Shown: piece after piece, positions 1-64,000 of the stretch
Numbering within the stretch: position 1 is the stretch's first letter
How the letters are laid out: every line of letters begins with the position of its first letter
Source: Vicinamibacterales bacterium
GTDB taxonomy: Bacteria > Acidobacteriota > Vicinamibacteria > Vicinamibacterales > JAMQPK01
Reading direction: 5' to 3'
Assembly (NCBI GenBank): GCA_963761975.1
Contig: CAVXIR010000007.1
Location: 558,965 to 622,964, forward strand
DNA length: 64,000 nucleotides
Program-made: the position numbers and the translations under genes
Notes under the pieces: generated by a model
Told to the model about the DNA's origin: nothing
The model's database searches: none
Seen by the model: the letters and a program-made list of their open reading frames with translations, nothing else

Positions 1-8191: not shown

Positions 8192-8338
8192 TCGCACTAT
8201 TCGCAGATTGTCAGATTCGTAGATTGTCAGATTCGCGAACTGTCAGATTGGAAGAATGACGATTGGAGGATTGCTCGATTGATTGGCCGTCGACATGTAT
8301 TTTCCAATCGCACAATCTGCGAATCTGCGAATCTTCCA
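8192..8338. repeat. imperfect palindrome built from CAGATTG / CAATCTG units
   Basis: Left half ATTCGCAGATTGTCAGATTCG..., right half ..CAATCTGCGAATCTGCGAATC. It fills the intergenic gap. Confidence 0.8.
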
Positions 8339-9547
8339 ATGCTCCGTCTCGTGCTGGCGCTCTTCCTCTGCACGCCGGTCTTTGCTGCTGACTGGCCACA
8401 ATTTCTCGGGCCGGCACGAAACGGCATCTACACCGGCGCGCCGCTGACCGAAAAATGGGCGTCGACGGGCCCGCGCGTCATCTGGCGCAAACAGGTCGGG
8501 CAGGGGCTGAGCGGACCGGTCGTCGCACAGAATCGACTCATTCTGTTTCACCGCGTCGCCGATCGCGAAGTCGTCGAATCGTTCGATGCGCTCACCGGTG
8601 CGCCGCAATGGCGCCACGCCTATCCCACAACGTATCGCGATGATTTCGGGTTCGATGAAGGGCCGCGCGCGGTTGCTGTTGTTAGCGATGGCCGCGTCTA
8701 CACCTATGGAGCGGAAGGCAAGCTGCATGCAGTCGAGCTGGCGACGGGGAAGCCCCTGTGGGACGTCGACGCCATGCGACAGTTCGAAGTGGCGAAGGGA
8801 TTCTTCGGCGCCGCCGGGTCGCCGCTGATCGACGAGGGAAAGGTCATCGCAAACATCGGCGGCAGGAAAGGCGGCATCGTCGCCTTCGATGCGCAAAGCG
8901 GGAAGGCGGTGTGGACGGCGACGGCCGATGCCGCCAGCTATTCCTCCGGAGTGGGCGCCACGATTCTCGGCCGCCGCTACGCGGTGTTTCTGACGCGTGA
9001 AGGGTTGGTCGGACTCGATCCCGCAACAGGGCAGGTTCGCTTTCAGCGCCCGTGGCGTGCACGCCAGGCGGCGTCTGTGAATGCGGCGACGCCGCTCGTG
9101 GTCGGCAACGCGATTTTCGTGTCGGCCGAGTACGGGCCTGGTGCCGGTCTTCTGCAGTTCGATGGCACGAAGCTCGTCGATGTGTGGCTGTCGAACGACG
9201 TACTGTCGAATCACTACGCGACGAGCGTTCATCACGAAGGGCATCTTTACGGCTTTCACGGCCGTCAGGAATTCGGCCCCGTGTTTCGCGCGGTTCATCT
9301 GCAGAGCGGAAAGGTGCTGTGGAGCACCGAGCGATTTGGCGCGGGAAGCGTGACGCTCGCCGGCAATCGTCTGCTGATCGTCCGCGAGACAGGTGAGTTG
9401 ATTCTTGCCGCAGCGTCGCCGAAGTCCTTCCAGACAATCGCGAAGGCGCAGATCGTTCCACCAACCGTTCGCGCCTATCCGGCGCTTGCCGACGGTGTGC
9501 TGTACGTCCGCAACGACGATACGCTGATTGCACTGGATCTTCGATGA
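8339..9547 (+). CDS. PQQ-like beta-propeller repeat protein (BamB-like fold), secreted
   Basis: Signal peptide MLRLVLALFLCTPVFAADWPQFLGP, then repeated G.V(Y/F)...dG.l.A.d..tG...W blades. Confidence 0.85.
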   Translation: MLRLVLALFLCTPVFAADWPQFLGPARNGIYTGAPLTEKWASTGPRVIWRKQVGQGLSGPVVAQNRLILFHRVADREVVESFDALTGAPQWRHAYPTTYRDDFGFDEGPRAVAVVSDGRVYTYGAEGKLHAVELATGKPLWDVDAMRQFEVAKGFFGAAGSPLIDEGKVIANIGGRKGGIVAFDAQSGKAVWTATADAASYSSGVGATILGRRYAVFLTREGLVGLDPATGQVRFQRPWRARQAASVNAATPLVVGNAIFVSAEYGPGAGLLQFDGTKLVDVWLSNDVLSNHYATSVHHEGHLYGFHGRQEFGPVFRAVHLQSGKVLWSTERFGAGSVTLAGNRLLIVRETGELILAAASPKSFQTIAKAQIVPPTVRAYPALADGVLYVRNDDTLIALDLR

Positions 9548-10179
9548 ATGCCCGTCACCCTTTGTGGTTAACACTGCGCGCGGCTTTTCTTGTGCTCGCG
9601 TCTGTGCTGCTTTCCGCACAGAGTCCTCAGGCACTGTTGACTCGCGCAGTCGGCCAGTTCGAGGCAGGGCAGGTTGCGGAGTCGGCGAGAACCTTCGATG
9701 AGCTCGCGAAACTCATCCCTGATGAAGCGTCTCAGCTGTGGCAGCGCGGCATTGCACTGTATTACGCGGGTCGTTTCACGGACTGCCGTCGCCAGTTCGA
9801 ATCGCACCGAACCGTCAATCCCGACGATGTCGAGAACGCGGCGTGGCATTTCCTCTGCGTTGCGCGGGAACAGACACCTGAAAAGGCGCGTGCGGCGCTG
9901 CTGCCGGTTGGGCCCGACTCACGTCTGCCGATGCGCGAGGTCTACCAGATGTTCCGCGGCACGCTCACGCCGCAGGACGTGTTGAAGGCCGCAGGGAATC
10001 AGCCCGGTGGATTGTTCTACGCCCACCTGTACATCGCGCTGTATTCGGAGGCGCTCGGCAGTGCAGATCTCGCGCGGCAGCACATCAAAGAGGCGGCCTC
10101 GGATCAATATGCCCGCGTTGGAGGCTACATGCACATGGTGGCCACGGTGCATCTCAAGGTTCGGGGTTCTGGGTTCTGA
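9544..10179 (+). CDS. TPR-like secreted hypothetical protein
   Basis: ATGA start/stop overlap with the upstream propeller gene. Signal peptide present. The last codons lie inside the GGTTCTG array. Confidence 0.6.
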   Translation: MNARHPLWLTLRAAFLVLASVLLSAQSPQALLTRAVGQFEAGQVAESARTFDELAKLIPDEASQLWQRGIALYYAGRFTDCRRQFESHRTVNPDDVENAAWHFLCVAREQTPEKARAALLPVGPDSRLPMREVYQMFRGTLTPQDVLKAAGNQPGGLFYAHLYIALYSEALGSADLARQHIKEAASDQYARVGGYMHMVATVHLKVRGSGF

Positions 10180-10270
10180 GGTTCTGGGTTCGCGAGCCAA
10201 AACGCGGAACCCAGAACCCGGAACCCAGAACGAGAACCCAGCACGTAGAACCCAGAACCTGGAACCGCAG
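10158..10270. repeat. palindromic array: GGTTCTG units on the left, CAGAACC units on the right, centred on GGTTCGCG-AGCCAAAA-CGCGGAACC
   Basis: Read directly. It lies between convergent genes. Confidence 0.9.
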
Positions 10271-10274
10271 AGAA

Positions 10275-11571
10275 CTAATTAGACGTCGTCTTCGCGGTCT
10301 TATCCCATGTCCGCAGAATCTGACCCGCCACTTTCTCCTTAGGAGCGCCTGGAACCGGCTCGAACTTCTGCACTCGCCCCGCCATGCAATCGGCAAGATA
10401 GAGGTTGCCCTTCTGGTCTGTCGACATGCCGTGCGAACAGTTCAGCCGTCCCGCCGGTCCACCCGGCGCGCCCCAGCTATACAGATGGTTGCCCTTCTGA
10501 TCGAACTTGAGGATCCGGGCCGTCGGCGAATCGCCGACCCAGATGAATCCGTCCTGATCGATGAAATGGTTGACCATCAGCGTGCCCTGGCTGCTCGGCC
10601 AGTGCGGCGAGCGCAGCGGCCACATGTCGAGGAATTTGCCGTTTTCGTCGAAGACCTGCATGCGCTGATGGCCGCGGTCGACAACGAAGAGCTTCCGGTC
10701 TGCGCTGATGGCGATGCTGTGGACGGTGTTGAACTCGTTCGGCCCGGGGTTCTGCGGGTCTTTCGGCGCCTGCCCCCAGTCCATGATGAACTTGCCGTTC
10801 GGGTCGAACTTCGCGACGCGCTTTCCGCCGTACCCGTCCGAGATAAAGTAGGTGCCGTCGGGCAGCCACGCGATGTCGGTCGGGCGATCGAACGTGTTCG
10901 GGCCCCGTCCGCGCACGCCGAGCTCGCCGTGCGTGAACACGAGCTTGCCATCGTAGGTGAACTTGTAGATCACGTGAAGCTGGTCGTCGATGATCCAGAC
11001 GTGCTTTTGTGGATCGGTACGGACTGATCTTGATCTGATGCGGTCCACGGCCGCACGGCAGCTTCGAAAACATCGGGTCGAGATGCGGCCATTCGTCGAC
11101 CAGGTTGCCTTCGCCGTCGACGATGATGATCGAGTGCTCGAAGCGCCGTTCCCATCCCCGTTTTTCGGTGGGCTCGCACGTGGCGCTAATCCCGTCGCCG
11201 TTGCCCGTCGCAACGCCGCGCGTCGGATTCAGCGCGGCATACGGCGTCCATGGTGCGGCGCCTTCGGGTAGCGGTAACTCGCCGCGCATCGCTATCCAGA
11301 TGCGATCGGGGGATTCGGCATAGACCCCGCCGAACGAGCCCCACGTCCAGCCCTGGTGCGGATGCCGCGTGTCGGGCAACGGCTTAGGCCAGTTCTCGAC
11401 GACGCGGTAGGGGCCGGTTGGCCAATCCTGATGACTCCACCGCTCGGTCTTCGCGGCGGCAGCTGTTTCGGGTTCGGGGGCCGGGGGTTGTGCGGTACTG
11501 CAGCCCGGAAGTCCGGACATCAGCAGCACCGACGCGGCGAACGCCGCGATCACACCATGAGTCCTGCGCAT
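10275..11571 (-). CDS. NHL-repeat six-bladed beta-propeller (peptidyl-alpha-hydroxyglycine lyase-like) lipoprotein, with a 1-nt frameshift near 11016
   Basis: ORF 10477..11571 gives the N-terminus with a lipobox (LMSGLPGC). ORF 10275..11213 gives the NHL blades. The frames join at ..HQIKISPY|DPQKHVWIIDD if one C of TACCGAT is removed. Confidence 0.8.
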
Positions 11572-11638
11572 AAGGAGCCTCCCTTTGTGGAGTGCGTGTT
11601 ACCTGATAACGGGTGGACCGGTCAAGATCGATCTCAAA

Positions 11639-11792
11639 GGTTCTGGGTGCTGGGTTCTGCGTGCTGGGTTCCGGTTCTAGGTTCTCGGTCGTAGGTGCTC
11701 GGTTCTAGGTTCTCTCGGTCGGCCGAGAGAATCAGGAACGGAACCAAATCTTGGAACAAAAACCCAGAACGCACAACCCAGCACCCAGAACC
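11639..11792. repeat. palindromic array of GGTTCTG/GGTGCTG units (left) and CCCAGAAC units (right), centred on CTCTCGGTCGGCCGAGAG
   Basis: Read directly. Confidence 0.9.
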
Positions 11793-11797
11793 GGTTC

Positions 11798-13186
11798 TCA
11801 CGCCCGCAAGTCGTAGCACAACAGTCGCGGCCCGGCACCGTTGATCACGTCTCGCGTGTTCTGCACAAGATAGAGAAGCCCGCGACTGAGCACGGGAAGC
11901 GCCCACGATTCGCGCGCGCCGAAGAGCCACGCCCGCGAAATTTCTTTGTAGCCTTTCGGCGAGAGATCCATCCACACGAGGTGGCCGAGCTCGCCCAGGC
12001 AGAGGAAGTGGCCATCGACCGCCAGCAGCGAGCCGCGATAGGTACTCAGAAGCTGTTCGCGCCGCTGCCCGCCGGCCGCAAAGGTTTCGTTCCATTCAGG
12101 CGTGGCTCGCCACATCACCTTGCCGCTCGCTGTATCGACACACGCGAGCGACGCGTCGGGTTCGTTGCGTCCGTCGAAGCCGTAGAGAAACCCATTGCGA
12201 TAGATTGGCGTGTTCCAATGCAGGCCGAATTCCTGCGTCGTCCAGAGGACGCGATGAGTGAAGTCAGGCCTGATTTCCAGCAGTGCGCCACCTGTCCGGT
12301 AGCTCGCCGAGATGAAGATCTTGTTGTCGAACACGACCGGACACGACGCATTGACAGATTCGAACGACCGGCTGCGCCAGGGAAACGTGAAGTCGACGCG
12401 GCCATTGGCCGGGTCGATCGACAGCAAGCCCCCTGTCGGAGGTGTGGATTCACCTCCCGCGAACACGAACACGCGCCGGCGTCCGTGCACGATGGCGGGA
12501 ACGGGCGATGCGTAGCTTGGCCCCCATTCCGTCCCGGCGCGCCACACCTCGCGGCCGGATGCCTTGTCGAGACCGACTACGCACGGTCCCCCTGGTGCGC
12601 CGACATTGACTATCAATAGCTTGTCTTCGACGAGCGGTGTCGTGGCCGTACCGAAGAAGTCCTGTGGCACCTTGTATTCGGCATTGATGTTCCGTCGCCA
12701 GACCAGCTTTCCCGAACGAATATCGAGACAGTGGAGCTGCCCCTGAGCGCCGAATGTGTAAACGAGATCGCCGTCGATGATCGGGCTCGACCGGGGGCCG
12801 TTGTTATACCCGTAGCGATCTTCGAAGTCCGTTCCATAGCGGAACTGCCAATATGGCGCCCCCGTGTATGCGTTCATGCACTCGACGATCTCTTCATTGC
12901 CGACGCGATGCACGAACGTAAGACGCTCTCCGATGATCGCCGGCGATGCGTAACTCGTGCCCTTCGGGAATTCCCAGACGAGCGGCGGAGGGAGTGTACG
13001 GCTCAGTCGCGTCTCGCTTGACACACCGTTGTGTGTCGGTCCGAGAAAGGACACCCAGTCGTGGGTCACCGCGTCTTTTGCAAGAACCTTTGGTTTGGCA
13101 TGTGCGCGCGCCTGTGCCGAAAGGCGAGAGCCCGCAGCGCTTGCCAGCAACGCTTCAAGGAGTGCACGACGGGACAAGCCCGGCAT
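11798..13186 (-). CDS. PQQ-like beta-propeller repeat protein with Tat-like signal (SRRALL)
   Basis: N-terminus [19 protein letters not shown]. Blade repeats are paralogous to the 8339..9547 product. Confidence 0.85.
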
Positions 13187-13295
13187 GTCGCAATCCTACA
13201 CGACCATGGCCATCACGAGACCGGCTCGCGCCCATCGACCAGACCGAACATCGCCCACCGCCCCCAGACCATCGCTCATCGACTATCATGATGGC

Positions 13296-13844
13296 GTGCA
13301 TCCCTGGCACGACTGCTACGTCGACGATTATTCAGTCGAGAAATCCTTTCCGGTCATCATCGAGGTGCCGAAGGGATCGAAGAACAAGTACGAGCTGGAC
13401 AAAGAGACCGGACTGCTGAAACTCGATCGCGTGCTGTTCAGCGCAGTGCACTACCCGGCCAACTACGGCTTTATTCCTCGCACGTACTGCGACGATGGCG
13501 ATCCGCTCGATGCGTTGGTCCTTGGGCAGGAGCCTGTGCACCCGCTCACGATTGTCGAGGCGCGGGCCATCGGCGTCATGCGGATGCGGGATGAGAAAGG
13601 GCTCGACGATAAGATTGTGGCCGTCAGCGTGGGGGACCCTGCGTTCAAGGACTACACGGATCATGCGCAGCTACCGAATCACATCCTTCGCGAGATCCGC
13701 AGGTTCTTCGAAGATTACAAAGTGCTCGAGCACAAGCAGGTGGTGGTCGAGGATTTGCTTGGACCACCGGATGCGCTGCGTCTCATCCGCGAGGCTTTGC
13801 TGCTGTATCAGCAGCTGCGGCGAGGAGAGCTGAAACACGCGTGA
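13296..13844 (+). CDS. ppa: family I inorganic pyrophosphatase (182 aa, GTG start)
   Basis: HPWHD.., [36 protein letters not shown] and [12 protein letters not shown] are hallmark PPase motifs. Confidence 0.93.
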
Positions 13845-13972
13845 GTTTCGGCGAATTCGCGGCCTCGCTCCTCTTCGGGTTTCTGTCAGTTCTGCTTCCG
13901 CTCGTCATCTTCATCGCGATCGTGGCCGGCTGCGTTTATGTAGCTCGCTGGTGGATCACGCGGAAGAGCTGA
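13841..13972 (+). CDS. possible 43-aa single-pass membrane peptide coupled to ppa
   Basis: GTGA start/stop overlap with ppa. Hydrophobic core [25 protein letters not shown]. Not in the ORF track because it is shorter than 60 aa. Confidence 0.3.
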
Positions 13973-14278
13973 TCGACAAGCATCTCGACGCAGAGGCAGA
14001 AAAATCAGGTAGTGGGTCAGTTTGCCCGACTATGCATCTAAAAGGCAGGTAGTGTCTCAATTAGGCTGAGTGCTCGGCGCTCACGTTGAGAGCCGGAACC
14101 GGAGCCTCCGCGCGCTCGATCATCGCCACCACGTCGGCCATGTCCCACACGCGCTCGCTGAGCGAACTGCCTGACGCCCTGCGTGCGCACGTCGAAACCC
14201 TCCGCGCGAACCAACGTAACAATGGCAACCAAATTATTCAGATTTTATTCACGCACATCGCAAAGTGCTGACGATGAA

Positions 14279-14527
14279 TCACTTACCGTGACGAGCCTGA
14301 GCCGCATCTCTGGCTATCTGTGAGCGTCGTTTGGGCGACAGGCTAGCGGCTCGCGCGATTCCACCTCGTCTACCCAGCTCTACCGCTGCTTTACTCTTCC
14401 CGTCCTTGGTCAGCGACTCGTCGATTTCGCCAGTGGCGATCTTCATGACGTGGACGGCGTTCGATACGACGTCAGCGGGGCGCTTGTGTCCCTTGGGGGT
14501 TCTCGGCATATACTTACCGCTAAGCAT
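14279..14527 (-). CDS. small basic protein with C-terminal GG-x-ARA..LSP..R..IA..AA.AR module (82 aa)
   Basis: ..AAVELGRRGGIARAASLSPKRRSQIARDAAQARHGK. Paralogous to the 17339..17596 product. Confidence 0.6.
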   Translation of the reverse strand: MLSGKYMPRTPKGHKRPADVVSNAVHVMKIATGEIDESLTKDGKSKAAVELGRRGGIARAASLSPKRRSQIARDAAQARHGK

Positions 14528-14610
14528 AGCACGGTCACCCTTAACGCTGCGTCAGGATGCCCGAGACTTTACCAAGACTCGTCCGACCAACAGATAAAAG
14601 GAGCCCGTCG

Positions 14611-14973
14611 ATGCACGAAAGCAAGGACAACCTGCCAGTTCTACTCGATGCACCCGGTGCGACCCTCCGCGCGGTTCGAGGGGGTGAGATGACGGTCGGC
14701 TATGCAAAGTGCGCCGCAGGCACAGATTTTACGCCAGTCCTCAAGGGTCTCGAGGACGACATGTGCCAGTGCCCTCATTGGGGCTATGTTCTCAAGGGTG
14801 CGCTCCACCTGCGGTACACCGATGGCCGTGAGGAGACCGTTCGGGCTGGCGAGGTGTGGTACGCGGCACCAGGCCACACAGCGTGGTGCGACGAAGATAC
14901 GGAATACATCGACGTCAACCCGTCGCAAGACTTCGCACACGTAATCGATCACATAAGGAAGCAGATGCCGTAG
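14611..14973 (+). CDS. cupin-domain protein (120 aa)
   Basis: AAGGAG RBS 7 nt before the ATG at 14611. HWGYVLKG.....G......GE.WY..PGH is a cupin-like pattern. Confidence 0.65.
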   Translation: MHESKDNLPVLLDAPGATLRAVRGGEMTVGYAKCAAGTDFTPVLKGLEDDMCQCPHWGYVLKGALHLRYTDGREETVRAGEVWYAAPGHTAWCDEDTEYIDVNPSQDFAHVIDHIRKQMP

Positions 14974-15112
14974 ATGCAGGGCTGACGAAACAAGCGGCGT
15001 CCGGGTCGCTGAAGGCTGAGCACACCGCACTCAATCAGACTGTGACACTACCAAAAGGCAAAGTAGCTTGCCTACTCAAGCCGGGTGTATAGATCCTACA
15101 CAGGAGGCTCCA

Positions 15113-15391
15113 ATGAGACTAGTGATCATACGGATGGCTGCGGCGGCTGGTTTGATTGCGCTTGGTTGGACTGCAGGCCGGGCGGCTCAAGCGCCCCAAG
15201 CGGACTTCGAGATCGCGATCGCGTCTCCAGCCGGTACCACGACCGTCACCTGTACGCGCGGTTGTGGATTGCAGTTCATCCGAATGACGCCCGACAAGTC
15301 GAAGGCTGAGCGGTCCTTCACGTATACCTGTGGCGGCGGTGGCAATGCACCCAACTGCGGTGGATCCGCCCAGGGCTGGGTGATCCGGTAG
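15113..15391 (+). CDS. small secreted Cys/Gly-rich hypothetical protein (92 aa)
   Basis: AGGAGG RBS and signal peptide MRLVIIRMAAAAGLIALGWTAGRAAQA. Confidence 0.5.
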   Translation: MRLVIIRMAAAAGLIALGWTAGRAAQAPQADFEIAIASPAGTTTVTCTRGCGLQFIRMTPDKSKAERSFTYTCGGGGNAPNCGGSAQGWVIR

Positions 15392-15397
15392 GTTGCG

Positions 15398-16228
15398 CTA
15401 GTTCAGAAGTCCGACAATCTCCTCAACACTCCACACGTGATCGCTAACACCGGCCTCCATCGCTGGCGTCACTCGCAGCGTTTGATGGACGCGGGCGAAG
15501 TTGTAATACATGAAGTAGAGGGCCACCATCGCCGCATGATTCTCGATTTTCTTGCTGAACGCGTTTGTTAGACGCGTGAAACGTCGCATAGACATCCGCA
15601 TCGTGAGGTTCTGGCGCTCAACGAAAGACGTCGAGATGTGTTTCGGATCAGGCGTCCCGTTAACCTCGGTCCGCTTGCAGCCGACGCACACGGGCGGGCT
15701 ATACCGACCACCGCCGCTACCAGCGTTCGCGTAAATCTTATGGAGTTGGGCGTAGTCGATCTCGGTGCCGAACGCGAGATCTATGGCGTTCAGATAGACA
15801 CTGTGACCGTCTGTCGTCAGTTGCACCCGGTTCGCAAGCCGTGACGCCACGTCGTGCATGAAGACGCTCCCGGTTTCAAATGAGCGGTCGCCAATCTGGA
15901 AACTGATGATGAGCTTCGCGTCCGCGTCTATCGCGGTCCACGTCCAGATATCGCCCCATCCCGCCGCCCTTGTCTCTGGCGTCGTGTTCTTTTCCTTGGC
16001 GCCAACGAACGACCAAATTTCATCGCATTGAACGCGCTTCGTAGACAGGTTCCGGATGGCGTCGTTCTGGAATTTCGAGCACGCATCGCCGAGATCTGCG
16101 AGCAGCTTGACGATAGTGTTCTTGGACGCGCCAGTCATCCGCACCGTGGACCGGATGCTGCTGCCCTCAACCAGCGCCCTCATGACCGCCGCTCGCCGTG
16201 CCGTGCTCATCTGATTCATACTGACCAT
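15398..16228 (-). CDS. IS1-family DDE transposase, single ORF (276 aa)
   Basis: N-terminal HTH (LVEGSSIRSTVRMTGASKNTIVKLL), then VQCDEIWSFV, TWTAIDADAKLI, LTTDGHSVY and SFVERQNLTMRMSMRRFTRLTNAFSKK. I recognise these as the IS1/ISMhu11-type transposase core. Confidence 0.88.
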   Translation of the reverse strand: MVSMNQMSTARRAAVMRALVEGSSIRSTVRMTGASKNTIVKLLADLGDACSKFQNDAIRNLSTKRVQCDEIWSFVGAKEKNTTPETRAAGWGDIWTWTAIDADAKLIISFQIGDRSFETGSVFMHDVASRLANRVQLTTDGHSVYLNAIDLAFGTEIDYAQLHKIYANAGSGGGRYSPPVCVGCKRTEVNGTPDPKHISTSFVERQNLTMRMSMRRFTRLTNAFSKKIENHAAMVALYFMYYNFARVHQTLRVTPAMEAGVSDHVWSVEEIVGLLN

Positions 16229-16307
16229 TATGCTTGAACGCCTTTGTATGTCGACCGTGCCTACCCCTACGCATTTGTGGTAGTATCTTACTGCATAGGG
16301 GGTATGG

Positions 16308-17342
16308 ATGGCAGACGAGAAGCCGAAAACGGCCGCCGAGTTCGGGTCGGAAGGCGGTAAGAAGCGCGCCCAGCGGTTGACGCCAGATCAGCGCCGAGAC
16401 ATCTCCAGGCGCGCGGCAGAAGCCCGATGGGGCGCTCAGGGTCGTCTGAAGGTGCTGCGCGCCACGCACGAAGGGGCACTGACGATTGCTGGCGTCGTCA
16501 TCCCCGCTGCTGTGTTGGAGGACGGGACGCGGGTGCTTTCGCGTGCAGGCTTTCTAAAGGCGATCGGACGTACGGGGAAGGCGAAAGGCGGCAGACGCTA
16601 CGACGTTGAATCCAAAGTGCCTGTTTTCTTGACCGCTGAGAACCTTAAACCCTTTATTCCTGACGACTTAGTTGCTAATTCCAACCCGGTTCCTTTTCGG
16701 CCTCTTTCTGGAGCTTCGCTCGGTCTAGCGATGGGCTACAGGTACCAGCTCCTCCCTCAGGTTTGCCATGTGTTCATGGACGCGAAGGAAGCTGACGCGC
16801 TTCGCGCCAATCAGTTGCACATCGCTGAACAGTGCCGGATTCTGAGCCGGGGGTTCTCGATTGTCGGTTTGGCGGCGCTCATCGATGAGGCTACCGGCTA
16901 TCAGAACGTCACGGATCGAGAAAAGCTCGAATCAATTCTAAATACATACCTGGGTAAGGAATTGGCCGCATGGGCAAAGCGTTTCCCTGATGAGTTCTAC
17001 CGCCAGATCTTCCGCCTTCGTGGATGGCCTTGGGTAGGACGGACCAAGAACCCGCCCCAGATTGTGGGCAAGTACACGGACATCATCGTCTACCAACGCC
17101 TGGCGCCGTCCTTGGTCGAAACGCTGCGCCGCCTGAACCCGAAAGACGAAAAGGGAAACAGGCCCCATAAACGCCACCAGTACCTAAGCGCCGACGTGGG
17201 GCATCCCGCACTGGCTCAGCACGTTCATGCGACGACTGCAATTATGCGGACCTGCAAGACGTGGCCGGAGTTCCTAGGACGGCTGAAGATGGCCTTCCCG
17301 AAGGAGACCTCGGCGGATTGGTTGCCCTTCGGCGAAGACTAG
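16308..17342 (+). CDS. P63C-domain protein with N-terminal GG-K-KRA..LTP..R..IS..AA.ARW module (344 aa)
   Basis: Central and C-terminal pattern IDEATGYQ.., FPDEFYRQIFRLRGWPW.., VYQRLAP.., NPKDEKGNR.HKRHQYL matches what I remember of the P63C (phage-derived) domain. Confidence 0.7.
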   Translation: MADEKPKTAAEFGSEGGKKRAQRLTPDQRRDISRRAAEARWGAQGRLKVLRATHEGALTIAGVVIPAAVLEDGTRVLSRAGFLKAIGRTGKAKGGRRYDVESKVPVFLTAENLKPFIPDDLVANSNPVPFRPLSGASLGLAMGYRYQLLPQVCHVFMDAKEADALRANQLHIAEQCRILSRGFSIVGLAALIDEATGYQNVTDREKLESILNTYLGKELAAWAKRFPDEFYRQIFRLRGWPWVGRTKNPPQIVGKYTDIIVYQRLAPSLVETLRRLNPKDEKGNRPHKRHQYLSADVGHPALAQHVHATTAIMRTCKTWPEFLGRLKMAFPKETSADWLPFGED

Positions 17343-17596
17343 CGCCAGCGTGCTTCAGCCGCTTTCCGGGCGATAGCCTTGCGCTTCGCGGGACTGAGCG
17401 CCTTCGCTCGCGCCTTCCCGCCCTTGGACCCTCCGAGCTTCCCTAAAGCTACGGCAGCCGGGTTCTTGCCTTCGTTCGGAGGATCAGGCAGGGGCGAGCC
17501 GTCCAGTTTCTCGCCGATAGCTTGCTCGACGACTTTGCGCGCGATTACCGTAAAATCGTGTGGCGTGCCGCTTTTCTTGCTTGAGCGCCTAGGCAT
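17339..17596 (-). CDS. small basic protein with C-terminal GG-K-ARA..LSP..R..IA..AA.ARW module (85 aa)
   Basis: ..AAVALGKLGGSKGGKARAKALSPAKRKAIARKAAEARWR. Its 3' end overlaps the stop of the P63C gene by 4 nt, in convergent orientation. Confidence 0.6.
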   Translation of the reverse strand: MPRRSSKKSGTPHDFTVIARKVVEQAIGEKLDGSPLPDPPNEGKNPAAVALGKLGGSKGGKARAKALSPAKRKAIARKAAEARWR

Positions 17597-17815
17597 ACCT
17601 CATTCTTACACAAGGAACTGTCATTTTCTGGCGGGCTGGATTCAAACTGACCCACTACCAAAAATCAGCCTCTCTTGTATTCGTGCCTCTTCGTGTTCCT
17701 GTGTGGGCCGCGTCCGCGGCCCGCGAAGTCGATGCCGCCGGTAAAATTCTGCCTCCTGATCTCCTGAGCTCCTGTTTTTGAAAGTCTCTGAGCGTCCGCG
17801 TCACTGCGTCAACGC

Positions 17816-18823
17816 TCAGCGAAGCAGAACCACGACCAACGCAATCAACGCGAGAATGAAAGCTGTGCCCGCCAACCCAAGCGCGTACACGGCGGCCTGC
17901 GGTGGAACGGTCGTCATCGTTTCGAGGAGCGTCCGAGGGCGGTCGGACAAGCCGTCGTTGAAGAGAGATTGCTGCATGACGCGCTTACCCGCAATGACGT
18001 CTTTGATTCCCTCGTCGAGATGGTGTTGCTGAATCACTTTCATCGTGTCGTGCTGAGGGGATGAGGCGGCTGACAGCGCGGCCTTCAGCACCGCATTACG
18101 GATATCGCCGCCGCTCACGGCGTATTTCTCGGCCAGCTCGCGAAAGTTCACGTCGTCTGCGAGCGGCGTCAGCGTGGGGTGCAGCTGCACGCGCCAGATT
18201 TGTTCGCGCTCGTCGACGCCGGGCATCTCGAACAGCACATGCGTGCGGATACGCCGCTCGAACGCCGGGTCGAAGTTCGCCGCCAGATTCGTGGCGAAAA
18301 TCACGACGCCGTCGAACCGCTCGAGTTCCTGCAGCAGCACGTTGACGACGATGTTCGATTCGCGCTGGTAGCCCAGATCGAGCGAGGTCGAACGGCGCGA
18401 GGCAATGGCATCGGCTTCGTCGAAGAAGAGCACGGCGTGCTCCTGGCGGGCGACGCGAAAGACCGCCGCCACGTTTTTCGGTGTTTCGCCCATCCACATC
18501 GATTCGAGCTCGGCGTATCGCACGACCAGCAACCGGCGTCCCAGCGCGTGAGCGATGGCTTCGGCGCAGATGGTCTTGCCAGTCCCGGACGGGCCAGCGA
18601 AGTTGAAGGCGAGCGAGAGACCTGTCGGGTGCCGTTGTCCAAGTCCCCATCGGTTGAAGATGAGGTCATGGCTCGTGACCTGGGCCAATGCCTGATCCAG
18701 CGACCGGCGGGTCGCGGCCGGCAGAATGACGTCGTGAAACGTGCGGCGCGGGACGGTGGACTCGACGGCCCGGCTCTGACCGGTGAGCCCTTCAAAGAGA
18801 CGGTTGAGAGGAAACGGTGCCAA
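17816..18823 (-). CDS. AAA+ ATPase with C-terminal transmembrane anchor (335 aa, TTG start uncertain)
   Basis: Walker A GPSGTGKT, Walker B LFFDEAD, second region of homology ..FDPAFERRI.. and a hydrophobic tail AAVYALGLAGTAFILALIALVVVLL. Confidence 0.85.
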   Translation of the reverse strand: MAPFPLNRLFEGLTGQSRAVESTVPRRTFHDVILPAATRRSLDQALAQVTSHDLIFNRWGLGQRHPTGLSLAFNFAGPSGTGKTICAEAIAHALGRRLLVVRYAELESMWMGETPKNVAAVFRVARQEHAVLFFDEADAIASRRSTSLDLGYQRESNIVVNVLLQELERFDGVVIFATNLAANFDPAFERRIRTHVLFEMPGVDEREQIWRVQLHPTLTPLADDVNFRELAEKYAVSGGDIRNAVLKAALSAASSPQHDTMKVIQQHHLDEGIKDVIAGKRVMQQSLFNDGLSDRPRTLLETMTTVPPQAAVYALGLAGTAFILALIALVVVLLR

Positions 18824-18833
18824 TATAGCGATT

Positions 18834-19427
18834 ATGACATCCGAATCGCTGGTCGGTATCGGCGTGGGGCTGGCGCTGGCGGCCGCAGCCGGGTTTCGCG
18901 TGTTCGTGCCGCTGCTCGCATTGAGTCTGGCGGCTCAGAGTGGATGGATCGCGTTGTCGCCGTCATTCGACTGGCTTGCCACGACACCAGCGTTGCTGGC
19001 CCTGGCAACCGCGACGATTCTCGAGATCTCCGCGTACTACATCCCGTTCCTCGACAACGTGCTCGATACCGTGGCTGCGCCTCTGGCCGTGATGGCGGGT
19101 GTCATCGCGAGCGCGTCAGTGCTGACCGATTTGCCCCCGTGGCTGCAGTACTCCATCGCCATTGTCGGCGCCGGGAGCACCGCCGGGGCCGTCCACGCGT
19201 CCACCTCGCTGCTCCGGCTGAAGAGCTCGGCCGCGACGGCCGGCTTCGGTAATCCGATTCTGGCGACGCTCGAGCTGGCCGGATCCGTCCTGATCGCGTT
19301 GCTGGCGCTCGTCGCGCCGCTCATCGCGCTGGCTGCCGTTGTGCTGATCGTGGTGATCGTCGCGAAACGCGTTAACGCGTGGCGTCTTGCGAACGCCCGC
19401 GCTGCTGTTGAATCCAGTACTCGCTGA
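18834..19427 (+). CDS. DUF4126-like polytopic membrane protein (197 aa)
   Basis: AAAGFRVFVPLL..., multiple Gly/Ala-rich TM segments. Divergent from the AAA+ gene, with start codons only 10 nt apart. Confidence 0.7.
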   Translation: MTSESLVGIGVGLALAAAAGFRVFVPLLALSLAAQSGWIALSPSFDWLATTPALLALATATILEISAYYIPFLDNVLDTVAAPLAVMAGVIASASVLTDLPPWLQYSIAIVGAGSTAGAVHASTSLLRLKSSAATAGFGNPILATLELAGSVLIALLALVAPLIALAAVVLIVVIVAKRVNAWRLANARAAVESSTR

Positions 19428-19533
19428 CGACGCCCGCGTCGTACTTTCGGCGTCGCCGCATCATCGGCCGAACGCTCTGATAGACGAAGAACGCGCCGCC
19501 AAGTCCAATCGCACCTAGAGCCATCCACAGCAT
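19372..19533 (-). CDS. possible small membrane protein (53 aa)
   Basis: MLWMALGAIGLGGAFFVYQSV then a basic tail. Overlaps the 3' end of the DUF4126 gene. Weak evidence. Confidence 0.25.
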   Translation of the reverse strand: MLWMALGAIGLGGAFFVYQSVRPMMRRRRKYDAGVVSEYWIQQQRGRSQDATR

Positions 19534-19619
19534 GGATCGATCTTCGCGGATCGCACGCGTTCGTGCAACTTGACAATCAGGAAACGGATCAAGATTGGAC
19601 GCGACGGAGACAAATTTTG

Positions 19620-20021
19620 TCACTCGTCATGCGAGCGTGCGCGACCGCGCATTTGTTTTACGGCGCCGCGCTTTTTCTTCGTCGCCAGGCGGTTTTCGCG
19701 GGCCGCCGCTTTCGGTTTTGTGGCACGCCGCGGCTTGGGCCGCCTCATGGCATGCTCGACGAGGGCGTTCAGCCTCGCGCGTGCGGCCTCGCGATTCTGC
19801 GCCTGCGTGCGATGCTCGCGGCTGTCAATTAAGAGCACGTCGTCGGAGGTGATCCGGCTGCCAGCCAGCTGCCGCAGCCGTTCTTTGACGTCGGGCGGCA
19901 GGGCCGATGCGGCGACGTTGAAGCGCAGCTCGACTGCGGTCGACACTTTGTTGACGTTCTGACCGCCGGGCCCCGAGGCGCGAACGAATCGTTCCTCGAT
20001 GTCCTTTTCGTCCAGGTGCAT
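19620..20021 (-). CDS. arfB: alternative ribosome-rescue factor ArfB (peptidyl-tRNA hydrolase, GGQ)
   Basis: 133 aa with SGPGGQNVNKVSTAVELRF and a long basic C-terminal tail. The 383-aa ORF in the track is an artefactual extension. Confidence 0.9.
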   Translation of the reverse strand: MHLDEKDIEERFVRASGPGGQNVNKVSTAVELRFNVAASALPPDVKERLRQLAGSRITSDDVLLIDSREHRTQAQNREAARARLNALVEHAMRRPKPRRATKPKAAARENRLATKKKRGAVKQMRGRARSHDE

Positions 20022-20024
20022 GAT

Positions 20025-20098
20025 TCGTAGCTCGTAGCTGGTAGCTCGTACCGACACGTAGCTTGTAGCTCTAGCGTGGGATGCTGCCAGCTGCCAGC
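20025..20098. repeat. palindromic array: GTAGCT units (left) and CAGCTA/CAGCTG units (right)
   Basis: TCGTAGCTCGTAGCTGGTAGCTCGTA...GCTGCCAGCTGCCAGCTACCAGCTA. Lies between divergent genes. Confidence 0.85.
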
Positions 20099-20171
20099 TA
20101 CCAGCTAGGTCCATGCTAACATCGCGCCTTCGCCCCCACAGAAACCGGGTTCTTTTTTGAGGATGGCAGCC

Positions 20172-22028
20172 ATGAAGAAACTCCTTACCTGCGTACTCGG
20201 GCCAGTGCTCGCCGCTTTGGCTGTGGCCGCATGCGGCACGGCTACTCCAGCCGCGACTGCCGGTTCTGGTTCGACGGTGACCATCGATTCGCCAATGACC
20301 GCGCCGAAATGGGCGCAGATGGAAAGGCAGCTGCTCGCCGAGAACGTGCCTGCGGCACGCGAGTTCTTCCAGAAGTATTTCGACGATCGCGGCTACCTTC
20401 TGTGCTTCGTCCGCTGGGGCGCGAACGACGGCCCGGACGATGCGTTCGAGAATTTCAATTATTGGCCCGAGCTTCACGCGCTGGGCGCGGGTGACGAGAT
20501 CGTCCAGATGTACCTGAAGGGTCACGAGGGGATGATCAAGCAGTACACCGAGGCCAAGACGGGAAAGGGCGTGCCCGCCGGCATGGACGGCATGTACGTC
20601 AAGGAGTTCAGCGCGCTGTCCGACTGGCAGCACCACGGCGAAGGGCTTCAGCTCTTCAACCGCATGGCGCTGTCGGTGCCGGCCGATCCGAAATATCTCG
20701 AGCGTGTCCGCCGCTTCGCCGGCTTGTATATGGGCGAGGACCCCGACGCGCCGAACTACGATCCGAAGCACAACATCATCCGCAGCATGATGAACGGCAG
20801 CAAAGGGCCACTGTTGCGGAAGGCGACGTCCATGGAGTGGGTGGGTGAGCCGTTCGACATGAGCGGGTTCGACGCACTACACGGCGAGCGCAACTTCAAC
20901 GAGTTCCTCGCGCACTACCAGGAGTACCACGACGTCGTCGGCGACCATGCGTTGAATCTGGTGGCGACGACCCTGCCGGCGAACGCGTACTTCGCGACGG
21001 GCGATCAGAAATACAAGAAGTGGGTGATCACCTATGTCGATGGGTGGCTCGATCGGATGAAGCAGAACAACGGCATCATCCCGACCTTTGTGGATTTGGA
21101 CGGCAAGATTGGTGGACCGAGCGGAAAGTGGTGGGGCAGCGCATACGGCTGGGGGTTCAGTCCGGTGAATCCGGTGACCAATCGCCGCGAGAATCGCAAT
21201 CGGATGGAGCGGCCCATCATCGGCCTCAACAATGCGCTGTTGCTGACCGGCGATCAGAAGTACATCGACGCATGGCGCAACATGATGAATGCGGTGAACG
21301 CGAACGCACGGACGGTCGACGGGAAAACTCAGTATCCAACGATGTACGGTCTGGATCTGGCGACCGATCCGCGCAGCACCAAGCCGGGCTGGTACGGCTG
21401 GCGCGATCGCCCATGGAACGTCGGAGCGTTCGAGGTGTGGTATTTCTCTCAGAAGCCCGAGGACCTCGCCCGAGTCGAGAAAAATCCATGGGCCGAGTAC
21501 CTTCAGGGACGAAACCCGAGCTACCCCGAGACGGCGATGGCTGAAGATCTCGCGATCATCAAGCGCCGGGTCGAAGGCATACGGAAAGATCAGTCGAAAC
21601 CCGACAAGCGCCTTGCCGACAACATGCTCGATCTGAACCCGGTAAAGACGACGGCCCTGATTCAACTCACCCAGGGAGGGATGGAGCCGGATCGCCGCGG
21701 AAATCTCGTCAATTCCCGGCTGCGTTACTTCGATCCCGCCCGCAAGCGGGCCGGGCTGCCTGAAGACGTCGCGGCGCTCGTTTCAGAAATGAGCGACACA
21801 GGCACGGTCGTGACCCTTGTGAACGTGAGCACGACGACGCCGCGCACGGTCGTCGTCCAGGGCGGCGCGTATGCCGAACACATCATCGAATCGGTCGACT
21901 GGAACGGAAAAACGATCCCGGTCGGCAAGGCCAATTTCAGTGTGACGCTGAACCCTGGAGCCGGCGGGAAGCTGACTTTGAAGATGAAGCGCTATGCCGG
22001 CGATGCGACAGTGAAGTTTCCTTTCTGA
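20172..22028 (+). CDS. hypothetical lipoprotein (618 aa)
   Basis: Lipobox LAVAAC after MKKLLTCVLGPVLAA. Large conserved-looking ORF. I could not assign a family with confidence. Confidence 0.7.
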   Translation: MKKLLTCVLGPVLAALAVAACGTATPAATAGSGSTVTIDSPMTAPKWAQMERQLLAENVPAAREFFQKYFDDRGYLLCFVRWGANDGPDDAFENFNYWPELHALGAGDEIVQMYLKGHEGMIKQYTEAKTGKGVPAGMDGMYVKEFSALSDWQHHGEGLQLFNRMALSVPADPKYLERVRRFAGLYMGEDPDAPNYDPKHNIIRSMMNGSKGPLLRKATSMEWVGEPFDMSGFDALHGERNFNEFLAHYQEYHDVVGDHALNLVATTLPANAYFATGDQKYKKWVITYVDGWLDRMKQNNGIIPTFVDLDGKIGGPSGKWWGSAYGWGFSPVNPVTNRRENRNRMERPIIGLNNALLLTGDQKYIDAWRNMMNAVNANARTVDGKTQYPTMYGLDLATDPRSTKPGWYGWRDRPWNVGAFEVWYFSQKPEDLARVEKNPWAEYLQGRNPSYPETAMAEDLAIIKRRVEGIRKDQSKPDKRLADNMLDLNPVKTTALIQLTQGGMEPDRRGNLVNSRLRYFDPARKRAGLPEDVAALVSEMSDTGTVVTLVNVSTTTPRTVVVQGGAYAEHIIESVDWNGKTIPVGKANFSVTLNPGAGGKLTLKMKRYAGDATVKFPF

Positions 22029-22270
22029 TGAGCCGCAGAAGTTTCAGAATCGCAGCCTTTGTTTGCATCGCGGTGTTCGCATTTACGGCGATCACCGCGG
22101 TGCAGGCGTTTGCGCTCGTCGATGCACAGACACCGGTCGAAGACCTCTTCGCCGCGGTGCGCCTGTGGGTGCCCGCCGCCGTTCCAGATGTTTCGCTTCC
22201 GACCGCGCCGGCAGTTGACACCCATTCTCCGCGCCCGCCGCCCCTCCTCCCCATCTCTAACCAATTCTGA
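22028..22270 (+). CDS. possible small secreted protein (80 aa)
   Basis: The start overlaps the upstream stop by 1 nt. Signal-like FRIAAFVCIAVFAFTAITAVQAFA. Confidence 0.35.
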   Translation: MSRRSFRIAAFVCIAVFAFTAITAVQAFALVDAQTPVEDLFAAVRLWVPAAVPDVSLPTAPAVDTHSPRPPPLLPISNQF

Positions 22271-22294
22271 GCTGAGGCGCCACCGTCGGCGCAG

Positions 22295-22326
22295 CTGGTA
22301 GGGCGCAACTTCAGTTGCGCTACCAG
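22295..22326. repeat. GTAG-type hairpin CTGGTAGGGCGCAAC-TTCA-GTTGCGCTACCAG
   Basis: Read directly. Member of the covarying hairpin family (see findings). Confidence 0.7.
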
Positions 22327-22365
22327 ACTTGAAGCCGTCTGCATGACGGTCGAGAGGAAAGGGCT

Positions 22366-22572
22366 ATGTCTTGGCGACACAGGCTCCGCACAATTCTCGT
22401 GTGCGCGATGCTGGAGTACGCGGCGCTGTACGGGACGGCAATGCGACCCGAACAGATTGAAGAACTGATGCGAACGATGAACAGGCCAACGCTGGCGCAC
22501 GTCAATCCGGAGGAAAGCGACCGCGGTGACGGCGCCGATGACCACGAAGGCGCGATGACCACGGACAACTAA
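22366..22572 (+). CDS. possible small acidic protein (68 aa)
   Basis: AGGAAAGG RBS-like motif about 5 nt before the ATG. No family recognised. Confidence 0.35.
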   Translation: MSWRHRLRTILVCAMLEYAALYGTAMRPEQIEELMRTMNRPTLAHVNPEESDRGDGADDHEGAMTTDN

Positions 22573-22767
22573 CCACGAAGCCACGAAACCACGAAGACAC
22601 GAAGACACGACGACACGACGACACAACAATGGACCCGCGACCCACGAACCTACGAACCTTACGAACTTCACGAACTTCACGAACCCACGAACCTGCGTCG
22701 CGCCATCACCCAGTCATTCGGGGCGCGGCAGCCGACGAACCCACGAAGCCTTACGAACCTACGAACC
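22573..22767. repeat. composite direct array: CCACGAAG/ACACGA(A/C)G units, then CACGAACC units, interrupted by a short GC hairpin
   Basis: Read directly. It fills the gap up to the ferredoxin stop. Confidence 0.9.
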
Positions 22768-23120
22768 TATGAGATCCAGACCGCCTCTGGCGTTATCGTC
22801 TCTTCCGGTGTGCGTCCAGGATCTGGCCGGCCCGACCCGTCGAGCCGGCTAATCGCGCGGACGGTCATATCGTGATCGCACAGGATTTGACAGGACAGCC
22901 TTACGCCCGAGAGGCCCCGTTGTGCGAGCCGTTCCTTCTCGGCCGTCGTCATCCTCGACGGTTCGCCTTCGATGAACTCGACGCGGCAGGTTGTGCACCG
23001 CGCGTTTCCACCGCAGGCGTGCAGAATGTCGACTTTCGCATCCTGCTCGATCGCGAGCACGAGGCGTTTGTTCTCGGCGACATCGAACGTTCCATATCCT
23101 TCAACAGTCAGATTTGGCAT
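22767..23120 (-). CDS. plant-type [2Fe-2S] ferredoxin (117 aa)
   Basis: Cys pattern CGGNARCTTC...C (C-x4-C-x2-C ... C) in a beta-grasp-sized protein. Confidence 0.85.
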   Translation of the reverse strand: MPNLTVEGYGTFDVAENKRLVLAIEQDAKVDILHACGGNARCTTCRVEFIEGEPSRMTTAEKERLAQRGLSGVRLSCQILCDHDMTVRAISRLDGSGRPDPGRTPEETITPEAVWIS

Positions 23121-23137
23121 ACATCATTCTATACACT

Positions 23138-23318
23138 GCGGTTCTGGGTTCTGCGGTTCTGGGTTCTAGGTGCTGGTTCGTTCAGGTTCTAGGTTCAGAT
23201 TCTACGTTCGGGTTCTACGTTCAGTACTAGGTTCCGTTTTTGCGCAGAATGTCTGAACCTAGCACCCCGAACTGAACACCGAGAGCCCAGCACCCAGCAC
23301 CCAGAACCGAGAACCGCG
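23138..23318. repeat. 181-bp palindromic array: GGTTCTG/GGTTCTA units (left) and CCCAGCAC/CAGAACC units (right), with termini CGCGGTTCT / AGAACCGCG
   Basis: Read directly. Lies between divergent genes (ferredoxin and the antitoxin). Confidence 0.9.
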
Positions 23319-23335
23319 TAATGTACAATGCACAT

Positions 23336-23584
23336 ATGAAGCGGTACTCCGTCGCGGAGGCGCGTGCGAGATTTTCCGACCTGCTCGACGCGGCCGAGAA
23401 AGGGCAGCCCTCAGTGATCGAGCGACGCGGCGTGCGGTTTGTCATTCGCCCGGAGGATGGCCCACGCCGCGGCAGCCGGCGCAGCATGATCGAGTACATC
23501 GATCCTGATGTGGCCCGCGGTCAGTGGACCTGGAAATTGGGCGCCGATGGGTTGCGGTTCGAAGGTCGGCGGCCTCGCAAGTGA
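23336..23584 (+). CDS. type II antitoxin (Phd/YefM- or VapB-like)
   Basis: MKRYSVAEARARFSDLLDAAEKGQPSVIERRG is typical of antitoxin N-termini. GTGA overlap with the PIN toxin gene. Confidence 0.7.
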   Translation: MKRYSVAEARARFSDLLDAAEKGQPSVIERRGVRFVIRPEDGPRRGSRRSMIEYIDPDVARGQWTWKLGADGLRFEGRRPRK

Positions 23585-23949
23585 TTCTGCTCGACACCAA
23601 CGCGCTCATCTGGCTCCACCGTCGTGACCGCCGGACACGTAGCCTCGATAAATACGCGACAATCTATGCGTCGCCCGCCAGCCTTCTGGAGCTCCAGATC
23701 CTCATCGAATCTGGCCGGATGCGTCTTCGTCGGGGAACGACGCTGGAGCAGTTGATGGGCGATACGCAGTGGCTTCTCGACGATCCCCCCTCTGCCGACT
23801 GGTTTTCGCGCGCGGTCGATATCGGCTGGACGCGCGATCCGTTTGACCGTCTGCTCGTGGCGCATGCCGGGCTTCGGGGCTGGCGCCTCGCGACCGGCGA
23901 TACTCATCTCGTCGCCAGGCTTGGCGAGCCGCGAAGTGTGGAGCTCTGA
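23581..23949 (+). CDS. vapC: PIN-domain toxin (VapC-like, 122 aa, GTG start)
   Basis: VILLDTNALIW.. (first acidic residue), ..SLLEL.., ..DPFDRLLVA.. acidic PIN signature. Confidence 0.8.
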   Translation: MILLDTNALIWLHRRDRRTRSLDKYATIYASPASLLELQILIESGRMRLRRGTTLEQLMGDTQWLLDDPPSADWFSRAVDIGWTRDPFDRLLVAHAGLRGWRLATGDTHLVARLGEPRSVEL

Positions 23950-23958
23950 TTCGACTTT

Positions 23959-25590
23959 ATGGCAATGGAATCAAATTCGGATCTGCCGCAAACGGTAGAT
24001 CAATCGGTCCAGAGCGAGCTCGAGCGCGAGGTGGCCCGGCGGCGGACCTTCGCCATCATCTCGCATCCAGACGCAGGCAAGACCACGCTGACCGAGAAGC
24101 TGCTGCTTTATGCCGGTGCGATCGAGCTCGCGGGCGCAGTTCGCGGACGAAAAGATCGACGTGCGGCGACCTCCGACTGGATGGAGCTCGAACAGCAGCG
24201 TGGCATCTCGATCACGTCGGCCGCGCTCGAATTCGAGATTCAGGGGCGGCGCATGTCGCTGCTCGACACCCCGGGTCACAAGGACTTCAGCGAAGACACC
24301 TACCGCGCGCTGATTGCCGCCGATAGCGTGGTGATGGTGATCGACGCGGCAAATGGCGTCGAGTCGCAGACCCGCAAGCTCTACGAGGTGTGTCATCGCC
24401 ACCGGCTGCCCATTCTTACGTTTGTCAACAAGTTCGATCGACCGGCCAAAGATCCGCTCGAGCTGATGGACGATATCGAGACGACGCTCGGCATCGCGGC
24501 GGCGCCGGTGAACTGGCCTGTCGGGAACGCCGACGAGTTTCGAGGCGTGTACGACATCCAGCGCCAGACACTGCATCGCTACGAACGCGAAGCGCAGGGT
24601 CAGTATCGTGCGCCGGTCGACGTCTCCGCGATCGACGATCCCGAAGCGCGGTCCGTGATCGGCGACAACGTCTACGCGCATTTCCGCGAGTCGCTCGACG
24701 TCATCCGGTCGGCCGGCACGCATTTCGACGTCGACGAATATCTGGCCGGTCTTCAGACGCCGGTATTCTTCGGCAGCGCGCTCACCAACTTCGGCCTCGA
24801 GCCGTTTCTTCAGGCGCTGGTCGAGCTGGCGCCGCCGCCGGCGGCGCGGTCGAGCGACTCGGGTGTCGTCAATCCGACAGATGATCGTTTTACGGGCTTC
24901 GTCTTCAAGATTCAGGCGAACATGGATCCGCGTCACCGGGATCGCATTGCCTTCGTACGCGTGTGTTCGGGCCGGTTCGAGAAAGACATGGTCCTGTCGA
25001 ACAGCCGCGTTGGCAAGCCACTCCGCGCGTCGCGCGCGTATCGCTTCTTCGGTCGCGACCGCGAGACGATCGACCTGGCCTATGCCGGAGACATTCTCGG
25101 CCTGGTGAATCCCGGCCAGTTTGCGATCGGCGATACGGTGCACACCGGGCAGCCGCTCAAGTTTCTCGGCGTCCCGAGATTCCCGGCCGAGCACTTCGGG
25201 CGCGTGCGTCTGAAAGATACGCGCTACAAGCAGTTCGACGAGGGCATGAAGCAGCTCGAGGAAGAAGGGCTGATGCAGGTGTTCTACACGGCAGCCGGCC
25301 GTCGCGAGCCCATTGTCGGCGTGGTCGGGCAGCTTCAGCTCGACGTCATCACGCATCGGTTGCGCGGCGAGTACAACGTCGAGGTCGTCATCGAGCCTGC
25401 CACCTTCGCGGCCGCACGGTGGCTGGCCGATGCGTCGGCGAAGTTCACGTTGGGCGGGCAGGGCGCTGTCGCAACCGACCGGCTCGAGCGCAAGGTCATC
25501 CTGTTCAGCTCCCCCTGGGAGCTCGAGTATTTCGGCCGTCAGCACCCCAACGTCGAGCTGCTCGCGGAATCGCCGCAGCCAGTGACATGA
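23959..25590 (+). CDS. prfC: peptide chain release factor 3
   Basis: RRTFAIISHPDAGKTTLTEKLL, DTPGHKDF, NKFDR GTPase motifs and full RF3-like length (543 aa). Confidence 0.95.
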   Translation: MAMESNSDLPQTVDQSVQSELEREVARRRTFAIISHPDAGKTTLTEKLLLYAGAIELAGAVRGRKDRRAATSDWMELEQQRGISITSAALEFEIQGRRMSLLDTPGHKDFSEDTYRALIAADSVVMVIDAANGVESQTRKLYEVCHRHRLPILTFVNKFDRPAKDPLELMDDIETTLGIAAAPVNWPVGNADEFRGVYDIQRQTLHRYEREAQGQYRAPVDVSAIDDPEARSVIGDNVYAHFRESLDVIRSAGTHFDVDEYLAGLQTPVFFGSALTNFGLEPFLQALVELAPPPAARSSDSGVVNPTDDRFTGFVFKIQANMDPRHRDRIAFVRVCSGRFEKDMVLSNSRVGKPLRASRAYRFFGRDRETIDLAYAGDILGLVNPGQFAIGDTVHTGQPLKFLGVPRFPAEHFGRVRLKDTRYKQFDEGMKQLEEEGLMQVFYTAAGRREPIVGVVGQLQLDVITHRLRGEYNVEVVIEPATFAAARWLADASAKFTLGGQGAVATDRLERKVILFSSPWELEYFGRQHPNVELLAESPQPVT

Positions 25591-25651
25591 TCGCGGCGGT
25601 CTTTCACGTCACAGAGGAGCCTCTCGAACAGAGGAAATACAAAGCCTCTTT

Positions 25652-25678
25652 GCCGGGTCTAAAAGAACAAGACCCGGC
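25652..25678 (+). terminator. hairpin GCCGGGTC-11nt-GACCCGGC downstream of prfC (no T-tract)
   Basis: Read directly, 62 nt after the prfC stop. Confidence 0.3.
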
Positions 25679-25694
25679 CTACGTGTAGCTAAGA

Positions 25695-25726
25695 ACGTAG
25701 GGCGGGTCCTGCTCTGTGGACCCGCC
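25695..25726. repeat. ACGTAG-type hairpin ACGTAG-GGCGGGTCC-TGCTCTGT-GGACCCGCC
   Basis: Read directly, just upstream of the ABC-F start. Confidence 0.7.
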
Positions 25727-25739
25727 GTCCAAGAAATCA

Positions 25740-27376
25740 ATGATTTCATTCTCCAAAATCAATAAGCAATACGGCAAGCAGGTGCTGTTTGTCGACGCGT
25801 CCTTCCAGCTGAACGAAGGCGAGAAAGTCGGGCTGGTCGGTCCGAACGGATCCGGCAAGACCACACTGTTCCGAATGATTATCGGCGAGGAGCAGCCGGA
25901 CGAGGGTGAGGTGTCGGTTCCGCGCAAGGTGACCGTTGGGTACTTCCGCCAGGATGTCGAAGAAATGTCGGGCCGTTCGGTATTGGACGAGGCGATTGCC
26001 GGCAGCGGACGCCTTGGCACGCTCCATCATGAGCTCGAAGAGCTTCAGCACGCGATGTCCGATCCCGCCAAGGCCGGCCAGATGGATACGATCCTCGAGC
26101 GCTTCGGCGTCGTACAGGAAGAGTACGAGCACCTTGGTGGCTATGCGCTTGAAAGCCGTACTCGGGAGATCCTGCACGGTCTCGGATTCGACGACGAGCG
26201 CATCGACGGCGACGTTGGAGCGCTGTCGGGCGGCTGGAAAATGCGCGTCGCGATGGCGCGGGTGCTGCTGGGCGAGCCAGACGTCTTGCTGATGGACGAG
26301 CCGACCAACCACCTCGACATCGAATCGATCATCTGGCTCGAGGACTTTCTGAAGGCGCGAAGCGGCAGCCTGTTGATGACGTCGCACGACCGCGAGTTCA
26401 TGAACCGGGTGGTTTCAAAGATCGCGGAGATCGACGGCGGCGAAATCACGGCCTATTCGGGCAATTACGACTTCTACGAGCGTGAGCGCGCCATTCGCGA
26501 GGCGAATCGTGAAGCCGCATACGCCCGGCAGCAGGCAATGCTGGCCAAAGAGCAGCGGTTCATCGAGCGCTTCTCGGCGCATGCGGCGAAGGCCGCGCAG
26601 GTGCAAAGCCGGGTCAAGGCGCTCGAGAAAATCGAGAAGATCGAGCTGCCGAAGAAGCGCCGGATCGTGAAGTTCGATTTCAGGCAGCCGCCGCGGTCGG
26701 GCGAGCAGGTGGCCACGCTCGAGCATCTCTCGAAACGCTACGGCCAACGTATGGTTCATCAGGATCTGAACCTGAACATCCGGCGGGGCGAGCGCTGGTG
26801 CGTGATGGGCAAGAACGGTGCGGGCAAGTCGACGTTGTTGAAAATGGTCGCCGGCGCGATTCAACCGGATGAGGGCCGGGTCGCGCTCGGCGCCAGCCTG
26901 AAGATGGGTATTTCTCGCAGCAGGCGCTCGATGTGCTCAATCCCGATCTCACCATCGAAGAGCAACTGCAGCGCGACTTTTCGCATGAGTCGATCGGCGT
27001 TCTCAGGAACCTCGCCGGCGCGTTTCAGTTTTCAGGCGAGGACATCGACAAGAAGATCCGCATGCTGTCGGGTGGTGAGAAGACCCGGCTGGTGATGGCG
27101 CGCATGCTGCTGAACCCGCCGAACTTTCTTGTACTCGACGAGCCCACCAATCACCTCGATCTGGCGACCAAGGAAATGCTGCTCCAGTCGCTCGAGGGCT
27201 TCGATGGCACGATGCTGTTCGTGTCTCACGACCGCGCGTTTCTGCGCGCGCTGAGCAACCGTGTCCTGGAGTTGGGTGGAGAAAGCGGCACGGAGACAGC
27301 GCCGCACGTCTACCCAGGGTCGTATGTTGAGTACGTCGAGCGGACCGGTCACGAAGCCCCTGGCGTTCACCGCTGA
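25740..27376 (+). CDS. ABC-F family ATPase (two ABC domains, ~545 aa) with a 1-nt deletion near 26907
   Basis: GPNGSGKTT, LSGGWKMR, LLMDEPTNHLD in the first half. GKNGAGKST, LSGGEKTR, LVLDEPTNHLD in the second half. ORFs 25716..27095 and 26933..27376 join as ..LKMG|YFSQQALDVLNPD. Confidence 0.85.
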
Positions 27377-27411
27377 CGACGGTTTTTTCGTATTTGCTTC
27401 TGTGTGCGGTA

Positions 27412-29685
27412 TCACGCGTACGAAAATGCGAGCTTGTCTCCGTCCACGCTGATCGTGACGGTTCCGCCATTCTCCAATTTCCCGAACAGAATCTCATCAG
27501 TCAGCGGGTCGCGCACGTCGCGCTGGATGACGCGGCTCAGCGGTCGCGCCCCCATCGTCGGGTCGTAGCCCTTCTTCGCGAGCCACGTGCGCGCGTCGGG
27601 GTTGAGGGTGATCGCCACCTTGCGATCTTTCAACTGGCTCTCGAGCTGCAGCACGAACTTCTCGACAATCGTCTCCATCGCTTCAGAGGTGAGCGTCTTG
27701 AACGTGACGATCGCGTCGAGGCGATTCCGGAACTCCGGGCTGAAAACGCGTTCGATGGCCGACTTCGCCTTGCCCAGCGGGCCGCTGTCGGCAAATCCAA
27801 TCGCGCCGACGCTCATTTCCCGCGAACCGGCGTTCGACGTCAGAATCAGCACCGCATTCCGGAAATCCGCCTTCCTGCCGCTGTTGTCGGTGAGCGTCGC
27901 GTGATCCATCACCTGGAGCAAGATGTTGTAGATGTCCTCGTGAGCCTTCTCGATCTCGTCGAGGAGGACGACGCAGTACGGATGCGTGCGAACCGCATCG
28001 ACGAGTTGTCCGCCCTGTTCGAAGCCGACGTATCCGGGTGGGGCGCCGATGAGGCGGGCGACCGCATGCTTCTCCATGTATTCGCTCATGTCGAACCGGA
28101 TGAACTCGTTGCCGAGCAGCAGCGCGAGCTGTTTCGCCAACTCGGTCTTGCCAACGCCCGTCGGACCCGTGAACAGGAAGCAGCCGGCCGGCCGTTCTGG
28201 CAGCGCAAGCCCTGCGCGCGCCCGCTTGATGGACTGTGCCACCAGGCGCACCGCCTCGTGCTGTCCGAACACCACGCGCTCGAGCGACTCTTCCAGGGTT
28301 CTCAGCCGCTCACGATCGGACGAGGACGCCTGGCGCGCTGGAATGCGCGCCATCCGGGCGATGATGATCTCGATATCGGCGACGTCGACGACAACTGCGG
28401 TAGCGTCGGCTGACACGGGACCGGCCTTCAGGCGTGTGACGGCACCCGATTCGTCGATCACATCGATCGCGCTGTCGGGCAGCCGGTAGTCGCGCAGGTG
28501 CCGCGCGGCGAGCTTGGCGGCAGCATCGAGCGCCGCGTCGGTGTACTTGACGTGGTGATGCTCTTCGTACCGGTTCCGCAGGCCGGCAAGGATGCGGACG
28601 GTCTCTTCGGTTGACGGCTCATCGATGGCGATTTTCTGAAGTCGTCGCGCGAGTGCGCGATCCCGTTCGATGTGCTTGAACTCTTCGAACGTCGTCGAGC
28701 CGATCACGCGCATGTCGCCGGTTGTGAGCAGCGGCTTCAACATCGTCGCGAGATCCATCGTGCCGCCGCTGACCGCCCCGGCGCCGACCGTTGCATGAAT
28801 CTCATCGATGAACAGAATCGCCTTCGGCCGCGCGCTCAGCGCCTTGACGACGGCCTTGAAGCGCTCTTCGAAATCGCCGCGGAAGCGCGATCCTGCCAAC
28901 AGGGCGCCCGTGTCGAGCGAGAAGATCTCGGCATCCTTCAACGAATCCTGCACGTCGTCGGTGAGCAGCCGCACGGCGAGCCCTTCGGCCATCGCTGTCT
29001 TGCCGACGCCGGCATCGCCGACGAACACGGGATTGTTCTTGCGGCGGCGGCAGAGCACTTCGATCGTGCGCTGAAGCTCGTCACTGCGGCCAATCAGGGG
29101 ATCCAGCAATCCCTGGCGCGCGCGCGCCGTGAGGTTGATGCAATAGGCAGACAACGGGTCCCGGGCCGTCGCGGGGCCGTGTTCGCCGCCCGGGCCGAGT
29201 CCCTCGCGTGTCTCAGTGGGGTCGGTTGCGCCGCGATCGTCGGCATGAATCGGCGTCTTCGTGATGCCGTGCGCAAGGTACTCGAGCACGTCGAGGCGCG
29301 TAATGCCTTGCTCGGCCAGAAGCATGGCGGCGCGGGTTTGGGGTTGCTGCAGTATCGCGGCAATCAGGTCGCCGACCTGCGCCTCCTGCCGCTGCGCGCT
29401 TTGCACGTGCAGCACGGCCGCCTGCAGCGCCCGTCGGAATGCGGTCGTCTGCTCGGGTTCGCGTTCCTGCCCTCGTGACAGCGCTTCCACCGACGAATCG
29501 AGGCTGTCGTTGAGCTTTCGGCGCAGCACGGGTAGATCGGCGCCGCAGGCGCCGAGGATGCGCTCGCCGTCCGGCTCGTGCGCGAGCGCGTACAACAGAT
29601 GCTCGAGCGTGAGATAGGCATGGCGGCGAGAAACCGCTTCCCTGAACGCAATATGCAGCACAACCTCGACGGCGGTGGAAAACAT
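27412..29685 (-). CDS. clpA: ATP-dependent Clp protease ATP-binding subunit ClpA
   Basis: Clp N-domain, two AAA modules (GDAGVGKT, GPTGVGKT), 757 aa, immediately downstream of clpS. Confidence 0.95.
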   Translation of the reverse strand: MFSTAVEVVLHIAFREAVSRRHAYLTLEHLLYALAHEPDGERILGACGADLPVLRRKLNDSLDSSVEALSRGQEREPEQTTAFRRALQAAVLHVQSAQRQEAQVGDLIAAILQQPQTRAAMLLAEQGITRLDVLEYLAHGITKTPIHADDRGATDPTETREGLGPGGEHGPATARDPLSAYCINLTARARQGLLDPLIGRSDELQRTIEVLCRRRKNNPVFVGDAGVGKTAMAEGLAVRLLTDDVQDSLKDAEIFSLDTGALLAGSRFRGDFEERFKAVVKALSARPKAILFIDEIHATVGAGAVSGGTMDLATMLKPLLTTGDMRVIGSTTFEEFKHIERDRALARRLQKIAIDEPSTEETVRILAGLRNRYEEHHHVKYTDAALDAAAKLAARHLRDYRLPDSAIDVIDESGAVTRLKAGPVSADATAVVVDVADIEIIIARMARIPARQASSSDRERLRTLEESLERVVFGQHEAVRLVAQSIKRARAGLALPERPAGCFLFTGPTGVGKTELAKQLALLLGNEFIRFDMSEYMEKHAVARLIGAPPGYVGFEQGGQLVDAVRTHPYCVVLLDEIEKAHEDIYNILLQVMDHATLTDNSGRKADFRNAVLILTSNAGSREMSVGAIGFADSGPLGKAKSAIERVFSPEFRNRLDAIVTFKTLTSEAMETIVEKFVLQLESQLKDRKVAITLNPDARTWLAKKGYDPTMGARPLSRVIQRDVRDPLTDEILFGKLENGGTVTISVDGDKLAFSYA

Positions 29686-30008
29686 CAGGCGTCCTCTATC
29701 GTCGCACGTAATGGGTAGCCGGCTTCACGTGAGAGCGTGGCGACCTTGTCAACCTTGGTTTCGGCCACTTCCCAGGTATACACACCGGCAAGGCCGCGGC
29801 CATTGAGGTGCACGTGCATCATGATGCGGTAGGCCTCGGCCGGAGACTTCTGGAACAGCGTCTCCAGGATCTGTAGGACGAATTCCATTGTTGTGTAGTC
29901 GTCATTCAACAAGATGACGTTGTAGAGCTTAGGATCCTGGCTCTTCGTTTCGGCGCGTTCCTTGATCGCACCATCAGTCTCGTCGTGCCGGCCAGCCATC
30001 ATGAGCAT
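29685..30008 (-). CDS. clpS: ATP-dependent Clp protease adaptor ClpS
   Basis: LYNVILLNDDYTTMEFVLQIL...F.....A..IM..VH..G core. Overlaps clpA by 1 nt. Confidence 0.9.
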   Translation of the reverse strand: MLMMAGRHDETDGAIKERAETKSQDPKLYNVILLNDDYTTMEFVLQILETLFQKSPAEAYRIMMHVHLNGRGLAGVYTWEVAETKVDKVATLSREAGYPLRATIEDA

Positions 30009-30112
30009 GCTAGCATGCGGAAAAACATGATCATTTCCGCATACGGCACCGCGTCAGCGGATGTCGCTCGTCGCGATCGAATACTTGTTGGCTTGAATGA
30101 ACTGGTGCGGTC

Positions 30113-30340
30113 TTAATCTCGCGGCACTCTCGTCAGTACGCCGTCAGAGTTGCGCCAGATCGTAACGTTGTGGTCGTCGGCCCATTTTTTGGCGATCTGA
30201 AGCGCCGCCGAGAGCTCGCTCAACGTGAGCTGGTGCGGGTGCGGCACCACGCTCAGCAGATGGCGACCACCTTCGGTCGTTATCAGTACATCTCCATTGG
30301 ACGGAGCATCTCCGTTAGATGGAGAGTCGGGCATTTGCAC
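30113..30340 (-). CDS. hypothetical small protein (75 aa)
   Basis: ORF only. Contains the internal duplication SNGDAPSNGD. Weak RBS. Confidence 0.3.
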   Translation of the reverse strand: MQMPDSPSNGDAPSNGDVLITTEGGRHLLSVVPHPHQLTLSELSAALQIAKKWADDHNVTIWRNSDGVLTRVPRD

Positions 30341-30395
30341 AACCTGGGTACTCTATCAAGATCGATGCCTGTCCCACCTTGGGGCGGCGGCTACG

Positions 30396-30602
30396 CTAGA
30401 GATTCGTCAGTTCGGCCGGCAAAATAGCCTGGCAGCTGGGGCAGGCCACCACACGTCCGCGGCGGGGCAGGGTGGATGTGAAGTTTACCTGGTCACGAAG
30501 GAGCCGGACGGCTTTCAGCGTCGACACGATCTGTCCACAGTGTGGGCACTTTACCGGCGTTTCCAGCCGGTAAACCGCATCGAACTTCTCGGGCTGGGCC
30601 AT
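30396..30602 (-). CDS. small zinc-ribbon protein (CPHC...CPSC)
   Basis: Two CxxC pairs 35 residues apart. I prefer the start at MAQPEKF. Confidence 0.45.
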   Translation of the reverse strand: MAQPEKFDAVYRLETPVKCPHCGQIVSTLKAVRLLRDQVNFTSTLPRRGRVVACPSCQAILPAELTNL

Positions 30603-30686
30603 CCTGGATCTTTTCGGCTGATACAAACACTTCCTTTACTTAGAGTTAGCGACTCAGGCAAAATAAATGAAACCCTTGGTGATTGA

Positions 30687-33230
30687 GTGACACAGCTCAG
30701 CAGGCACGCATCGGTATTTGCGGTCGGTGTCGGCATCTGTGCAGCCGTCGCACTGTTCAGCGTGCGCACGTCTGCCGATCAGGCGCCTGCGCCGGTCACG
30801 GCATCATCCACATCCCAGACGGTCGTCAACAAGTACTGCGTCGGTTGCCACAATCAGAAAGCGCGAACCGGTGGACTCGCGCTCGACACGCTCGATGTCG
30901 TGAATCCTGGCCAGCACGCGGAAATCTGGGAGCGCGTTGTTGAGAAGCTGCGCGCTGGTTCGATGCCGCCGCCGGGACGGCCGCGTCCAGACAACGCGAC
31001 ATATCTTGCCGCGGCGACCGAGCTCGAGAACGCACTCGACACGGCATGGGCGGCCCGCCCCGATCCCGGACGCATCGGTGCGGTGCACCGTCTGAATCGC
31101 ACGGAATACGCCAACGCCATCCGCGATCTCTTCGGCTTCAATGCGCAGAGCATCGACGTGCAATCGCAGCTGCCTGGCGACGAAACGGCAGACGGCAGCT
31201 TCGACAACTTCGCCGATTCCCTTTCCATCTCCACAGCGCATCTCGAGCGTTACATGTCCGTTGCGAGGCAAGTCACGCGGCTTGCAACGGCGCTGCCGCC
31301 GACTCATCCGACCGTCGAGATGTTCGAAGTGCCGCTGCACGTGATCCAGGACGACAGGCAGAGCGAAGATCTGCCCTTGGGGTCGCGCGGCGGTATTGCC
31401 GTGCGCTATCACTTTCCGGTCGACGGCGAATATCGCATCGTCGTCCGACTCCAGCGAAACTATCAGGACTATCTCAAAGGGATGGGATGGGAGCAGCAGC
31501 TGGACGTGCGTCTCGACGGAAAGTTGCTGAAGCGATTTGTTGTGGGCGGCAAAGCAGAGGGCCGTCCCGCCGCGGCCAGCTATGCCGGCGATGGCGAGCC
31601 GGGATTTGCCGGTGCGCCCGAGTGGGAAAAGTACATGCAGATCGACGGCGATGCCGACCTCGAGGTGCGTGTGCCGGTCACCGCAGGATCGCGCGCGGTC
31701 GGCGTCTCTTTCGTCCGCCAGTTGTGGGAGCCCGAAGGGCTGCCGCAGCCGCTGCAGCGGGGCCGTGTGATCACGAACGACGAAGTGTACATGGACTACG
31801 CGAACGTCGCGGCTCTGCAGATCGGTGGTCCGTACCCGAGCGGGACGTCGCAAGAAAAACGTGAGACCACGAACCGGGTCTTCACCTGCCGTCCGGCGAG
31901 GGTTTCCGAAGAGCCGGCATGCGCGACGAGGATTTTGTCGCGCCTCGCGCGGCTCGCGTATCGCCGTCCGGTGACGAAAGCGGACGTGCAGACGTTGATG
32001 ACGTTCTTCGCCGATGGACGACGCCAGGGAGGCAGCTTTGCCAGCGGCGTGCAGTTCGCCCTCGAGCGGATGCTCGTCGATCCCGATTTCCTTCTGCGCG
32101 TGTATCGCGATCCGGTTGCTGGTCGTCGTCCGGTTTCACGCGATGGGAAAATCCAATTTCAGTCGGGCGATTCGTATCGCTTATCCGATCTCGAGCTCGC
32201 CTCTCGCCTGTCGTTTTTCCTCTGGTCGAGCATTCCCGATGACCAGTTGCTGACGCTCGCCGAGCAGCGCAAGCTTTCGGATTCGGCCGTGCTCGACCAG
32301 CAGGTGAAGCGCATGCTCGCGGACCCGCGTGCCGAAGAGGCGTTGGTCGACGATTTTGCTGCGCAGTGGCTGAACCTGCGGCGCGTCGAGGAGGTCGTCG
32401 TCGATCCCGAGCGATACCCAAATTACGACCTCACGTTGATGGAGTCGTTCAAGCGCGAGACCGAGCTCTTTGTTGGCAGCACGCTGCGCGACGACAAGAG
32501 CGTGCTCGAGCTGTTGAATGCTGACTACACGTTCCTGAACGAAAGGCTGGCGAGACATTACGGTGTTCCCGGCATCTACGGGAGCCGCTTCCGTCGAGTG
32601 ACGCTCGCCGACAAGAACCAGCGAGGCGGACTGCTTGCGCAAGGCGCGCTCCTCTCGACGACGTCGTATCCCGACAGGACGTCGCCAGTCCTCCGTGGAA
32701 AGTTCCTGCTGAACAATATTCTGGGGCTCCAGGTCACGCCGCCGCCCCCCGGCGTCGACACGAATCTGGCGCCGACCAAGCCGGGCGCGCCGCCGCCGAC
32801 CATCCGCGAACGCCTGGCCGCGCATCGGACGGACCCGACGTGTGCGAGTTGCCATGGCGTCATCAATCCGCTCGGCTTTGCGCTCGAGAACTTCGACGTC
32901 ATCGGCGGGTGGCGGACGACGGATGAAGCGGGCAAGCCGGTCGATGCGGCCGGCACGACGATGAGCGGAAAGAACGTTGAAGGGTTGATCGGGCTGCGAG
33001 CGCTGCTCCTCGAAGACCGCGAGCAGTTCCCGCGCACGGTGACGGAAAAGCTGCTCGCGTATGCGCTCGGCCGGCGAGTCGAGTACTACGATCGGCCTGC
33101 AATCCGTACCATCGTCCGTGATGCCGCAACCCACGACTATCGTTGGTCGTCGTTGATTTTGGGAATCGTCAAGAGCCCGGCGTTCCAGATGCGCCGCAGT
33201 GCTCCAGAGGTACGTAGCGCAGGGCTTTAG
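30687..33230 (+). CDS. DUF1592/DUF1588/DUF1585-type protein with N-terminal cytochrome c (CxxCH) domain (847 aa)
   Basis: NKYCVGCHNQKARTGGLALD heme-binding motif and a C-terminal ..CASCHGVINPLGFALENFD..G.WR motif. Architecture typical of the Planctomycete-type PSCyt/DUF1592 family. Confidence 0.88.
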   Translation: MTQLSRHASVFAVGVGICAAVALFSVRTSADQAPAPVTASSTSQTVVNKYCVGCHNQKARTGGLALDTLDVVNPGQHAEIWERVVEKLRAGSMPPPGRPRPDNATYLAAATELENALDTAWAARPDPGRIGAVHRLNRTEYANAIRDLFGFNAQSIDVQSQLPGDETADGSFDNFADSLSISTAHLERYMSVARQVTRLATALPPTHPTVEMFEVPLHVIQDDRQSEDLPLGSRGGIAVRYHFPVDGEYRIVVRLQRNYQDYLKGMGWEQQLDVRLDGKLLKRFVVGGKAEGRPAAASYAGDGEPGFAGAPEWEKYMQIDGDADLEVRVPVTAGSRAVGVSFVRQLWEPEGLPQPLQRGRVITNDEVYMDYANVAALQIGGPYPSGTSQEKRETTNRVFTCRPARVSEEPACATRILSRLARLAYRRPVTKADVQTLMTFFADGRRQGGSFASGVQFALERMLVDPDFLLRVYRDPVAGRRPVSRDGKIQFQSGDSYRLSDLELASRLSFFLWSSIPDDQLLTLAEQRKLSDSAVLDQQVKRMLADPRAEEALVDDFAAQWLNLRRVEEVVVDPERYPNYDLTLMESFKRETELFVGSTLRDDKSVLELLNADYTFLNERLARHYGVPGIYGSRFRRVTLADKNQRGGLLAQGALLSTTSYPDRTSPVLRGKFLLNNILGLQVTPPPPGVDTNLAPTKPGAPPPTIRERLAAHRTDPTCASCHGVINPLGFALENFDVIGGWRTTDEAGKPVDAAGTTMSGKNVEGLIGLRALLLEDREQFPRTVTEKLLAYALGRRVEYYDRPAIRTIVRDAATHDYRWSSLILGIVKSPAFQMRRSAPEVRSAGL

Positions 33231-33236
33231 CCCTGC
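33212..33236. repeat. ACGTAG-type hairpin ACGTAG-C-GCAGGGC-TTTA-GCCCTGC spanning the DUF1592 stop codon
   Basis: Read directly. Confidence 0.7.
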
Positions 33237-33248
33237 CAAGGAGACCGC

Positions 33249-34586
33249 ATGTTTCTGACATCGAAGGCCCTTCCACGGCGGACCCTTCTTCGAGGGCTCG
33301 GCGCCACGCTGGCGCTGCCGTTTCTCGACGCGATGGCACCTGCGATGGCGGTTGCGGCGCAGCGCGTCGCACGGAAGCCCGCGCACCGGTTTCTCGCGTT
33401 CTACGTGCCCAACGGCATGGCCATGGAGTACTGGTCGCCGAAGGCCGAGGGCAGTGCCTTCGAGTTGACGCCGATTCTGCAGCCCTTTGAGCCCTTCCGG
33501 AATCAGATGCTCGTGGTCTCCGGTATCAACGCCAACTGGGTGGCGATTCACGCCGGCGCATCGGGCGCGTTCCTCACCGGCACGGCCCGTGGCGGCAAGA
33601 CCGAGATTGAGATCTTCGCCGATACCTCGATGGATCAGCTGCTGGCCCGTCATTATGCGAACGAGACGCAGATCGGGTCGCTCGAGATGGCGATGGATCG
33701 GCCGGCAAACGCCGGTGCCTGCACCGGCAATCTGAGCTGCGTGTACACCCACACGCTGTCGTGGCGCAGCCCGACGCAGCCGCTGCCGATGGAATGGAAT
33801 CCGCGCGCGGTGTTCGAGAAACTCTTTGGCGACGCTGGCAGCACCGATCGAGCGGCACGTGAGGCGCGGATGCGCCAGCACAAGAGCATCCTCGATTCGG
33901 TCAATGAGAAGCTGGCCTCACTGCGTACCGAGCTCGGGCCGCAGGATCGGGTGCGAGTGGAGCAGTACACCGAGGCGGTCCGCGATGTCGAACGCAGGAT
34001 TCAGCGAGCCGAGCAGCAGACCGATCTCGAGCTGCCGGACATGGATCAGCCGCAGGGCGCGCCGCCGCTGTTCGAGGATCACCTGACGCTGATGCTTGAT
34101 CTGCAGCTCCTCGCGTTCCAGACCGATCTCACACGCGTCATCTCGTTCATGATCGGCAAGGAGCAGAGCGCACGGCCGTATCCGCAGATCGGTGTGCCCG
34201 AGGCGCATCATCCGTTGTCGCATCACCAGGACAACCCGGATCTCATCGCCCACATGTCGAAGATCAACCGGTACCACACCGAGCTGTTCTCGAAGTATCT
34301 CGCAAGATTGCGAGGCACCCCGGACGGAGAGGGCACGCTGCTCGATCACATGACGATTCTCTACGGGTGCGGCATCTCGAACAGCACGCGGCACTCCGGC
34401 GAGAACCTTCCGTTGCTCGTGATGGGCGGCGGAGCGGGCAAGTTGAAGGGCGGCCGTCACGTGAAGTTCACCGACAAGCCGTCGATGGCGAACCTGTTGA
34501 TGACGCTGATGGACAAGATGGATGTCCCGGTCGAACGGATCGGCGGAAGTACTGGCAAGGTTCAGCTCGATACGCTCGCGCTATGA
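33249..34586 (+). CDS. DUF1552 domain protein with Tat-like signal (445 aa)
   Basis: RRTLLRGLGATLALPFLDAM N-terminus and the canonical position directly after a DUF1592 gene. Confidence 0.88.
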   Translation: MFLTSKALPRRTLLRGLGATLALPFLDAMAPAMAVAAQRVARKPAHRFLAFYVPNGMAMEYWSPKAEGSAFELTPILQPFEPFRNQMLVVSGINANWVAIHAGASGAFLTGTARGGKTEIEIFADTSMDQLLARHYANETQIGSLEMAMDRPANAGACTGNLSCVYTHTLSWRSPTQPLPMEWNPRAVFEKLFGDAGSTDRAAREARMRQHKSILDSVNEKLASLRTELGPQDRVRVEQYTEAVRDVERRIQRAEQQTDLELPDMDQPQGAPPLFEDHLTLMLDLQLLAFQTDLTRVISFMIGKEQSARPYPQIGVPEAHHPLSHHQDNPDLIAHMSKINRYHTELFSKYLARLRGTPDGEGTLLDHMTILYGCGISNSTRHSGENLPLLVMGGGAGKLKGGRHVKFTDKPSMANLLMTLMDKMDVPVERIGGSTGKVQLDTLAL

Positions 34587-35842
34587 AGAAGTACGTCATC
34601 GCCGCGTTGCTCGTCGCCGCACCGGTCTACGCGCAGGATCCGCCGTCCGGTGACGGGTCCACGCCTTTGCACTGGGCCGCCTATCGGGACGACCTGGCAA
34701 AAGCCGATCAACTGATTCGCGGCGGCGCGAACGTGAACGCGGCGAACGATCTCGGCGTGACGCCGCTCTGGGCTGCCAGCATCAACGGCAGCGTGGCGCT
34801 CGTGACGCGTCTGCTCGAGGCCGGCGCCAATCCCAACGCTGCCCTCATGTCGGGGGAGACGCCGCTGATGGTCGCGTCGCGATCGGGCAAGACGGCCGCG
34901 GTCGAGACGCTCCTCGCGAAAAGTGCCAATCCCAATGCGCGCGGGGCGCGCGGTCAGACGGCGCTGATGTGGGCCGTCTCGCAGGGGCACGCAGACGTCG
35001 TCAAGCTGCTCGTCGCCGGCGGCGCGGATGTGCATGCGAAGTCCGACAGCTGGAGCCAGATGATGGCCGTGCCCCCGCACGGCCTCCCCGAGTACAACAG
35101 GATGATTCCGCATGGGGCCGACACGGCGCTCATGTTTGCGGCACGCAACGGCGACATCGCGTCGACGAAGGTTCTTGTCGAAGGCGGCGCGAATGTCGAC
35201 GACCAGGATGCCTGGGGAGTGAGCGCGACGACGCTGGCGGTGTTTTCGGGATCTGGTGAAGTTGCGCGTTATCTGCTCGAGAAGGGCGCCGACCCGAACA
35301 ACGACAAACCGGGTTTCACGGCCCTTCACTGCGCCATCATGCGCCGCGACGAACAGACCGTCGCAGCCCTCCTGGCGCGAGGCGCCAATCCCAATATCAC
35401 AGTGAAGGTCTGGACGCCGACGCGGCGAGCCTCGGACGATTACCATTTCATGCCGGCGCTCGTCGATGCGTCGCCATACTGGCTGGCGGCTCGATTCACC
35501 GAGCCTGGCATGATGCGCCTGCTCGCCAAACACGGCGCCGACACCAAAGTGGTCCACGAGTCCAACTACGTGCAAGGCGAAGGCTATCAGCGTCGGAAGG
35601 AACGAACGACGGCGCTGATGGCTGCGCTGGGCATGGGGGGCGGCGTGGCGTGGGTGCCGGTCGATCGCGCCAAGCGCGATGCGCTCATCCTCGAGACGGT
35701 GACGTTGGCCGCCGAGCTGGGTGCCGATGTGAACGTCGCCAGCATTGATGGCCGCACGGCGCTCGATTCCGCACGCGCGCAGAAGCATGAGGCCGTAGTG
35801 GCGTTCCTCGAAGGCCGCGGCGCGGTCGGCAAATCGCGTTAG
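34583..35842 (+). CDS. ankyrin-repeat protein, secreted (419 aa)
   Basis: ATGA overlap with DUF1552. Signal peptide. Repeated TPLHWAA / G.TALMWA..GH...V..LL..GA(D/N) motifs. Confidence 0.85.
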   Translation: MKKYVIAALLVAAPVYAQDPPSGDGSTPLHWAAYRDDLAKADQLIRGGANVNAANDLGVTPLWAASINGSVALVTRLLEAGANPNAALMSGETPLMVASRSGKTAAVETLLAKSANPNARGARGQTALMWAVSQGHADVVKLLVAGGADVHAKSDSWSQMMAVPPHGLPEYNRMIPHGADTALMFAARNGDIASTKVLVEGGANVDDQDAWGVSATTLAVFSGSGEVARYLLEKGADPNNDKPGFTALHCAIMRRDEQTVAALLARGANPNITVKVWTPTRRASDDYHFMPALVDASPYWLAARFTEPGMMRLLAKHGADTKVVHESNYVQGEGYQRRKERTTALMAALGMGGGVAWVPVDRAKRDALILETVTLAAELGADVNVASIDGRTALDSARAQKHEAVVAFLEGRGAVGKSR

Positions 35843-35871
35843 ATCGCTCGCGGCTCAAGGGCTCTCAGACA

Positions 35872-35965
35872 GCATTGCCGTATTTTCGATTGGCAATTGC
35901 CAAATTCATTGGCGATTGGAAATTCCCAATCAATTCACAATCGTCAATTGAGAATGCGGCAATGC
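35872..35965. repeat. GCATTGCC...GGCAATGC palindromic element, copy a (94 bp)
   Basis: Termini GCATTGCCGTATT / AATGCGGCAATGC. The interior is made of CAATTG/GATTGG/CAATC motifs. Lies between convergent gene ends. Confidence 0.85.
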
Positions 35966-35966
35966 G

Positions 35967-36235
35967 TCATGTCCCCGCTTGATTCTCATTCCTCATGACC
36001 GCCCCCAGCCGCTGAACGGCGCGGTTCACGGCCATTCTCGCGCCGTCAGGCGTATTGAATCCAAACTGCTCGGCAATTTCAGCGACGCTCCATTGTGCTT
36101 CGACGCGTGCGATCACGAGCTCCCGCTCACGGGGCTTCAGCCGGCCCATGGCCGCGCGGTAGTGATCGTAGGTTTCATGCTCGAGCGCCTGATCAAGTGG
36201 CGACGGATCCTCAGACGGGAATTCCGGCGGCAGCT
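35967..36235 (-). pseudogene. ECF sigma factor relic; only the linker plus region 4 remain
   Basis: ..YRAAMGRLKPRERELVIARVEAQWSVAEIAEQFGFNTPDGARMAVNRAVQRL is a sigma70 region 4 HTH. No region 2 is present. Upstream it runs straight into the GTTCGTG array. Confidence 0.75.
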
Positions 36236-36236
36236 C

Positions 36237-36355
36237 TTCGTGAAGTTCGTGGAGGTTCGTGGGTTCGTGGGGTTCGTGGGTTCGTGAGTTCGTGGGTTCG
36301 TAGGTTCGTGGAGTTCGTGGTTCGTGAGTTCGTCGGTTTGTAGTTCGTGGTTCGA
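36237..36355. repeat. tandem array of GTTCGTG units (reverse orientation of CACGAAC), about 14 units
   Basis: Read directly. It forms the left arm of an inverted pair with 36936-37075. Confidence 0.9.
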
Positions 36356-36464
36356 ATTCCGCGTACTTCGCGACGAGGTGGTACGGCAAAAACTGCCTCG
36401 GCGGGCGACTTTGGTTGATTTCGCTGGCGTTGTCGCTGGCCCATACATTGCTCCTTCCCTTCGT

Positions 36465-36893
36465 ATGCGTCGCTATCAAGATTTCAAGGCGTGGCAGCTC
36501 GCACGCGACCTGCACCGGAAAGTCTTTGCGATGACGTCAACGGGCCCAGCGTCTCGCGACTTCAAGTTTCGCGACAATATGCGTGACGCGGCTGATTCGG
36601 CGCAGCGGAATTTTCCCGAAGGATTCGGCCGGTTTGCGCCGGCCGACTTTGCACACTTCTTGGATCACTCCCGCGCGTCTCTGCTGGAGGTGAAGAACGC
36701 AATCGGCGAGGGATTCGAGCGTAAGTATTTTCGCAACGACGAGTGCGTCGAGGCAGACTCACTAGCGGCTCGCGCGTTGAAAGCGCTGTCTGGGCTGCAG
36801 CAGTATCTGCGATCTCCGGAGGCGAAACGAAACGCCGACCGCGCCCGCGCGCAACACATTGCGCGACGAACCCAACGAAACTCACACACCTGA
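36465..36893 (+). CDS. four-helix-bundle protein ('23S rRNA intervening-sequence protein' family, 142 aa)
   Basis: MRRYQDFKAWQLARDLHRKVFAMT...RDNMRDAADSAQRNFPEGFGR....F..FL..S..SL.EV...I is the pattern I recognise for this family. Confidence 0.85.
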   Translation: MRRYQDFKAWQLARDLHRKVFAMTSTGPASRDFKFRDNMRDAADSAQRNFPEGFGRFAPADFAHFLDHSRASLLEVKNAIGEGFERKYFRNDECVEADSLAARALKALSGLQQYLRSPEAKRNADRARAQHIARRTQRNSHT

Positions 36894-36935
36894 TAGCGAC
36901 CGAACGAACCCGCTGATCCCCCAAGGGCCGACTTG

Positions 36936-37075
36936 CCACGAACCTACGAACCCCACGAACCCCACGAACCTACGAACTGTACGAACCCCACGAACCCCAC
37001 GAAGCTACGAACTGCACGAACTCCACGAACCCCCGAACTCCACGAACTCTCACGAACCCACGAAAGCCGGTTTCA
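36936..37075. repeat. tandem array of CACGAACC units, about 16 units; right arm of the inverted pair
   Basis: Read directly. Degenerate units begin already at about 36862, inside the last codons of the four-helix-bundle gene. Confidence 0.9.
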
Positions 37076-37133
37076 ACTCGTCGGGCGACGGATTCAACAG
37101 ATCTTCCGGGACCGGCCACGACGGTTCAGCCAT

Positions 37134-37229
37134 TCAGTACGCCGCAATCGCGCCGCCGTAGCCGGATCCGACCACGATGACGTCATAACGGGAGCGCAAT
37201 TCGCCGATGGGCGTTGATAGGCTCGGCAT
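37134..37229 (-). pseudogene. N-terminal stump (31 codons) of an FAD-dependent oxidoreductase (Rossmann GxGxxG)
   Basis: MPSLSTPIGELRSRYDVIVVGSGYGGAIAAY then a stop. The rest of the gene is missing and the array follows about 60 nt downstream. Confidence 0.55.
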
Positions 37230-37348
37230 CTCAGGTCACGGTTGGGCGAAAACGGCCGATAAGCTATCGTGTGTATGTGTAGAAGGCAGATTCTTCCACT
37301 AACCGAAGACCCCTGCCAGCGGAAAGTAATCCACTCACGTCAACGACC

Positions 37349-38227
37349 GTGAACACCGAATCGAACAGCTCCATCGACGCTTCGCTGGTCGAACGCCTCT
37401 ATCGCCGGGCGAAAGCCAAGCGCTGGCATTTGTCGCACGACGCTTTTGCCGCGGTGCTCGAGACGAGTTGCGCCAAGGCTTTTGCGAATGGGGATCCCGA
37501 ATCGGATGAGCTGTCCCGTTACCTCGAGTCGCTGCATCTCGAGGACCTGGCGCTGGCGTGTGCCTGCGCACTCGGCGATGCCGTTGCGTGGGATCATTTT
37601 GTGATGGAGATGCGTCCAGGCCTGTATCGCGCCGCCGACGCCCTCGATCCGTCGGGCGGCGCCCGCGAGCTGGCCGATTCGCTGTACGGCGATCTCTACG
37701 GTGTCGACAATCGCGGCGAAGCGCGACAGTCGCTGTTGCGGTATTTCCACGGCCGCAGCAGTCTCGCCACGTGGCTTCGTGCCGTGCTGGCGCAGCGACA
37801 CGTCGACCGCATGCGTGTGACGCGACGTGTTGAGCCGCTGCCCGAGGAGATCGCTGCCAGTACACCATTCGAAGCCGCCGACGCCGAATGCCCCAAGTAC
37901 GTCGAGTTTCTCCGTACCGCGCTCGAGCACGCGCTGACGCATCTCGAACCACGCGATCGGCTGCGATTGGGTCTCTACTACGCTCAGCAGCTCACGCTCG
38001 CCGAAACCGGCAGGCTCCTGAAGGAACACGAGGCGACAGCGTCGCGGCAGCTGGCACGGACGCGTAAAGCCGTTCGGAATGAGGTGGAAAAGAAGCTCCG
38101 CGCCGGCGGGTTGAGCGAGGCTGAGGTCGCCCGGTGTTTCGAGTGCGCCGCCAAAGACGCCGGGACGATGAATCTCGAAGAGATGTTGGGCTCGCGCAAG
38201 GAATTCGCGCAGGATCGTTCTGTATGA
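37349..38227 (+). CDS. sigma-70 family (ECF-like) RNA polymerase sigma factor (292 aa, GTG start)
   Basis: Region 2-like ..SLATWLRAVLAQRHVD.. and region 4 ..LEPRDRLRLGLYYAQQLTLAETGRLLKEHEATASRQLARTRKAVR. Confidence 0.8.
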   Translation: MNTESNSSIDASLVERLYRRAKAKRWHLSHDAFAAVLETSCAKAFANGDPESDELSRYLESLHLEDLALACACALGDAVAWDHFVMEMRPGLYRAADALDPSGGARELADSLYGDLYGVDNRGEARQSLLRYFHGRSSLATWLRAVLAQRHVDRMRVTRRVEPLPEEIAASTPFEAADAECPKYVEFLRTALEHALTHLEPRDRLRLGLYYAQQLTLAETGRLLKEHEATASRQLARTRKAVRNEVEKKLRAGGLSEAEVARCFECAAKDAGTMNLEEMLGSRKEFAQDRSV

Positions 38228-39273
38228 AGAAGGAACCAATGGCGGACGACCACGATCGTGAGATGTGGCTTGGCCCGATGTTGCGGCAGGGGCCGACGGC
38301 GGTGTCCGATCCGTGTATCGACCCCGAGTCGCTCGCCGCCTGGGCGGAAGGCAAGCTGGACACGACACAGGCTGGTGCCGTTGAGCTGCACGCGTCGAAC
38401 TGCCAGCGCTGTATGGCGATGTTGGCGTCGATGGCACGTACCACTCCGGCCGAGGAAGAACGGAAGGCATCGTGGAGTAGAGCGGTGTTGATGCGATGGC
38501 TGGTCCCGTTGACAGCGGCGGCCACGGCTATCGCGATCTGGGTGCTGGTGCCGGATCGGCCGGTTACACAGGTACCCTCGGCGACTGTGCCGCACGAAAG
38601 CGCCCCGCAGGAAAGCGCGCGGCAGGATCAGTCGCGTCGACTAGCCAAGGAACCCGACGTTCCGGCGCCGAGGCCGGTGCCGGAGGCCGGCAAGCAGGAT
38701 CAATCCGCGCAGGATCAATTCGCACCCGTGCTGCCGGTCGAGCGAGATGCCGCGATCCAGCGAGAGCCGCCCCCAAGCGCCCTCGAGAACGCAGGACGTC
38801 GTGCTGAGGTGAAGGAGGAGCGTCAGTCACTCGATGCACTCAGAGAGCAAAGCCTTTCAACGTTGAGGGATCGAGCGGCGGCGGCGCCATCGCAAGCTCC
38901 CGCGGCACAGCTGCCCTCCGCTCCGGCCCCAGCGGGGAACGAAACGTTTGCCGCTCCAATGGTTCAGCAGCAGCTGGCGGCGCCAGCCGCTCCGTCGAGC
39001 GAGTCGACGTCGCCGACCGATCCGCTCATCCGATGGAGGGTCGTTGGCTGGGTTGCCGTTGAGCGATCGATTGACGGCGGCAACACCTGGATTAAGACGA
39101 CCACGCCTCCTGGTGTGATCCCGAATGGCACGCCCATGCTCTGGATCATGTCTGTTCGAGCCGTGGACAACCTGCGGGGAACGATTTTAACTTCAGACCG
39201 TAGAGAGTTTTACACGACCAACGGCGGTATCTCCTGGGAGCGCGTGCAAGAAAATTCAGTAGCTCCGTTCTAA
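38224..39273 (+). CDS. anti-sigma factor (zf-HC2, single TM) with Pro/Ala-rich linker and C-terminal Asp-box (BNR-like) domain
   Basis: ATGA overlap with the sigma gene. H-x3-C-x2-C (HASNCQRC). TM segment WLVPLTAAATAIAIWVLV. SIDGGNTW and TTNGGISW Asp-box motifs. Confidence 0.75.
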   Translation: MKKEPMADDHDREMWLGPMLRQGPTAVSDPCIDPESLAAWAEGKLDTTQAGAVELHASNCQRCMAMLASMARTTPAEEERKASWSRAVLMRWLVPLTAAATAIAIWVLVPDRPVTQVPSATVPHESAPQESARQDQSRRLAKEPDVPAPRPVPEAGKQDQSAQDQFAPVLPVERDAAIQREPPPSALENAGRRAEVKEERQSLDALREQSLSTLRDRAAAAPSQAPAAQLPSAPAPAGNETFAAPMVQQQLAAPAAPSSESTSPTDPLIRWRVVGWVAVERSIDGGNTWIKTTTPPGVIPNGTPMLWIMSVRAVDNLRGTILTSDRREFYTTNGGISWERVQENSVAPF

Positions 39274-39312
39274 GAACAGTGGGGAAGGACCCCACGTTCA
39301 AAGGAGTTTCGA

Positions 39313-40788
39313 ATGCTTGCACGGCTCGGTTTTCTCGCTTCTGTCTGTGTTGCGCTGACTGCCTTTTCAATTCCGGTTAATCCGACCATAGAGCCAGTGC
39401 AGGCCGCGCCCGCAGCCGGACAGGGCTCAACCACGCTGGACGATCAGGTCGATCTGAGCGTCACCGTCTACAACTCGGATATCGCGCTCGTCCGCGATGT
39501 GCGGAACCTCGACCTTCCGCGCGGCACGTTCAATCTGAGTTTCATGGACATCGCGGCGACCGTGAATCCCGCGACCGTGCTGTTCCGATCGCTCAGCGAG
39601 CCGTCGCGTGTGAGCGTCCTCGAGCAGAATTACGAGTACGACCTCCTCGAGCCCGAGAAGCTCTTGCGCAAGTACGTCGGCCGCGACGTGACGCTCGTAC
39701 GCAGCCGGCAGGTGGACGGCACGACACAGCAGGAAGAAGTCACGGCGCACCTGCTGAGTTACAACACTCAGCCGGTCTGGAGAATCGGCAAGGAAATCGT
39801 GACCGGATTGCACGCCGATCACATTCGCTTTCCCGAGTTGCCCGACACCCTCTACAGCCGCCCGACGCTGATTTGGACGCTGGAGAACGGCGGCGCGTCA
39901 CGCCACCGCGTCGAGGCGAAATACCTGGCTGGCAAGCTGTCATGGAATGCCGATTACGTGCTGACGGTGGCGCGCGACGACAAGGCGGGCGACGTCGATG
40001 GCTGGGTGACGCTGACCAACGGCAGCGGCACGGCGTTTCGCAACGCGAAGCTGCAACTCGTGGCGGGCGATCTGAATCGCGTGCGCCAGAACATCGACAG
40101 ACTGATGATGGCCGACCAAGCCATGGGTCGTCGAGAGATGGCCGCTGCGCCGATGGCGCAGGAAGCGTTTTCCGAGTATCACCTCTACACGCTTGGCCGA
40201 AAGACGACGATCAACAACAACGAGACCAAGCAGGTCAGCATGCTGTCCGGGACCGGCTTCCCGGTTCACAAGCGGTATGTCGTCAACGGCAATCAGTTCT
40301 ACTATCACAACGCTGCGAGGCCCGGCGCGCCGATCAAAGACAACGTGGAAGTGTTCTATCAGTTCAAGAACGAAGAGAAGAGCGGCCTGGGCATGCCGAT
40401 GCCGGCCGGCACCGTCCGTGTGTATCAGTCCGATTCAAACGGCGGCGTGCAGTTTGTCGGTGAAGACCGCATCATGCACACGCCGAAGGACGAAACGCTG
40501 AACCTGAAGATCGGAAACGCGTTCGATGTGGTGTGCGAGCGCAATCAGGTCGACTTCGAAAAGATCGCCGCCAATGTCTACGAAATCGAGTACGCCATCA
40601 CGTTGCGCAACCGGAAGACCACGCCGATTACGGTCGAGGTGAACGAGCCCGTCGGCGCCGCGACCTGGCGCATGCTCCATGCGTCGCACAAATGGGTCAA
40701 AACGGCCGCATTCGCGGCGCAGTTCACGGTTCCGGTGGATGCAGGTGCGGAAGCGGTGCTGAAATTTCGGATTCGAGTGAACGGGTAG
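39313..40788 (+). CDS. DUF4139 domain protein, secreted (491 aa)
   Basis: Signal peptide. Pattern ..VTVYNSDIALVRD.R...L..G......D....V.P.T........YEYDL.. plus ..W.A.Y.L....D...D..GWVT..N.SG..F..A.L.LVAGD matches my memory of DUF4139. Confidence 0.75.
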   Translation: MLARLGFLASVCVALTAFSIPVNPTIEPVQAAPAAGQGSTTLDDQVDLSVTVYNSDIALVRDVRNLDLPRGTFNLSFMDIAATVNPATVLFRSLSEPSRVSVLEQNYEYDLLEPEKLLRKYVGRDVTLVRSRQVDGTTQQEEVTAHLLSYNTQPVWRIGKEIVTGLHADHIRFPELPDTLYSRPTLIWTLENGGASRHRVEAKYLAGKLSWNADYVLTVARDDKAGDVDGWVTLTNGSGTAFRNAKLQLVAGDLNRVRQNIDRLMMADQAMGRREMAAAPMAQEAFSEYHLYTLGRKTTINNNETKQVSMLSGTGFPVHKRYVVNGNQFYYHNAARPGAPIKDNVEVFYQFKNEEKSGLGMPMPAGTVRVYQSDSNGGVQFVGEDRIMHTPKDETLNLKIGNAFDVVCERNQVDFEKIAANVYEIEYAITLRNRKTTPITVEVNEPVGAATWRMLHASHKWVKTAAFAAQFTVPVDAGAEAVLKFRIRVNG

Positions 40789-40802
40789 GGTAAGTGTCGT
40801 GT

Positions 40803-40897
40803 GCATTGCCACATTGAGAATTGACGATTGCCGGACTAATTGGCGATTGAGAAATCGTCAATCAATGGACAATTGCCAATCGAAAATGTGGCAATGC
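40803..40897. repeat. GCATTGCC...GGCAATGC palindromic element, copy b (95 bp)
   Basis: Termini GCATTGCCACATT / AATGTGGCAATGC. Lies between convergent gene ends. Confidence 0.85.
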
Positions 40898-40910
40898 TGC
40901 CGACTCGGAA

Positions 40911-41969
40911 CTAGTGGCTCACGCTCGTCACATGTTCCTTAAGTAAGTCTCGCCCAAAGTCTCCATTGAAATCACGCCAGACGGAATGCACGTGATTGCC
41001 GTCGTTCTGCGTGTTGTCGAACTCGATCAGGAAGGTTGGCCCCTGCACGCGGTAGTAATGCTTCTTTCCCCGCTCGAACTCGCCGGCCCAGGCGAACGTC
41101 AGCTTGTCGAGCCCCGCTTTCTTGAGGGCCGCCATCCGGTCGGCGGCAATATCAGGTGCCATCACCGAGACGTAGGCGTCGACGACCCGCATCAGCATCT
41201 CGCGCTGCTTCGGTTGAAGATCCGTTGCGGCAATGCCCGTCGGGGTGAGCGGATTGACGGTGCCCTCGTTGCGCGTGACGATGTCGTTCGGCGCCGTCGC
41301 GTTGATCACGGCTTTTGCGCGCTGTGATTCGTCGAGCGCCATCACGAGCTCGCGGGCCGGATCTTCTTCGAAGCCGAGCACCCTCAAACCCTTCTTGGGG
41401 CCGTCCTTCACTTCTGCCGGGTTTGATCCGAAGAAGTGCGGTGCGGCTGAGACCATGTTGCCGCCGGTCACGGTGAAGTTGAGCGAAACGTGATGGCCTT
41501 CGACTTTCCATCCCCACGTTCCCTTTGCTGAAGGCGTGCCGAACACCCACACGTAATACTTCAGCGGGTTGCGCTCGAGCTTGCCGGGTTTTGAACCCGG
41601 CGGGTTCTCAATGAGGTTAAGGATGCTTTCAAGCTCCATGATGGCGGAGGCCGTCATATAGCCTTTTTGGCTGAGGCCCGCCTTCATCAGGTTATGCGCC
41701 GCCTGCCGCTGGGGCTCGGTCATCTTCTCAATGGTCAGGCCCACCCGCGGATGCATCTCGGTAGGAACGAAGCCGAAGCGCTCGCGCTCTTTGGCATTGT
41801 CGAACGCGAAGCTGGCGGTCTGCTTCTGTTCGGGGGCGAGTGTCGAAAGGAACTTGTTGGCCGCGTCGGCCATGTTCGCGGGGGACCGATCGGCGGCATA
41901 GGTTGCGGCGAAGTACGCCAGTACGCAGCCAAGCCACAGGGCAAACCGAGCTGAACGTAGTGCACGCAT
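40911..41969 (-). CDS. DUF3500 domain protein, secreted (352 aa)
   Basis: ..FLSTLAPEQK....F.F....R..F.F.P......G.....M...Q...A..L....LS..G; W.W...GHH.SLN.T and a terminal ..DFG.D.L..H are typical. Confidence 0.8.
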   Translation of the reverse strand: MRALRSARFALWLGCVLAYFAATYAADRSPANMADAANKFLSTLAPEQKQTASFAFDNAKERERFGFVPTEMHPRVGLTIEKMTEPQRQAAHNLMKAGLSQKGYMTASAIMELESILNLIENPPGSKPGKLERNPLKYYVWVFGTPSAKGTWGWKVEGHHVSLNFTVTGGNMVSAAPHFFGSNPAEVKDGPKKGLRVLGFEEDPARELVMALDESQRAKAVINATAPNDIVTRNEGTVNPLTPTGIAATDLQPKQREMLMRVVDAYVSVMAPDIAADRMAALKKAGLDKLTFAWAGEFERGKKHYYRVQGPTFLIEFDNTQNDGNHVHSVWRDFNGDFGRDLLKEHVTSVSH

Positions 41970-42048
41970 GGGAGAATCCTTTCGAACCACAAAGACACGA
42001 AGACACGAAGGATTTGTGCCGGGAAGAGTATCATAGCCCCAACTATTC

Positions 42049-43167
42049 ATGCCCCGAACCCTCTTTGTTTCTACGGTCCTTCTGGCGATCGGGCTTCCCG
42101 TCAGCTGGCTGGCGGCGCAGGAGTCGCGTGTGCCTTTTGTGTACGTATCGGGTTATCGGCCAGAGATCGCCATCTTTCGACTCGATACGGCGGGCGGCCG
42201 GCTGATCCCGGCCGGCAAGGCCACCAACGTTGGGCAGGAGCCGTCGTTTCTGGCCTTCGACCCGACGGCGAAATACCTGTTTGCCGTCAACGAGACCGAC
42301 CCGGGCCGTGTCCGTTCCTTCACAATCAATCAGGCGAGCGGCGGGTTGACGCCCATCAATGATGTGCCGTCGATGGGCAGCATCACCGCTCATCTCTCGA
42401 CTGACAAGACCGGCCGGTGGCTGCTGGTCGCCAATTACGGCGACACCAAACAGGGCACCATTGCGTCGATTCCGATCGGCCCTGACGGGCGGCTGAGCGA
42501 GGCGGTCGACACCCGGGAGTTTGGCCTGGGATCGATGGCGCATTACATCAGTTCCGATCCGGGCAACCGATTCGTGTTCGTCCCCCTGAAAGGGGGGCCG
42601 TCGGTCGCCCAGCTGGTGTTCGACCCGGCCACGGGCCGAATGAAACCGAACGTGCCGCCACAGGTGACGGCGGCACCGGGTGCGGGGCCTCGTCACCTCG
42701 ACTTTCATCCAAACGGTCGCTTTGCGTATGTCATCAACGAGCTCGATTTGACGATGGCGGCATTTGCCTACGACGCGAAGACGGGACTCTTGCGCGAGCT
42801 CCAGGTGCTTCCGACACTTCCGGCAGCCGCCGACAAGGTGGGCGCATCGGCTGCGGATGTCCACGTGCATCGCTCGGGACGATTTCTTTACGGCTCGAAC
42901 CGCGGCCACAACAGCATCGTCATCTTTCGCCTGGCCGACGACGGCCGCATGACCCTTGTCGGCCACGAGTCGCGCACCATACTCCGGCCGCGTAATTTCA
43001 CGATCGATCCCACCGGCACGTTGATGCTCGTCGCCAACCAGGATGGTGCGAGCGTCTCGATCTTCCGAATCGATCAGAACAAGGGAACATTGGAGCCGGT
43101 CGGGCAGCCGACGCCGGTCGGACAGAACCCTTCGTTCGTCGGGGTTGTGATGTTGGCGGGAAAATAG
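42049..43167 (+). CDS. lactonase-family 7-bladed beta-propeller (6-phosphogluconolactonase-like), secreted
   Basis: ..PSFLAFDP..KYLFAVNE.., GPRHLDFHPNGRFAYVINEL, HRSGRFLYGSNRGHNSIVIF and RNFTIDPTG..L.VANQD.. are hallmark repeats. Confidence 0.85.
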   Translation: MPRTLFVSTVLLAIGLPVSWLAAQESRVPFVYVSGYRPEIAIFRLDTAGGRLIPAGKATNVGQEPSFLAFDPTAKYLFAVNETDPGRVRSFTINQASGGLTPINDVPSMGSITAHLSTDKTGRWLLVANYGDTKQGTIASIPIGPDGRLSEAVDTREFGLGSMAHYISSDPGNRFVFVPLKGGPSVAQLVFDPATGRMKPNVPPQVTAAPGAGPRHLDFHPNGRFAYVINELDLTMAAFAYDAKTGLLRELQVLPTLPAAADKVGASAADVHVHRSGRFLYGSNRGHNSIVIFRLADDGRMTLVGHESRTILRPRNFTIDPTGTLMLVANQDGASVSIFRIDQNKGTLEPVGQPTPVGQNPSFVGVVMLAGK

Positions 43168-43169
43168 AG

Positions 43170-43221
43170 CTCGTGGGTTCGTTGGGTTCGTGAGGTTCGT
43201 AAGGTTCGTAAGGTTCGTCGG
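43170..43221. repeat. tandem array of GGTTCGT units, about 6 units
   Basis: Read directly, immediately after the lactonase stop. Confidence 0.85.
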
Positions 43222-43222
43222 T

Positions 43223-43247
43223 ACGTAGTGTCCGGCTTCAGCCGGAC
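43223..43247. repeat. ACGTAG-type hairpin ACGTAG-T-GTCCGGC-TTCA-GCCGGAC
   Basis: Read directly, 13 nt before the next start codon. Confidence 0.7.
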
Positions 43248-43259
43248 CGTGGAGGCGAC

Positions 43260-44210
43260 ATGCGGGTTCTGCTTTCGTTGTTGCTGCTGTTTCCGATTGT
43301 GATCTCCGCGCAAGAGCAACCGCGCGTCCTTTACTATCCGAAACCCCTCAACCGCGAATACAAGCCGCCGATGAAGCCGGTGACCCGGCTGGCAGACCTG
43401 AAGGCGAAGAACCAGGGCAAAACCACCTGGCGCGAGCCCGTTATCAATGACGGCAACTCGGTGTCGTTCATGGTGCAGGAACCGCCCGGCACCAAGTACG
43501 AACGCCGCATGTATCCGGATTCTGCGGGGTGGTTCATTGTCCTCGACGGACAAGTTCGGTTTGAAGTGGAGAAAGCCGACGGCACCTTCGAGATCATCAA
43601 TGCGACGAAGGGGTCGTATGTGTTCGTGCCCGAGCGCCTTCTGCATTCGATCGAGGTCATGGGCAACACGCCGGCGATTCGATACGAAGTCGCGTCGGGA
43701 CCGTCATCAACACCGGTCTACGAGAAGCGGCCGGCGCAGGCACCCAAGGGTGTCGAGTACATTCCGGTGACGTTGGGCACCGGGTTGAACCCGCTGGATG
43801 TGTACAACCAGGGAAACGGCGGCCAACCATGGCCGTACCACGTGAACGTGTACGAACTCGAGAAGCGGAACGCCACGAAGAAAGGGTTCACGCAGGAGGC
43901 GATGCGCGCCAACCGCGCGCGCGGCAATTTCATCTGCGGCTATCGTCCCACGGCATTTCCGACGGAGAAGGGCGATCGAGGTCACCTGCACACTGATACC
44001 GCCGAATCATGGATCGTCATGCTGGGCGAGTTGCGGTGGGTCTTCGAAGGCGACGAGAAGACCGCGATCATCGCGCAGCAGGGCGACATCATCTATGCCG
44101 TACCGGGCACGTTCCACTCGCCGCAGTTCTGGGGCAAGGAAGGTCTGAACTGCCGGCTGACCCAAAGCACCATGCCATCGCTGAACCATTTGTACGATGC
44201 GAAGAAGTAG
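43260..44210 (+). CDS. secreted bicupin-like hypothetical protein (316 aa)
   Basis: Signal peptide MRVLLSLLLLFPIVISAQ and two cupin-like G..(Y/I)V.VP....H segments. Confidence 0.55.
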   Translation: MRVLLSLLLLFPIVISAQEQPRVLYYPKPLNREYKPPMKPVTRLADLKAKNQGKTTWREPVINDGNSVSFMVQEPPGTKYERRMYPDSAGWFIVLDGQVRFEVEKADGTFEIINATKGSYVFVPERLLHSIEVMGNTPAIRYEVASGPSSTPVYEKRPAQAPKGVEYIPVTLGTGLNPLDVYNQGNGGQPWPYHVNVYELEKRNATKKGFTQEAMRANRARGNFICGYRPTAFPTEKGDRGHLHTDTAESWIVMLGELRWVFEGDEKTAIIAQQGDIIYAVPGTFHSPQFWGKEGLNCRLTQSTMPSLNHLYDAKK

Positions 44211-44250
44211 GCGAACGGTGCCTCGTTTACCTCTGTGGTTGCATTTCCTG

Positions 44251-44413
44251 GTGTCCCGGCCGCGTGATTCGTTGCATAAGTCCCGGAGCGCGGCGCCCGG
44301 ATGGCAAGGCGCGAGGCGCGCGGGAATTATCGGGAATATTTGAGCGCCGAGCAACGCAGCCAGCCGGGATGCCCCGCCCGGGAGTTATGTGACGAATCAC
44401 GCGGCCGGGACAC
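44251..44413. repeat. 163-bp element bounded by a perfect 22-bp inverted repeat (GTGTCCCGGCCGCGTGATTCGT / ACGAATCACGCGGCCGGGACAC)
   Basis: Read directly. Pairing continues imperfectly for about 11 more nt inward. Lies between convergent genes, abutting the sigma factor stop. Confidence 0.85.
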
Positions 44414-45090
44414 TAGCTCGCGCCGATTTTGGCGAACACGGCGGCGACGACCCGGTCGCAGCGCGACTGATGGAACGTGAACGCGTGCGGCGCGCTCAGG
44501 CCCGCCCGCTCCAGGAGGTCGCGCCTGAGTGTGGCTTTGGCGCGTGACAGCCGCGTTTTCACCACATCATCGCTGACACCGAGCGCTTCGGCTGTTTCCG
44601 ACGTGCTCATCCCCTGAACTTCGCGCAGCACGAAGACCTCGCGGGACCCATCGGGCAGTTCGTCCACCGCCGCTTCGAGGAGTGCCGCCAGCTCGCGTGC
44701 GAAGGCGAGACGCTCGGGATCTGGCGCCGCGCCGCCCGATGAGATCGTCTCAACGACGCCGTCTTCGCCGTCGAGCGATTCGTATCGCCCCTGTCTGCGC
44801 GCCCGGGCAATCGCCTCGTTCACGGCAATCCTCGTCAGCCATGTGGCGAACGCCGCGCGCCGGTCGAACTGGCGCAGGTGAGCATACGCGTTGACGTGGG
44901 CCTGCTGCATCACGTCCTCGGCTTCGCGGTCGTCGCGCAGGATGGCACGCACTGCCCGATAGATCCGTTCGTTGTGGCGTCTCATCAGAACTTCGAAAAG
45001 CGCCGTCTGCCCTTGGAGAACGCGCGTCACGACCTCCTCGTCCGAAAAGCCGATCCATCGCTCGAGGACAGCGCCGCTGACCATATGCAT
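44413..45090 (-). CDS. ECF-type RNA polymerase sigma factor (225 aa)
   Basis: Region 2 ..EDVMQQAHVNAYAHLRQFDRRAAFATWLTRIAVNEA.. and region 4 ..LPDGSREVFVLREVQGMSTSETAEALGVSDDVVKTRLSRAKATLR. Confidence 0.85.
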   Translation of the reverse strand: MHMVSGAVLERWIGFSDEEVVTRVLQGQTALFEVLMRRHNERIYRAVRAILRDDREAEDVMQQAHVNAYAHLRQFDRRAAFATWLTRIAVNEAIARARRQGRYESLDGEDGVVETISSGGAAPDPERLAFARELAALLEAAVDELPDGSREVFVLREVQGMSTSETAEALGVSDDVVKTRLSRAKATLRRDLLERAGLSAPHAFTFHQSRCDRVVAAVFAKIGAS

Positions 45091-45261
45091 CGTTGGCTCC
45101 TGAATGCGTTAGCCTGCCTTTGAATAGAGTACCAAACTCGACAAAGGTGACGCGGCACGCCAGCGTCGCATTTGACTACACGTTTACTCGATTTCCGATG
45201 CGGCTGAGCCAATCCGCCGGCGGATTTCGCATCCCTCACCAAGATACGAGGGAGGCGAAAC

Positions 45262-45846
45262 ATGCGCGCTCGAGCGATTGTCTTCCTGGGTTGCATCGTT
45301 GTCTGGGGCGGCGCCGCACATGCGCAGGCCGTGCCGCCGCGATTCGAGGTTGGCGGTGGGGGCGGTGTGCTGGCCGGGGGAGGCAGCAGTGACGGGTTCA
45401 TGATCTTCACGGTGGGCCCACGGTTGACCCTCAACGTCACTCCTCGCGACGGCCTGGAAATCGCCGCCGAGATCGTCGGACCGGTCGAAGGCAACGGGCT
45501 TTACGGCCTTTACGTCCTGCAGTACAAGCGCACCCTGACAGGCCGTGTGGCGAGTCAACGTTCCGTCTTCATGACGGCCGGAGCGGGTGGCACCTTCGAG
45601 TACGAGCGTAGCAGGGAATTTCGCGAGGAACGTCCTGACGGATCGGTGTTCGTCCAGCCACCATACACGCACGCATCAGTCGATGGGCCAATGTTCGTCG
45701 CGGTGGGCGTGGGCTTCGAGCGCGTGCTCGCGCGTTATGTTGCCACGCGAGGCGAGCTGCAGCTGGCCGCATTCCGATTCGGCAGTGTAGGGGTGAGAGG
45801 CACCTTTGGGGTCTCAATCCCGATCGGAGGCTATCGTGTCCGGTAG
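45262..45846 (+). CDS. putative outer-membrane beta-barrel protein (194 aa)
   Basis: Signal peptide ..GGAAHAQA, alternating strand pattern and a terminal aromatic-rich strand. Confidence 0.55.
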   Translation: MRARAIVFLGCIVVWGGAAHAQAVPPRFEVGGGGGVLAGGGSSDGFMIFTVGPRLTLNVTPRDGLEIAAEIVGPVEGNGLYGLYVLQYKRTLTGRVASQRSVFMTAGAGGTFEYERSREFREERPDGSVFVQPPYTHASVDGPMFVAVGVGFERVLARYVATRGELQLAAFRFGSVGVRGTFGVSIPIGGYRVR

Positions 45847-46456
45847 ACACTCACAGCTTCCGGTTATGGCGATCGCCGTGACCGCGCTCACGGCCATCGC
45901 GTGCCAAACAGGAGAGCCAGGCGCTCCGTACGTCATTCCGGGGCCGACGGGGCCAACGCCCGTATCGACGCGGATGCCTTACGTGTGGGATTCGCGCGAC
46001 GAGCTTTCCGTCTGGATCGACAGCAAAGTATCGCGGGGCCCCATCTCGATGACCGGTGACGGACCGGGCGCGGCCATCCGAATCGAGAGTGGGTCGCCGA
46101 CCTTTTCGCTCGAAAACGGCAGTTCCGTGCAATGGGTGCTCCGCGGACCCGATTTCGAACTGCCCGTCACAGGGGTGAGAGCAGTGAGCATCCGTTACAC
46201 GTGGGTGCCGGCCATCCGAAACTCGACCGTTCCCGTAGCCATGCCGGACATCAACGCGGGATTCGAGCTGCCGGAAGGTCGTGCCGGGCTTCTACAGGTG
46301 ACGCTCGGTTCCCCGATCGCACGGGAACCATCAGGGGAAATGATCCTGGAGGACAAGTTTACGAAACCGTTCGATGCACGTTATTTCTATCTGTACTCGG
46401 ATGGTGGAAATCGAGGAGTGCTGGAGATCGATTCGATCGCCCTCATTCGCGAGTAG
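45836..46456 (+). CDS. hypothetical lipoprotein (GTG start, lipobox LTAIAC)
   Basis: Overlaps the upstream gene by 11 nt. The start choice is uncertain (the ATG at 45866 is also possible). Confidence 0.5.
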   Translation: MSGRHSQLPVMAIAVTALTAIACQTGEPGAPYVIPGPTGPTPVSTRMPYVWDSRDELSVWIDSKVSRGPISMTGDGPGAAIRIESGSPTFSLENGSSVQWVLRGPDFELPVTGVRAVSIRYTWVPAIRNSTVPVAMPDINAGFELPEGRAGLLQVTLGSPIAREPSGEMILEDKFTKPFDARYFYLYSDGGNRGVLEIDSIALIRE

Positions 46457-46467
46457 TGGCAGGGCTA

Positions 46468-47047
46468 GAGCGTTTTCGGTATCTGTGTAGCCGCGGCCAG
46501 TCGTCGCAGCAGGGCACGCAGCCGGCGGTCGCGAACCAGCTCGACGAGGCGGGAAAATGCATCTTCGCGACCCATTCCGATTACGCGATGGGAGCGCCCT
46601 TCGCTCAGCTCCCAACGCTTCGTACGCGCTGCAGATGCATTTTCCGGTCACGGGAGTACGTCGCCTCGCTCGCGATGGTTCGCGACCGCCGCCTGCGTGC
46701 CCCGCCGCGGCGCAGTGGTGGTCGCCCGGCGCGACGTGTGAGAGCCGAGCGGCCACAGGCAAACGACGGGGTGGCCGTCCGTCGTGGGTGGGTGATGGCT
46801 GGCGGTCGATAGGTCACAGCCCGACGGCGTCAGTCCAAAAACAACGGCGGCGGCCACCTTCGCGGACGACCAACCCTGGTCGGCCGCGCCATGGCAGAGA
46901 GGGATATCGCCGCCGCGTTGTTTTTCCGGGCCCGGGGCCCCCAACGCGGCAGCCGCGTTGGGGTGGCCTGTGTCGACCGTGACCGCCAGCCATCACCCAC
47001 CCACGACGGACGACTCGCCGTTCGCCACACAGATACCGAAAACGCTC
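46468..47047. mobile_element. MITE-like non-autonomous element (580 bp) with perfect 21-bp TIRs and TA target duplication
   Basis: GAGCGTTTTCGGTATCTGTGT at 46468-46488 and its exact reverse complement at 47027-47047. TA at 46466-46467 and at 47048-49. No credible transposase ORF inside. Confidence 0.7.
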
Positions 47048-47145
47048 TAAAGCCCTGCGCTACCGGCGACTCGCCGTCCTGTCGTGTTGATTTGGATTTT
47101 CCTCTGCGGCTTGGCGTCTTTGCGTTGAGACACAGCGTGTCGAGA

Positions 47146-48480
47146 TCACACGGCGTCTGATAACGAAGTGAAGTTGAACTCGCGAATGCGCAGCGCCGGC
47201 ATGTGGCGACCGGCGGCAACGGCCTCCGAGCGCCCGATGTCTTCCAGCCGGTTCAGCATCAGCAGCGGGCTCTCGTTCCAGCGCAGATTCTTCAACGGGC
47301 GCGTCACCTTGCCTTTTTCGATGAGAAACGCGCCGTCGCGCGTCAGTCCCGTGAAGAGCACCGTCCGCGGCTCGAGCGAGCGGATGTAGAAGAAATGCGT
47401 CACGAGCACGCCGTGGTCGCATTCGGCAATCAGCTCGTCGGTGGTTTTCGTCCCACCCGTCAGCTTCAGACCGCCGCCGGAAAACACGGATGCACCGTTG
47501 TAGATATCGTCGCCTGTCGGCTGCGTACCCTGCTTCTGAGCCCAGAAGCGTGTGTACGACAGATTTCGCAACACACCCCTTTCAATCCACACCGTTCGGC
47601 GAATCGGCAGCCCCTCGACGTCGAAGGGCATACCCAGCAAGTCCGGGTCCGACGGATCCGTATAGAGCGTGACACGCTCGTCGCACACCTTCTCGCCGAT
47701 TCGAGTGCCGCCGCCGGATTTCGAAAATGCGCTGCGCCCTTCATCGGCGCTTCTTGCGTTCAGCGCATTCGACAGAAGGGGCACTAGGTCGTTCACCGCC
47801 TGAGGTTCGAGCACGGCCGTATAGGGCCGAGGGTCGATCGATTGCGGGTTCCGGCTCGCCTGGGCTTTTCGCGCGGCGACACGCCCGATCGCCACCGGAT
47901 CGACGGCACCCCAGTCGCGCGACCCGGTGCTGGCCCAGCCGCTGCCCGTCCCGTCCGGCGTTCTCGCCGTCATCGACAGCTGGGCATCGGTGGTCCGGTG
48001 ATAGGCGAACAACCCGGCGCTCGTCGCCACCGCCACCGAAATGGCGCGTGCTTCGAGGAATCCTGCGGAGAAGATTGGGCCGGCGCCCTGCACGGCGCGC
48101 TGGACAGCGCCGGCGCGGGCGACGGGGTTCAGGTTGGCGGTGTCCTCGAGGTAGGCGTTGACGGTGGCGTATTTCTGCGGCCCCAGCTCCGGCATCATCT
48201 CGGGATCGTCGGGCGACAGCTGCGCAAGTTGAGCGGCAAGCTCTACCGTACGCCTCAGGCTCGCCTGGTCGAGCACGTTGGTCGTCGCCGCTGCCCGCTT
48301 GCGCCCCACGGTCGCCGTGACGGTCACGGAGACGTCGGTGACGCCGCCCGATGTCGTGATGCTGGCGTCCGCGAAGCGCGTGTTGCCGGCCCACTCGCTC
48401 GTGATGTTCACGCGCGTCTGGTCGGCCTTGCTCAACGCCAGCACTCGATCGGCGAGCGCTCTAGCCTCTTCGCGCGTCAT
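47146..48480 (-). CDS. PmbA/TldE-family metalloprotease subunit (444 aa)
   Basis: Starts MTREEARALADRVLALSKADQTRVNITS... The ATG overlaps the reconstructed TldD stop (ATGA). Typical PmbA length. Confidence 0.85.
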   Translation of the reverse strand: MTREEARALADRVLALSKADQTRVNITSEWAGNTRFADASITTSGGVTDVSVTVTATVGRKRAAATTNVLDQASLRRTVELAAQLAQLSPDDPEMMPELGPQKYATVNAYLEDTANLNPVARAGAVQRAVQGAGPIFSAGFLEARAISVAVATSAGLFAYHRTTDAQLSMTARTPDGTGSGWASTGSRDWGAVDPVAIGRVAARKAQASRNPQSIDPRPYTAVLEPQAVNDLVPLLSNALNARSADEGRSAFSKSGGGTRIGEKVCDERVTLYTDPSDPDLLGMPFDVEGLPIRRTVWIERGVLRNLSYTRFWAQKQGTQPTGDDIYNGASVFSGGGLKLTGGTKTTDELIAECDHGVLVTHFFYIRSLEPRTVLFTGLTRDGAFLIEKGKVTRPLKNLRWNESPLLMLNRLEDIGRSEAVAAGRHMPALRIREFNFTSLSDAV

Positions 48481-50097
48481 GATTTCCGCGCCGTGTTCAG
48501 AATGGTGACGTTGCGAAACCGGCTCGGGGGGCATCCATGGCTCACAGAGCTTGACTGTGACGGCTCGCCTTTGCCGTCGTTGAACGACCCACCCAGCCAG
48601 TACCGATGACTTGCCGCCGATCATGTCGAGCGCGTTCCAGAACACCGGGGTGTTGCTCTGATAGGCGACGTCACGCAGCATGCCCGTGATTTTCCCGTTG
48701 CGCACTTCGTAGTACGCCTGGCCCGAGAACTGGAAGTTATAACGCTGGTTGTCGATCGACCATGATCCGCGGTTCTTGATTACGATGCCACGATCGGTGG
48801 CCGCGACGATGTCGTCGAGCGAGATGTCGCGCTCGCCAGGCAACAGCGAGATGTTCGGCATGCGCTGAAACTGCACGGCGTTCCACGATTCGGCAAACGA
48901 GCAGCCATGCGACCGCCGTACGCCGGTGAGATGCTCGATCCACTTCGCCTGCTCGCGGGTCGTCTGGTAATCCTTGAAGATACCCTTTTCGATAATCAGC
49001 CACTGGTCCGCCGGAACGCCTTCGTCGTCCCAGGCAACGCGCGAGAGCGATCCTTCCTGCGTGCGGTCGGCTTGCACGTTCATGAACTCGGGGCCATAGC
49101 GCAGCTTGCCGATCGTCTTGTCTGGCGGCGCGACAAAGCTGGTGCCTGCATAGTTGGCTTCCTGGCCCACCGCGCGATCGAGCTCGGTTGGATGGCCAAT
49201 GGACTCGTGAATGGTCAGCCACAGGTTCGTCGGGTCGAGAATCAGATCGTATTGACCGGCTTCGACGCTCTTGGCGGTCAGCTTTTCGGCCGCAATCGAC
49301 GCCCACCGCTCGGCGTTACCGGGAATGTCGAGCGATTCGACGTATTCCCACCCTTCTCCCCGCGGCGCGGTTTCGTGTTCGTAGGTTTGAAAATCTCCCG
49401 GCGCCGTCGCGGTTGCACTGAAGTTGGGGCCGACGCGGATAAACGTCTGCGTCACGTTCGTGCCCTGCGACGTCACAAGCGTCTTCACCTCGCGCAGAAG
49501 TTGAAGACCGGACGACACGAAGCGGACGTTCCGCACTTTGAGAGCCGCCTCGTTCGCCTTCAGCAGCAGAGCGATCTTGTCCTCGAGAGGAACCTCGATG
49601 GGATCGCGACGCACAGGGGTTATCCACGTGCCCGTCACCGGTGTTGCAGGCGCGAGCTCGACGGGATGCCGCTGCACGGCGCGCGCGGCTCGCGAGAGCG
49701 CGACCGCCTCCTGTGCCGCTTTCTGCACACCGGCGCGCGTCATCACGCTTGTCGCCGCAAATCCCCAGCACCCGTTCACCAGCGCGCGGATGCCGAGACC
49801 GTAGGATTCCTCGTCGGCAACCGAGCTCACCTGGCGCTCGCGCGTCTGTATCAGCTGCCGTCGATAGCGGCCCACCCGTGCATCGGCGTATGACGCCCCA
49901 GCGCTGCGCGCCGCGTTCAGCGCTTCGTTGGCGAGCTCGATCACGAACGGATCGCCACTCGGTGCTACCAGCGTTTGCCTGCCCGCCGCAGCCTCGGCGA
50001 AGGCGGGTGCAGAGCCAGCATGGAGCCTGTTGGTCAGAAGAGCTGCCGCTGTCGCAGCTGTTTGGCCAATAAAATCACGTCTGGTCGGGTTCGACAT
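48477..50097 (-). CDS. TldD-family metalloprotease subunit with Tat signal, carrying a 1-nt insertion between about 48575 and 48607
   Basis: MSNPTRRDFIGQTAATAAALL Tat signal and HESIGHPTELDR zinc-site-like motif. The conserved C-terminus GSFNDGKGEPSQSSSVSHGCPPSRFRNVTILNTARKS-stop is readable only in the adjacent frame. Confidence 0.85.
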
Positions 50098-50173
50098 CAG
50101 GGCGCATCTCCAACCTGAAGATGCTACCCTAGGGATTGGCTTCAGTTCTCAGTTTTCAATTGAGAGGTGCGTA

Positions 50174-50536
50174 ATGAAGAGACTGGCCGCCTTGCTGACG
50201 TTCGCCATGATCGCCGTTGTCCCGGCGGTTGCCCACCACGGCTGGGCCGGGTATTCGGATCAGGAATTCGAGATTACCGGAACGGTTGAGACTGCTGTGA
50301 AACTGGCCGGGCCGCACGGTACCATGCAGATCAAAGTGGATGCACAGATCTGGGATATCACGCTGGCGCCGCCACCCCGGGTAGAGGGCGCGGGGCTGCA
50401 GGCGACGACGATTCCAGTTGGCGCGAAGGTCACCGTGCACGGGCATCGGCATCGCGATCCAAAGCGTTTCGAAGTCAAGACCGAGCGCGTGATGTACAAC
50501 GGCAAGGTTTACAACGTGTACCCGGATCGAAAATAA
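50174..50536 (+). CDS. DUF6152-like small secreted protein (120 aa)
   Basis: Signal peptide ending ..VPAVAHHGWAGY, then a single OB-like domain with ..V.V.GHRHRD. Confidence 0.6.
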   Translation: MKRLAALLTFAMIAVVPAVAHHGWAGYSDQEFEITGTVETAVKLAGPHGTMQIKVDAQIWDITLAPPPRVEGAGLQATTIPVGAKVTVHGHRHRDPKRFEVKTERVMYNGKVYNVYPDRK

Positions 50537-50550
50537 CGCTACCGAGCGCT

Positions 50551-50676
50551 GGGTGCGCTAGGTGCGATGGGTGCGTCAGGTGCGATGGGTGCGTCAGGTG
50601 CGTCGGGTGCGTTAGGTGCGTTAGGTGCGTCAGGTGCGTCGGGTGCGTTAGGTGCGTTAGGTGCGTCAGGTGCGTA
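50551..50676. repeat. direct tandem array, 14 units of the 9-nt GGTGCGTNA
   Basis: Read directly. 126 nt long with strict 9-nt phase. Confidence 0.92.
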
Positions 50677-50733
50677 AGCGAGCGATGACGAGCGGGGGCG
50701 GGTGCCTGTGGGGGCTCCGCGACCCATAAAGGC

Positions 50734-50800
50734 GCGAGCGGCGCGGGGCAATGGGGCCCCGCAAGCGAGCGCCGAGGAGCGGGTGTTGGGGCCCCGCGAC
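50734..50800. repeat. 67-nt GC-rich structured repeat, copy 2 (REP-like)
   Basis: 64 of 67 nt are identical to 7625-7691. Confidence 0.85.
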
Positions 50801-50805
50801 AAATA

Positions 50806-51291
50806 TTGCGCGACGCGTTTGTCTGGCTCGAGCGGTCTGCTCTCGGCGAGTTCATGCGGACGTCCAGCCTCTGGACGTATCCGGCCGTCAATCTGCTTCA
50901 CGTGTTCGGCATCGCCGCCCTTTTCGGCGCGGCACTCATCATCGATCTTCGACTCGTCGGTGTGTGGCGGCGTGTGCCGCTGCGCTCGATCACTGACGTA
51001 GCGGTGCCGGTCGCCGCTTCCGGATTCCTGCTTGCAATCACGACGGGCCTCGGACTGTTTGCGACGCAGGCCACCGAATATCTCGGCAATCCATTTCTGC
51101 TCATCAAGTTCGCAGCCATTGCCGTCGGACTGGCCAACGCGGCGGCCGTGCGCGCGTCGCCGGCATGGCAGGCGCGAGGCAGGCGCGATCTGTCGCCAAT
51201 CGAGCGTCGCCGGCTGGCGATCGTTGGCGGCATCTCGCTCGTGTCGTGGGTTGCCGCGATTGCGGCCGGACGGCTGATCGCGTATTGGTGA
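50806..51291 (+). CDS. hypothetical polytopic membrane protein (161 aa, TTG start)
   Basis: Four hydrophobic segments. Adjacent to the DUF6152-like gene. Confidence 0.55.
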   Translation: MRDAFVWLERSALGEFMRTSSLWTYPAVNLLHVFGIAALFGAALIIDLRLVGVWRRVPLRSITDVAVPVAASGFLLAITTGLGLFATQATEYLGNPFLLIKFAAIAVGLANAAAVRASPAWQARGRRDLSPIERRRLAIVGGISLVSWVAAIAAGRLIAYW

Positions 51292-52173
51292 TCAGGACGA
51301 GGGAAGTCTCTCGGCCAGCCAACGCAATTTGTCAGGGTTCCGGATGGCGCGAATGGCGATGACGCGCTCGCCGTCGGTCGAGCAGACGAACACGGTGTCG
51401 AGCTTTCCGCTGTGATACCCCACCAGCGCGATTTCCCCGTTGATGCTCGCCAACTGCATGTTCCACTCGCCTTGCTCGGTAGCTTTCGCGGCCAGGGCGA
51501 TCATCAGTCTGCCAACAGCGTCGGCGCCGAACACCGGCCGCCTGGCCGCGGCGACCTTCCCTCCGCCATCGGCAGTAAAGAGCACGTCGGCGGCGAGATA
51601 CTGCCCGAGCTTGTTCGCGTCGCCCTGAGTGATCGCCTCGAAGAAGCGCTCGACAATCTCGCGCTGATGTTCGGGCGCGACGGCAAATCTCGGACGTCCT
51701 TCGGAAATGCGCTCCTTCGCGCGATGCACGAGTTGACGCGCAGCCGACGGCGTGGTTTCGAGAACCTTGGCCACGTCGGCGTAGTCGCCGTCGAAGACCT
51801 CTCGCAGCAGGAAAGCCGCACGTTCGGCCGGCGACAATGTTTCGAGCAGCACGAGAAACGCCATCGTCACCGACTCGTGCCGGGCGACGGTATCTTCCGC
51901 CGTGTCGATCTCCTCGGTGGGAACGGGCTCGGGTAACCACGGTCCGACGTACTCCTCGCGACGTGCGCTGGCCGACTTGAGACGGTCGAGACACAGCCTC
52001 GTCACGATCGTCGTGAGCCACGCCCGCGCCGATTCGGGATGGGCCGGCGCCGACACGGCACGCAGCCACGCATCCTGGACGACGTCCTCTGCCTCGCTGG
52101 CGCTGCTCAGCATGCGATAGGCCACCGAGAAGAGATGAGGCCGAAGCGATTGGAACGTGGCGACGTCGATCAT
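51292..52173 (-). CDS. ECF41-type sigma factor (SigJ-like) with C-terminal SnoaL-like extension (293 aa)
   Basis: MIDVATFQSLRPHLFSVAYRMLSSASEAEDVVQDAWLR, ..YVGPWLPEP.. linker and a ~100-aa C-terminal extension, typical of ECF41. Confidence 0.85.
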   Translation of the reverse strand: MIDVATFQSLRPHLFSVAYRMLSSASEAEDVVQDAWLRAVSAPAHPESARAWLTTIVTRLCLDRLKSASARREEYVGPWLPEPVPTEEIDTAEDTVARHESVTMAFLVLLETLSPAERAAFLLREVFDGDYADVAKVLETTPSAARQLVHRAKERISEGRPRFAVAPEHQREIVERFFEAITQGDANKLGQYLAADVLFTADGGGKVAAARRPVFGADAVGRLMIALAAKATEQGEWNMQLASINGEIALVGYHSGKLDTVFVCSTDGERVIAIRAIRNPDKLRWLAERLPSS

Positions 52174-53123
52174 GCGGCAACCATCAGCGTACGCACCTCG
52201 GTGAGCCCGTCGGCAACCGTCGGATAGAGCGGATTCCATCCGAGCTCGCGTTTGGCTTTCGCGTTGTCGAGCGGCAGCCGCGCAGACGCCATGAGGGCGA
52301 TGACCGGAGCCATCATTTTGACGACCCACGCCGGAACCGTTTTCGGCGCGGGCGCCGAGACCGCAGCGGCGAGCTGCGCAATGAATTCGCCCATCGAGAT
52401 CGCGCGGTCATCGACAACGTTATAGATTCGTGAAACGTTCGGCCGTTCGATCGCCGCCACAATTGCGGCGGCTGCGTCCTCGTTGTGCACGAACGGTCCG
52501 ACGCCCGACAGGCCGGCGGGTACAAACATGCGACCCGACCGCGCCTGATCGATCATAAGCCGCGTCGACGGCACTTCGCTGCCATAGAGAAATCCGATGC
52601 GCAGCGTCACCGTCTCGATTCCGCCCGAGGCAGTGGCGGTACGAAGTTGATCCTCCAGCGAACGCAGCGCGACGATGGTGTCCTTTAATGCGCCGTCCTG
52701 GACCGGCGGCAACGGACTGTCCTCGGACACTGGGTGGCTGAAGCTGCCTGTCCCATAGACGCCGACGAACGACTCCGCAACAATGCGCCGTGCACCGGCG
52801 GCTGTAGATGCGGCAATCAGATTCGCCGTCCCACACGTGCGAAGTTCGTTGGTTGGCCGAAGTTGGTTTTTTCTCATCACGCCGCCGGGTGGTATCGCCG
52901 TCAGCAGATGCACGACGACCTCCGGCTGTGCTTCGACGACAAGCGTCTTCAGGCGTTCGGCGTCGAGTGCGTTGCCGACGACGGCCTGGGCTCCCATCGC
53001 TTGGATACGTCGGGCTCCGTCATCTGTTCTGGTCAAGCCGACCACCTGGTGCCCGCGCGATACCAGCGCGCGCACGACTGGCCGTCCAAGTGTTCCTGTG
53101 GCTCCTGCAACAAAGATCCGCAT
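52170..53123 (-). CDS. NAD(P)-dependent epimerase/dehydratase (SDR) family protein
   Basis: MRIFVAGATGTLGRPVVRALVSRGHQVVGLTR Rossmann motif. ATGA overlap with the ECF41 sigma gene. Confidence 0.85.
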   Translation of the reverse strand: MRIFVAGATGTLGRPVVRALVSRGHQVVGLTRTDDGARRIQAMGAQAVVGNALDAERLKTLVVEAQPEVVVHLLTAIPPGGVMRKNQLRPTNELRTCGTANLIAASTAAGARRIVAESFVGVYGTGSFSHPVSEDSPLPPVQDGALKDTIVALRSLEDQLRTATASGGIETVTLRIGFLYGSEVPSTRLMIDQARSGRMFVPAGLSGVGPFVHNEDAAAAIVAAIERPNVSRIYNVVDDRAISMGEFIAQLAAAVSAPAPKTVPAWVVKMMAPVIALMASARLPLDNAKAKRELGWNPLYPTVADGLTEVRTLMVAA

Positions 53124-53176
53124 TTCATCCTCCTGAAATGTAGACGAGGCAGCCGGGCGGGTTGTGACATCGGCTC

Positions 53177-53233
53177 AGGGCGAAGGGGCTAAAAGGGCAA
53201 AGGCTGAGGGCTAAGGGCTAAAGGGCTAAGGGG
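53177..53233. repeat. short array of GGGCTAA(A/G) units
   Basis: Read directly. A related array lies at 60631-60668. Confidence 0.8.
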
Positions 53234-53286
53234 CGGAGGAAGTCGTGCTAATCTGCGGCGCACAACCACCATTAACAGGAGGATTC

Positions 53287-54036
53287 ATGAACCGTCGAGT
53301 GTTCGGCATGACTGTCCTCGGAGCGCTAGCCGCCGCACGTTCGGCATTCGGGCAAGCGCCAAACTGGAGCCAATTCAAGCCGCTCCCGGGCTCATTGAAG
53401 GAGAAGATGCACTCGGGCCAGCAGGTTCGAATCGTTGGTGCGACCTTCGACACCACGCGAGCGCAGCTCCAGGAACTCATCAAGAAAAACGGCAAGGTCG
53501 ACCTGTTCTCGCTGGACGCGCAACACCGTCCGCTGCCGGACGAGCGAGAACTGGTGAAGTTCTGCAAGCTTGCCGAGGAGCTCGGCGCGGGCGTTCAATT
53601 GCGCATCCAGCATCCCAAGTGGGCCTATATGACAGGTCGGTACGCCGACCTCGGTGTCCTGGCCGTCATGGTGCCACTGGTGGAAGAGGTCGAGACGACC
53701 GACGAAGCCATCAACAACTTCTACTATCCGCCGATCGGCAACCGCAGCTGGGGTGGGGAATTCAGATATGGAGAGAAGCCGCCGACCGATCGCCTGAAGT
53801 ACGCGCAGTGGTGGAACGGCAACGGACTGCTGGGCTTTCAAATCGAAACGCTTCGCGGCGCGCTCAATGCGAGAAACATCGTCAAGCCGGGCGTCGATTG
53901 GATCTCGTGGGGACCTGGGGACATGGCGTTCGACATCGAGCGACACTCCAACAGCCCGTTCAAGACTATTGAAGAGGCACACGCGTACGTGAAAGAGCAG
54001 TTGAAAGGCTATGACGTACGACTGCCGAGCAACTAG
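53287..54036 (+). CDS. HpcH/HpaI aldolase / citrate lyase-like family protein with signal peptide (249 aa)
   Basis: AGGAGG RBS. ..DAQH.P.....L..F...A...G....LRI.H......TGRYADLGVLAVMVP.VE..E.. resembles the HpcH/HpaI TIM barrel. Moderate certainty. Confidence 0.6.
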   Translation: MNRRVFGMTVLGALAAARSAFGQAPNWSQFKPLPGSLKEKMHSGQQVRIVGATFDTTRAQLQELIKKNGKVDLFSLDAQHRPLPDERELVKFCKLAEELGAGVQLRIQHPKWAYMTGRYADLGVLAVMVPLVEEVETTDEAINNFYYPPIGNRSWGGEFRYGEKPPTDRLKYAQWWNGNGLLGFQIETLRGALNARNIVKPGVDWISWGPGDMAFDIERHSNSPFKTIEEAHAYVKEQLKGYDVRLPSN

Positions 54037-54075
54037 CCGGTAGCCAGTAGCGGGTAGCGACCAGCTACCAGCTAG
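54034..54075. repeat. GGTAGC / GCTACC mini-palindrome filling the whole 35-nt gap between convergent stop codons
   Basis: TAGCCGGTAGCCAGTAGCGGGTAGCGACCAGCTACCAGCTAG. Confidence 0.8.
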
Positions 54076-54911
54076 ACGAAGTCTATCCGGAAGATATACC
54101 CGTGCGTAGGCGACACGTCGTCTTGCCAGCCGGGATGGATGCCGGCGTCGCTGCTGTAGAGTGCGCCGTTATACCAGGCAAGGCCGTGCGGATCGCTGGA
54201 GCCCTTGTCGAACGTCGCCGTCGCGAGCGTTCGCCCCGTTGCGGCGTCATACTGAATCAGCCCTGCCGATCCGTCGGCGAGGCCGGTGACGAGCCAGATT
54301 GAATTGTCGCGGCGGTCGTACGCCATGCCGTGTGCGCGCGGCACGTTGTAGTTGATGAAGAACTCGGGCTGCCACGTCTTGGCATCGACGCGAAGAATGC
54401 CGCGAAGACGGAGCGCGGCAATGTAGAGCTTGCCGTCGACATATTCGATACCGTGGCATCCGCCGCCGTTGTCTTTCGGTCCAAGCGGAATCTGACGGTG
54501 CGAAATGACCTTGCCGTTCAGATCCATTTCAAAGATGCCCTGTGGCGCCGCGTTCGCGGCCATCCAGACATGACCGCCGCCCCAGGCAATGCCGCTGGTA
54601 TTTTTGGACGGGGTTTTGACGGTCTTCAGCAGCTTGCCTTCCCAATCGGTCAGAACGGCATTGTCTGATTTCTGTTCGCCAATCCACAGACCCTCGGGCG
54701 CGACCGCAATCCCGTTCGGATACATCTCGGGGCTTTTGAAGAGGGCCACCGTCTTGATCTTCTTGACGGGAATGGGTGGCGGCGCGTTTCGATTGCCTTC
54801 GCCGAGGAACGTGGACCCCTGGCGCGGCTGCGGAGCCTGCGCGTGAGCCAATCCTGTACCGAGTAAACCGGCGCCGACCGTTTCCAGGAACGCTCTTCGT
54901 CTCATCGCCAT
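54072..54911 (-). CDS. secreted beta-propeller protein (glutaminyl-cyclase-like/NHL-like), Tat signal (279 aa)
   Basis: MAMRRRAFLETVGAGLLGTGLAHA, then repeated ..PNGIA.., ..SGIAWGGG.., ..HGIEY.DGKLY.., ..HGMAYD.. blades. Confidence 0.65.
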   Translation of the reverse strand: MAMRRRAFLETVGAGLLGTGLAHAQAPQPRQGSTFLGEGNRNAPPPIPVKKIKTVALFKSPEMYPNGIAVAPEGLWIGEQKSDNAVLTDWEGKLLKTVKTPSKNTSGIAWGGGHVWMAANAAPQGIFEMDLNGKVISHRQIPLGPKDNGGGCHGIEYVDGKLYIAALRLRGILRVDAKTWQPEFFINYNVPRAHGMAYDRRDNSIWLVTGLADGSAGLIQYDAATGRTLATATFDKGSSDPHGLAWYNGALYSSDAGIHPGWQDDVSPTHGYIFRIDFV

Positions 54912-54974
54912 GGCTCCATCCTCCGGGGAAGACCTGATTATCCGGGACGGCCACATGGTACCCGAGACAGGCCA

Positions 54975-55655
54975 CTAGTTCTTCGAAAAAATCAGTATGT
55001 GTTGCCGTGGCAGCCGGCCGTCGACGTTCCCGAACCTGTACCCTTCGGCTTCGAGCTCCATTCGGGCTTCGGCGACAGACAGTTTGTGCTCAAACCGAAT
55101 CGGTACCTCCGGGTCCTCTTTCCGGTATTCGAGGAGGACCAGCCGTCCGCCTGGCTTCAGCGCGTTGCGCAGGCCGCGCAGCATCTTCTGCGGCTCTGAG
55201 AACTCGTGATAGACGTCCACCATGAGCACCAAATCCACCGACGAAGGCGGCAGCTTTGGATCATCAGCGGCGCCCTGCACCAGCGTCACGTTGGCGACCC
55301 GCTCACCAGCCAGGCGGGTAGCAAGCATCTTCAACATCTCGGGTTGAAGATCGGTCGCGTAGACACGGCCCTTCGATCCGACGCGCGATGCAAGCCGCAC
55401 GGTGAAATATCCCGAGCCGGCACCGACGTCAGCCACCGTCAATCCAGTGAGCGTTCCCAGGGCATCGAGCGCCTTGTCGGGCTCTTCCTCGGTTTCGCGT
55501 TCGGAGCGCTCGAGCCACTCGGCGCCCTGCCAGCCCATGACGTTTGCGAATCGACGGCCGGAAATTGGATGAACGCCCGGCGCCGCAACGGTTTGCGCGA
55601 GGGCCATTCCCGTGGCCACGAGGACGACCAGCGTGGCCAGTTTCAACGGTCCCAT
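54975..55655 (-). CDS. class I SAM-dependent methyltransferase with signal peptide (226 aa)
   Basis: VADVGAGSGYFTVRLA (motif I), ..VYATDL.., ..VDLVLMVDVYHE.. and PGGRLVLLE. Confidence 0.8.
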   Translation of the reverse strand: MGPLKLATLVVLVATGMALAQTVAAPGVHPISGRRFANVMGWQGAEWLERSERETEEEPDKALDALGTLTGLTVADVGAGSGYFTVRLASRVGSKGRVYATDLQPEMLKMLATRLAGERVANVTLVQGAADDPKLPPSSVDLVLMVDVYHEFSEPQKMLRGLRNALKPGGRLVLLEYRKEDPEVPIRFEHKLSVAEARMELEAEGYRFGNVDGRLPRQHILIFSKN

Positions 55656-55692
55656 GTGCCCGGAGTTTATACTTCCTACGCGAGTGAAAACC

Positions 55693-56322
55693 ATGACGAT
55701 CAATTACGAATGGTATCGGGCCGGCGACCGAGATGAAACAACCAAGCTGCTCGGCGAAGCATTCAGCGAGCGGGATCCTCCGGCCGTTGCGGTAGGGCTG
55801 ACCTCGTCCGAGTTCGAGCATTTCATCCGGCTCCTGTGTCCAAAAGCTGCGGAGGAAGGATTGTCGATCGTCGCCCGAGACGGCGCCACCGGTGAGATGG
55901 TGGGCGCTCTTCTGGCCGAAGACTCTGCCTCGACGATTCCCGAAGGATTGGAGACCTTGAGCCCGAAGCTCAATCCCATTTTCGACATTCTCGGACAGCT
56001 CGATGCCGAGTACCGCAATGGCGGGCGCGCCAGGCCGGGAGAATCGCTGCACCTTTTTCTGCTCGGTGTCGCACGCGGGCATGCCGGGCAGGGGATTGGC
56101 CATGGTCTGGTTGCGGCCTGTTTGAAGAACAATGCGCCGCGCGGCTTTCGCATCGCGGTGACCGAGGCCACCAACAAGACATCGCAGCACATCTTTCGAA
56201 AGCAGGGTTTCGTTGAGCGGGTGCGACGATCGTATTCAGACCACCGCTTTGAAGGACAGGCACACTTCCTGTCGATTGCGGCGGAACACGGCGGACCCGT
56301 TTTGCTCGATAAGGCGATCTAA
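55693..56322 (+). CDS. GNAT family N-acetyltransferase (209 aa)
   Basis: ..LFLLGVARGHAGQGIGHGLVAACL.. acetyl-CoA binding motif (Q/R-x-x-G-x-G/A). Confidence 0.7.
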   Translation: MTINYEWYRAGDRDETTKLLGEAFSERDPPAVAVGLTSSEFEHFIRLLCPKAAEEGLSIVARDGATGEMVGALLAEDSASTIPEGLETLSPKLNPIFDILGQLDAEYRNGGRARPGESLHLFLLGVARGHAGQGIGHGLVAACLKNNAPRGFRIAVTEATNKTSQHIFRKQGFVERVRRSYSDHRFEGQAHFLSIAAEHGGPVLLDKAI

Positions 56323-56323
56323 G

Positions 56324-56425
56324 GCATTGCCGCATTTTCAATTGACAACTGCCATATTGATTGACGATTCACACTTGGTCAGTCGCCAATCAATTAGAAA
56401 TTGTCAATTGAAAATGTGGCAATGC
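56324..56425. repeat. GCATTGCC...GGCAATGC palindromic element, copy c (102 bp)
   Basis: Termini GCATTGCCGCATTTTCAATTGACAA / TTGTCAATTGAAAATGTGGCAATGC. Lies between convergent gene ends. Confidence 0.85.
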
Positions 56426-56439
56426 ATGAAGGCCTTCGT

Positions 56440-56817
56440 TCATGCCTGCCGACCCCTACGGTTCGCCCTCCGCCCTTTGCCGGCGCTCGACGTATACCGC
56501 CACGCCATCTCGAGCACCTCACGCAAATCGCCTCGCTTCACGATTGTCAGCCGGACCAGGACGACTGGATAGCTCGCGTAATGCTTCCGAACGTAATACG
56601 TCGATGGATCTTTGACGACCAGCAAGTCGCGGTTCACGAACCCGACCTGAACGACGAGCGAATCGGGGTCTGCCGCCTTGTTGGTGGCGAGACACGCGAG
56701 CATTTTCCCGCGCAGCTTCAGTGCGGGCGATCCGTACATCGTGCCTTCTTCGACGTCAGGTAAAGAGCCGCCCAACTCACGCACGACGTCGAAGGCTGCC
56801 GACTTCTTGCTATGCAT
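56440..56817 (-). CDS. MmcQ/YjbR family DNA-binding protein (125 aa)
   Basis: ..ALKLRGKMLA......D...LVV.V........V..DP..YY...HY..YP.VLVRL matches the YjbR-like pattern. Overlaps the antiporter 3' end by 8 nt. Confidence 0.65.
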   Translation of the reverse strand: MHSKKSAAFDVVRELGGSLPDVEEGTMYGSPALKLRGKMLACLATNKAADPDSLVVQVGFVNRDLLVVKDPSTYYVRKHYASYPVVLVRLTIVKRGDLREVLEMAWRYTSSAGKGRRANRRGRQA

Positions 56818-58351
56818 CGAGCATCTCCAAATCCTCGCGCGGGGTCGCGTGCAACTCGGCCCAGTCGAGCTCTTCCTCGAGCCGATGAAACGCATCGTCT
56901 GAGATCTTCCCCCCGCTCCGCAATTTCGCGAGCAGCTCGCGCTGTGCGCAAATGGCATCCAACCGGATGCGGTCATGCCCGGTGTCGGCTTGTGGATTCG
57001 AGCGATTCTGGGCGACCGTGCGCATGGCTTCGTATTCGGCCCGTACGCCTGCAACCGCGTCGCTGTTCCGGTCGCGAAGCGTGGCAAGCGCGGCATCAAC
57101 AAGGGCGGTGCGGGCTCGGGAGACTTCTCCTTCGAGTGAACGGTCGGGCTCGAGCCTGAGCCAGCGTATGAGCAGATTCACCGTGAGCCCCTGAACGATC
57201 AACGACCCCAGCACCACGATAAACGCGCTGAGCACGATGACATCGCGATGGGGAAACCCGGCCGGAAGCGCGAACGCGGTGGCGAGTGTGACGAGCCCGC
57301 GCATTCCACACCACGAGATGAGAAGCGCCTCCCGCGGCGTCGTCGATTCGAACCTTGCGCCCAGTCGAAACACCCGCGGTGCCAGGCTGCTCGTCATGAC
57401 CCACACGATGCGGACGAGTACGACGACGACGAGAACCGTCAGGGCAAACCCGATGGCGTTCCATCGCGTGGCATCGTCCAGACGCGTCAGAATCGTGCGT
57501 GCCTGAAGCCCCATCAGGAGAAAGGCGAGCACGTTGAGGACGAAGACGGTGAGCTCCCAGATCGCATACGAGTGCACGCGATCGCGCGCGCTTTGAATCG
57601 CCGGACCGTCGCGGGCCACGGTCATCGCGAACGCCACGATCGCCAGAATCGGTGAAATGTGCAGGTGCTCGGCGATGACCCACGTGCCGAACGTGACGAC
57701 GAATTCCGAGACTCGAGCCGTGAGCGTCTGCCCGAGCCACGCCTTCATCCTGAAATAGAGCTTTGCGAACACCCACCCAAGCAGGAGGCCGCCGGGCGCC
57801 GCGATAATCAATTGCGGAGCCATCGACCCTATCGATGGCTCCTCATGCGTGGCGATGGCAACCGCCGCCGTAAACATCAAGAGCGACGTGGCATCATTCA
57901 GCAGGCTTTCACCCTGCAGAATCGCCATGGTGCGGCGGGGGAGCGGAAACTTCGTCAGAACAGCCGCCGCCGCGGCTGCGTCTGGCGGCGCCACAATCGC
58001 GCCGAGTGCAATCGCCGCAGCGAGCGGCATCCCAGCGAGTGCCCAGCCGGTCCACGCCACAGCTGCGGTTGTCAGCACAACGGCGAAGAGCGCAAGCCCG
58101 GTGAGAGGCAGCCAGTCGCGTCGCAGCTCGCGCGGCGGAAGGTCGTAGGCCGCATCGAGCAGCGCGGGTGCGATGAACAACGCGAGCGCGAGGCGCGGCT
58201 CCATCTCGATCTCCGGCGCCCACGGCAGCGCCGCGACGCACGCGCCGGCAAACGCGAGCATCGTCGGATACGGCGCGCCGATATGGCCGGAGAGCTTCAA
58301 GAGGACAATCGAGACGAGCAGGAGCGCGAGCAGGCTCTCGAAGAGGGCCAT
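56810..58351 (-). CDS. Na+/H+ antiporter (CPA1 family, 513 aa)
   Basis: Eleven to twelve TM segments, ..LLNDATSLLMF.. motif and a C-terminal soluble helical domain. Confidence 0.88.
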   Translation of the reverse strand: MALFESLLALLLVSIVLLKLSGHIGAPYPTMLAFAGACVAALPWAPEIEMEPRLALALFIAPALLDAAYDLPPRELRRDWLPLTGLALFAVVLTTAAVAWTGWALAGMPLAAAIALGAIVAPPDAAAAAAVLTKFPLPRRTMAILQGESLLNDATSLLMFTAAVAIATHEEPSIGSMAPQLIIAAPGGLLLGWVFAKLYFRMKAWLGQTLTARVSEFVVTFGTWVIAEHLHISPILAIVAFAMTVARDGPAIQSARDRVHSYAIWELTVFVLNVLAFLLMGLQARTILTRLDDATRWNAIGFALTVLVVVVLVRIVWVMTSSLAPRVFRLGARFESTTPREALLISWCGMRGLVTLATAFALPAGFPHRDVIVLSAFIVVLGSLIVQGLTVNLLIRWLRLEPDRSLEGEVSRARTALVDAALATLRDRNSDAVAGVRAEYEAMRTVAQNRSNPQADTGHDRIRLDAICAQRELLAKLRSGGKISDDAFHRLEEELDWAELHATPREDLEMLDA

Positions 58352-58354
58352 CGC

Positions 58355-58537
58355 CTACCGCTTTTTCCGGGTTGCTGTTCGTTTCCGCCGGGTAGCCGTT
58401 CGTTTCCGCTTTACACGCTCAGGCAGCGTCTTTCCGCCGGTCTCCCGGTTCCATTCCTCGAATGTCTTGTTGGAGATTTTTCCCTGAACCAGCAATTCGG
58501 CAAATTTCCGGCGCTGCGCCTGGCTCTTGAAGGGCAT
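58355..58537 (-). CDS. small basic protein (60 aa)
   Basis: MPFKSQAQRRKFAELLVQGKIS.. with a tandemly duplicated tail RKRTATR-RKRTATR. Confidence 0.45.
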   Translation of the reverse strand: MPFKSQAQRRKFAELLVQGKISNKTFEEWNRETGGKTLPERVKRKRTATRRKRTATRKKR

Positions 58538-58622
58538 AACCGGAGTTTAGCCGAACCCGAATCTGCCAATCTCCCGAGGCCGATGGTGCGTAGTGTCCCT
58601 ATGGACTACGATGTCCCGTCCT

Positions 58623-59705
58623 ATGAGAAAGGCCGCATTGTGGGCGGTTATTGCGTGTTGCCTGCCTTCCCTGGCGTCCGCCCATCCGGTGCCTTTCAGC
58701 TACATCGACGCGCGCATCCAGCCTGCCGGCATTGAGGTCACCGTCGTCGCACACATTTTTGACCTCGCCAACGACCTCAAGCTTGAGCCGCCTGAACGGC
58801 TGCTCGACCCTCAGACACTGAAGGCGCAGGCTGGCGCGATTGGGCAGCTGCTGAACGATCGCCTTGCGATCACGGCGTATGGGACCCGGCTGGCGCATGC
58901 GGCGTGGTCCGAGCCCGAGGCGCTGCCGGAACGGCAGTCGATCCGGCTCCAGACACGTTACGACCTCCCACGACAGCCCGGCAGGCTGGACGTGACGACA
59001 CTGATGTTTCCCTACGACCCGCAGCACAAGACCTTCTTGAATGTGTACGAGAAGGATCAGGTCGCCGCGCAAGCCATTCTGGATAAAAACAAGACAACTT
59101 TTCAATACTTCATGGGCACGCGGCAGGGCACCTGGGCGGTGCTGGAGCGCTTCGTGCCGGCCGGCGTGCACCACATCCTGATTGGGCCCGACCATCTGAT
59201 GTTTCTGGCCGGGCTCCTGCTGCTTGGCGGCACGCTAAAGCAATTGCTCATCGTCGTTTCCGCGTTCACCGTCGCCCACAGCATCACGCTCTCGCTGGCG
59301 GCGCTGGGTCTGGTCATCCCGCCCGCCAACGCCATCGAGCCGGCGATAGCGCTCAGCGTCGTGTACGTCGGCGCGGACAATCTGCTCGTCAGGGCGGGCG
59401 GGCGCGATACGCGCGTGTGGGTTGCGTTCGCCTTCGGGCTGATTCACGGTTTCGGGTTCGCGAACGTCCTCCGGGAGATGGATTTACCTAATCGGGCGCT
59501 CGGATGGACGCTATTCTCCTTTAATATAGGAGTCGAAATCGGACAGCTCGTCGTGGTGGTGCTCATCGCGGCACTGTTCGCATGGATTCGATCGCGCAGC
59601 GAGATCGCCGGGCGGCGGCTCGCGGTGGCCGGCTCAATCGTCGTGATGCTGGCCGGCGCATTCTGGTTCGTTCAACGGGTCTTCTTTTCTGGAGGCACGG
59701 CATGA
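58623..59705 (+). CDS. HupE/UreJ family membrane protein with N-terminal periplasmic domain
   Basis: ..GVHHILIGPDHLMFLAGLLL.., ..FTVAHSITLSLA.. and ..FGLIHGFGFA.. motifs. Start uncertain (58593 or 58623). Confidence 0.78.
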   Translation: MRKAALWAVIACCLPSLASAHPVPFSYIDARIQPAGIEVTVVAHIFDLANDLKLEPPERLLDPQTLKAQAGAIGQLLNDRLAITAYGTRLAHAAWSEPEALPERQSIRLQTRYDLPRQPGRLDVTTLMFPYDPQHKTFLNVYEKDQVAAQAILDKNKTTFQYFMGTRQGTWAVLERFVPAGVHHILIGPDHLMFLAGLLLLGGTLKQLLIVVSAFTVAHSITLSLAALGLVIPPANAIEPAIALSVVYVGADNLLVRAGGRDTRVWVAFAFGLIHGFGFANVLREMDLPNRALGWTLFSFNIGVEIGQLVVVVLIAALFAWIRSRSEIAGRRLAVAGSIVVMLAGAFWFVQRVFFSGGTA

Positions 59706-60625
59706 GGCGCATCATCCTTCTCACAGCCTTGATCGCTGTCGGCGCAATGACGTTCGTCGTTGCGCAGCAGGGCGGGCAAAAGCCCATGGTGGTCGAGGTC
59801 GAAAAACTGAAAGACAACCTGTTCATTCTCAAGGGTGGCGGAGGCAACACAACCGTCTTCGTCCAGTCGAACGGCATCAGCGTCGTCGACACGAAGAATC
59901 CGGGCTGGGGCGCGCCGATTCTGGCGAAGATCAAGGAGCTGAGCGACAAACCGATCACGACCATCATCAACACGCACACGCACGGCGATCACGTGAGCGG
60001 CAACGTCGAGTTTCCGACGACGGTCGATATCGTCGTTCAGGAAAATACGGCGACCAACATGAAGCAGATGCGGCCTGTGACCGGCATGAGCAAGCCCGGT
60101 GCGCCGCCGCCGACGAACATCTTCGAGCAGAACGGTGGCAAGGGCCTTCCGAAGCGCACCTTCAAAGATCAGATGACGCTCTTCAAGGGCCCCGATCAAA
60201 TCGACCTGTACTACTTCGGTCGCGGTCACACGAACGGTGACGCCTGGGTGGTCTTCCCATCGCTGCGCGTCGTGTCCGCGGGCGACATTGTCTCGGGTAA
60301 GAACCTCCCGCTGCTCGACGCCAACAATGGTGGTAGCGGCCTCGAGATCGGCGACACCATCGGCAAGGCGCACAGCACGTTCAGTAAGCTGGCCGACACC
60401 GTCGTGACGGGTCACAGCGTCAACATGAACATGACCGAGCTCCAGGAGTACGCGACGTTCAACCGCGAATTTGCGGCCATGGTGCGGGAGGGGAAGAAGG
60501 CCGGTAAAAGTGCAGAGGAAATGGCAAAATCCTGGCAGCAGCCCGCCAAGTACACCGGCTATGCAGAGCCTCAGCCGGCGCGGCTAAGTACGAACGTTCA
60601 AGTGATTTACGACGAAATCAAATGA
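59702..60625 (+). CDS. MBL-fold metallo-hydrolase, secreted (307 aa)
   Basis: ATGA overlap with the HupE-like gene. THTHGDH zinc motif. Confidence 0.85.
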   Translation: MRRIILLTALIAVGAMTFVVAQQGGQKPMVVEVEKLKDNLFILKGGGGNTTVFVQSNGISVVDTKNPGWGAPILAKIKELSDKPITTIINTHTHGDHVSGNVEFPTTVDIVVQENTATNMKQMRPVTGMSKPGAPPPTNIFEQNGGKGLPKRTFKDQMTLFKGPDQIDLYYFGRGHTNGDAWVVFPSLRVVSAGDIVSGKNLPLLDANNGGSGLEIGDTIGKAHSTFSKLADTVVTGHSVNMNMTELQEYATFNREFAAMVREGKKAGKSAEEMAKSWQQPAKYTGYAEPQPARLSTNVQVIYDEIK

Positions 60626-60630
60626 ACGCT

Positions 60631-60668
60631 GGCAAAGGGCTAAGGGCAAAGGGCTAAGGCCTAAAGGA
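60631..60668. repeat. short array of AAGGGCTA units
   Basis: GCAAAGGGCTAAGGGCAAAGGGCTAAGGCCTAAAGG, related to 53177-53233. Confidence 0.75.
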
Positions 60669-60678
60669 CGGCTGAGTT

Positions 60679-60706
60679 GTTCGCTGCGTGAAAAGGCGCA
60701 GCGAAC
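60679..60706 (+). terminator. 10-bp perfect hairpin GTTCGCTGCG-TGAAAAGG-CGCAGCGAAC downstream of the MBL gene (no T-tract)
   Basis: Read directly, 54 nt after the stop. Confidence 0.4.
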
Positions 60707-61002
60707 GGCTTCGCCTCCGTAAGGCGTGCATCAGCCCGTCCGGGGAAACGGTGCAGACGGCAAGCAGCGCAGCCGATATCCATCTCTTAGAGAGTATCGC
60801 CCCCCAACTCCACCGCTTTGTGAACGCCATAGCTAGCCGAAATTGGTGCCTTTCGTGAAGTATTCGTTTGGGCCGTGGCAAGTATGTGCGCAAGTTCAGG
60901 TTGGGGCGTGAATGCGTCAAGATTCCGACGTATCCCGCCTGCCATGGGTGCAAAAGTGATAAAGAATTTCACGCTCAGGCAAAATTGGGACCCGTACAAC
61001 CC

Positions 61003-61031
61003 TTGACTTGTTTGGTTACCGCCCGTACATT
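61003..61031 (+). promoter_or_regulatory. candidate sigma70-type promoter TTGACT-17nt-TACATT
   Basis: Near-consensus hexamers with a 17-nt spacer in an AT-richer non-coding stretch, about 95 nt upstream of the protease ATG. Confidence 0.35.
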
Positions 61032-61128
61032 GGATCATCGCCTAAACGCTGTCCCTGAGCGTTGGGGTTTCCCACAACTACTATTCGGACGTGATGGGCG
61101 AAGCCCTTCACAGCGGAGCTGTAGCTCT

Positions 61129-61950
61129 ATGCGCCTCAGTCGACGCACTCGACGCACGTTGCTTGTCTCTGGGCTGGCGATTTGTATTGCCGCGCTGGGC
61201 TTTTCCCTGGGCGCCTGGTACTCGCAGCGTCGTCTCGAAAACAGGATCGCGGCCGCGATCCAAGCGCAGAGCTCTCTCCAGAACGCGCTTGCCTCCGAAG
61301 TCACGCATCATCTGACGACCGAAATGGGGCTCATGCCGATCAGCCTGCTGCGCGATCGGCGTAAGAGTTTCGTCGAGGTGAATGCCTACGACGAGTTTGG
61401 CGCGATGCGTTACAGCACGGCGGGATACCTGGGCAATGGGTACTTCATTACGGTGAAGCACGGTGTCATGGCGCTGAACGAAGACCAGCACCGCACAGAT
61501 TCGGTCGTCGTGCTCTACAAGAACAACCCGATTCCGGCGCTCGTCGTCGACAGCGGCTCAGCCGACGCCGAGGTGCATCCCGGAGATTGGGCCATCATCA
61601 AGATCGATGAAGAAATCGACCTGCCGCCGCTGAGTATCGATATCGAATACGACTACGACTTCGCCGATCCCATCTTCCGTCTTGGAAACGACTACTCGAA
61701 GGGCATCATTCTCAGCACCGGCTACATTGGCCAGAAGACGTCGAACGGCCTTGTGACGTCGCTGACCGATGGCCATCCCGGTGTGTCTGGCGGGGGAGTG
61801 CTGAACAAGAAAGGCAATCTCGTCGGCATTCCGATCGGCCGCATGGAAGCCGACTATCGGTTTTCGTTCATCCTGCCGCTGCGTGCAGAGATGTTCCGGA
61901 AGGTCCCGTCACTGTCGGCCGGGCACATTCAACCGACCAACGGTTCATAA
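61129..61950 (+). CDS. membrane-anchored trypsin-like (S1/PA clan) serine protease (273 aa)
   Basis: N-terminal TM anchor. Candidate triad TVKHGV (His), GDWAIIK (Asp) and GHPGVSGGGV (Ser). Confidence 0.7.
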   Translation: MRLSRRTRRTLLVSGLAICIAALGFSLGAWYSQRRLENRIAAAIQAQSSLQNALASEVTHHLTTEMGLMPISLLRDRRKSFVEVNAYDEFGAMRYSTAGYLGNGYFITVKHGVMALNEDQHRTDSVVVLYKNNPIPALVVDSGSADAEVHPGDWAIIKIDEEIDLPPLSIDIEYDYDFADPIFRLGNDYSKGIILSTGYIGQKTSNGLVTSLTDGHPGVSGGGVLNKKGNLVGIPIGRMEADYRFSFILPLRAEMFRKVPSLSAGHIQPTNGS

Positions 61951-62152
61951 TATTTCCAAAGACATTCGCACGAAATCATTGGCTGCCTTGGCTCCGCAGC
62001 TCTTCGGTGAGGTGCGCCACACGTCCAGAAGTTCCCGCACTCCTCGTAACCGTCCCCCCAAGCGCCCTCCGTGTTAGTATCCGCCCGATCAGCGTCTCGC
62101 CGGCGTTAGCCGGATCGAGCATCTCCGACAATCGAGTCCGGATTGGACTCTT

Positions 62153-62980
62153 GTGACTCTCATGACCGAACCAGACGCTTATCTTCTTGGACGCAGCCGG
62201 GTCGAGGAAGAGCGCCTCCGCAAGCAGGTCCAGGAGCTCGCCGGGGAGGCGCACTGGTTGCTCGATCAGCTCGACATTCGGCCCGGCGCAAGGGCGATCG
62301 ATCTCGGCTGCGGGCCGCAAGGGGTGTTGGATCTGCTCTCCGCCCGCGTGGGACCGTCAGGTACTGTGCTGGGGCTTGAAGCGAGCGAGCACTTCGTCGC
62401 ATCGGCCAGAAAGTACGTGGCCGATCGACGGCTGGCCAACGTAGAAGTCGTGCAGGGCGACGCGAAGGCCACGAACCTGCCACGAGAGTCGTTCGACGTG
62501 GTTTTCTGTCGGCTGGTCTTTGTCAACGTGCCAGAGCCGGAACGGGTGGCCGAAGAGATGGTCGCGCTCGTGCGGCCGGGCGGTGTCGTCGCGAGTCACG
62601 AAGCGGACTACTTGCCGCATTTTTGCGATCCGCCCTCGCCCGCATGGGACCGCCTGTTCGAGATCCTCCAGGCATACTCTCGCGCGAGGGGGATCGATCT
62701 GTTCGTCGGGAGGAAAACCCATCGCATGCTGGCCGACGCGGGGATCGTGGAGGTTCGCGTCAATCCCGTGATCCACGTCTACCCGCACGGACACAACCGC
62801 CGAACGATCTTCCTGGATTTCATCCAGAACATCCGCGACGCAGCCGTCCGAGGGGGCTTCGCGGAGGAAGCGGAGTTGACCCAACTTGTCGAGGAAGTGC
62901 GACGCCACCTCGACGACCCTCGCACGCTAGTGGTTTCGCACCTCTTCTTTCAGGTTTGGGGCCGTAAACCGGAGCGCTAG
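62153..62980 (+). CDS. class I SAM-dependent methyltransferase (275 aa; start 62153 GTG or 62162 ATG)
   Basis: AIDLGCGPQG (motif I), ..VLGLE.., ..FDVVFCRLVF.. and PGGVV. Confidence 0.8.
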   Translation: MTLMTEPDAYLLGRSRVEEERLRKQVQELAGEAHWLLDQLDIRPGARAIDLGCGPQGVLDLLSARVGPSGTVLGLEASEHFVASARKYVADRRLANVEVVQGDAKATNLPRESFDVVFCRLVFVNVPEPERVAEEMVALVRPGGVVASHEADYLPHFCDPPSPAWDRLFEILQAYSRARGIDLFVGRKTHRMLADAGIVEVRVNPVIHVYPHGHNRRTIFLDFIQNIRDAAVRGGFAEEAELTQLVEEVRRHLDDPRTLVVSHLFFQVWGRKPER

Positions 62981-63127
62981 TCGCATCGAGTCGATGAGCT
63001 TGTTACCGGGAATCGACGGCAATGTTTCGATTCATCATGCCTCCACAAGCGTCCCCTACGCTGATTGGTCACGCGGCTGATTGCCGAGGTCGATGCCGGA
63101 GCCGTTTCTATTGCTCGGGAGAGATAG

Positions 63128-63835
63128 ATGCGTTTCAACTCGCTGATTGGTCGCGCAACGGGCGGTAGCGGGCTTCTCTCGTTATTGCTGTCCGCCGGCT
63201 GTTCGTCCCCCGCGGATTGGCAGGTGGCATCCGTCACTGCGTGGCTTCAGGACAAGTACGTTTTGATGGTGCCCCACCCAGCGCAGGCTCAAGTTGCAGT
63301 GGCGGCAGGCAGTTTCTTCACGAAAGATGCGGACACCAGGGCTTTGTTCATCGAAGTCGCTTTTCAAGCCGTTACAGCTCAGCGTGACTCGCTGTCGGTC
63401 TGGAGGTCGGCGCTTTCGGCCGCCGGGATTCCGGACGCCAAGATTCCCAAAGATATTCCGGGGGAGTACCGCTACTTCGATTCGAAGCCCGTGTCACTTG
63501 TGATTGGCGCTGCCAGGCACGAGGCGAAGGTAATCGCCACGCTCGCGGAGACGAACATCCTGAAAATCAAGGACCTCGCCATCGTTGGTGAGGGTGTGTC
63601 ACCGAAGGGCTGGACAGGTTCGTTCTCTATTAATGGGCTTCAAAGGTTCATCGGCCTGGTGAAGCTCGGGGAAGAGGCTCGGCTCACATTTGTGTATCAG
63701 GTTCCCGCTTCGTTCGATCGCAAGAGCGCCAAGCTCGATTTTCAAGGAGAGATGCGAGAGCTGCCCGAATATTCAAAGGCGAGTGAGCAGCCCGAAAACG
63801 TGATTTGGCATCCGGAGATGTGGGGAGACAAATAG
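63128..63835 (+). CDS. hypothetical lipoprotein (lipobox LLSAGC)
   Basis: Signal/lipobox only. No family recognised. Confidence 0.5.
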   Translation: MRFNSLIGRATGGSGLLSLLLSAGCSSPADWQVASVTAWLQDKYVLMVPHPAQAQVAVAAGSFFTKDADTRALFIEVAFQAVTAQRDSLSVWRSALSAAGIPDAKIPKDIPGEYRYFDSKPVSLVIGAARHEAKVIATLAETNILKIKDLAIVGEGVSPKGWTGSFSINGLQRFIGLVKLGEEARLTFVYQVPASFDRKSAKLDFQGEMRELPEYSKASEQPENVIWHPEMWGDK

Positions 63836-63841
63836 CAGCCG

Positions 63842-63921
63842 CGACTCCAAGACTCCCACGACTCCGAGACTCCTGGACTCCGAGACTCTGAGACTCCCAG
63901 ACTCCCAGACTCCGAGACTCT
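63842..63921. repeat. direct tandem array of 8-9 nt GACTCCNAG units, about 9 units
   Basis: Read directly. Lies between convergent gene ends. Confidence 0.9.
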
Positions 63922-63926
63922 TATTC

Positions 63927-64000
63927 CTATCCTTTACCCTCGAGGTAGGTATACCCGTGCAGCCCGTCTTCGAAAAACCGGATGAGGCGTCCTGATTCTT
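63927..64000 (-). CDS. 3' end of an unidentified gene running off the window (..ESGRLIRFFEDGLHGYTYLEGKG-stop)
   Basis: Only an open frame of 24 codons ending in TAG at 63927-63929. Not in the ORF track. Confidence 0.25.
   Translation of the reverse strand, partial: ESGRLIRFFEDGLHGYTYLEGKG

Follow-up and report, generated by a model that had tools for sequence, protein, structure and literature searches.

Two related IS1-family elements, one probably nested within the other, in a Vicinamibacterales bacterium

The segment at 14008-17659 of a 64,000-nucleotide stretch of DNA (hereafter the window) is best read as a pair of related IS1-family elements of which one lies inside the other, with a probability of about 0.88. 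The outer, or host, element would be an autonomous transporter IS (tIS) of 2,639 bp made up, in order, of a terminal inverted repeat (TIR), the small basic protein gene sbA, a P63C gene, a single-ORF DDE transposase gene, a gene for a small secreted protein and a second TIR. Both elements belong to a very large, poorly annotated group of the IS1 family. The features are as follows, with the strand in brackets.

14000-14007 (no strand): target-site duplication (TSD) of the outer element, copy 1, AAAAATCA; the identical 8-mer touches both outer tips
14008-14024 (+): outer TIR, transposase-proximal (IRR in the IS convention), GGTAGTGGGTCAGTTTG; 100% complementary to 17643-17659
14040-14047 (no strand): TSD of the nested element, copy 1, AAAAGGCA; target 32 bp inside the outer end
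14048-15052 (no strand): nested element, non-autonomous, without transposase; tips GGTAGTGTCTCA (14048-14059) and TGTGACACTACC (15041-15052)
14279-14527 (-): sbB, the nested element's small basic protein, 82 aa; 18 K+R against 7 D+E
14611-14973 (+): cupin-domain protein, the nested element's cargo, 120 aa; Cupin_2 at 23.9 bits, weak and below cut-off
15053-15060 (no strand): TSD of the nested element, copy 2, AAAAGGCA
15113-15391 (+): small protein, cargo of the outer element, 3' of the transposase, 92 aa, 4 Cys; the gene is also called in a second assembly (L081)
15398-16228 (-): transposase, single-ORF IS1-family DDE, 276 aa; D69, D140, E204
16308-17342 (+): P63C-domain protein, cargo of the outer element, 344 aa, divergent from the transposase; PF10546 at 109 bits
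17339-17596 (-): sbA, the outer element's small basic protein, 85 aa; 20 K+R against 7 D+E; ATG 63 nt inside the tip
17597-17642 (-): subterminal region, putative sbA promoter; extended -10-like TGTAAGAAT at about 17602-17610, read from the sequence
17643-17659 (-): outer TIR, sb-proximal (IRL in the IS convention); 19/19 against the family consensus GGTAGTGGGTCAGTTTGAA
17660-17667 (no strand): TSD of the outer element, copy 2, AAAAATCA

The outer element and its insertion site

An earlier note on this DNA had described perfect 17-bp TIRs and an 8-bp target duplication, and both are confirmed: the repeats are complementary at every position, with AAAAATCA on each side. The transposase-proximal TIR agrees with the family consensus at 17 of 19 positions. 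With up to three mismatches allowed, the outer 17-mer is found at only two places in the 64 kb (0.10 expected), and none of 100 shuffles reaches two. The claim that this is a genuine transposable-element insertion, with inverted repeats at its ends and a duplicated 8-bp target, is upheld. The ORFs named earlier all exist in the sequence, and the element is indeed intact in appearance, with passenger genes (P63C and the small secreted protein) within the outer TIRs. It had also been thought more AT-rich than its flanks, which is correct by a small margin only: its GC content is 58.6%, compared with 61.5% for the window and 61.3 and 61.9% for the 5-kb flanks.

An independent assembly (L081; ENA ERZ25039586 contig_8226) has the same nested structure; over 13900-17800 its only differences from the window are a SNP and a 1-nt indel, so the structure is not an assembly artefact. 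Once the nested element is recognised, the outer element comes to 2,639 bp (the whole minus the nested element and one repeat copy), which is well within the family size range of 1.8-4.7 kb.

Its passenger genes, which lie between the outer inverted repeats, are unrelated to transposition. The P63C protein matches phrog_2384 over its full length (347 bits), its N-terminus bears the C-terminal motif of the small basic proteins, and P63C genes occupy the same slot in five other elements. The 92-aa protein has a putative signal-peptide-like N-terminal segment ending in AAQA, judged by eye, and matches no Pfam, NCBIfam, PHROGs or PADLOC family.

The insertion lies between a gene for a 43-aa membrane protein, downstream of a pyrophosphatase gene, and an AAA-ATPase gene. 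In two relatives (L085 and L082), the AAA, 43-aa and pyrophosphatase genes are contiguous with no element between them. A nucleotide-level empty site was found for neither insertion, as the related intergenic regions do not align. The closest relatives diverge from the outer element downstream of the transposase.

As to current activity, the window holds a single copy of the transposase and no near-identical copies of the element are found elsewhere; no second recent copy is known, and the next transposase is 77% identical. The exact transposase protein occurs on two contigs, in the same locus in the one that can be read. It is possible, although rather unlikely, that this is a real IS insertion that is now inactive, domesticated or decaying, in which the perfect repeats reflect a short time since insertion. 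The single copy in the window and the lack of any known relative above 77% identity are consistent with such a fossil, and subterminal functions could be disturbed by the foreign element, which lies 32 bp from one end. Decayed relatives are known too: L170 has a truncated transposase and L163 a degenerate one. However, the transposase ORF is full-length, with D69, D140, E204 and all conserved blocks intact, the TIRs and TSD show no mismatch, neither sbA nor P63C is damaged, and the two assemblies differ at just two positions across the element.

The nested 1,005-bp element

The tip sequence GGTAGTGNNNCA occurs four times in the window, where 0.15 is expected, and the four tips are ordered + + - - with two independent 8-bp repeats. 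For the inner pair, the AAAAGGCA duplication has P = 2.3e-5 for one fixed position pair, and the ends form a 36-nt inverted repeat that is 72% complementary. No transposase homology was found inside 14048-15052. sbB matches the sb profile over its full length (E = 5e-23) and is 47-51% identical to sbA, compared with 81% to its counterpart gene in L163.

L163 is a fuller relative of the nested element, 1,794 bp long, that still has a degenerate transposase inside, just 41% identical to that of the outer element. Identity with the nested element is 100% in the first 110 nt and 93% in the last 706 nt; L163 lacks a matching 8-bp repeat. Another relative, L162, is 90% identical over the right 680 nt, and cupin homologues with 95% identity adjoin the same tip in both L162 and L163. 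These copies, which share the ends, sb and cupin, both lie in unrelated genomic contexts. With family TIRs, a TSD, no transposase and a formerly autonomous relative (L163), 14048-15052 has the properties of a non-autonomous IS derivative. It resembles IS deletion derivatives and MITEs in keeping the family tips and the 8-bp TSD without a transposase, but exceeds typical MITEs in size and still has two genes, sbB and cupin. A 129-bp MITE with the same tips is found in L033.

The earlier note had taken the whole as one 3.65-kb IS1-family transposon with five cargo genes, in which the tip copy at 14048 served as a second, internal transposase-binding site. This is very unlikely to be correct. The outer TIRs and TSD do enclose everything, and if the nested element was already there at the last transposition, the full 3,652 bp moved together. 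Nevertheless, the 14048 tip is the end of the nested element, with an inverted partner at 15041-15052 and its own perfect 8-bp AAAAGGCA direct repeat, both overlooked earlier, and sbB and cupin belong to this nested element, whose ends recur with sb and cupin in the other contexts described above. An internal tip repeat at +40 is not a regular feature in any other family member, and sb is a core gene rather than cargo.

On the reading of two nested elements, the host would have inserted between the 43-aa gene and the AAA-ATPase gene with duplication of AAAAATCA. It would then have been entered, 32 bp inside its transposase-proximal end, by a 1,005-bp element with sbB and cupin that derives from another IS species of the same clade and lacks a transposase; this step would have duplicated AAAAGGCA. 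In an alternative order, the nested element may have arrived before the host's last move. Since the host's 17-bp TIRs are untouched, the complete 3,652-bp segment remains able to move as a unit. By analogy with IS1 and other DDE enzymes, the transposase would bind the roughly 19-bp TIRs, cleave the 3' ends and join these to target phosphates with an 8-bp stagger.

That the inverted repeat and flanking 8-mers are coincidental, and the genes ordinary chromosomal ones, has a negligible probability: nothing favours it except that the exact empty site was not found. At the window's base composition, chance would yield 0.044 perfect inverted pairs of 17 bp within 5 kb per window, and about 1e-6 if an 8-bp direct repeat must also adjoin them. 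Homologous transposases are enclosed by the same 19-bp ends at no fewer than 60 independent loci, where the 8-bp repeat differs from one to the next, and the segment is absent from syntenic relatives.

The transposase and its relationship to IS1

The transposase was described earlier as a single-ORF IS1-family protein, and this assignment holds. It scores 38.5 bits with PF03400 (DDE_Tnp_IS1), above the gathering score of 24.1, as a partial match over residues 198-240, and in a MAFFT alignment with IS1A InsAB' and 25 family members its D69, D140 and E204 align with those of IS1A InsAB'. The D69 block reads CDEIW against MDEQW in IS1A, the D140 block TTDGH against MTDGW, and the E204 block VERQNLTMR against IERHNLNLR, followed by a common FSK. 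With the NCBIfam IS1 equivalog NF033558, the score of 69.1 bits does not reach the cut-off of 100 (residues 7-149 against profile positions 40-167). Judged by its sequence, the protein is a distant branch of IS1, not a canonical IS1-like protein. No IS1595-type domain was found in it, as a Pfam scan at E <= 0.01 gave only PF03400.

Relatives that JGI calls “IS1 family transposase”, and that carry a precomputed PF03400, align with it over the full length, and PGAP gives plasmid homologues the same label. The suggestion that such elements are rarely annotated therefore applies to their boundaries and accessory gene, but not to the transposase, which pipelines already label as IS1.

The likeness to IS1A extends to alignable DDE blocks, D (xDExW), D (TDG) and E (ERxNLxxR...FSK), with an HTH upstream. 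The tips follow the GGnnnTG rule, as had been noted, with GGTAGTG in the outer element and GGTGATG in IS1A, and both share a short target duplication, which is 8-9 bp in IS1 and 8 bp, twice, in the window. A gene for a small basic protein starts about 55-65 nt inside one end in either case (insA at +56 in L168, sbA at +64). The differences are equally clear. IS1 is 768 bp without cargo, while this clade has 1.8-4.7 kb with cargo. IS1 joins insA and insB' by a programmed -1 frameshift; here one ORF encodes the whole 276-aa transposase, which lacks the InsA zinc finger, and the alignment begins after the InsA Cys-x2-Cys...Cys-x2-Cys region. Compared with IS1A, the protein also carries about 30 additional residues separating the second D from the E, and a C-terminal extension, YNFxRxHxxLxxTPA. 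ISfinder also recognises a single-ORF subgroup of the IS1 family. The ISMhu11 subgroup of IS1, with ISMhu11 of Methanospirillum hungatei, has a size of about 900-4,600 bp in the ISfinder family table, implying passenger genes; compared by size alone, this range agrees with the 1.8-4.7 kb found here. ISAba3 has also been cited as an IS1-family member (PMC9330008).

Cargo slot and small basic protein in the wider family

At least 592 relatives with the same GGTAGTGGGTCAGTTTGAA ends are present in public genome contigs. Sixty elements were delimited, with tips matching GGTAGTGGGTCAGTTTGAA; the 8-bp TSD is exact in 56 and matches at 7 of 8 bp in the other 4, and four further elements have an exact 8-bp TSD. 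GGTAGTG tips occur in at least 60 relatives. The two closest relatives, with transposases 76-77% identical, are complete and have different TSDs and different cargo, and cultured Acidiphilium multivorum and Mesorhizobium loti carry complete copies on plasmids.

The cargo between sb and the transposase is variable and often toxin-antitoxin- or defence-like. HTH/M78, methyltransferase, Fic, nSTAND and other genes are found in the same slot in relatives, and the defence-like cargo includes HTH plus M78 peptidase (PD-Lambda-2_B), methyltransferases, Fic, AbiEii-like, RmrA, RelA_SpoT and Panacea. A tIS is defined as an IS-like element with a single transposase, TIRs, a TSD and passenger genes unrelated to transposition (PMC7986276, PMC9330008), exemplified by passenger-carrying IS1595-family members (Siguier, Gagnevin & Chandler 2009, as cited in PMC7986276). 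The present elements are like those in being IS-sized, with one transposase, TIRs, passenger genes and an 8-bp duplication, but they have other tips, no IS1595 Pfam match and a conserved non-transposase core gene, sb. Tn7-like transposons also carry defence and toxin-antitoxin cargo (Benler et al. 2021, PMC8649781) and are likewise built from a conserved core for transposition and a hypervariable slot whose cargo is rich in defence-like genes. However, they use TnsABC(D/E), whereas this clade has one unrelated DDE protein, is far smaller and usually carries 1-3 cargo genes.

The small basic proteins had been counted as cargo; they are instead encoded by a core gene conserved across this IS clade and found in 58 of 61 elements. 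In about 47 of these, sb starts at nt 64-98 from the tip, the usual start being about 65 nt from the transposase-distal end, behind a promoter-like motif. Conserved at the sb-side end only, this motif combines a TTGAC-like sequence near +31 with a -10-like hexamer near +53, which the ATG follows after 6-7 nt. In the outer element, the -10-like TGTAAGAAT is 5 nt before the sbA ATG, which suggests that sbA is expressed as a leaderless mRNA from a putative TIR-adjacent promoter. A generic promoter scan did not flag the sbA upstream region (17597-17642).

sbA matches the sb profile with E = 1e-38 and has 3,900 homologues, every one annotated as “hypothetical”; sb as a whole comprises 9,747 representative clusters. 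It has no Pfam or NCBIfam model and no PDB relative, and its structure model is poor (pLDDT 61). sb and transposase distances are correlated (Mantel r = 0.35, reached in 0 of 2000 permutations), and sb homologues found alone have the same IS context. sb and InsA of IS1 are alike in position and size, but sb lacks Cys and is not detectably similar to InsA.

Judged only from its position and conservation, sb might tentatively be regarded as an end-proximal regulator or DNA-binding cofactor, produced from a leaderless mRNA of the TIR-adjacent promoter. A speculative extension, of similarly low probability, is that sb is an undescribed core component that replaces InsA in such a role, and that the clade acts as a dedicated shuttle with a hypervariable slot. 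If so, the slot would serve toxin-antitoxin, defence and regulatory genes in soil bacteria, with Acidobacteriota, Verrucomicrobiota, Nitrospirota and Alphaproteobacteria as hosts.

On the same reading, non-autonomous derivatives retain sb, and there are sb variants in which the putative DNA-binding half is exchanged for a zinc finger and the “DxNQxAAxIV” helix is retained.

An IS1-family transporter IS and the element nested in it

The segment at 14008-17659 is real, and its ends are correctly delimited. The left outer end with its flank (14000-14024) reads ...GCAGAGGCAG AAAAATCA / GGTAGTGGGTCAGTTTG..., and the right outer end (17643-17667) reads ...CAAACTGACCCACTACC / AAAAATCA GCCTCTC.... The 17-nt outer arms are 100% complementary according to a repeat finder, and the 17-mer, with up to 3 mismatches allowed, is found only at these two sites in 64 kb, where 0.10 would be expected. 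Given the base composition, a window should contain 0.044 perfect inverted pairs of 17 bp no more than 5 kb apart; when an abutting 8-bp direct repeat is also required, the chance expectation is 1e-6. The 17-bp terminal inverted repeats (TIRs) and 8-bp target-site duplication (TSD) described in the earlier note are thereby borne out. The AT-richness that it saw by eye is marginal, with a GC content of 58.6% in the element and 61.5% in the window. An independently assembled contig, L081 (ENA ERZ25039586 contig_8226), agrees with the window across 13900-17800 apart from a SNP at 16741 and a 1-nt indel that follows 17182, so the structure is no assembly artefact.

What had been read as one transposon with five cargo genes is instead a nested pair of elements. 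Four copies of the motif GGTAGTGNNNCA are present in the window, at 14008 (+), 14048 (+), 15052 (-) and 17659 (-), against 0.15 expected. The inner pair of tips forms a 36-nt inverted repeat at 72% (repeat finder) and is flanked by AAAAGGCA at 14040-14047 and 15053-15060; the chance of such an 8-bp repeat at a fixed position pair is P = 2.3e-5. The inverted tips and their own 8-bp repeat thus mark 14048-15052 as a separate element of 1,005 bp, sited 32 bp inside the outer end. The supposed second transposase-binding site at 14048 is actually the end of this nested element, with its partner at 15052. No transposase is found in it. The host element, minus the nested element and one repeat copy, measures 2,639 bp.

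Features of the host element, in transposase orientation, and of the nested element
17659, TIR, sb-side end
17596-17339, small basic protein sbA
16308-17342, P63C protein, on the strand opposite to the transposase (PF10546, 109 bits; full-length match to phrog_2384)
16228-15398, transposase
15113-15391, 92-aa protein, four Cys, N-terminus resembling a signal peptide
14008, TIR, transposase-side end
14279-14527, small basic protein sbB, nested element
14611-14973, cupin, nested element

Parts of the nested element are also carried on two other metagenome contigs. On one (L163), the left tip is as in the nested element (first 110 nt 100% identical) and the right 706 nt are 93% identical. The L163 element is 1,794 bp long and retains a degenerate transposase that is just 41% identical to that of the window; a matching flanking 8-bp repeat was not found there. 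The other contig (L162) has the right 680 nt of the nested element at 90% identity. On both contigs the gene neighbourhood is unrelated, which shows the nested element to be an independent mobile unit; it is a deletion derivative of a different IS species from the same clade as its host. The TIR type is GGTC in the host and TCTC/TCAC in the nested element; the tip forms at the locus are GGTAGTGGG and GGTAGTGTC.

The segment is thus an IS1-family transporter IS (tIS), a known kind of element (PMC7986276, PMC9330008), with a smaller relative inside, and as a single insertion it is ordinary. The 92-aa protein had no family in Pfam, NCBIfam, PHROGs or PADLOC. In L081, an extra C after 17182 yields a P63C product of 379 aa vs. 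344 in the window, and there is a G/A difference at 16741. The longer product is probably a frameshift error or variant, since the P63C protein of the window matches phrog_2384 over its full length.

The transposase and its family

The transposase passes the Pfam IS1 model (PF03400) with 38.5 bits against a cut-off of 24.1 but does not reach the NCBIfam IS1 equivalog cut-off (69 vs. 100). When it is aligned with InsAB' of IS1A, whose sequence was rebuilt from a copy in E. coli, the HTH and three catalytic blocks are seen to be kept: D69 in CDEIW, D140 in TTDGH and E204 in VERQNLTMR...FSK. Unlike InsAB', the protein lacks the InsA zinc finger, carries ~30 additional residues that separate the second D from the E, has a C-terminal YNFARVHQTLRVTPAME extension and is encoded by a single ORF with no frameshift. 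The tip is GGTAGTG, where IS1A has GGTGATG, and GGnnnTG fits both. Assignments to IS1595 and IS6 were ruled out on Pfam and NCBIfam model scores, no IS1595 model having matched. Taken together, the Pfam score, the catalytic blocks, the tip and the lack of an IS1595 match place it in a distant, single-ORF branch of the IS1 family, in agreement with the single-ORF IS1-type transposase first proposed. The ISMhu11 subgroup of ISfinder has a listed size of about 900-4,600 bp, which the element would fit; a literature search for “ISMhu11” gave no match.

A promoter-like sequence at 16227-16254 (-), TCGACA-16-CATAAT with 10/12 matches, runs up to where the transposase ORF has its first ATG, and transposase homologues align from residue 4 on. 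Translation may in fact begin at M4 or M7, on an mRNA that is possibly leaderless or has a very short leader.

Relatives are abundant. A scan of one genome per species gave at least 592, of which the best 80 are 57-68% identical and come mostly from MAGs of Acidobacteriota, Verrucomicrobiota, Nitrospirota and other phyla, and the protein database holds at least 8,000 transposase homologues. In 60 loci with both ends in view, the tips match GGTAGTGGGTCAGTTTGAA and the elements span 1.8-4.7 kb; the flanking repeat is an exact 8 bp in 56/60 and matches at 7 of 8 positions in the other 4, and the repeat sequences are all different. The two closest relatives among the matches listed (76-77% identical) are complete elements, 3,600 bp (TSD GGCTTTCC) and 3,007 bp (TSD TAAACGCT) long; their cargo is different and consists of an nSTAND NTPase and a Fic protein. 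Among cultured bacteria, Acidiphilium multivorum and Mesorhizobium loti also have complete copies on plasmids, of 2,634 bp (TSD AAGCCGAG) and 3,370 bp (TSD CGCTGGTG) respectively, where the transposases are annotated “IS1 family transposase”. The further copies with the same ends and different duplications that the earlier note proposed to look for therefore exist. TIR positions 8-11 differ among elements (GGTC, GTAC, GTGC, TCTC, ACTC and others) and are identical at both ends in 56/61.

The family comprises thousands of elements. Their 19-bp ends are nearly identical and their duplications strictly 8 bp, which makes the boundaries easy to call and an exact catalogue of the cargo feasible. Literature searches on IS1, cargo and defence turned up no account of this clade.

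At L033:4788-9480, three family tips abut, and one and the same 8-mer separates each from the next (...CACTACC/TGGATTTC/MITE/TGGATTTC/IS/TGGATTTC), the MITE being 129 bp (4804-4932) with GC-rich hairpins and the adjoining IS 4,532 bp (4941-9472). True MITEs of this family therefore exist, and the array suggests repeated insertion at one target or insertion beside an existing end. At L069 (5300-5340 and 7700-7725), two consensus tips stand head to head, exactly 8 bp apart (CACTACC CCTTATGA GGTAGTG), and the 8-mer at the far end of the element, CCATAAGG, agrees in 7 of 8 bases with the junction 8-mer once that is reverse-complemented. The arrangement recalls the junctions of IS dimers or circles, or else an inversion between copies. 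On the A. multivorum plasmid (L164:5383-6221), a RES toxin and Xre/MbcA antitoxin pair lies directly outside the transposase-side end, and the element ends at 5400, overlapping the RES gene region where this begins. Either the element inserted beside or into a toxin-antitoxin locus, or its boundary is mis-set.

Insertion site and activity

The element-free target would read ...GCAGAGGCAGAAAAATCAGCCTCTC.... Metagenome contigs were scanned for an empty site with the flanking AAA ATPase. In L085 and L082, the sole contigs that keep synteny, the AAA, 43-aa and PPase genes are contiguous without the element, at protein identities to the window of 81-87% for the AAA ATPase and 95% for the PPase. Their intergenic DNA does not align with the window flanks, so the proposed empty site is supported at the level of synteny only and was not found at the nucleotide level. 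The flanking intergenic DNA (13973-14007 and 17668-17815, ~190 nt) has no counterpart in these contigs, where the 43-aa and AAA ATPase genes lie a few nt apart, and the target itself may belong to lineage-specific DNA. For the nested insertion, no empty site was available in the closest relatives L166, L167 and L170, in which the region downstream of the transposase is non-homologous. A 6-bp hairpin at the restored target (AGAGGC...GCCTCT) does not stand out from those in shuffled sequence (z = -0.78). Scanning 12-20 kb for Rfam families and tRNA genes gave nothing, which rules out a tRNA-targeted island.

The suggestion that the element is possibly active is a fair one in that its ORFs, TIRs and TSDs are intact. 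On the other hand, there is one copy in the window, and none of the at least 8,000 transposase matches listed exceeds 77% identity. Neither a nucleotide-level empty site nor an excision product was found.

The small basic protein and the cargo slot

A profile of sbA homologues matches 58/61 elements, and in about 47 of these the gene starts 64-98 nt from the transposase-distal tip, on the transposase strand. The small basic protein (sb), at first counted as cargo, is therefore encoded by a core gene. It is ~75-100 aa long, and conservation is seen in a helix at the N-terminus (RDxNQLAxxIVxxATG) and in a motif at the C-terminus (GGxARAxxLSxxxRxxIAxKAAxARW). Its homologues, 3,900 in 90%-identity clusters, are all unnamed or “hypothetical”, and 9,747 representative clusters are found at E <= 1e-3. 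There is no relative in Pfam (best, the KGG motif, E = 0.59, 1/40 members), NCBIfam or PDB, where the profile finds noise only (T4 lysozyme, E = 0.55), and the AlphaFold model (pLDDT 61, pTM 0.34) is too poor for a fold search. This conserved protein is unannotated in every library tested. In the complete 3,370-bp element of M. loti (CP050295), the homologue at L165:2575-2784 is labelled “histone H1” in GenBank, probably a composition-driven misnomer.

Several findings indicate that the protein travels with the transposase. Among the matches listed, the closest sb homologue is 86% identical and the closest transposase 77%; the distances of the two proteins correlate (Mantel r = 0.35, reached by 0/2000 permutations), and sb homologues chosen irrespective of context have the same IS architecture around them. 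For annotation, this means that small “hypothetical” or “histone H1” genes beside an “IS1 family transposase” are part of one mobile unit.

At the sb-side ends only, and not at the transposase-side ends, there is a TTGAC-like motif at about +31 and a -10-like hexamer at about +53, with the ATG 6-7 nt on; in the window, sbA is preceded by TGTAAGAAT-GAGGT-ATG. We infer a putative promoter abutting the TIR and a leaderless sb mRNA. A generic scan did not score this promoter; its promoter and terminator counts in the element are no higher than in shuffles, and its one good promoter-like site overlaps the transposase start.

In four elements (L023, L052, L059 and L073), sb is replaced by a Cys/His zinc-finger-like protein, the first ORF at about nt 56-66 from the tip, that ends in the sb N-terminal helix (...EDVNQAAARIVREAT). 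What the IS depends on may be this shared helix. The C-terminal motif (GGxxRAxxLxxxxRxxIxxxAAxARW) is also the N-terminus of P63C/phrog_2384 proteins (phrog_2384 positions 7-37). Its presence in sb, P63C and phage proteins makes it look like a portable mini-domain common to IS and phages.

Regions of the window with the shared motif
16308-16430, P63C protein
17339-17430, sbA
14279-14370, sbB

In position, size and charge, sb resembles InsA of IS1, which starts at +56, but there is no sequence similarity. By this analogy, sb might be a regulator or cofactor of transposition, a tentative idea that we consider rather unlikely. If sb does control transposition, then the task that InsA performs in IS1 would have been solved a second time, by a protein not homologous to it.

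The variable genes fill the space that separates sb from the transposase, where most have the opposite orientation, and in some cases they lie downstream of the transposase. The survey of them drew on 60 elements, which supplied 137 ORFs with a length of 110 aa or more.

Pfam matches among the cargo ORFs (others were also found)
HTH_3, 14
HTH_31, 9
Peptidase_M78, 7
P63C, 5
N6_N4 methyltransferase, 4
Proteasome-like, 3
Fic, 2
AAA_21/AbiEii, 2
Gp49, 2
Mrr_cat, 2
RelA_SpoT, 1
SocA_Panacea, 1

PADLOC adds PD-Lambda-2_B (8), methyltransferases (4) and RmrA (3) and has no match to the cargo of the window itself. From these counts, which apply within elements only, the slot is hypervariable and often toxin-antitoxin-, defence- or regulator-like. 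The cargo list of the family includes IrrE/M78-HTH pairs and PD-Lambda-2-like, methyltransferase, Fic, AbiEii-like, RmrA, toxSAS-like and P63C proteins. What is more novel is found at the level of the family, whose thousands of elements have in common an accessory gene, conserved yet unannotated, and a cargo slot of variable content.

In the 205-aa protein P0243 (JGI 3300071325), a cupin 91% identical to that of the nested element is fused to an N-terminal MerR HTH, and genes for arsenic resistance (ArsA, ArsD, ArsR-like) are nearby. As cargo, the cupin may serve as the half of a regulator that binds the ligand.

Follow-up and report, generated by a model that had tools for sequence, protein, structure and literature searches.

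A predicted basic helical module recurs in the small proteins of two nested IS1-family elements and in a phage-type P63C passenger

Results

Organization of the locus

The locus, at positions 14008 to 17659 of a 64-kb window (the whole stretch of DNA analyzed), consists of two IS1-family elements in the same orientation, one nested in the other (Table 1). Read along the minus strand, the outer element runs from its left end at 17659 through orfC, the P63C gene (opposite strand), the transposase gene, and orf107 (opposite strand) to its right end at 14008. It is bounded by perfect terminal inverted repeats (IRs) of 17 nt (GGTAGTGGGTCAGTTTG; 14008-14024 and 17643-17659) and flanked by an exact 8-bp target-site duplication (AAAAATCA; 14000-14007 and 17660-17667). 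orfC lies 63 bp inward from the end at 17659 and is convergent with the P63C gene, the two gene ends overlapping by 4 nt. orf107 encodes a protein that has several cysteines and an N-terminus resembling a signal peptide and that matched no family among the Pfam and NCBIfam profiles. The inner element starts 40 bp inward from the right end of the outer one and has imperfect IRs of 36 nt (14048-14083 and 15017-15052) and an exact 8-bp duplication (AAAAGGCA; 14040-14047 and 15053-15060) of its own.

Table 1. Features of the nested elements (positions in the window)
Feature	Position	Strand	Description
Outer IS1-family element	14008..17659	(-)	3652 bp; carries passengers
Spacer, left IR to orfC start codon	17597..17642	(-)	Alignment of 24 elements
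orfC	17339..17596	(-)	85 aa, pI 11.1; outer IS accessory gene; module aa 44-85 (nt 17342-17467)
P63C passenger protein	16308..17342	(+)	344 aa; N-terminal module aa 6-44 (nt 16323-16439)
Transposase	15398..16228	(-)	276 aa; single-ORF IS1-family DDE transposase; Pfam DDE_Tnp_IS1 38.5 bits vs cut-off 24.1
orf107	15068..15391	(+)	107 aa; passenger downstream of transposase, within IRs of outer element
Inner non-autonomous IS1-family element	14048..15052	(-)	1005 bp; orfA and cupin gene, no transposase
Cupin-fold passenger gene	14557..14973	(+)	138 aa; inner element; Pfam Cupin_2 E 4.6e-5, below gathering score
orfA	14279..14527	(-)	82 aa, pI 11.0; inner element accessory gene; module aa 42-82 (nt 14282-14404)

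An intact relative of the inner element, L003 (4477-6039, 1563 bp), contains in order an IR, a cupin gene, a small gene homologous to orfA, a transposase gene immediately downstream of it, and an IR, and has the duplication CCTCCGCG. The inner element aligns at 92% with both ends of this relative, the cupin gene occupies the matching position, and the transposase segment is absent. By this alignment, the inner element is an IS1-family copy that has lost its transposase. A composite transposon was considered and rejected: the region, like the whole 64-kb window, contains a single transposase gene, and the second element is transposase-less and lies inside the first. A sequence-only reading of the same DNA had placed the two small genes at opposite ends of one element, both on the minus strand. 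The shared strand was borne out, but orfA belongs to the nested element at 14048-15052.

The transposase matched NCBIfam transpos_IS1 with an E value of 4.8e-19, residues 7-149 aligning with profile positions 40-167. Because it scored 69 bits against the equivalog cut-off of 100, we regard it as a divergent member of the IS1 family. Its N-terminus includes an InsA-like HTH, and the part of the IS1 profile that covers the zinc finger is missing. Homologues are 54-68% identical across phyla.

A basic module shared by three proteins

ORF calls confirmed that orfA, the P63C gene, and orfC each encode the motif GGxxRAxxL(S/T)PxxRxxI(A/S)xxAAxAR(W/H), as the sequence-only reading had reported, and a six-frame regex scan of the 64-kb window returned no further copy. 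In BLASTP with compositional adjustment, orfA and orfC were 43% identical over their whole length (E 7e-7), and the P63C N-terminus matched orfC with 62% identity over 29 aa (E 6e-10) and orfA with 50% over 40 aa (E 6e-9). None of 200,000 composition-preserving shuffles yielded the motif. In these proteins the module is longer than had been noted, with a preceding AAVxLGxxGG that brings it to ∼40 aa in total. As a unit of ∼22-40 aa, GG-x-ARA-x2-L(S/T)-x-E-x-R-x2-IA-x2-AA-x-RW, it occurs in about 9,900 protein clusters, as a single copy or as 2 to 6 tandem copies, and its fusions include a Cro/C1 HTH and an HNH-like segment. It had no Pfam, NCBIfam, or PDB match. The KGG repeat (PF10685) gave weak matches in 2 of 30 small proteins tested (best E 0.025) and in none of the proteins of the window, and no small protein among the 30 reached the family threshold. 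With a net charge of ∼+10 over 42 aa and an AF2 prediction of a helical hairpin, the module is basic and predicted to be a hairpin, as first proposed for it. By sequence similarity and structure prediction, the three segments represent one homologous, strongly basic, helical module.

The small proteins are related beyond the module. orfA aligned with the orfC family across its full length, and an N-terminal ..V..(A/I)(T/I)GE.. segment, which had been proposed as common to both, includes four positions (A19, V22, G28, and E29) that do not vary in an alignment of 30 sequences from the two families. Homologues of orfC fell into at least 3,900 clusters at 90% identity, in none of which a Pfam domain was found, and those of orfA formed at least 1,631 clusters. 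Neither protein matched Pfam, NCBIfam, PADLOC, or PDB sequences. Helices were predicted by AF2 at residues 12-27, 46-55, 57-66, and 69-84 of orfC; the small-protein model was of low confidence (pLDDT 62) and found no Foldseek match.

The P63C protein belongs to a phage protein family

Pfam P63C (PF10546), a helical domain, covered residues 210-302 of the passenger protein (E 1.8e-31, profile positions 1-93 of 93). The protein matched PHROG 2384 over its full length, including the module (E 2e-103, positions 8-328 of 338), and the N-terminus of this profile in turn matched orfC (4.2e-6) and orfA (1.5e-3). The fusion of module and P63C constitutes a family of phage proteins, PHROG 2384, in which the module normally comes first. 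Phage homologues include L0095 of Stx phage 933W, a protein of Salmonella phage SEN34, and p63 of Myxococcus phage Mx8. The AF2 model (pLDDT 73.6) consisted of the module hairpin, a beta-rich Bro-N-like domain at approximately residues 47-160, and a helical domain. Its best Foldseek match in BFVD was Mx8 p63 (8e-8), followed by Bro-N, antirepressor, and KilA proteins; no PDB match was significant. PADLOC returned no match for the P63C protein, orfA, orfC, or the transposase.

Among 80 viral P63C loci, 57 had the module, of which 1 was accompanied by an IS1-type transposase and 3 by an adjacent small module-bearing ORF. The fusion is therefore mainly a phage or prophage gene, usually away from any IS. 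The sequence-only reading had asked whether P63C genes elsewhere occur with such small proteins and IS1-type transposases. Some do: such co-occurrence was seen in 7 of 80 IS loci from genomes and in 31 of 80 P63C loci from metagenomes, and about half of the P63C-bearing ISs in the metagenomes had no small gene.

Conserved plan of the element family

All loci were drawn from MAGs and metagenomes as top-80 samples, each sample being chosen via one of the studied genes. About 50 of 77 related loci had the IR GGTAGTGGGTCAGTTTGAA and 8-bp duplications, the duplications being exact in at least 20; the elements ranged from 1365 to 4913 bp and were spread over at least 10 phyla. The family follows one plan: left IR, probable promoter, gene for the small basic protein, variable slot, single-ORF DDE transposase, optional passenger, and right IR. 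In 53 of 65 transposase-sampled elements (82%), the small gene was situated directly inward of the left IR, ahead of the transposase gene and in the same direction. Starting from the small gene, 65 of 87 copies had an IS1-type transposase downstream on the same strand, at distances of 19 to 3544 bp, and 11 of the remaining 22 lay less than 3 kb from the downstream end of their contig. Distances between small proteins covaried with those between transposases (rho 0.36, reached in 0 of 999 permutations). The smallest two-gene element (L176) measured 1365 bp, and two mini-elements of 781 bp (L013) and 661 bp (L077) contained an intact small gene alone between exact duplications. Some elements dispense with the small gene: it was absent from 12 of the 65 IR-bounded ones, among them apparent transposase-only copies that measured 1000 and 1323 bp.

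Between the IR and the ATG of the small gene, the 24 aligned elements shared TTGAC-N17-TGnCAnAAT, with the -10-like box ending ∼6 nt before the ATG. The copy in the window fits this promoter-like consensus more poorly. By this pattern match, the spacer probably holds the promoter of the small gene.

The content of the slot differed among sister elements, its genes lying mostly on the strand opposite to the small gene and the transposase gene. Several passengers of sister elements matched PADLOC defense proteins (PD-Lambda-2_B, RmrA/T, SoFic, and PDC-S13). P63C is one of many passengers in this variable slot, and a phage-exclusion role, which had been suggested for the cargo, is plausible for a slot that holds known defense genes in sister elements. 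The small proteins had likewise been counted as cargo; instead, each is encoded by an accessory gene that usually comes with its IS copy, whatever the passenger.

Discussion

The module is seen three times at this locus because two nested ISs each contribute a small protein and one passenger carries the module as well. The copies arrived by three routes, with the outer IS, with the nested inner IS, and with a passenger gene, and the triple occurrence reflects IS nesting plus one passenger, not a three-part machine.

We consider it reasonably probable that nested ISs with small proteins of their own and a phage-type P63C passenger account for the locus, the module being nucleic-acid-binding and the small protein an InsA-like regulator. 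The module would form a helical-hairpin nucleic-acid-binding unit. The small protein would be expressed from the promoter just inside the left IR, would probably bind the IS ends or that promoter, and may tune transposase expression or transpososome assembly. It would thereby do what InsA does for IS1, the transposase of the present family having lost the InsA zinc finger. The earlier suggestion that the small proteins are end-binding accessory factors is plausible in this respect. Mini-elements that retain the small gene alone could be regulator-only or trans-mobilized derivatives. In the P63C protein, the module might act as an N-terminal nucleic-acid anchor ahead of the Bro-N-like domain, and the protein itself may be a phage-derived regulator of the Bro/Ant type or a candidate defense gene carried as a passenger.

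A more far-reaching version strikes us as doubtful. The small protein would here be a new class of IS regulator defining an undescribed pan-phylum subgroup of IS1, a dedicated anti-phage vehicle with one or two genes in a fixed slot, and the P63C protein a new defense or counter-defense effector whose module binds the nucleic-acid targets of the small protein. If this were true, the module would share those targets, and P63C-bearing ISs could therefore lose the small gene.

Other readings differ in what the small proteins and the module are for. The sequence-only reading took the small proteins and the P63C protein as one functional set in the cargo, either paired end-binding factors or an exclusion/addiction module. 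The module is common to all three, the small gene and P63C converge and abut in the seven P63C-bearing IS copies from genomes, and IS-borne P63C proteins nearly always have the module (34 of 37, versus 58 of 83 for those not on an IS; p=0.009, for sequences that are not phylogenetically independent). The anatomy largely refutes such a set and leaves it very improbable: orfA is part of the inner element, which has IRs and a duplication of its own, the small gene goes with the transposase irrespective of the passenger, many P63C-bearing IS copies are devoid of a small gene, and the module of viral P63C loci is seldom near a transposase or a small ORF. It is also unlikely that the small protein serves the passengers, whether by silencing their transcription, by regulating them like an antitoxin, or as a "stealth" nucleoid protein limiting the cost of defense or toxic genes. 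Such a role would suit a small, very basic protein that resembles nucleoid-associated silencers, whose gene is dispensable in some elements and converges with and abuts passengers that are often defense or toxin-like (PD-Lambda-2_B, RmrA/T, SoFic, and Fic). However, conservation of the small gene contrasts with widely varying passengers, the cargo-free two-gene element has it, and the mini-elements keep it with no passenger there to regulate.

For the module itself, a function other than nucleic-acid binding is conceivable, as a KGG/LEA-like hydrophilic repeat or as a protein-protein hairpin for transposase binding or oligomerization. The sole, weak family match was the KGG repeat, the 2 to 6 tandem repeats recall GsiB/LEA-type proteins, some P63C homologues begin with a KGG/LEA-like variant (KNPAAVELGKLGGKKTAERGPEYYAEIQAKR), and AF2 confidence was moderate or low. 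We nevertheless judge this improbable, given the charge density of the module, with conserved Arg and Lys on a long helix, its setting in transposons and phages, and its identifiable fusion partners, all of which act on nucleic acids (the Bro-N-like domain, the Cro/C1 HTH, and the HNH-like segment). That the three segments are unrelated alanine/arginine-rich low-complexity tails, as their richness in A, R, K, and G might suggest, has a negligible probability. It is refuted by the composition-adjusted BLASTP E values (7e-7 to 6e-10), by the shuffles, and by position-specific conservation across thousands of homologues.

Comparison with known systems

The P63C protein is 35-40% identical to proteins of cultured phages over 90-97% of its length, but its gene lies within a chromosomal IS and not in a phage regulatory (nin-type) region. 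Like Bro-N and antirepressor proteins (Ant, Roi, DinD-like), it has a predicted beta-rich domain (Foldseek BFVD E 1e-3 to 0.2, a likeness between predicted structures only). The P63C region weakly matches an antirepressor Ant PHROG (E 1.4e-7), the 933W homologue adjoins roi, and a DinD-like Bro-N protein (PADLOC PDC-S13) sits in the corresponding slot of a sister element. Unlike Bro-N proteins, it has no match to Pfam Bro-N (PF02498) at E≤1.

With the KGG repeats of YciG/GsiB-type proteins, the module has in common a basic residue before a glycine pair and a short, hydrophilic, repeat-capable unit. Its defining ARAxxLSPExRxxIAxxAAxxRW helix, in contrast, is no part of the KGG motif, and we know of no DNA-binding role for the KGG stress-protein repeat.

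The family resembles IS1 in its DDE_Tnp_IS1 transposase with the DDE catalytic domain, its InsA-like HTH, and the terminal IRs and 8-bp target duplications present in both elements. IS1-family target duplications measure 8-9 bp, and IS1 ends begin GGTGATG or GGTAATG; the terminal IRs here begin GGTAGTG. As with insA, the left end encodes a small basic protein ahead of the catalytic region, its probable promoter being beside or in the left IR. The insA/insB' arrangement with its -1 frameshift fusion is absent: a single ORF encodes the transposase, and the small gene never overlaps it, the two being separate and 19 bp to 3.5 kb apart. The family further differs from IS1 in the missing zinc-finger part of the transposase, in an NCBIfam equivalog score under the cut-off, and in the passenger genes between the small gene and the transposase gene in most copies. 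orfA and orfC contain no CxxC motifs and neither the zinc finger nor the HTH of InsA, and they are not InsA homologues. Their likeness to InsA is one of position and proposed function only, the InsA-like HTH sitting in the transposase instead.

Insertion sequences carrying passenger genes have been termed tIS (PMC7986276). The elements described here correspond to tIS in that a single IR-bounded element with one transposase and its own target duplication carries genes not involved in transposition, namely, P63C and orf107 within 14008-17659 and the cupin gene within 14048-15052. We found no description of a fixed passenger slot with a small accessory protein in the searchable literature. Unlike in tIS, the slot is regular and family-wide, has a fixed position and orientation, often holds anti-phage genes, and comes with a small accessory protein that is conserved.

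Nested insertion sequences in the region

The sequence-only reading had described three proteins sharing a short basic segment (here termed the module), and all three open reading frames (ORFs) were found (see table). Composition-adjusted BLASTP aligned the two small proteins, orfA and orfC, over their full length (E = 7e-7, 43% identity), and matched the N terminus of the P63C protein to both orfC (E = 6e-10, 62% over 29 aa) and orfA (E = 6e-9, 50% over 40 aa). A six-frame pattern scan of the 64 kb detected these three copies of the motif only, and none of 200,000 composition-preserving shuffles yielded it. The module is real; chance similarity due to low complexity was ruled out by the composition-adjusted alignments and the shuffles.

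A search for repeats, combined with reading of the sequence itself, set the element limits and revealed two insertion sequences (IS), one nested in the other. The inner element is separated by 40 bp from one terminus of the outer; it carries orfA and a cupin gene and lacks a transposase. In the outer element are a 107-aa ORF, an IS1-family transposase, the P63C gene, and orfC. An intact relative of the inner element was present on a metagenomic contig (L003, 4477-6039), with the order inverted repeat (IR), cupin, small gene, transposase, IR and the duplication CCTCCGCG. The inner element matched both ends of this relative at 92%, and the transposase segment was missing from the window copy. 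Therefore, orfA and orfC belong to two separate, nested IS copies of like orientation, and not, as had been proposed, to the two ends of one transposon. A composite transposon was ruled out by the single transposase and the nested layout. The puzzle of a motif in three copies has an ordinary explanation, and we regard this anatomy of the region as very probably correct.

Features of the nested elements and their flank
Feature	Position	Strand	Characteristics
Outer element, 3652 bp	14008-17659		Perfect 17-nt IRs GGTAGTGGGTCAGTTTG; exact 8-bp duplication AAAAATCA
Inner element, 1005 bp	14048-15052		Related IR GGTAGTGTCTCAATTAGG...; exact 8-bp duplication AAAAGGCA
orfA, 82 aa	14279-14527	-	Small module-bearing protein
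107-aa ORF	15068-15391	+	Between transposase and right end; several cysteines, signal-peptide-like N terminus
IS1-family transposase	15398-16228	-	Above Pfam DDE_Tnp_IS1 cutoff
P63C protein, 344 aa	16308-17342	+	Pfam P63C at residues 210-302, E = 1.8e-31
orfC, 85 aa	17339-17596	-	Small module-bearing protein
AAA+ ATPase	17816-18823	-	Just beyond outer IS; PADLOC IetA models, E = 2.5e-36
DUF4126 membrane protein	18783-19427	+	Head-to-head overlap with the ATPase

In the NCBIfam IS1 profile, positions 40-167 were matched by residues 7-149 of the transposase; the protein therefore has an InsA-like helix-turn-helix (HTH) and lacks the zinc-finger part. Among sigma-70-like matches in the region, the best (TCGACA-16-CATAAT, 16227-16254, minus strand) has a -10 hexamer that overruns the start codon annotated for the transposase (16228). 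Translation may therefore begin further downstream, at Met4 or Met7; alternatively, the mRNA may lack a leader. The site of the 107-aa ORF, which had no family match in Pfam or NCBIfam, is a third passenger position.

On another contig (L086), two complete family elements with differing IR variants (GGTAGTGTCTCAG... and GGTAGTGGGTCAG...) were arranged head-to-tail at 2930-5819 and 5822-8209, with 2 bp between them. This pair, together with the nesting in the window, suggests that IS of this family tend to land beside or within one another's ends. Outside the outer element, the neighbor of the IetA-like ATPase is a DUF4126 protein, whereas a protease partner would be expected in an Ietas system.

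The small gene is part of the IS

At 90% identity, the orfC family comprised at least 3900 clusters and the orfA family at least 1631; the two families are homologous over their full length, and all members were unnamed and without Pfam domains. With one genome scanned for each species, at least 399 loci were identified, the majority in Acidobacteriota and others in Chloroflexota, Actinomycetota, Gemmatimonadota, several proteobacterial classes, Planctomycetota, Verrucomicrobiota, Bacteroidota, and further groups. Among 87 small genes in fetched loci, 65 were followed within 4 kb by a co-oriented homologue of the window transposase, and for 11 of the 22 others, the contig ended less than 3 kb downstream. 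The sequence GGTAGTGGGTCAGTTTGAA recurred at both ends of family elements, 8-bp duplications were present in at least 20 loci, and element sizes ranged from 1365 bp (L176, small gene and transposase only) to 4913 bp. The ATG of the small gene typically lies ∼65 bp from the left IR, and the spacer contains a conserved promoter-like TTGAC-N17-TGnCAnAAT, which ends ∼6 nt upstream of the ATG and so suggests a leader that is very short or missing.

When elements were instead sampled by their transposase, 53 of 65 IR-bounded elements (82%) contained the small gene, which therefore is a frequent accessory and not an obligatory core gene; 12 lacked it, two of which look transposase-only (1000 and 1323 bp). 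Distances among small proteins and among transposases covaried modestly (rho = 0.36, reached by none of 999 permutations). Mini-elements of 640-780 bp consisted of two IRs and an intact small gene alone, as in L013 (5937-6717, 781 bp) and L077 (5750-6410, 661 bp), both with exact 8-bp duplications, and likewise in L051 (5941-6578). Like ordinary MITEs these are nonautonomous derivatives, but they have kept an ORF; the inner element of the window falls into this class. These results tie the small protein to the IS: its gene belongs to the IS itself and is not cargo. An InsA-type frameshift fusion of small gene and transposase was ruled out, as their frames never overlap.

Searches of Pfam, NCBIfam, and PADLOC with both small proteins gave no match, and 30 members compared with Pfam at E ≤ 10 gave only a weak KGG match. 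Within PHROGs, the small proteins matched solely the N-terminal positions of phrog_2384, the module-P63C family (4.2e-6 and 1.5e-3). There was no meaningful match in a PDB-sequence profile search with the small proteins, none in a Foldseek search of the PDB with the low-confidence AF2 model of orfC, and none by tblastn of orfC against annotated plasmids and phages. In annotation, such small ORFs should be treated as IS parts and not as standalone hypothetical genes.

A passenger slot that often holds defense genes

The gap between small gene and transposase usually spans 0.8-2.1 kb and is occupied by variable genes, mostly on the opposite strand. Passengers at this position in L008-L087 were classified by clustering and profile searches. 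HTH-plus-M78-peptidase proteins were present at 19 loci, with PADLOC PD-Lambda-2_B matched by 12 ORFs (down to 3.7e-51) and RmrA by ∼8 ORFs (down to 1e-149). Other passengers were SoFic (4.6e-55), a DinD-like Bro-N protein (PDC-S13, 8e-101), RmrT, an SDH/ClpP-like protease, and an nSTAND1 NTPase. One partner of ∼170 aa recurred (e.g., L009, 6243-6785) and had no match in any library searched. The slot is variable and often holds anti-phage genes: this IS1 subgroup ferries defense genes. A distinctive subgroup with a conserved accessory protein and a regular slot bears on how defense genes move between phyla.

P63C, a passenger from a phage protein family

Of 80 genome loci, 7 had P63C, a name reportedly given in a 2002 paper, in the slot; at each of them its gene converges on the small gene and directly adjoins it, an arrangement shared by the window. 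P63C had at least 3658 homologues. The N-terminal module was present in more than 100 of the best 120 by eye (76 by strict pattern); 7 begin directly after the module, and 5 have a KGG/LEA-like variant. For homologues with other N-terminal extensions, Pfam revealed no domain replacing the module. PHROG 2384, of unknown function, spans module and P63C over the full length (E = 2e-103), and homologues including the module were found in cultured phages: Stx phage 933W, Salmonella SEN34, Burkholderia DC1, Gordonia Barco and Petra, and Pseudomonas Lodos. Proteins in which module and P63C are fused form a family of phage proteins. In 933W, the gene (L0095) lies in the nin region, adjoining roi.

The homologues P0271, P0285, P0302, P0314, and P0334 begin with KNPAAVELGKLGGKKTAERGPEYYAEIQAKR, the first 13 residues of which equal KNPAAVALGKLGG of the small protein except at one position; the remainder resembles a KGG/group-1 LEA repeat. 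The likeness of KNPAAVELGKLGGKKTAERGPEYYAEIQAKR and KNPAAVALGKLGG hints that small gene and P63C N termini may have exchanged sequence.

The sequence-only reading had called for a survey of P63C together with small proteins and IS1-type transposases, and such co-occurrence was seen for some P63C genes. On metagenome contigs, a transposase lay divergently upstream of P63C in 31 of 80 cases, all 31 with the module and only 13 with a convergent small gene. Several IR-bounded copies clearly lacked the small gene; L251, L254, L265, and L308 are IR-bounded with a module-bearing P63C and no intact small gene, L265 retaining an N-terminal remnant of 23 aa (2936-2868). Among the best 80 viral-contig loci, the module was present in 57 and an IS1-type transposase in one (L128); a small module-bearing ORF adjoined P63C in three (L128, L090, and L101). 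Evidence is mixed as to whether the P63C module would render the small gene redundant, since about half of the metagenome P63C-bearing IS lack that gene, whereas it is retained by each of the 7 in the viral sample. IS-borne P63C genes, which may stem from a single capture, were scattered in a crude neighbor-joining tree (29 parsimony changes, 162 tips).

The AF2 model of P63C (pLDDT 73.6) comprised the module hairpin (helices 9-23 and 26-43), followed by a beta-rich part and a helical domain. Against predicted viral structures, Foldseek ranked Mx8 p63 first (8e-8), followed by numerous Bro-N, antirepressor, and KilA proteins (E = 1e-3 to 0.2); against the PDB nothing was significant, SKI-DHD and the APSES protein PCG2 at the top being hints only. 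The P63C part also weakly matched an antirepressor PHROG, and P63C had no match in PADLOC. We infer that P63C is a Bro/Ant-like passenger, possibly defense related because the slot holds defense genes in sister elements. For a family without assigned function that is present in Shiga-toxin phages, the defense neighbors in the slot and the Bro-N-like fold offer a clue.

The module and its possible role

Searching with a profile of the three window copies yielded 9,939 representative clusters (50% identity, E ≤ 1e-3) among 1.84 billion representatives. Most proteins with the module have 50-130 aa, and many contain 2-6 tandem copies (e.g., P0361, P0362, P0364, P0381, and P0383), from which the unit is deduced to be a ∼22-aa repeat, GGxARAxxL(S/T)xExRxxIAxxAG. 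Occasional fusion partners were a Cro/C1 HTH (joined to two modules in P0375), an HNH-like segment (the N terminus of P0383, 287 aa), and a segment with a HELTH (HExxH-type) motif. The orfC copy has a pI of ∼12, with 13 K+R versus 1 D+E. The orfC AF2 model was of low overall confidence (62) and contained helices at 46-55, 57-66, and 69-84, with pLDDT 74-85 over the last two. The module had no PDB sequence or fold match, and a weak likeness to the KGG repeat was its single Pfam resemblance. Very common and named by no database, it now has a genomic handle, and nearly identical copies borne by IS number in the thousands in soil bacteria.

Its charge, helical hairpin, nucleic-acid-related fusion partners, and mobile-element context suggest that the module may bind nucleic acid. 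The small protein might regulate or assist transposition in an InsA-like manner, as suggested by its place beside the left IR with a predicted promoter of its own, the orientation that its gene shares with the transposase gene, the persistence of this gene in mini-elements, and the absence of a zinc finger from the transposase. As a whole, this mechanism is tentative, its chances falling a little short of even.

Comparison with known systems

In the searchable literature, ISfinder being outside its scope, neither the small protein nor the module nor the IS1 subgroup was described, and nothing relevant turned up on ISMhu11, the IR sequence, P63C function, or IS1 passenger genes. By-products of the analysis are an unannotated widespread module and a defense-ferrying IS1 subgroup. 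In transposase, IR, and duplication, these elements agree with the IS1 family, but the insA/insB' frameshift organization of IS1 is absent, and the small protein is not a homologue of InsA. They fit the recognized category of IS elements with passenger genes (PMC7986276).

Follow-up and report, generated by a model that had tools for sequence, protein, structure and literature searches.

Three intergenic regions of the analysed window, a stretch of 64,000 nucleotides from a soil-dwelling Vicinamibacterales bacterium (Acidobacteriota), are on balance best explained as array palindromes that contain no ORF, were made in situ and are candidate substrates of RNase III when transcribed. As part of the same explanation, and with the same modest preference, the G-first array palindrome (5' arm G-rich) is regarded as the regular housing of S23p/IVP four-helix-bundle genes, an association that has apparently not been described in general terms before.

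At 10158-10271, 11639-11792 and 23138-23318, a design of several GGTTCTG-like units, a short unique centre and CAGAACC-like units had been proposed in an earlier note made from the letters alone. This shared design is borne out by sequence reading, TRF and alignment of the inverted arms (Table 1). TRF periods of 7, 14 and 15 point to head-to-tail units of about 7 nt (6-9 nt). The arms comprise 5-13 such units, the longest reaching ~95 nt, and enclose centres of 12-22 nt; they are tandem heptamers, and no conserved palindromic monomer was found in them. Only one of the two possible arm arrangements occurs at the three loci, with the G-rich arm 5' on both strands. In the 64-kb window, GGTTCTG was counted 19 times, compared with 6.7 ± 2.5 in shuffled sequences, and none of 100 shuffles reached 19. 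The long hairpins that the earlier note had envisaged were also recovered by folding, with RNA energies of -65.9 kcal/mol at 10158 (z -7.6 vs shuffles), -95.8 kcal/mol at 11639 (z -10.7) and -95.1 kcal/mol at 23138 (z -8.3), and a DNA energy of -46.9 kcal/mol at 23138 (z -6.9).

Table 1. Positions of the palindromes, arrays, IVP cassette and promoter-like boxes in the window.
Feature	Position	Strand	Remarks
Asymmetric G-first palindrome	403..626		between convergent genes; (GTTCGTG)n at 403-440, (CGAACCCCA)n at 450-626
Solo sense-strand array (TTGGGTTCG)13	1860..1976	-	starts at stop codon of OMP gene 1977-5882
Solo sense-strand array (GGTTCGTN)n	6253..6306	-	4-8 nt past stop codon, then separate GC hairpin
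(CAGATTG)n / (CAATCTG)n palindrome	8199..8340	no strand	right arm adjoins ATG of PQQ gene
Palindrome 2 (10158), left arm	10158..10194	no strand	overlaps last codons and TGA stop of TPR gene (9544-10179)
Palindrome 2, centre GAGCCAAAACGC	10195..10206	no strand	
Palindrome 2, right arm	10207..10271	no strand	ends 4 nt short of NHL stop codon
Palindrome 3 (11639), left arm, GGTTCTG / GGTGCTG units	11639..11709	no strand	
Palindrome 3, central perfect 9-bp hairpin TTCTCTCGG-TCGG-CCGAGAGAA	11710..11731	no strand	
Palindrome 3, right arm	11732..11792	no strand	11732-11760 degenerate, 11761-11792 clear; ends 5 nt from PQQ stop codon
(TCGTAGC)n / (GCTACCA)n palindrome (GTAGCT type)	~20025..20107	no strand	
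Three solo sense-strand arrays (GGTTCGTG / TCTTCGTG)	22574..22769	-	start at Fer2 stop codon
-10-like box TATAGAAT	23126..23133	-	5 nt before Fer2 ATG (leaderless or near-leaderless); by eye
23138 palindrome, left G/T-rich arm, ~13 GGTTCTG-like units	23138..23234	no strand	
23138 palindrome, unique centre CGTTTTTGCGCAGAATG	23235..23251	no strand	kept in L120, largely in L121, while arms vary
23138 palindrome, right C/A-rich arm, CAGAACC / CAGCACC units	23252..23318	no strand	
-10-like box TACAAT	23324..23329	+	6 nt before antitoxin ATG at 23336; by eye; kept in L120, L121, L132, L133
CAATTG-like palindromes	35872-35965; 56330-56419		
IVP cassette, left arm (GGTTCGTG)n	36237..36354	no strand	
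23S_rRNA_IVP / TIGR02436 four-helix-bundle ORF (S23p family)	36459..36893	+	between inverted arrays
IVP cassette, right arm (CCACGAACC)n	36936..37064	no strand	complementary to 36237-36350, alignment score 124
Solo array (GGTTCGTAA)n	43171..43218	+	4 nt past stop codon; then 7-bp GC hairpin and GGAGG ribosome-binding site of next gene
Solo array (GGTGCGTTA)n	50546..50675	+	divergent intergenic region

The three palindromes occupy the convergent, tandem and divergent gene contexts previously assigned to them: 10158 lies between TPR (+) and NHL (-) genes, 11639 between PQQ/BamB-like (-) and NHL (-) genes, and 23138 between Fer2 (-) and Phd/YefM antitoxin (+) genes. All flanks are protein-coding genes rather than a 23S/16S rRNA helix, and Rfam at gathering thresholds returned no family and no rRNA in the window. 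A 99-nt 'tRNA-Lys' placed by ARAGORN within a lactonase ORF lacked Rfam support and is probably false. The NHL gene carries a frameshift in the window that is absent from L119 (relatives and related loci are designated here by L numbers) and would be typical of long-read errors. Upstream of Fer2, a TA(G/C)AAT box was found by eye to be kept in ~80 Fer2 orthologues. Since the 23138 palindrome is flanked by two divergent leaderless -10 boxes, it probably falls outside both neighbouring mRNAs and is not transcribed. With this placement, and with the palindrome missing in L132 and L133, a simple terminator role cannot fit all three loci, as had been argued before. Furthermore, a terminator scan of the 10158 and 11639 areas found no terminator-like site spanning the whole stem of either; the single such site near 11639, at 11786-11767(-), lies within one arm.

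These loci stand among many others in the window. Short-unit arrays account for 2.7% of its length and ~14.5% of its intergenic bases. On a heuristic gene map, 93% of array bases are intergenic, though intergenic DNA makes up only ~17% of the window, and arrays were found in 16 of the 41 intergenic regions, including tandem, convergent and divergent types. Palindromes built from GTAGCT, CAGATTG and CAATTG-like units, which the earlier note had listed as further cases of the same logic, were all recovered (Table 1).

Their orientation follows simple rules. The 5' arm was G-rich in 45 of 48 palindromes (42 of 45 after removal of duplicates) across many units and phyla, and in 16 of 18 palindromes of the Vicinamibacterales set. 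In 24 of 27 solo arrays, placed with the help of heuristic gene calls, the G-rich strand has its 5' end nearer the ORF, and 19 of the 27 stand behind a same-sense stop codon. Such arrays are placed between the stop codon and a separate hairpin, as at 1860-1976, where an intrinsic-terminator-like hairpin follows at 1861-1831. Replication strand as a cause of array orientation was ruled out: GC skew is weakly positive window-wide, and the arrays point both ways, following the genes.

Comparison with relatives revealed rapid turnover at conserved positions, providing direct snapshots of array birth, arm addition, replacement, decay and centre inversion. The 11639 palindrome is present in the window and L119, is reduced to a 17-nt remnant in L120 (97% amino acid identity) and is absent from L121; the same site holds a palindrome of a different unit in L122, a solo (GGGGATT)n array in L204 and a solo (GTTCCAA)n array in L205. 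At the 10158 site, L120 carries a solo array at the TPR end together with an older (GATCAGGAG)n hairpin. This hairpin is common to L120, L121, L122 and L204, and in the window the inverted arm takes its place. At 23138, the centre is kept while the arms differ in L120 and L121, and the gap between the two -10 boxes shrinks to 19 nt in L133 and 0 nt in L132. The intergenic region 3' of Fer2 exists in five different states among close relatives, its arrays comprising ~17 units in the window, 5 in L120 and ~30 in L121. Both this 3' array and the Fer2/antitoxin palindrome occupy unchanged positions in the window, L120 and L121 but differ in length and sequence. Some relatives use units of the Xanthomonas/Nostoc type, namely GGGGATT in L204 and GGGGCTA / GGGGACT in L143 and L145 (Vicinamibacterales). 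Altogether, the variation in unit number that the earlier note had proposed to look for extends to arms gained or lost and to palindromes of other units at the same sites. With different units at one site and solo arrays turning into palindromes, these observations favour the common generating mechanism that the note had offered as one of two possibilities. GGTTCTG arrays also occur in many phyla far above chance, a distribution that purely local slippage does not explain.

In the in-situ reading, each locus is a pair of opposed hypervariable arrays that share one heptamer family (GGTTCTG) and have their G-rich arm 5' on either strand; between them, the two arms occupy the non-coding DNA as far as the neighbouring ORFs or core promoters. 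The loci would then be members of a population of intergenic arrays with 7-9-nt units that extends across the Vicinamibacterales lineage, and the repeats are of the kind known as GGGAATC heptamers in Xanthomonas and as GGGGAYT/STRR heptamers in Nostoc. A solo array may grow by slippage from an ORF boundary, after which an inverted copy may arise on the free side as the second arm, and both arms may drift as units are gained and lost and substitutions accumulate. At 10158, an older, unrelated hairpin gave way to the new arm. Judged from the aligned relatives, this is the one locus at which the in-situ origin of the second arm is shown, and the histories of 11639 and 23138 are compatible with it.

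Transcription of 10158, by read-through of the convergent genes, and of 11639, behind the PQQ stop codon, would produce a double-stranded RNA stem of 35-70 bp. RNase III should cleave this stem, or the stem should serve as a 3'-end structure, by analogy with rRNA intervening sequences (IVS), which share the architecture and for which this has been demonstrated. In Coxiella burnetii, the IVS is cleaved by RNase III in vitro and RACE-mapped ends lie in its stem (PMC4990558), and RNase III cleavage in IVS stems of Salmonella, Leptospira and Alphaproteobacteria is summarized in the same paper. The palindrome at 23138 would be dispensable and is probably best seen as a tolerated, cruciform-prone spacer.

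The link to IVP genes emerges from the cassette at 36237-37064, in which an S23p ORF lies between inverted arrays. Homologues of this IVP with 71-94% identity occur in varied gene contexts, always between (GGTTCGTN)n and (NACGAACC)n, and more than 100 called homologues bear array-encoded tails. That one IVP subfamily retains the same arm unit in unrelated contexts suggests that arms and centre can move or be inherited as a unit. Cassettes armed with GGTTCTG were found in other Vicinamibacterales (L001, L090, L117 and L072) and in other phyla, and the arm units are subfamily-specific, with GGTTCG(T/C)N in the window type and GGTTCTG in the L001 type. Besides the window cassette, G-first array palindromes surround S23p/IVP genes at 12 loci across phyla and in the Coxiella IVS, and the Azospirillum locus L234 is a further rRNA-type IVS with an S23p ORF. 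In addition, 13 of 14 plasmid IVP genes and XCC0516 adjoin arrays, array-flanked IVP genes also occur inside cas operons, and of 19 inverted array pairs with a spacing of 250-900 nt, 8 have an IVP ORF or remnant between them. According to the Coxiella paper, IVS with an S23p ORF are present in Leptospira, and S23p/IVP proteins and rRNA intervening sequences have been on record since the 1990s (Afseth et al., 1995, cited in PMC4990558). Beyond the Coxiella IVS, a literature search of incomplete coverage found no general account of IVP genes flanked by heptamer arrays. Phage carriage of the cassette was rejected, as 19 viral contigs match the same DNA pattern and none has an IVP ORF.

Such cassettes offer the most serious alternative, which is considered possible though clearly less probable than growth in situ: the three loci may derive, by decay or as non-autonomous forms, from a selfish IVS-like cassette that when complete has an S23p/IVP gene in the loop, and ORF-less palindromes and solo arrays would be internal-deletion leftovers or MITE-like copies. 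The complete cassette in the window, the constant arms of its homologues with their tails, the GGTTCTG-armed cassettes of other lineages and the enclosed array pairs are all in line with this origin. Furthermore, L090 differs from L001 by a 250-nt internal ORF deletion between intact arms, and one Coxiella strain has a 176-bp deletion of the IVS ORF (PMC4990558). Since an IVP cassette can, to judge from L001 and L090, decay to a palindrome with a shorter centre, the three loci could likewise be remnants or non-autonomous elements and need not have grown locally. However, no IVP remnant is detectable in their 12-22-nt centres, and no IVP ORF was found at these three intergenic regions in ~90 related loci. 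No target-site duplications or clean insertion edges were found at any edge; the edges are imprecise, and the 11639 flanks of the window, L120 and L121 do not join cleanly. The solo array precedes the palindrome at 10158, many unrelated units coexist per genome, arrays far outnumber IVP genes, and IVP is accompanied by no transposase and no known function in mobility. For the L207 cassette, no empty site was found in the one orthologue compared (L236), which also has the cassette, with its centre inverted.

A broader proposal, held only tentatively, would unite heptamer palindromes and S23p/IVP genes in one cross-phylum system. The palindrome would be the obligatory housing of IVP in intergenic regions, 23S rRNA and cas operons, IVP may recognise or propagate its cognate array, and ORF-less palindromes, solo arrays, Xanthomonas GGGAATC pairs and cyanobacterial STRR would be footprints or non-autonomous relatives.

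Selection for structure, as bidirectional RNA terminators or insulators or as supercoil-absorbing DNA cruciforms between promoters, is judged unlikely. The stems are very stable, some hairpin is kept at the NHL/TPR convergent site (10158) in every lineage compared, and 11639 has the PQQ stop codon on one side and, on the other, a promoter-like site, TTGACC-N17-TAACAC, that is conserved. On the other hand, L120 and L121 lack a hairpin at the 11639 site, and a convergent site at which relatives have palindromes holds nothing in L195 and half a palindrome in L192. No T-run or U-tract follows the stems of the three loci, solo arrays are accompanied by their own terminator-like hairpins, and 23138 lies outside both mRNAs and is lost in L132 and L133. 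Moreover, the arms show no compensatory covariation: they pair about equally well with arms of other loci or phyla as with their own partner, and similarity between arms across the three loci equals that within them. The earlier suggestion of selection for structure is not supported as far as locus-specific selection for pairing is concerned. As a component of the preferred explanation, and with the same measured confidence, the hairpin potential of the arms is taken to follow from the presence of one unit in both orientations, not from arm-by-arm compensatory selection.

Slightly less probable still is the view that the arrays are multimeric sites for a sequence-specific factor, the candidate being a pentameric S23p/IVP with one heptamer per subunit, so that a palindrome would present two opposed binding platforms. 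The relative Avd binds nucleic acid and a reverse transcriptase in DGRs, which counts in its favour, as do the subfamily-specific arm units and the arrays beside plasmid IVP genes and XCC0516. The nearest solved relative is XCC0516 (PDB 2gsc), a homopentameric toroid according to the Coxiella paper (PMC4990558, citing Lin et al., 2006). Nevertheless, units differ widely among the arrays of one genome, IVP genes are far fewer than arrays, and the arms are too degenerate for a strict word. The view of the earlier note that no specific protein-binding word is involved may or may not hold, and a cognate relationship between IVP protein and repeat is conceivable because the same architecture, with subfamily-specific units, surrounds S23p/IVP genes across phyla.

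An identity as G-quadruplex elements, suggested earlier for the heptamers of Xanthomonas and Nostoc, is very improbable and was rejected on a motif scan of the window. (GGTTCTG)n equals (GGGTTCT)n, or G3N4, whose perfect runs would meet the motif, and the orientation rule for the G-rich strand is that of Rehm 2015. However, only two canonical (G3+N1-7)x4 motifs occur in the window and neither falls within the three palindromes, because their G-tracts are interrupted; four intact G3 tracts and a preference for four units are absent there, and many array units, such as CAGATTG, GTAGCT and TCAGGAG, are devoid of G-tracts. Artefacts of long-read metagenomes, to which the NHL frameshift might point, are effectively refuted by identical arrays in a separately recorded ENA contig, by homologous arrays in many short-read assemblies, isolate genomes and plasmids, and by published arrays in Xanthomonas, Nostoc and Coxiella.

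According to the summary in PMC4679880, heptamers are the commonest type of long simple repeat in the majority of the bacterial genomes surveyed. The present results add Acidobacteriota to the range of this class, which accounts for about one seventh of the window's intergenic DNA, provide simple orientation rules that are valid across phyla, and connect IVP genes with the repeat architecture through an unbiased sample (the plasmid genes, XCC0516 and the Coxiella IVS). If this link is causal, two old puzzles, heptamer repeats and S23p/IVP with IVS, become one testable problem, and if a single system is indeed involved, the excess of heptamer repeats in bacterial genomes would be explained. In practice, the arrays appear to break short-read assemblies, since contigs with IVP homologues are mostly very short, and they inflate ORF calls via array-encoded tails. 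Array-flanked IVP genes inside cas operons may also matter for the annotation of cas loci.

Among known systems, the closest counterparts by repeat type are the intergenic G-rich heptamers GGGAATC of Xanthomonas and GGGGA(C/T)T of Nostoc, which occur singly or as inverted pairs, with 70-75 pairs per genome that are 'always' convergent (G-first) (Rehm 2015; PMC4692102). They obey the same ORF-distance rule, the G-rich strand lying near the ORF on its 5' side and often at the stop codon (Rehm 2015; PMC4692102). As in the window, their 7-nt tandem units are strongly biased towards intergenic DNA and stay in place from one relative to the next, with length and sequence changing. Cyanobacterial STRR and, among long SSRs (LSSR), the heptamer class are related as well. 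In contrast to them, GGTTCTG and its variants lack four intact G3 tracts and hence a canonical G4, the arms are much longer (to ~95 nt) with no preference for four units, and the arrays, here in Acidobacteriota, are equally common in divergent intergenic regions. The heptamers of Geobacter and Beggiatoa are related phenomena that are not palindromic. A literature search of incomplete coverage yielded nothing on Vicinamibacterales repeats, and a cross-kingdom STR survey contained nothing relevant.

REP/BIME/REPIN elements are likewise abundant imperfect intergenic palindromes, frequently located at the 3' ends of genes, and have been proposed to act in mRNA stability and termination. In those elements, a RAYT transposase disperses a single conserved palindrome of 20-40 bp headed by GTAG or CGTC, whereas the arms of the three loci are arrays of variable unit, number and order that have no conserved master sequence. 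Foldback transposons and MITEs share long inverted terminal repeats of short tandem subrepeats, a variable and invertible centre (as in L207 vs L236) and ORF-carrying and ORF-less forms. Unlike these, the three loci have no target-site duplications, transposase or near-identical dispersed copies, differing from each other in length, unit order and centre, and their edges fall at ORF boundaries, not at a target site. Intrinsic (bidirectional) terminators resemble 10158 and 11639 in having a stable hairpin directly behind stop codons, but the stems here are 5-10 times longer than needed and lack a U-tract, and 23138 lies upstream of both neighbours. Close counterparts are also found in rRNA IVS with an S23p (23S_rRNA_IVP, PF05635) ORF. 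The three palindromes differ from them in lying between protein-coding genes, in having 12-22-nt centres without a PF05635 ORF and, at 23138, in probably not being transcribed. Both have terminal inverted repeats that pair into a long stem around a unique loop, with tandem heptamers in or beside this stem, and ORF-containing as well as ORF-deleted forms. Heptamer number varies between strains in the Coxiella IVS (PMC4990558), and the cassette of the window has exactly the rRNA-IVS anatomy.

The three GGTTCTG palindromes of the window, at 10158, 11639 and 23138, share the single design proposed in the earlier note: read directly, each comprises GGTTCTG-like heptamers, a short unique centre and CAGAACC-like heptamers. 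The gene settings it described (convergent, tandem and divergent, respectively) also hold, and its palindromes of other units (GTAGCT, CAGATTG and CAATTG-like) are likewise real. With Tandem Repeats Finder (TRF), each arm resolves into period-7, -14 and -15 arrays, and arm complementarity within the three palindromes is 72-94% over 15-52 nt. The window contains 19 copies of GGTTCTG; dinucleotide shuffles have 6.7 ± 2.5, and none of 100 reached 19. The suggested potential for long hairpins was confirmed by RNA folding, with z-scores of -7.6 at 10158 (-65.9 kcal/mol), -8.3 at 23138 (-95.1 kcal/mol) and -10.7 at 11639 (-95.8 kcal/mol), and by DNA folding of the focal 23138 locus (z -6.9). None of the three palindromes has a canonical G-quadruplex (G4) motif. 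At 10158, the TPR gene ends inside the left arm, which provides its final codons and TGA stop. Perhaps by chance, an A4-5 / T4-5 tract lies beside GGAACC in each centre or inner arm (CCAAAACGCGGAACC at 10197-10211, GGAACAAAAACCCAGAACG at 11753-11771, GGTTCCGTTTTTGC at 23234-23247). The NHL-repeat gene (10275-11571) occupies two overlapping frames, 10275-11213 and 10477-11571, and contig L119, of identical context, encodes an intact 431-aa protein; the frameshift is most likely an assembly error or recent pseudogenisation.

Coordinates and arms of the array features
Feature	Position or locus	Elements	Setting
Focal palindrome	23138-23318		between divergent 2Fe-2S ferredoxin gene (Fer2) and Phd/YefM-PIN toxin-antitoxin pair
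Palindrome 2	10158-10271		between convergent TPR (+) and NHL-repeat (-) genes
Palindrome 3	11639-11792		between tandem PQQ/BamB-like and NHL genes, both minus strand
-10-like box (by eye)	23126-23133	TATAGAAT	5 nt before Fer2 ATG
-10-like box (by eye)	23324-23329	TACAAT	6 nt before antitoxin ATG
Solo array	1860-1976		between stop codon and terminator-like stem at 1861-1831
Solo array	6253-6306		between stop codon and separate GC-rich hairpin
Solo array	43171-43218		between stop codon and separate GC-rich hairpin
IVP cassette	36237-37064	(GGTTCGTG)n 36237-36354; (CCACGAACC)n 36936-37064	inverted arrays, ~120 nt each
IVP ORF	36459-36893	144 aa	between the two inverted arrays; matches 23S_rRNA_IVP / TIGR02436 'four helix bundle protein'
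Plasmid IVP arms	Nostoc sp. ATCC 53789	GGGAAAA / CCCTTTT	
Plasmid IVP arms	Nostoc flagelliforme	AGCAGGG / CCCTGCT	
Plasmid IVP arms	Anabaena	GGTGACA / CTGTCAC	
Plasmid IVP arms	Stanieria	AAGGCAG / CCTTCTG	
Plasmid IVP arms	Geminocystis	AAAAGGG / CTTTTCC	
Plasmid IVP arms	Gemmatirosa	GAGGGCAG / CTCCTGCC	
Plasmid IVP arms	Riemerella	GGTTTAA / TAAACCT	
Plasmid IVP arms	Azospirillum	GAGGACG / GTCTTCT	
Plasmid IVP arms	Leptolyngbya	GGAGAGG-type / CCTCTCC-type	
Plasmid IVP arms	Picosynechococcus	AAGGAGAT-type / ATCTCCTTA-type	
Cas-operon IVP loci	L229 Anabaena sp. 90; L235 Pseudanabaena galeata; L242 Picosynechococcus PCC 7003		plasmids

Pairing is a property of the repeat family, not of the single locus. 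In semi-global alignment, arms score 24-34 with their own partners and 20-33 in cross-locus pairs; duplex energy per nt across 13 palindromes from several phyla is -1.40 for native and -1.26 for cross pairs, the focal locus ranking seventh. Because left arms pair about equally with foreign and own right arms, no compensatory stem maintenance is seen; in-register pairing at 11639 is limited to the outer 35 nt (30/35).

By the heuristic gene calls behind these censuses, arrays of 6-10-nt units cover 2.7% of the whole window and ~14.5% of the bases between genes, 93% of array bases in the window are intergenic, and 16 of its 41 intergenic regions carry arrays (tandem 8/18, convergent 4/11, divergent 4/12). 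Orientation is not random. In a census of orientation symmetry (TRF on the window and 122 loci), the 5' arm holds more G than C in 45 of 48 array palindromes, or 42 of 45 without the L119 duplicates, and it is G-rich in 16 of 18 when only Vicinamibacterales are considered; selecting 118 loci for GGTTCTG arrays biases unit identity, not arm order or IVP enrichment. The PQQ-protein orthologues carry Vicinamibacterales (Acidobacteriota) source names, as do many of the DNA-pattern matches. Palindromes with the G-rich arm first span many phyla and units (GGTTCTG, AAGGATG, ACGGAGAA, GAGGCGGT, TGGAGTAC and others); exceptions are L144, L190 and, by eye, L201 and L142. Solo arrays, which lack an inverted partner and constitute about three quarters of all arrays, follow a second rule: in 24 of 27 the G-rich strand has its 5' end on the side of the neighbouring ORF, and the neighbour is a same-sense stop codon in 19 of 27, often 0-20 nt away. 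Orientation tracks the adjacent gene rather than the replichore, since GC skew stays flat and positive throughout the window. Three solo arrays of the window each lie between a stop codon and a separate hairpin, and are therefore 3'-UTR spacers, not terminators. One hypothesis is that G-rich strands pointing away from ORFs avoid C-rich, Rho-loading RNA in sense 3' UTRs. A G-first tendency is also seen in plain perfect GC-rich hairpins that are not part of arrays (window and L120-L202), with 47 versus 25 cases overall and 12 versus 3 for stems of at least 9 bp; hairpins of this lineage may share the bias in general. Separately, ARAGORN reports a 99-nt tRNA-Lys(UUU) at 42097-42195 inside a lactonase ORF (42049-43167); no tRNA is detected by Rfam at that position, and the call is probably a false positive.

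Turnover was followed at orthologous loci with 100, 97, 90, 88, 86, 85 and 83% PQQ-protein identity (L119-L122, L203-L205) and at 80 Fer2 loci. The 11639 palindrome occurs in the window and L119; L120 retains only AACCCCGAACCAAGAAC, L121 has none, L122 carries a palindrome of another unit (GGTCGCAAG / CTTGCGAC), and L204 and L205 carry solo (GGGGATT)n and (GTTCCAA)n arrays. Just past this site, a promoter-like TTGACC-N17-TAACAC site for the NHL gene is conserved by eye. At 10158, an older (GATCAGGAG)n / (CTCCTGATC)n hairpin is common to L121, L122 and L204; L120 combines it with a solo four-unit GGTTCTG array at the TPR gene end, and in the window the hairpin has been replaced by an inverted copy of the array. 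The solo array therefore came first and the palindrome second, with the new arm on the only free side, which together with the solo-array rule explains the G-first arrangement. At 23138, the centre GGTTCAGACATTCTGCGCAAAAACGGAACC is common to the window, L120 and L121, and the arms differ in unit number and sequence. Variation in unit number, which the earlier note proposed to look for, also affects the (GGTTCGTG)n solo array that follows the Fer2 stop codon: the window has ~17 units, L120 has 5 and L121 has ~30. Among more distant relatives, this convergent region carries palindromes of (GGTTAGT)n in L182 and of (GTCGTTCG)n in L193; L192 has half a palindrome, L188 a plain GC hairpin and L195 none of these. 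Cyanobacterial units also occur in Vicinamibacterales, as (GGGGATT)n directly after the PQQ stop codon (L204:6363-6410) and as (GGGGCTA / GGGGACT)n / (AGTCCCC)n palindromes downstream of Fer2 in L143, L145 and L174. No target-site duplications or clean insertion edges were found at the compared orthologous loci.

The focal palindrome fills exactly the gap between two divergent -10-like boxes, which are 19 nt apart in L133 and abut in L132. By eye, about 80 Fer2 orthologues (L123-L202) keep a TA(G/C)AAT box at a distance of 5-7 nt from the ATG, on its upstream side. From this spacing, Fer2 and the antitoxin look leaderless, and the palindrome would therefore lie in neither mRNA. Both genes (23118-23133, 23324-23338) have the box near the ATG without a Shine-Dalgarno sequence; leaderless mRNAs seem common in the lineage, yet other genes, such as that at 43260, have a GGAGG site.

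A further array palindrome of the window encloses an ORF of the 23S_rRNA_IVP family (IVP), whose nearest solved relative is XCC0516. The arrays are oriented the 'wrong' way relative to this inner ORF, which occupies the middle of a G-first palindrome. Homologues at 94, 85 and 71% identity occupy three gene contexts, two unlike the window's, each flanked by (GGTTCGTN)n on one side and (NACGAACC)n on the other, with 545-590 nt between the arrays. Among 60 of 120 called homologues read, many have array-encoded C-terminal tails (…NPRT, EPHEPHEP, TNPTNPTN) and a few have array-encoded start peptides; the contigs are mostly very short. The left inner flank, GGCAAAAACTGCC, may be compared with the A/T tracts beside GGAACC in the three palindromes. 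The outer flanks (35967-36260, 37120-37230) resemble gene fragments, one a sigma-70 region-4-only ORF and the other a GMC-oxidoreductase-like N-terminus, DVIVVGSGYGGAIAA, with a stop codon after 31 codons. The right-hand neighbour differs in L206, suggesting that the right arm has been a site of rearrangement. Between L207:2442-3264 and L236:4151-5000 (93% related, orthologous RidA/AlkD intergenic region), the ~540-nt centre with its IVP ORF, split over two frames in L236, is inverted and the arms are unchanged; this looks like the flip-flop product expected from recombination between inverted arrays.

Such housing of IVP genes recurs across phyla. The family profile finds IVP ORFs adjoining arrays in 11 of 118 GGTTCTG-pattern loci (12 with a degraded remnant in L115), from Vicinamibacterales, other Acidobacteriota, Bacteroidales, Photobacterium, a CPR bacterium, Dehalococcoidia, Peptococcaceae and Verrucomicrobia. 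In an unbiased test, 14 IVP genes picked by tblastn from PLSDB plasmids were inspected: short-unit arrays flank 13, of which 10 are inverted and G-first with lineage-specific units, two have direct arrays on both sides and one has an array on one side only, beside an ISL3 element; the remaining gene has none. The Azospirillum flanks read as 23S rRNA, which would make this copy a true rRNA intervening sequence (IVS). Several plasmid IVP genes lie with their heptamer arrays within cas operons (cas6-cas4 or cmr2-cmr3), and the upstream array in Anabaena sp. 90 reaches ~40 units (~300 nt).

These cassettes supply the main alternative, namely that the palindromes are decayed or non-autonomous IVS-like cassettes. 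Of 19 inverted array pairs 250-900 nt apart, at loci selected without regard to IVP, 8 have an IVP ORF or remnant between them. In addition, one locus in two Vicinamibacterales MAGs (L001:945-1526, L090:4681-5036) has GGTTCTG / CAGAACC arms in both, and L090 lacks a central ~250-nt part of the IVP ORF retained in L001, which shows a decay path from cassette to shorter-centred palindrome. Most arrays are without an IVP ORF, and in about 90 related loci the three focal sites and their surroundings have none; this origin is considered rather unlikely. Assembly noise is ruled out by identical arrays in the ENA contig L119 and related arrays in short-read contigs, isolate genomes, plasmids and published work.

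Origin from the arrays themselves is preferred. The arrays are hypervariable, confined to non-coding DNA, and run with their G-rich strand away from the adjacent ORF; they probably grow by replication slippage. The compared loci show that a palindrome can arise when an inverted arm is added to a solo array, perhaps by template switching or fold-back copying, that arms drift independently, and that centres can be deleted or inverted. Transcription is likely at 10158 and 11639, where the 35-70-bp stems would then be cut by RNase III, like those of IVSs (PMC4990558), or act as 3'-end structures. The focal 23138 copy would be neither transcribed nor required, and would at most form a spacer, prone to cruciform extrusion, that separates the two divergent promoters.

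In the literature searched, whose coverage is incomplete, no general description was found of IVP genes regularly embedded in G-first heptamer-array palindromes across phyla, and this regular housing is, with caution, regarded as new. In Xanthomonas (GGGAATC) and Nostoc (GGGGAYT), paired sites are 'always' convergent and repeats have their nearest ORF on the 5' side (Rehm et al., 2015; PMC4692102); both orientation rules found here are the same. Supplementary file 2 of that study places GGGAATC repeat #15 of Xanthomonas campestris ATCC 33913 at 622956-622983, 6 nt from XCC0517, and in the table it overlaps, without comment by the authors, the start codon of XCC0516, an IVP-family protein of known crystal structure (PDB 2gsc). 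In the Coxiella IVS, GACAGAT heptamers precede the S23p (IVP-family) ORF in numbers that vary between strains, RNase III cuts in a 28-bp terminal stem, and one strain has an ORF deletion (PMC4990558). Compared with S23p-bearing IVSs, the present palindromes have the same stem architecture but lie outside rRNA. Compared with the Xanthomonas/Nostoc heptamers, they represent the same repeat class, but in a new phylum, with longer arms and not G4-capable, and accompanied by direct snapshots of turnover.

Follow-up and report, generated by a model that had tools for sequence, protein, structure and literature searches.

A low-copy family of ATTG-repeat near-palindromes placed directly behind stop codons in soil Vicinamibacterales

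Three short, AT-rich near-palindromes, each set between the stop codons of two convergent genes in a 64,000-nucleotide stretch of a Vicinamibacterales contig (hereafter, the window), raise the question of whether they are mobile repeats, bidirectional terminators or elements of another kind. The extents of 94–102 bp and the common termini given for these elements in the initial annotation proved exact (E1–E3; Table 1): all three carry perfect GCATTGCC-NN-ATT termini on both arms, and GCATTGCCNNATT occurs six times without mismatch in the window, once per arm. With up to one mismatch allowed, the window holds 8 GCATTGCCNNATT sites against 0.86 expected, a count reached in 0 of 100 shuffles; the common 13-nt termini of the six arms are therefore far beyond chance and denote a real family. 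Aligned in both orientations, E1–E3 have a mean column identity of 75%, and their GC content of 39–43% compares with ~61% in the window. A hidden Markov model (HMM) was built from the six arms in their context, and an nhmmer search of the 64-kb window returned no full copies beyond E1–E3; solitary GCATTGCCNNATT ends beyond chance were likewise absent from the window.

Table 1. Positions of the three elements, their flanking genes and related hairpins, and states of the DUF3500 3′ junction in the loci compared
Feature	Locus	Position	Strand	Details
E1, imperfect palindrome	Window	35872..35965	.	94 nt; termini GCATTGCC-RY-ATT; GC 41.5%
E2, imperfect palindrome	Window	40803..40897	.	95 nt; GC 43%
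E3, imperfect palindrome	Window	56324..56425	.	102 nt; GC 39%
Ankyrin-repeat gene	Window	34583..35842	+	Pfam Ank and L037 gene call; TAG stop 35840-35842, 29 nt before E1
Sigma-70 region-4 short ORF (relic)	Window	35967..36149	-	Pfam Sigma70_r4_2; 60-aa L037 gene call; TGA stop 35967-35969, 1 nt after E1
DUF4139 gene	Window	39313..40788	+	Pfam and gene call; TAG stop 14 nt before E2
DUF3500 gene	Window	40911..41969	-	Pfam and gene call; stop 40911-40913, 13 nt after E2
GNAT acetyltransferase gene	Window	55684..56322	+	Pfam; TAA stop 56320-56322, 1 nt before E3
YjbR-domain gene	Window	56440..56817	-	Pfam; stop 56440-56442, 14 nt after E3
Second ATTG-core family	Window	8199-8340
Second ATTG-core family	L002	6265-6342
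Second ATTG-core family	L003	5257-5333
Second ATTG-core family	L009	7040-7118
Second ATTG-core family	L019	9309-9425
DUF3500 3′ junction	L037			ATTG element
DUF3500 3′ junction	L041			DUF3500 protein identity 96%; GGTTC-type repeat hairpin; gene pair unchanged
DUF3500 3′ junction	L042			DUF3500 protein identity 97%; hairpin absent; neighbour gene different
DUF3500 3′ junction	L038			DUF3500 protein identity 91%; two hairpins, AGTTNNC and CAGGAGA units
DUF3500 3′ junction	L039			DUF3500 protein identity 88%; hairpin of ATTAGGAG units
DUF3500 3′ junction	L040			DUF3500 protein identity 81%; hairpin of GGGGTAA units

Public gene calls for the source contig (ENA assembly ERZ25039586, contig_8226), together with Pfam domain assignments, bore out the convergent contexts proposed earlier for all three elements, that is, an ankyrin-repeat gene facing a sigma-70 region 4 relic, DUF4139 facing DUF3500 and GNAT facing YjbR. 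The DUF3500 product is 100% identical to P0001 over 352 aa, and no transposase or integrase is found among the genes called around E1 and E2. Somewhere between E1 and E2, the ENA contig (L037) and the window are out of step by 2 nt, a minor indel that distinguishes two assemblies of one genome.

From either strand, each element is predicted to fold into a single imperfect hairpin of ~45 bp (z from −4.6 to −11.7), with ΔG values of −47.4 (+ strand) and −36.8 (− strand) kcal/mol for E1, −43.8 kcal/mol on the + and − strand alike for E2, and −51.9 (+ strand) and −56.2 (− strand) kcal/mol for E3. Strong hairpins immediately downstream of stops between convergent genes would suit canonical Rho-independent (hairpin plus U-tract) bidirectional terminators, yet we regard that explanation as extremely unlikely: no T-run follows the stem on either strand of E1–E3, the flanks are GC-rich coding sequence, and the stems are AT-rich, ~45 bp long and mismatched, as opposed to the 5–14-bp GC-rich stems of terminators. 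Scans for terminators and promoters found no site at any of the three elements, for which reason a canonical terminator or promoter identity was rejected. Around E1 and E2 (35000–42000), canonical hairpin-plus-U terminators numbered 6, compared with 6.1 in shuffles, and so were not enriched. Hairpin-plus-T-run sites at 54000–58500 showed a modest excess (8 versus 3.6 in shuffles), none of them at a convergent junction with an element.

To define the family beyond the window, a pattern requiring the strict termini 55–85 nt apart was run on species-representative genomes and on JGI metagenomes. Among the species-representative genomes, 16 loci matched, 12 of which belong to the family, all in 6 Vicinamibacterales MAGs with 1–4 strict copies per related MAG; the JGI metagenomes yielded 20 matching loci, of which ~11 (soil, rhizosphere and sediment) are family members. 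When the 8-kb loci were scanned with the HMM, slightly degenerate second copies emerged in L001, L008 and L009, 2.4–3.4 kb from the first, implying local clustering of copies; altogether, strict pattern and HMM scans gave about 30 copies beyond the window. That termini in other genomes are perfect is due in part to ascertainment by the search pattern, and copies found by HMM alone have ~1 mismatch per terminus. The genome search proposed in the initial annotation, for the terminus near its reverse complement, accordingly returned further copies with conserved termini in Vicinamibacterales MAGs and soil metagenomes, and no account of such repeats in Vicinamibacteria or Acidobacteria came up in the literature searched. 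E1–E3 thus belong to a genuine, hitherto undescribed repeat family of soil Vicinamibacterales (Acidobacteriota) that is low in copy number.

Several other identities were set aside. Viral contigs gave 0 matches to the family and plasmids none, so phage or plasmid cargo was rejected. The window had 0 Rfam matches at the gathering threshold, and a known RNA family was also rejected, the sole permissive match being a chance similarity to mir-552 (16.5 bits against a threshold of 100). Pattern matches at L011, L012, L015, L022, L024, L028, L029, L030 and L032 were excluded as a different element with a 27-nt terminal inverted repeat, GGGGTCAGGTCTTGCATTGCCACATTT, which contains the same 13-mer by chance and has a GC-rich interior unrelated to the ATTG family; those at L013, L020, L025 and L036 were excluded as unrelated hairpins. 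The GGGGTCAGGTCTTGCATTGCCACATTT element is a MITE-like family in its own right (nine loci in hosts of ~70% GC, one labelled as a Proteobacteria MAG), with nested or tandem copies in L028 and L030.

To assess placement relative to genes, a log-likelihood model of codon usage was trained on long ORFs from these loci and used to score the flanks. The 18 junctions scorable on both sides comprised 9 convergent, 9 tandem (stop, element, start of the next gene) and 0 divergent cases, and genes reading towards an element stopped 1–30 nt away from it, typically 4–10 nt. The strict placement between convergent genes claimed earlier therefore holds for the window's three copies only, since 9 of the 18 junctions across the family are tandem; the rule for the family is a position directly behind at least one stop codon, and a matching placement has been reported for REPs (PMC3733652).

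At a probability of roughly one half, the explanation that we favour is a set of lineage-specific, dispersed extragenic near-palindromes, nearest in type to REPIN, ERIC and Correia elements, that have a role as 3′-UTR hairpins and that spread anciently and were then inherited vertically. From sequence, we infer that an element directly behind a stop codon would become part of the 3′ UTR in transcripts of one or both neighbours and would there fold into the ~45-bp imperfect hairpin; because the element is palindromic, transcripts arriving from either side would present the same hairpin. Most likely, this hairpin would be a U-tract-independent 3′-end element that limits read-through into the neighbour and blocks 3′-to-5′ exonucleases, as has been shown for REPs of Escherichia coli, one of which was found both to limit read-through and to protect 3′ ends; REPs sited between two convergent genes are associated with raised expression of the pair (bioRxiv 10.64898/2026.03.23.713779). 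The family would have spread long ago by some mechanism and may since have been passed down vertically, with change by unit-sized slippage and occasional recombination between copies.

The arms of the element have a regular anatomy. Each is a fixed array of about six 7–8-nt units (an ATTG core plus a 3–4-nt spacer) beginning with GCATTGCC, and is matched by its reverse complement in the opposite arm; the CAATTG, GATTG and CAATC motifs noted inside the elements at the outset are real and resolve into ATTG cores at fixed arm offsets. On either strand, ATTG lies at offsets 2, (10), 17, 24, (32), 36 and 43 of the 5′ arm, with CAAT mirrored in the 3′ arm, and successive cores stand 7 nt apart in 62 cases, 8 nt in 23 and 15 nt in 28. 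In an alignment of 24 copies, representing 19 independent junctions, column identity was 98.6% in the ATTG cores and 69% in the spacers; since the search pattern did not cover the cores at columns 18–21 and 25–28, ascertainment does not account for the conservation of these two. Constraint thus differs between cores and spacers. Mean copy-to-copy identity was 75%, compared with 61% for shuffled interiors, which makes the interiors homologous and more than similar in composition. Non-orthologous copies were 64–86% identical, and since no such pair exceeded 86%, nothing points to recent transposition.

This periodicity raises an alternative, that the ATTG cores are recognition arrays for a single-strand RNA- or DNA-binding or nucleoid protein (for example, one with a cold-shock domain) that tunes the hairpin and read-through. 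Cold-shock-domain proteins cover ~7 nt per monomer, have a reported preference for ATTGG/CCAAT and can act in antitermination. In keeping with such a reader, conservation has a period of 7–8 with cores fixed and spacers free, the ATTG arm is always the 5′ arm in either transcript, about half of the common units read ATTGG, and the CspB protein of Bacillus subtilis binds heptamer repeats at one protein per heptamer (reviewed in PMC4679880). However, the core conservation could instead reflect a mobilising enzyme, and unrelated heptads (GGTTCTG, AGTTCTC, ATTAGGAG and GGGGTAA) occupy equivalent junctions, so that no single sequence-specific reader explains the whole hairpin class. We consider such arrays unlikely as the primary explanation, while the periodic difference between cores and spacers does point to a possible heptad-reading factor.

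Many of the loci are, by flank homology, the same junction in different species, and the copies at these junctions have persisted by vertical descent. Orthologous copies were 84–97% identical, with a substitution divergence of 2–12% compared with 4–15% at third codon positions of the adjacent genes, which indicates mild to moderate constraint on the element. Most of the differences between orthologues fell close to the apex or took the form of unit-sized indels (7, 11 and 15 nt). Two metagenome contigs from one site carry the same copy (L017 3805–3906 and L021 37–145) with a single extra CAATTGT unit as the sole difference, which is direct evidence of unit slippage. Truncated copies also occur (the second copy in L019, 8402–8488, reduced to ~55 nt; and L001 5300).

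Copies also recombine with one another. In L009 (3225–6191), L019 (5555–8488) and L005/L003, 2.76 kb separates two copies; at that place L002 carries a single hybrid (5320–5421) and lacks the intervening 2.76-kb segment of two divergent genes; the crossover lies inside the element, near its apex, and the deletion is therefore attributed to recombination between copies. A missing two-gene segment bounded by two copies, and the absence from L040 of a 1.1-kb segment that contains E3, could also be taken as signs of site-specific recombination sites that resemble attC or cassette boundaries, as could the combination of conserved termini with a variable palindromic interior. That explanation is very unlikely, because the termini (GCATTGCC and GGCAATGC) depart from RYYYAAC/GTTRRRY, copies are set between housekeeping-type genes in convergent or tandem arrangement and form no co-oriented cassette arrays, the L002 crossover is placed as in homologous recombination between repeats, and E3 sits in the middle of its variable segment and not at an edge. 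In detail, E3 lies within a ~1.1-kb YjbR/GNAT segment (window 55704–56809) that is absent from L040 (1–924), where Na/H exchanger and methyltransferase genes adjoin with an 8-nt overlap.

Orthologous junctions in relatives, reached by following the DUF3500 gene (loci L038–L042), revealed extensive turnover. The 3′ junction of DUF3500 takes six states among L037–L042, at protein identities of 81–97% (Table 1). In the alignment of the window with L041, homology ends at both stop codons, the segment between them being different throughout; at the E1 junction, L039 lacks a long hairpin. In relatives of 81–97% protein identity, the intergenic segment at the E1 and E2 orthologues was unalignable or wholly replaced, so that no clean empty site could be delimited. 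The element is thus dispensable at a given junction, with close relatives having a different hairpin or none.

Pairing within individual copies showed no sign of being maintained. Compensatory change was seen at 0 of 21 consensus pairs, and the variable R/Y positions combined independently in the two arms (GU 10, AU 6, AC 4 and GC 4). Self-complementarity between arms (75%) equals identity between copies (75%), so that pairing looks inherited from a palindromic consensus and not kept copy by copy, and within-copy maintenance of pairing was rejected on this basis. In tandem contexts, the sense strand was no more stable than the antisense strand and had no sense-strand G·U bias, and RNA-level selection there was rejected for lack of extra stability in the sense RNA. 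The earlier suggestion of a bidirectional terminator family is accordingly plausible in the sense of a hairpin-only 3′-end element but not in its canonical sense, given the missing U-tract, the empty scan, the 0 compensatory pairs and the lack of G·U bias.

These same results bring forward the main rival to a 3′-UTR role, namely that the copies are selfish or neutral relics of a decayed miniature mobile palindrome (MITE or REPIN) that survive only in the harmless short spaces behind stops and have no host function. Consistent with relics are the lack of compensatory evolution and of RNA-strand bias, the equality of arm-to-arm complementarity and copy-to-copy identity, the truncated copies in L019 and L001, the low copy number, the loss or replacement of the element at orthologous junctions in close relatives, and the avoidance of divergent promoter regions, which is expected of any tolerated insertion. 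On the other hand, ATTG cores are ~99% conserved next to spacers that vary freely, which is not a product of neutral decay, orthologous copies evolve at ~0.3–1 times the rate of third codon positions, and no target-site duplication, near-identical paralogues or parent element were seen. The target duplications that had been proposed as a check were sought in 18 copies, none of which had a direct repeat at its two borders. We judge tolerated relics to be doubtful, albeit the foremost competitor, with the periodic core conservation arguing against pure neutrality.

The family shares traits with several known systems. ERIC/IRU elements of Enterobacteria and Correia (CREE/NEMIS) elements of Neisseria are hairpin-forming MITEs, imperfect palindromes of ~100–150 bp in transcribed intergenic regions, often 3′ of genes, which fold in mRNA and affect its stability or termination. 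The likeness lies in the ~100-nt scale, the imperfect palindromy and the intergenic position often 3′ of genes; the differences are that ERIC and Correia elements have terminal inverted repeats around a distinct core and a high copy number, with a TA target duplication in Correia, whereas the ATTG family has no target duplication, is a repeat-built palindrome throughout and has no evident sequence similarity to either. Hairpin-only ‘I-shaped’ terminators are known from high-GC bacteria, and bidirectional terminators are pervasive at convergent genes. These too are hairpins without a U-tract that lie downstream of stops and are common to convergent genes, but they are unique, with short GC-rich stems, and do not form a dispersed AT-rich family with conserved termini. 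Integron attC sites are likewise imperfect palindromes (60–140 nt), located 3′ of ORFs, in which the ends are conserved and the interior varies, but they have other core motifs, cassette arrays and an integrase context, whereas recombination in the ATTG family occurs between whole copies.

Closest in kind are the RAYT-associated REPs and REPINs, which are extragenic, dispersed and ~100 nt long, with inverted halves that form one long predicted hairpin in single-stranded DNA or mRNA, and which lie between unidirectional and convergent ORFs, downstream of coding regions (PMC3116915, PMC3733652); vertical inheritance, conservation at orthologous sites and a plausible 3′-UTR role as terminator or stabiliser are further points in common. 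REPINs differ in their GTAG or CGTC tag (the ends and flanks of 36 ATTG-family half-elements have no consistent tag, the commonest flank, CAC before GCATTGCC, occurring in 9 of the 36), in a 20–40-bp REP unit (the ATTG element as a whole is one ~45-bp imperfect hairpin, but its arms are arrays of ATTG heptads in which no such REP palindrome is recognisable), in tens to hundreds of copies per genome as opposed to 1–4 strict copies in related MAGs, in a dominant master sequence (the ATTG family has no master with near-identical copies) and in belonging to a phylum other than Acidobacteriota. The tandem heptamers of cyanobacteria and Beggiatoaceae (STRR; TAACTGA; PMC4679880) resemble the family as intergenic arrays of 7-nt units, with several families per lineage and turnover between relatives, but consist chiefly of direct repeats, frequently located immediately 5′ of start codons, with no complementary array pairing into a hairpin behind stops.

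By kind, the ATTG family is therefore best filed with extragenic hairpin repeats of the REPIN/ERIC type, and our best reading is a REPIN/ERIC-like dispersed palindrome that serves, or is tolerated, as a 3′-UTR hairpin (a bidirectional insulator or stabiliser). Because several defining features fail, we claim membership of none of REP/REPIN, MITE, attC or intrinsic terminators. The initial description as MITE- or REP-like was right as to kind (dispersed extragenic near-palindromes in several species, 75% versus 61% identity), but defining hallmarks are missing, with no target-site duplication, no GTAG/CGTC tag and 1–4 strict copies. Hardly any molecular genetics has been done on Vicinamibacterales, which abound in soils, and, if the hairpins define transcript ends, they would show how convergent genes are insulated in a lineage seemingly without canonical hairpin-plus-U terminators and would improve operon and 3′-UTR annotation of soil MAGs. 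The elements are, in addition, substrates for gene-deleting recombination and markers of rapid intergenic turnover; if only tolerated relics, they would add one more routine entry to the known palindromic repeats of bacteria.

Further long hairpins occur in the window, at 409–507, 8199–8340, 10158–10271, 11639–11792, 23140–23310, 44248–44416, 46502–46712 and 46776–47012, several of them built from tandem GGTTCTG or AGATTGNC units, and across the loci compared ~15 of 19 other long hairpins lie at convergent junctions. In our best reading, the ATTG family is one member of a class of hairpins, built from repeats and placed at gene 3′ ends, that extends across the lineage. A bolder form of this idea, a so far undescribed system throughout the Vicinamibacterales in which hairpins of 90–240 nt, many with arms of tandem 7–8-nt units, mark 3′ ends and above all convergent junctions, is speculative and in our estimate improbable. 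It would fit the leading position of the G/U-rich arm, whichever strand is transcribed, in ~16 of 18 non-ATTG cases, the conserved unit cores and variable spacers of the ATTG family, and the replacement of whole hairpins by ones of unrelated unit type among relatives whose flanking protein is 96% identical. If true, it would call for a dedicated generator (slippage plus template switching, or hairpin-targeting mobilisation), a heptad-reading single-strand-binding factor or both, and would provide tunable, U-tract-independent termination or insulation.

The remaining hairpins fall into several types. Those at 409–507, 10158–10271, 11639–11792 and 23140–23310 are 100–180 nt long, with tandem GGTTCTG/GGTGCTG/GGTTCGT heptads in the 5′ arm and their complement in the 3′ arm; three lie behind stop codons (two convergent, one tandem), and the context of 23140–23310 is uncertain. 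The very stable, GC-rich long hairpins at 44248–44416, 46502–46712 and 46776–47012 have arms of 32–58 nt and occupy two convergent junctions (Cupin_2-like/ECF sigma and 196-aa ORF/PmbA_TldD); at the ECF/cupin junction, L038 carries another hairpin and L039 a gap of only 18 nt. Arm polarity is shared widely, with a G-rich 5′ arm and a C-rich 3′ arm in ~16 of 18 independent non-ATTG hairpins (window and L001–L042); given palindromic symmetry, either transcript thus begins with a G/U-rich arm. A second ATTG-core hairpin family, with 8-nt units (AGATTGGC/AGATTCGC) and lacking the GCATTGCC termini, occurs in several species (Table 1) and gives a weak HMM match at window 8257–8309. Finally, a family of AGTCGCA/AGTCGAC heptads lies beside a GCATTGCC copy in L007 (~1650–1690) and, in L001 (2842–2962), forms a 120-nt hairpin at a convergent junction.
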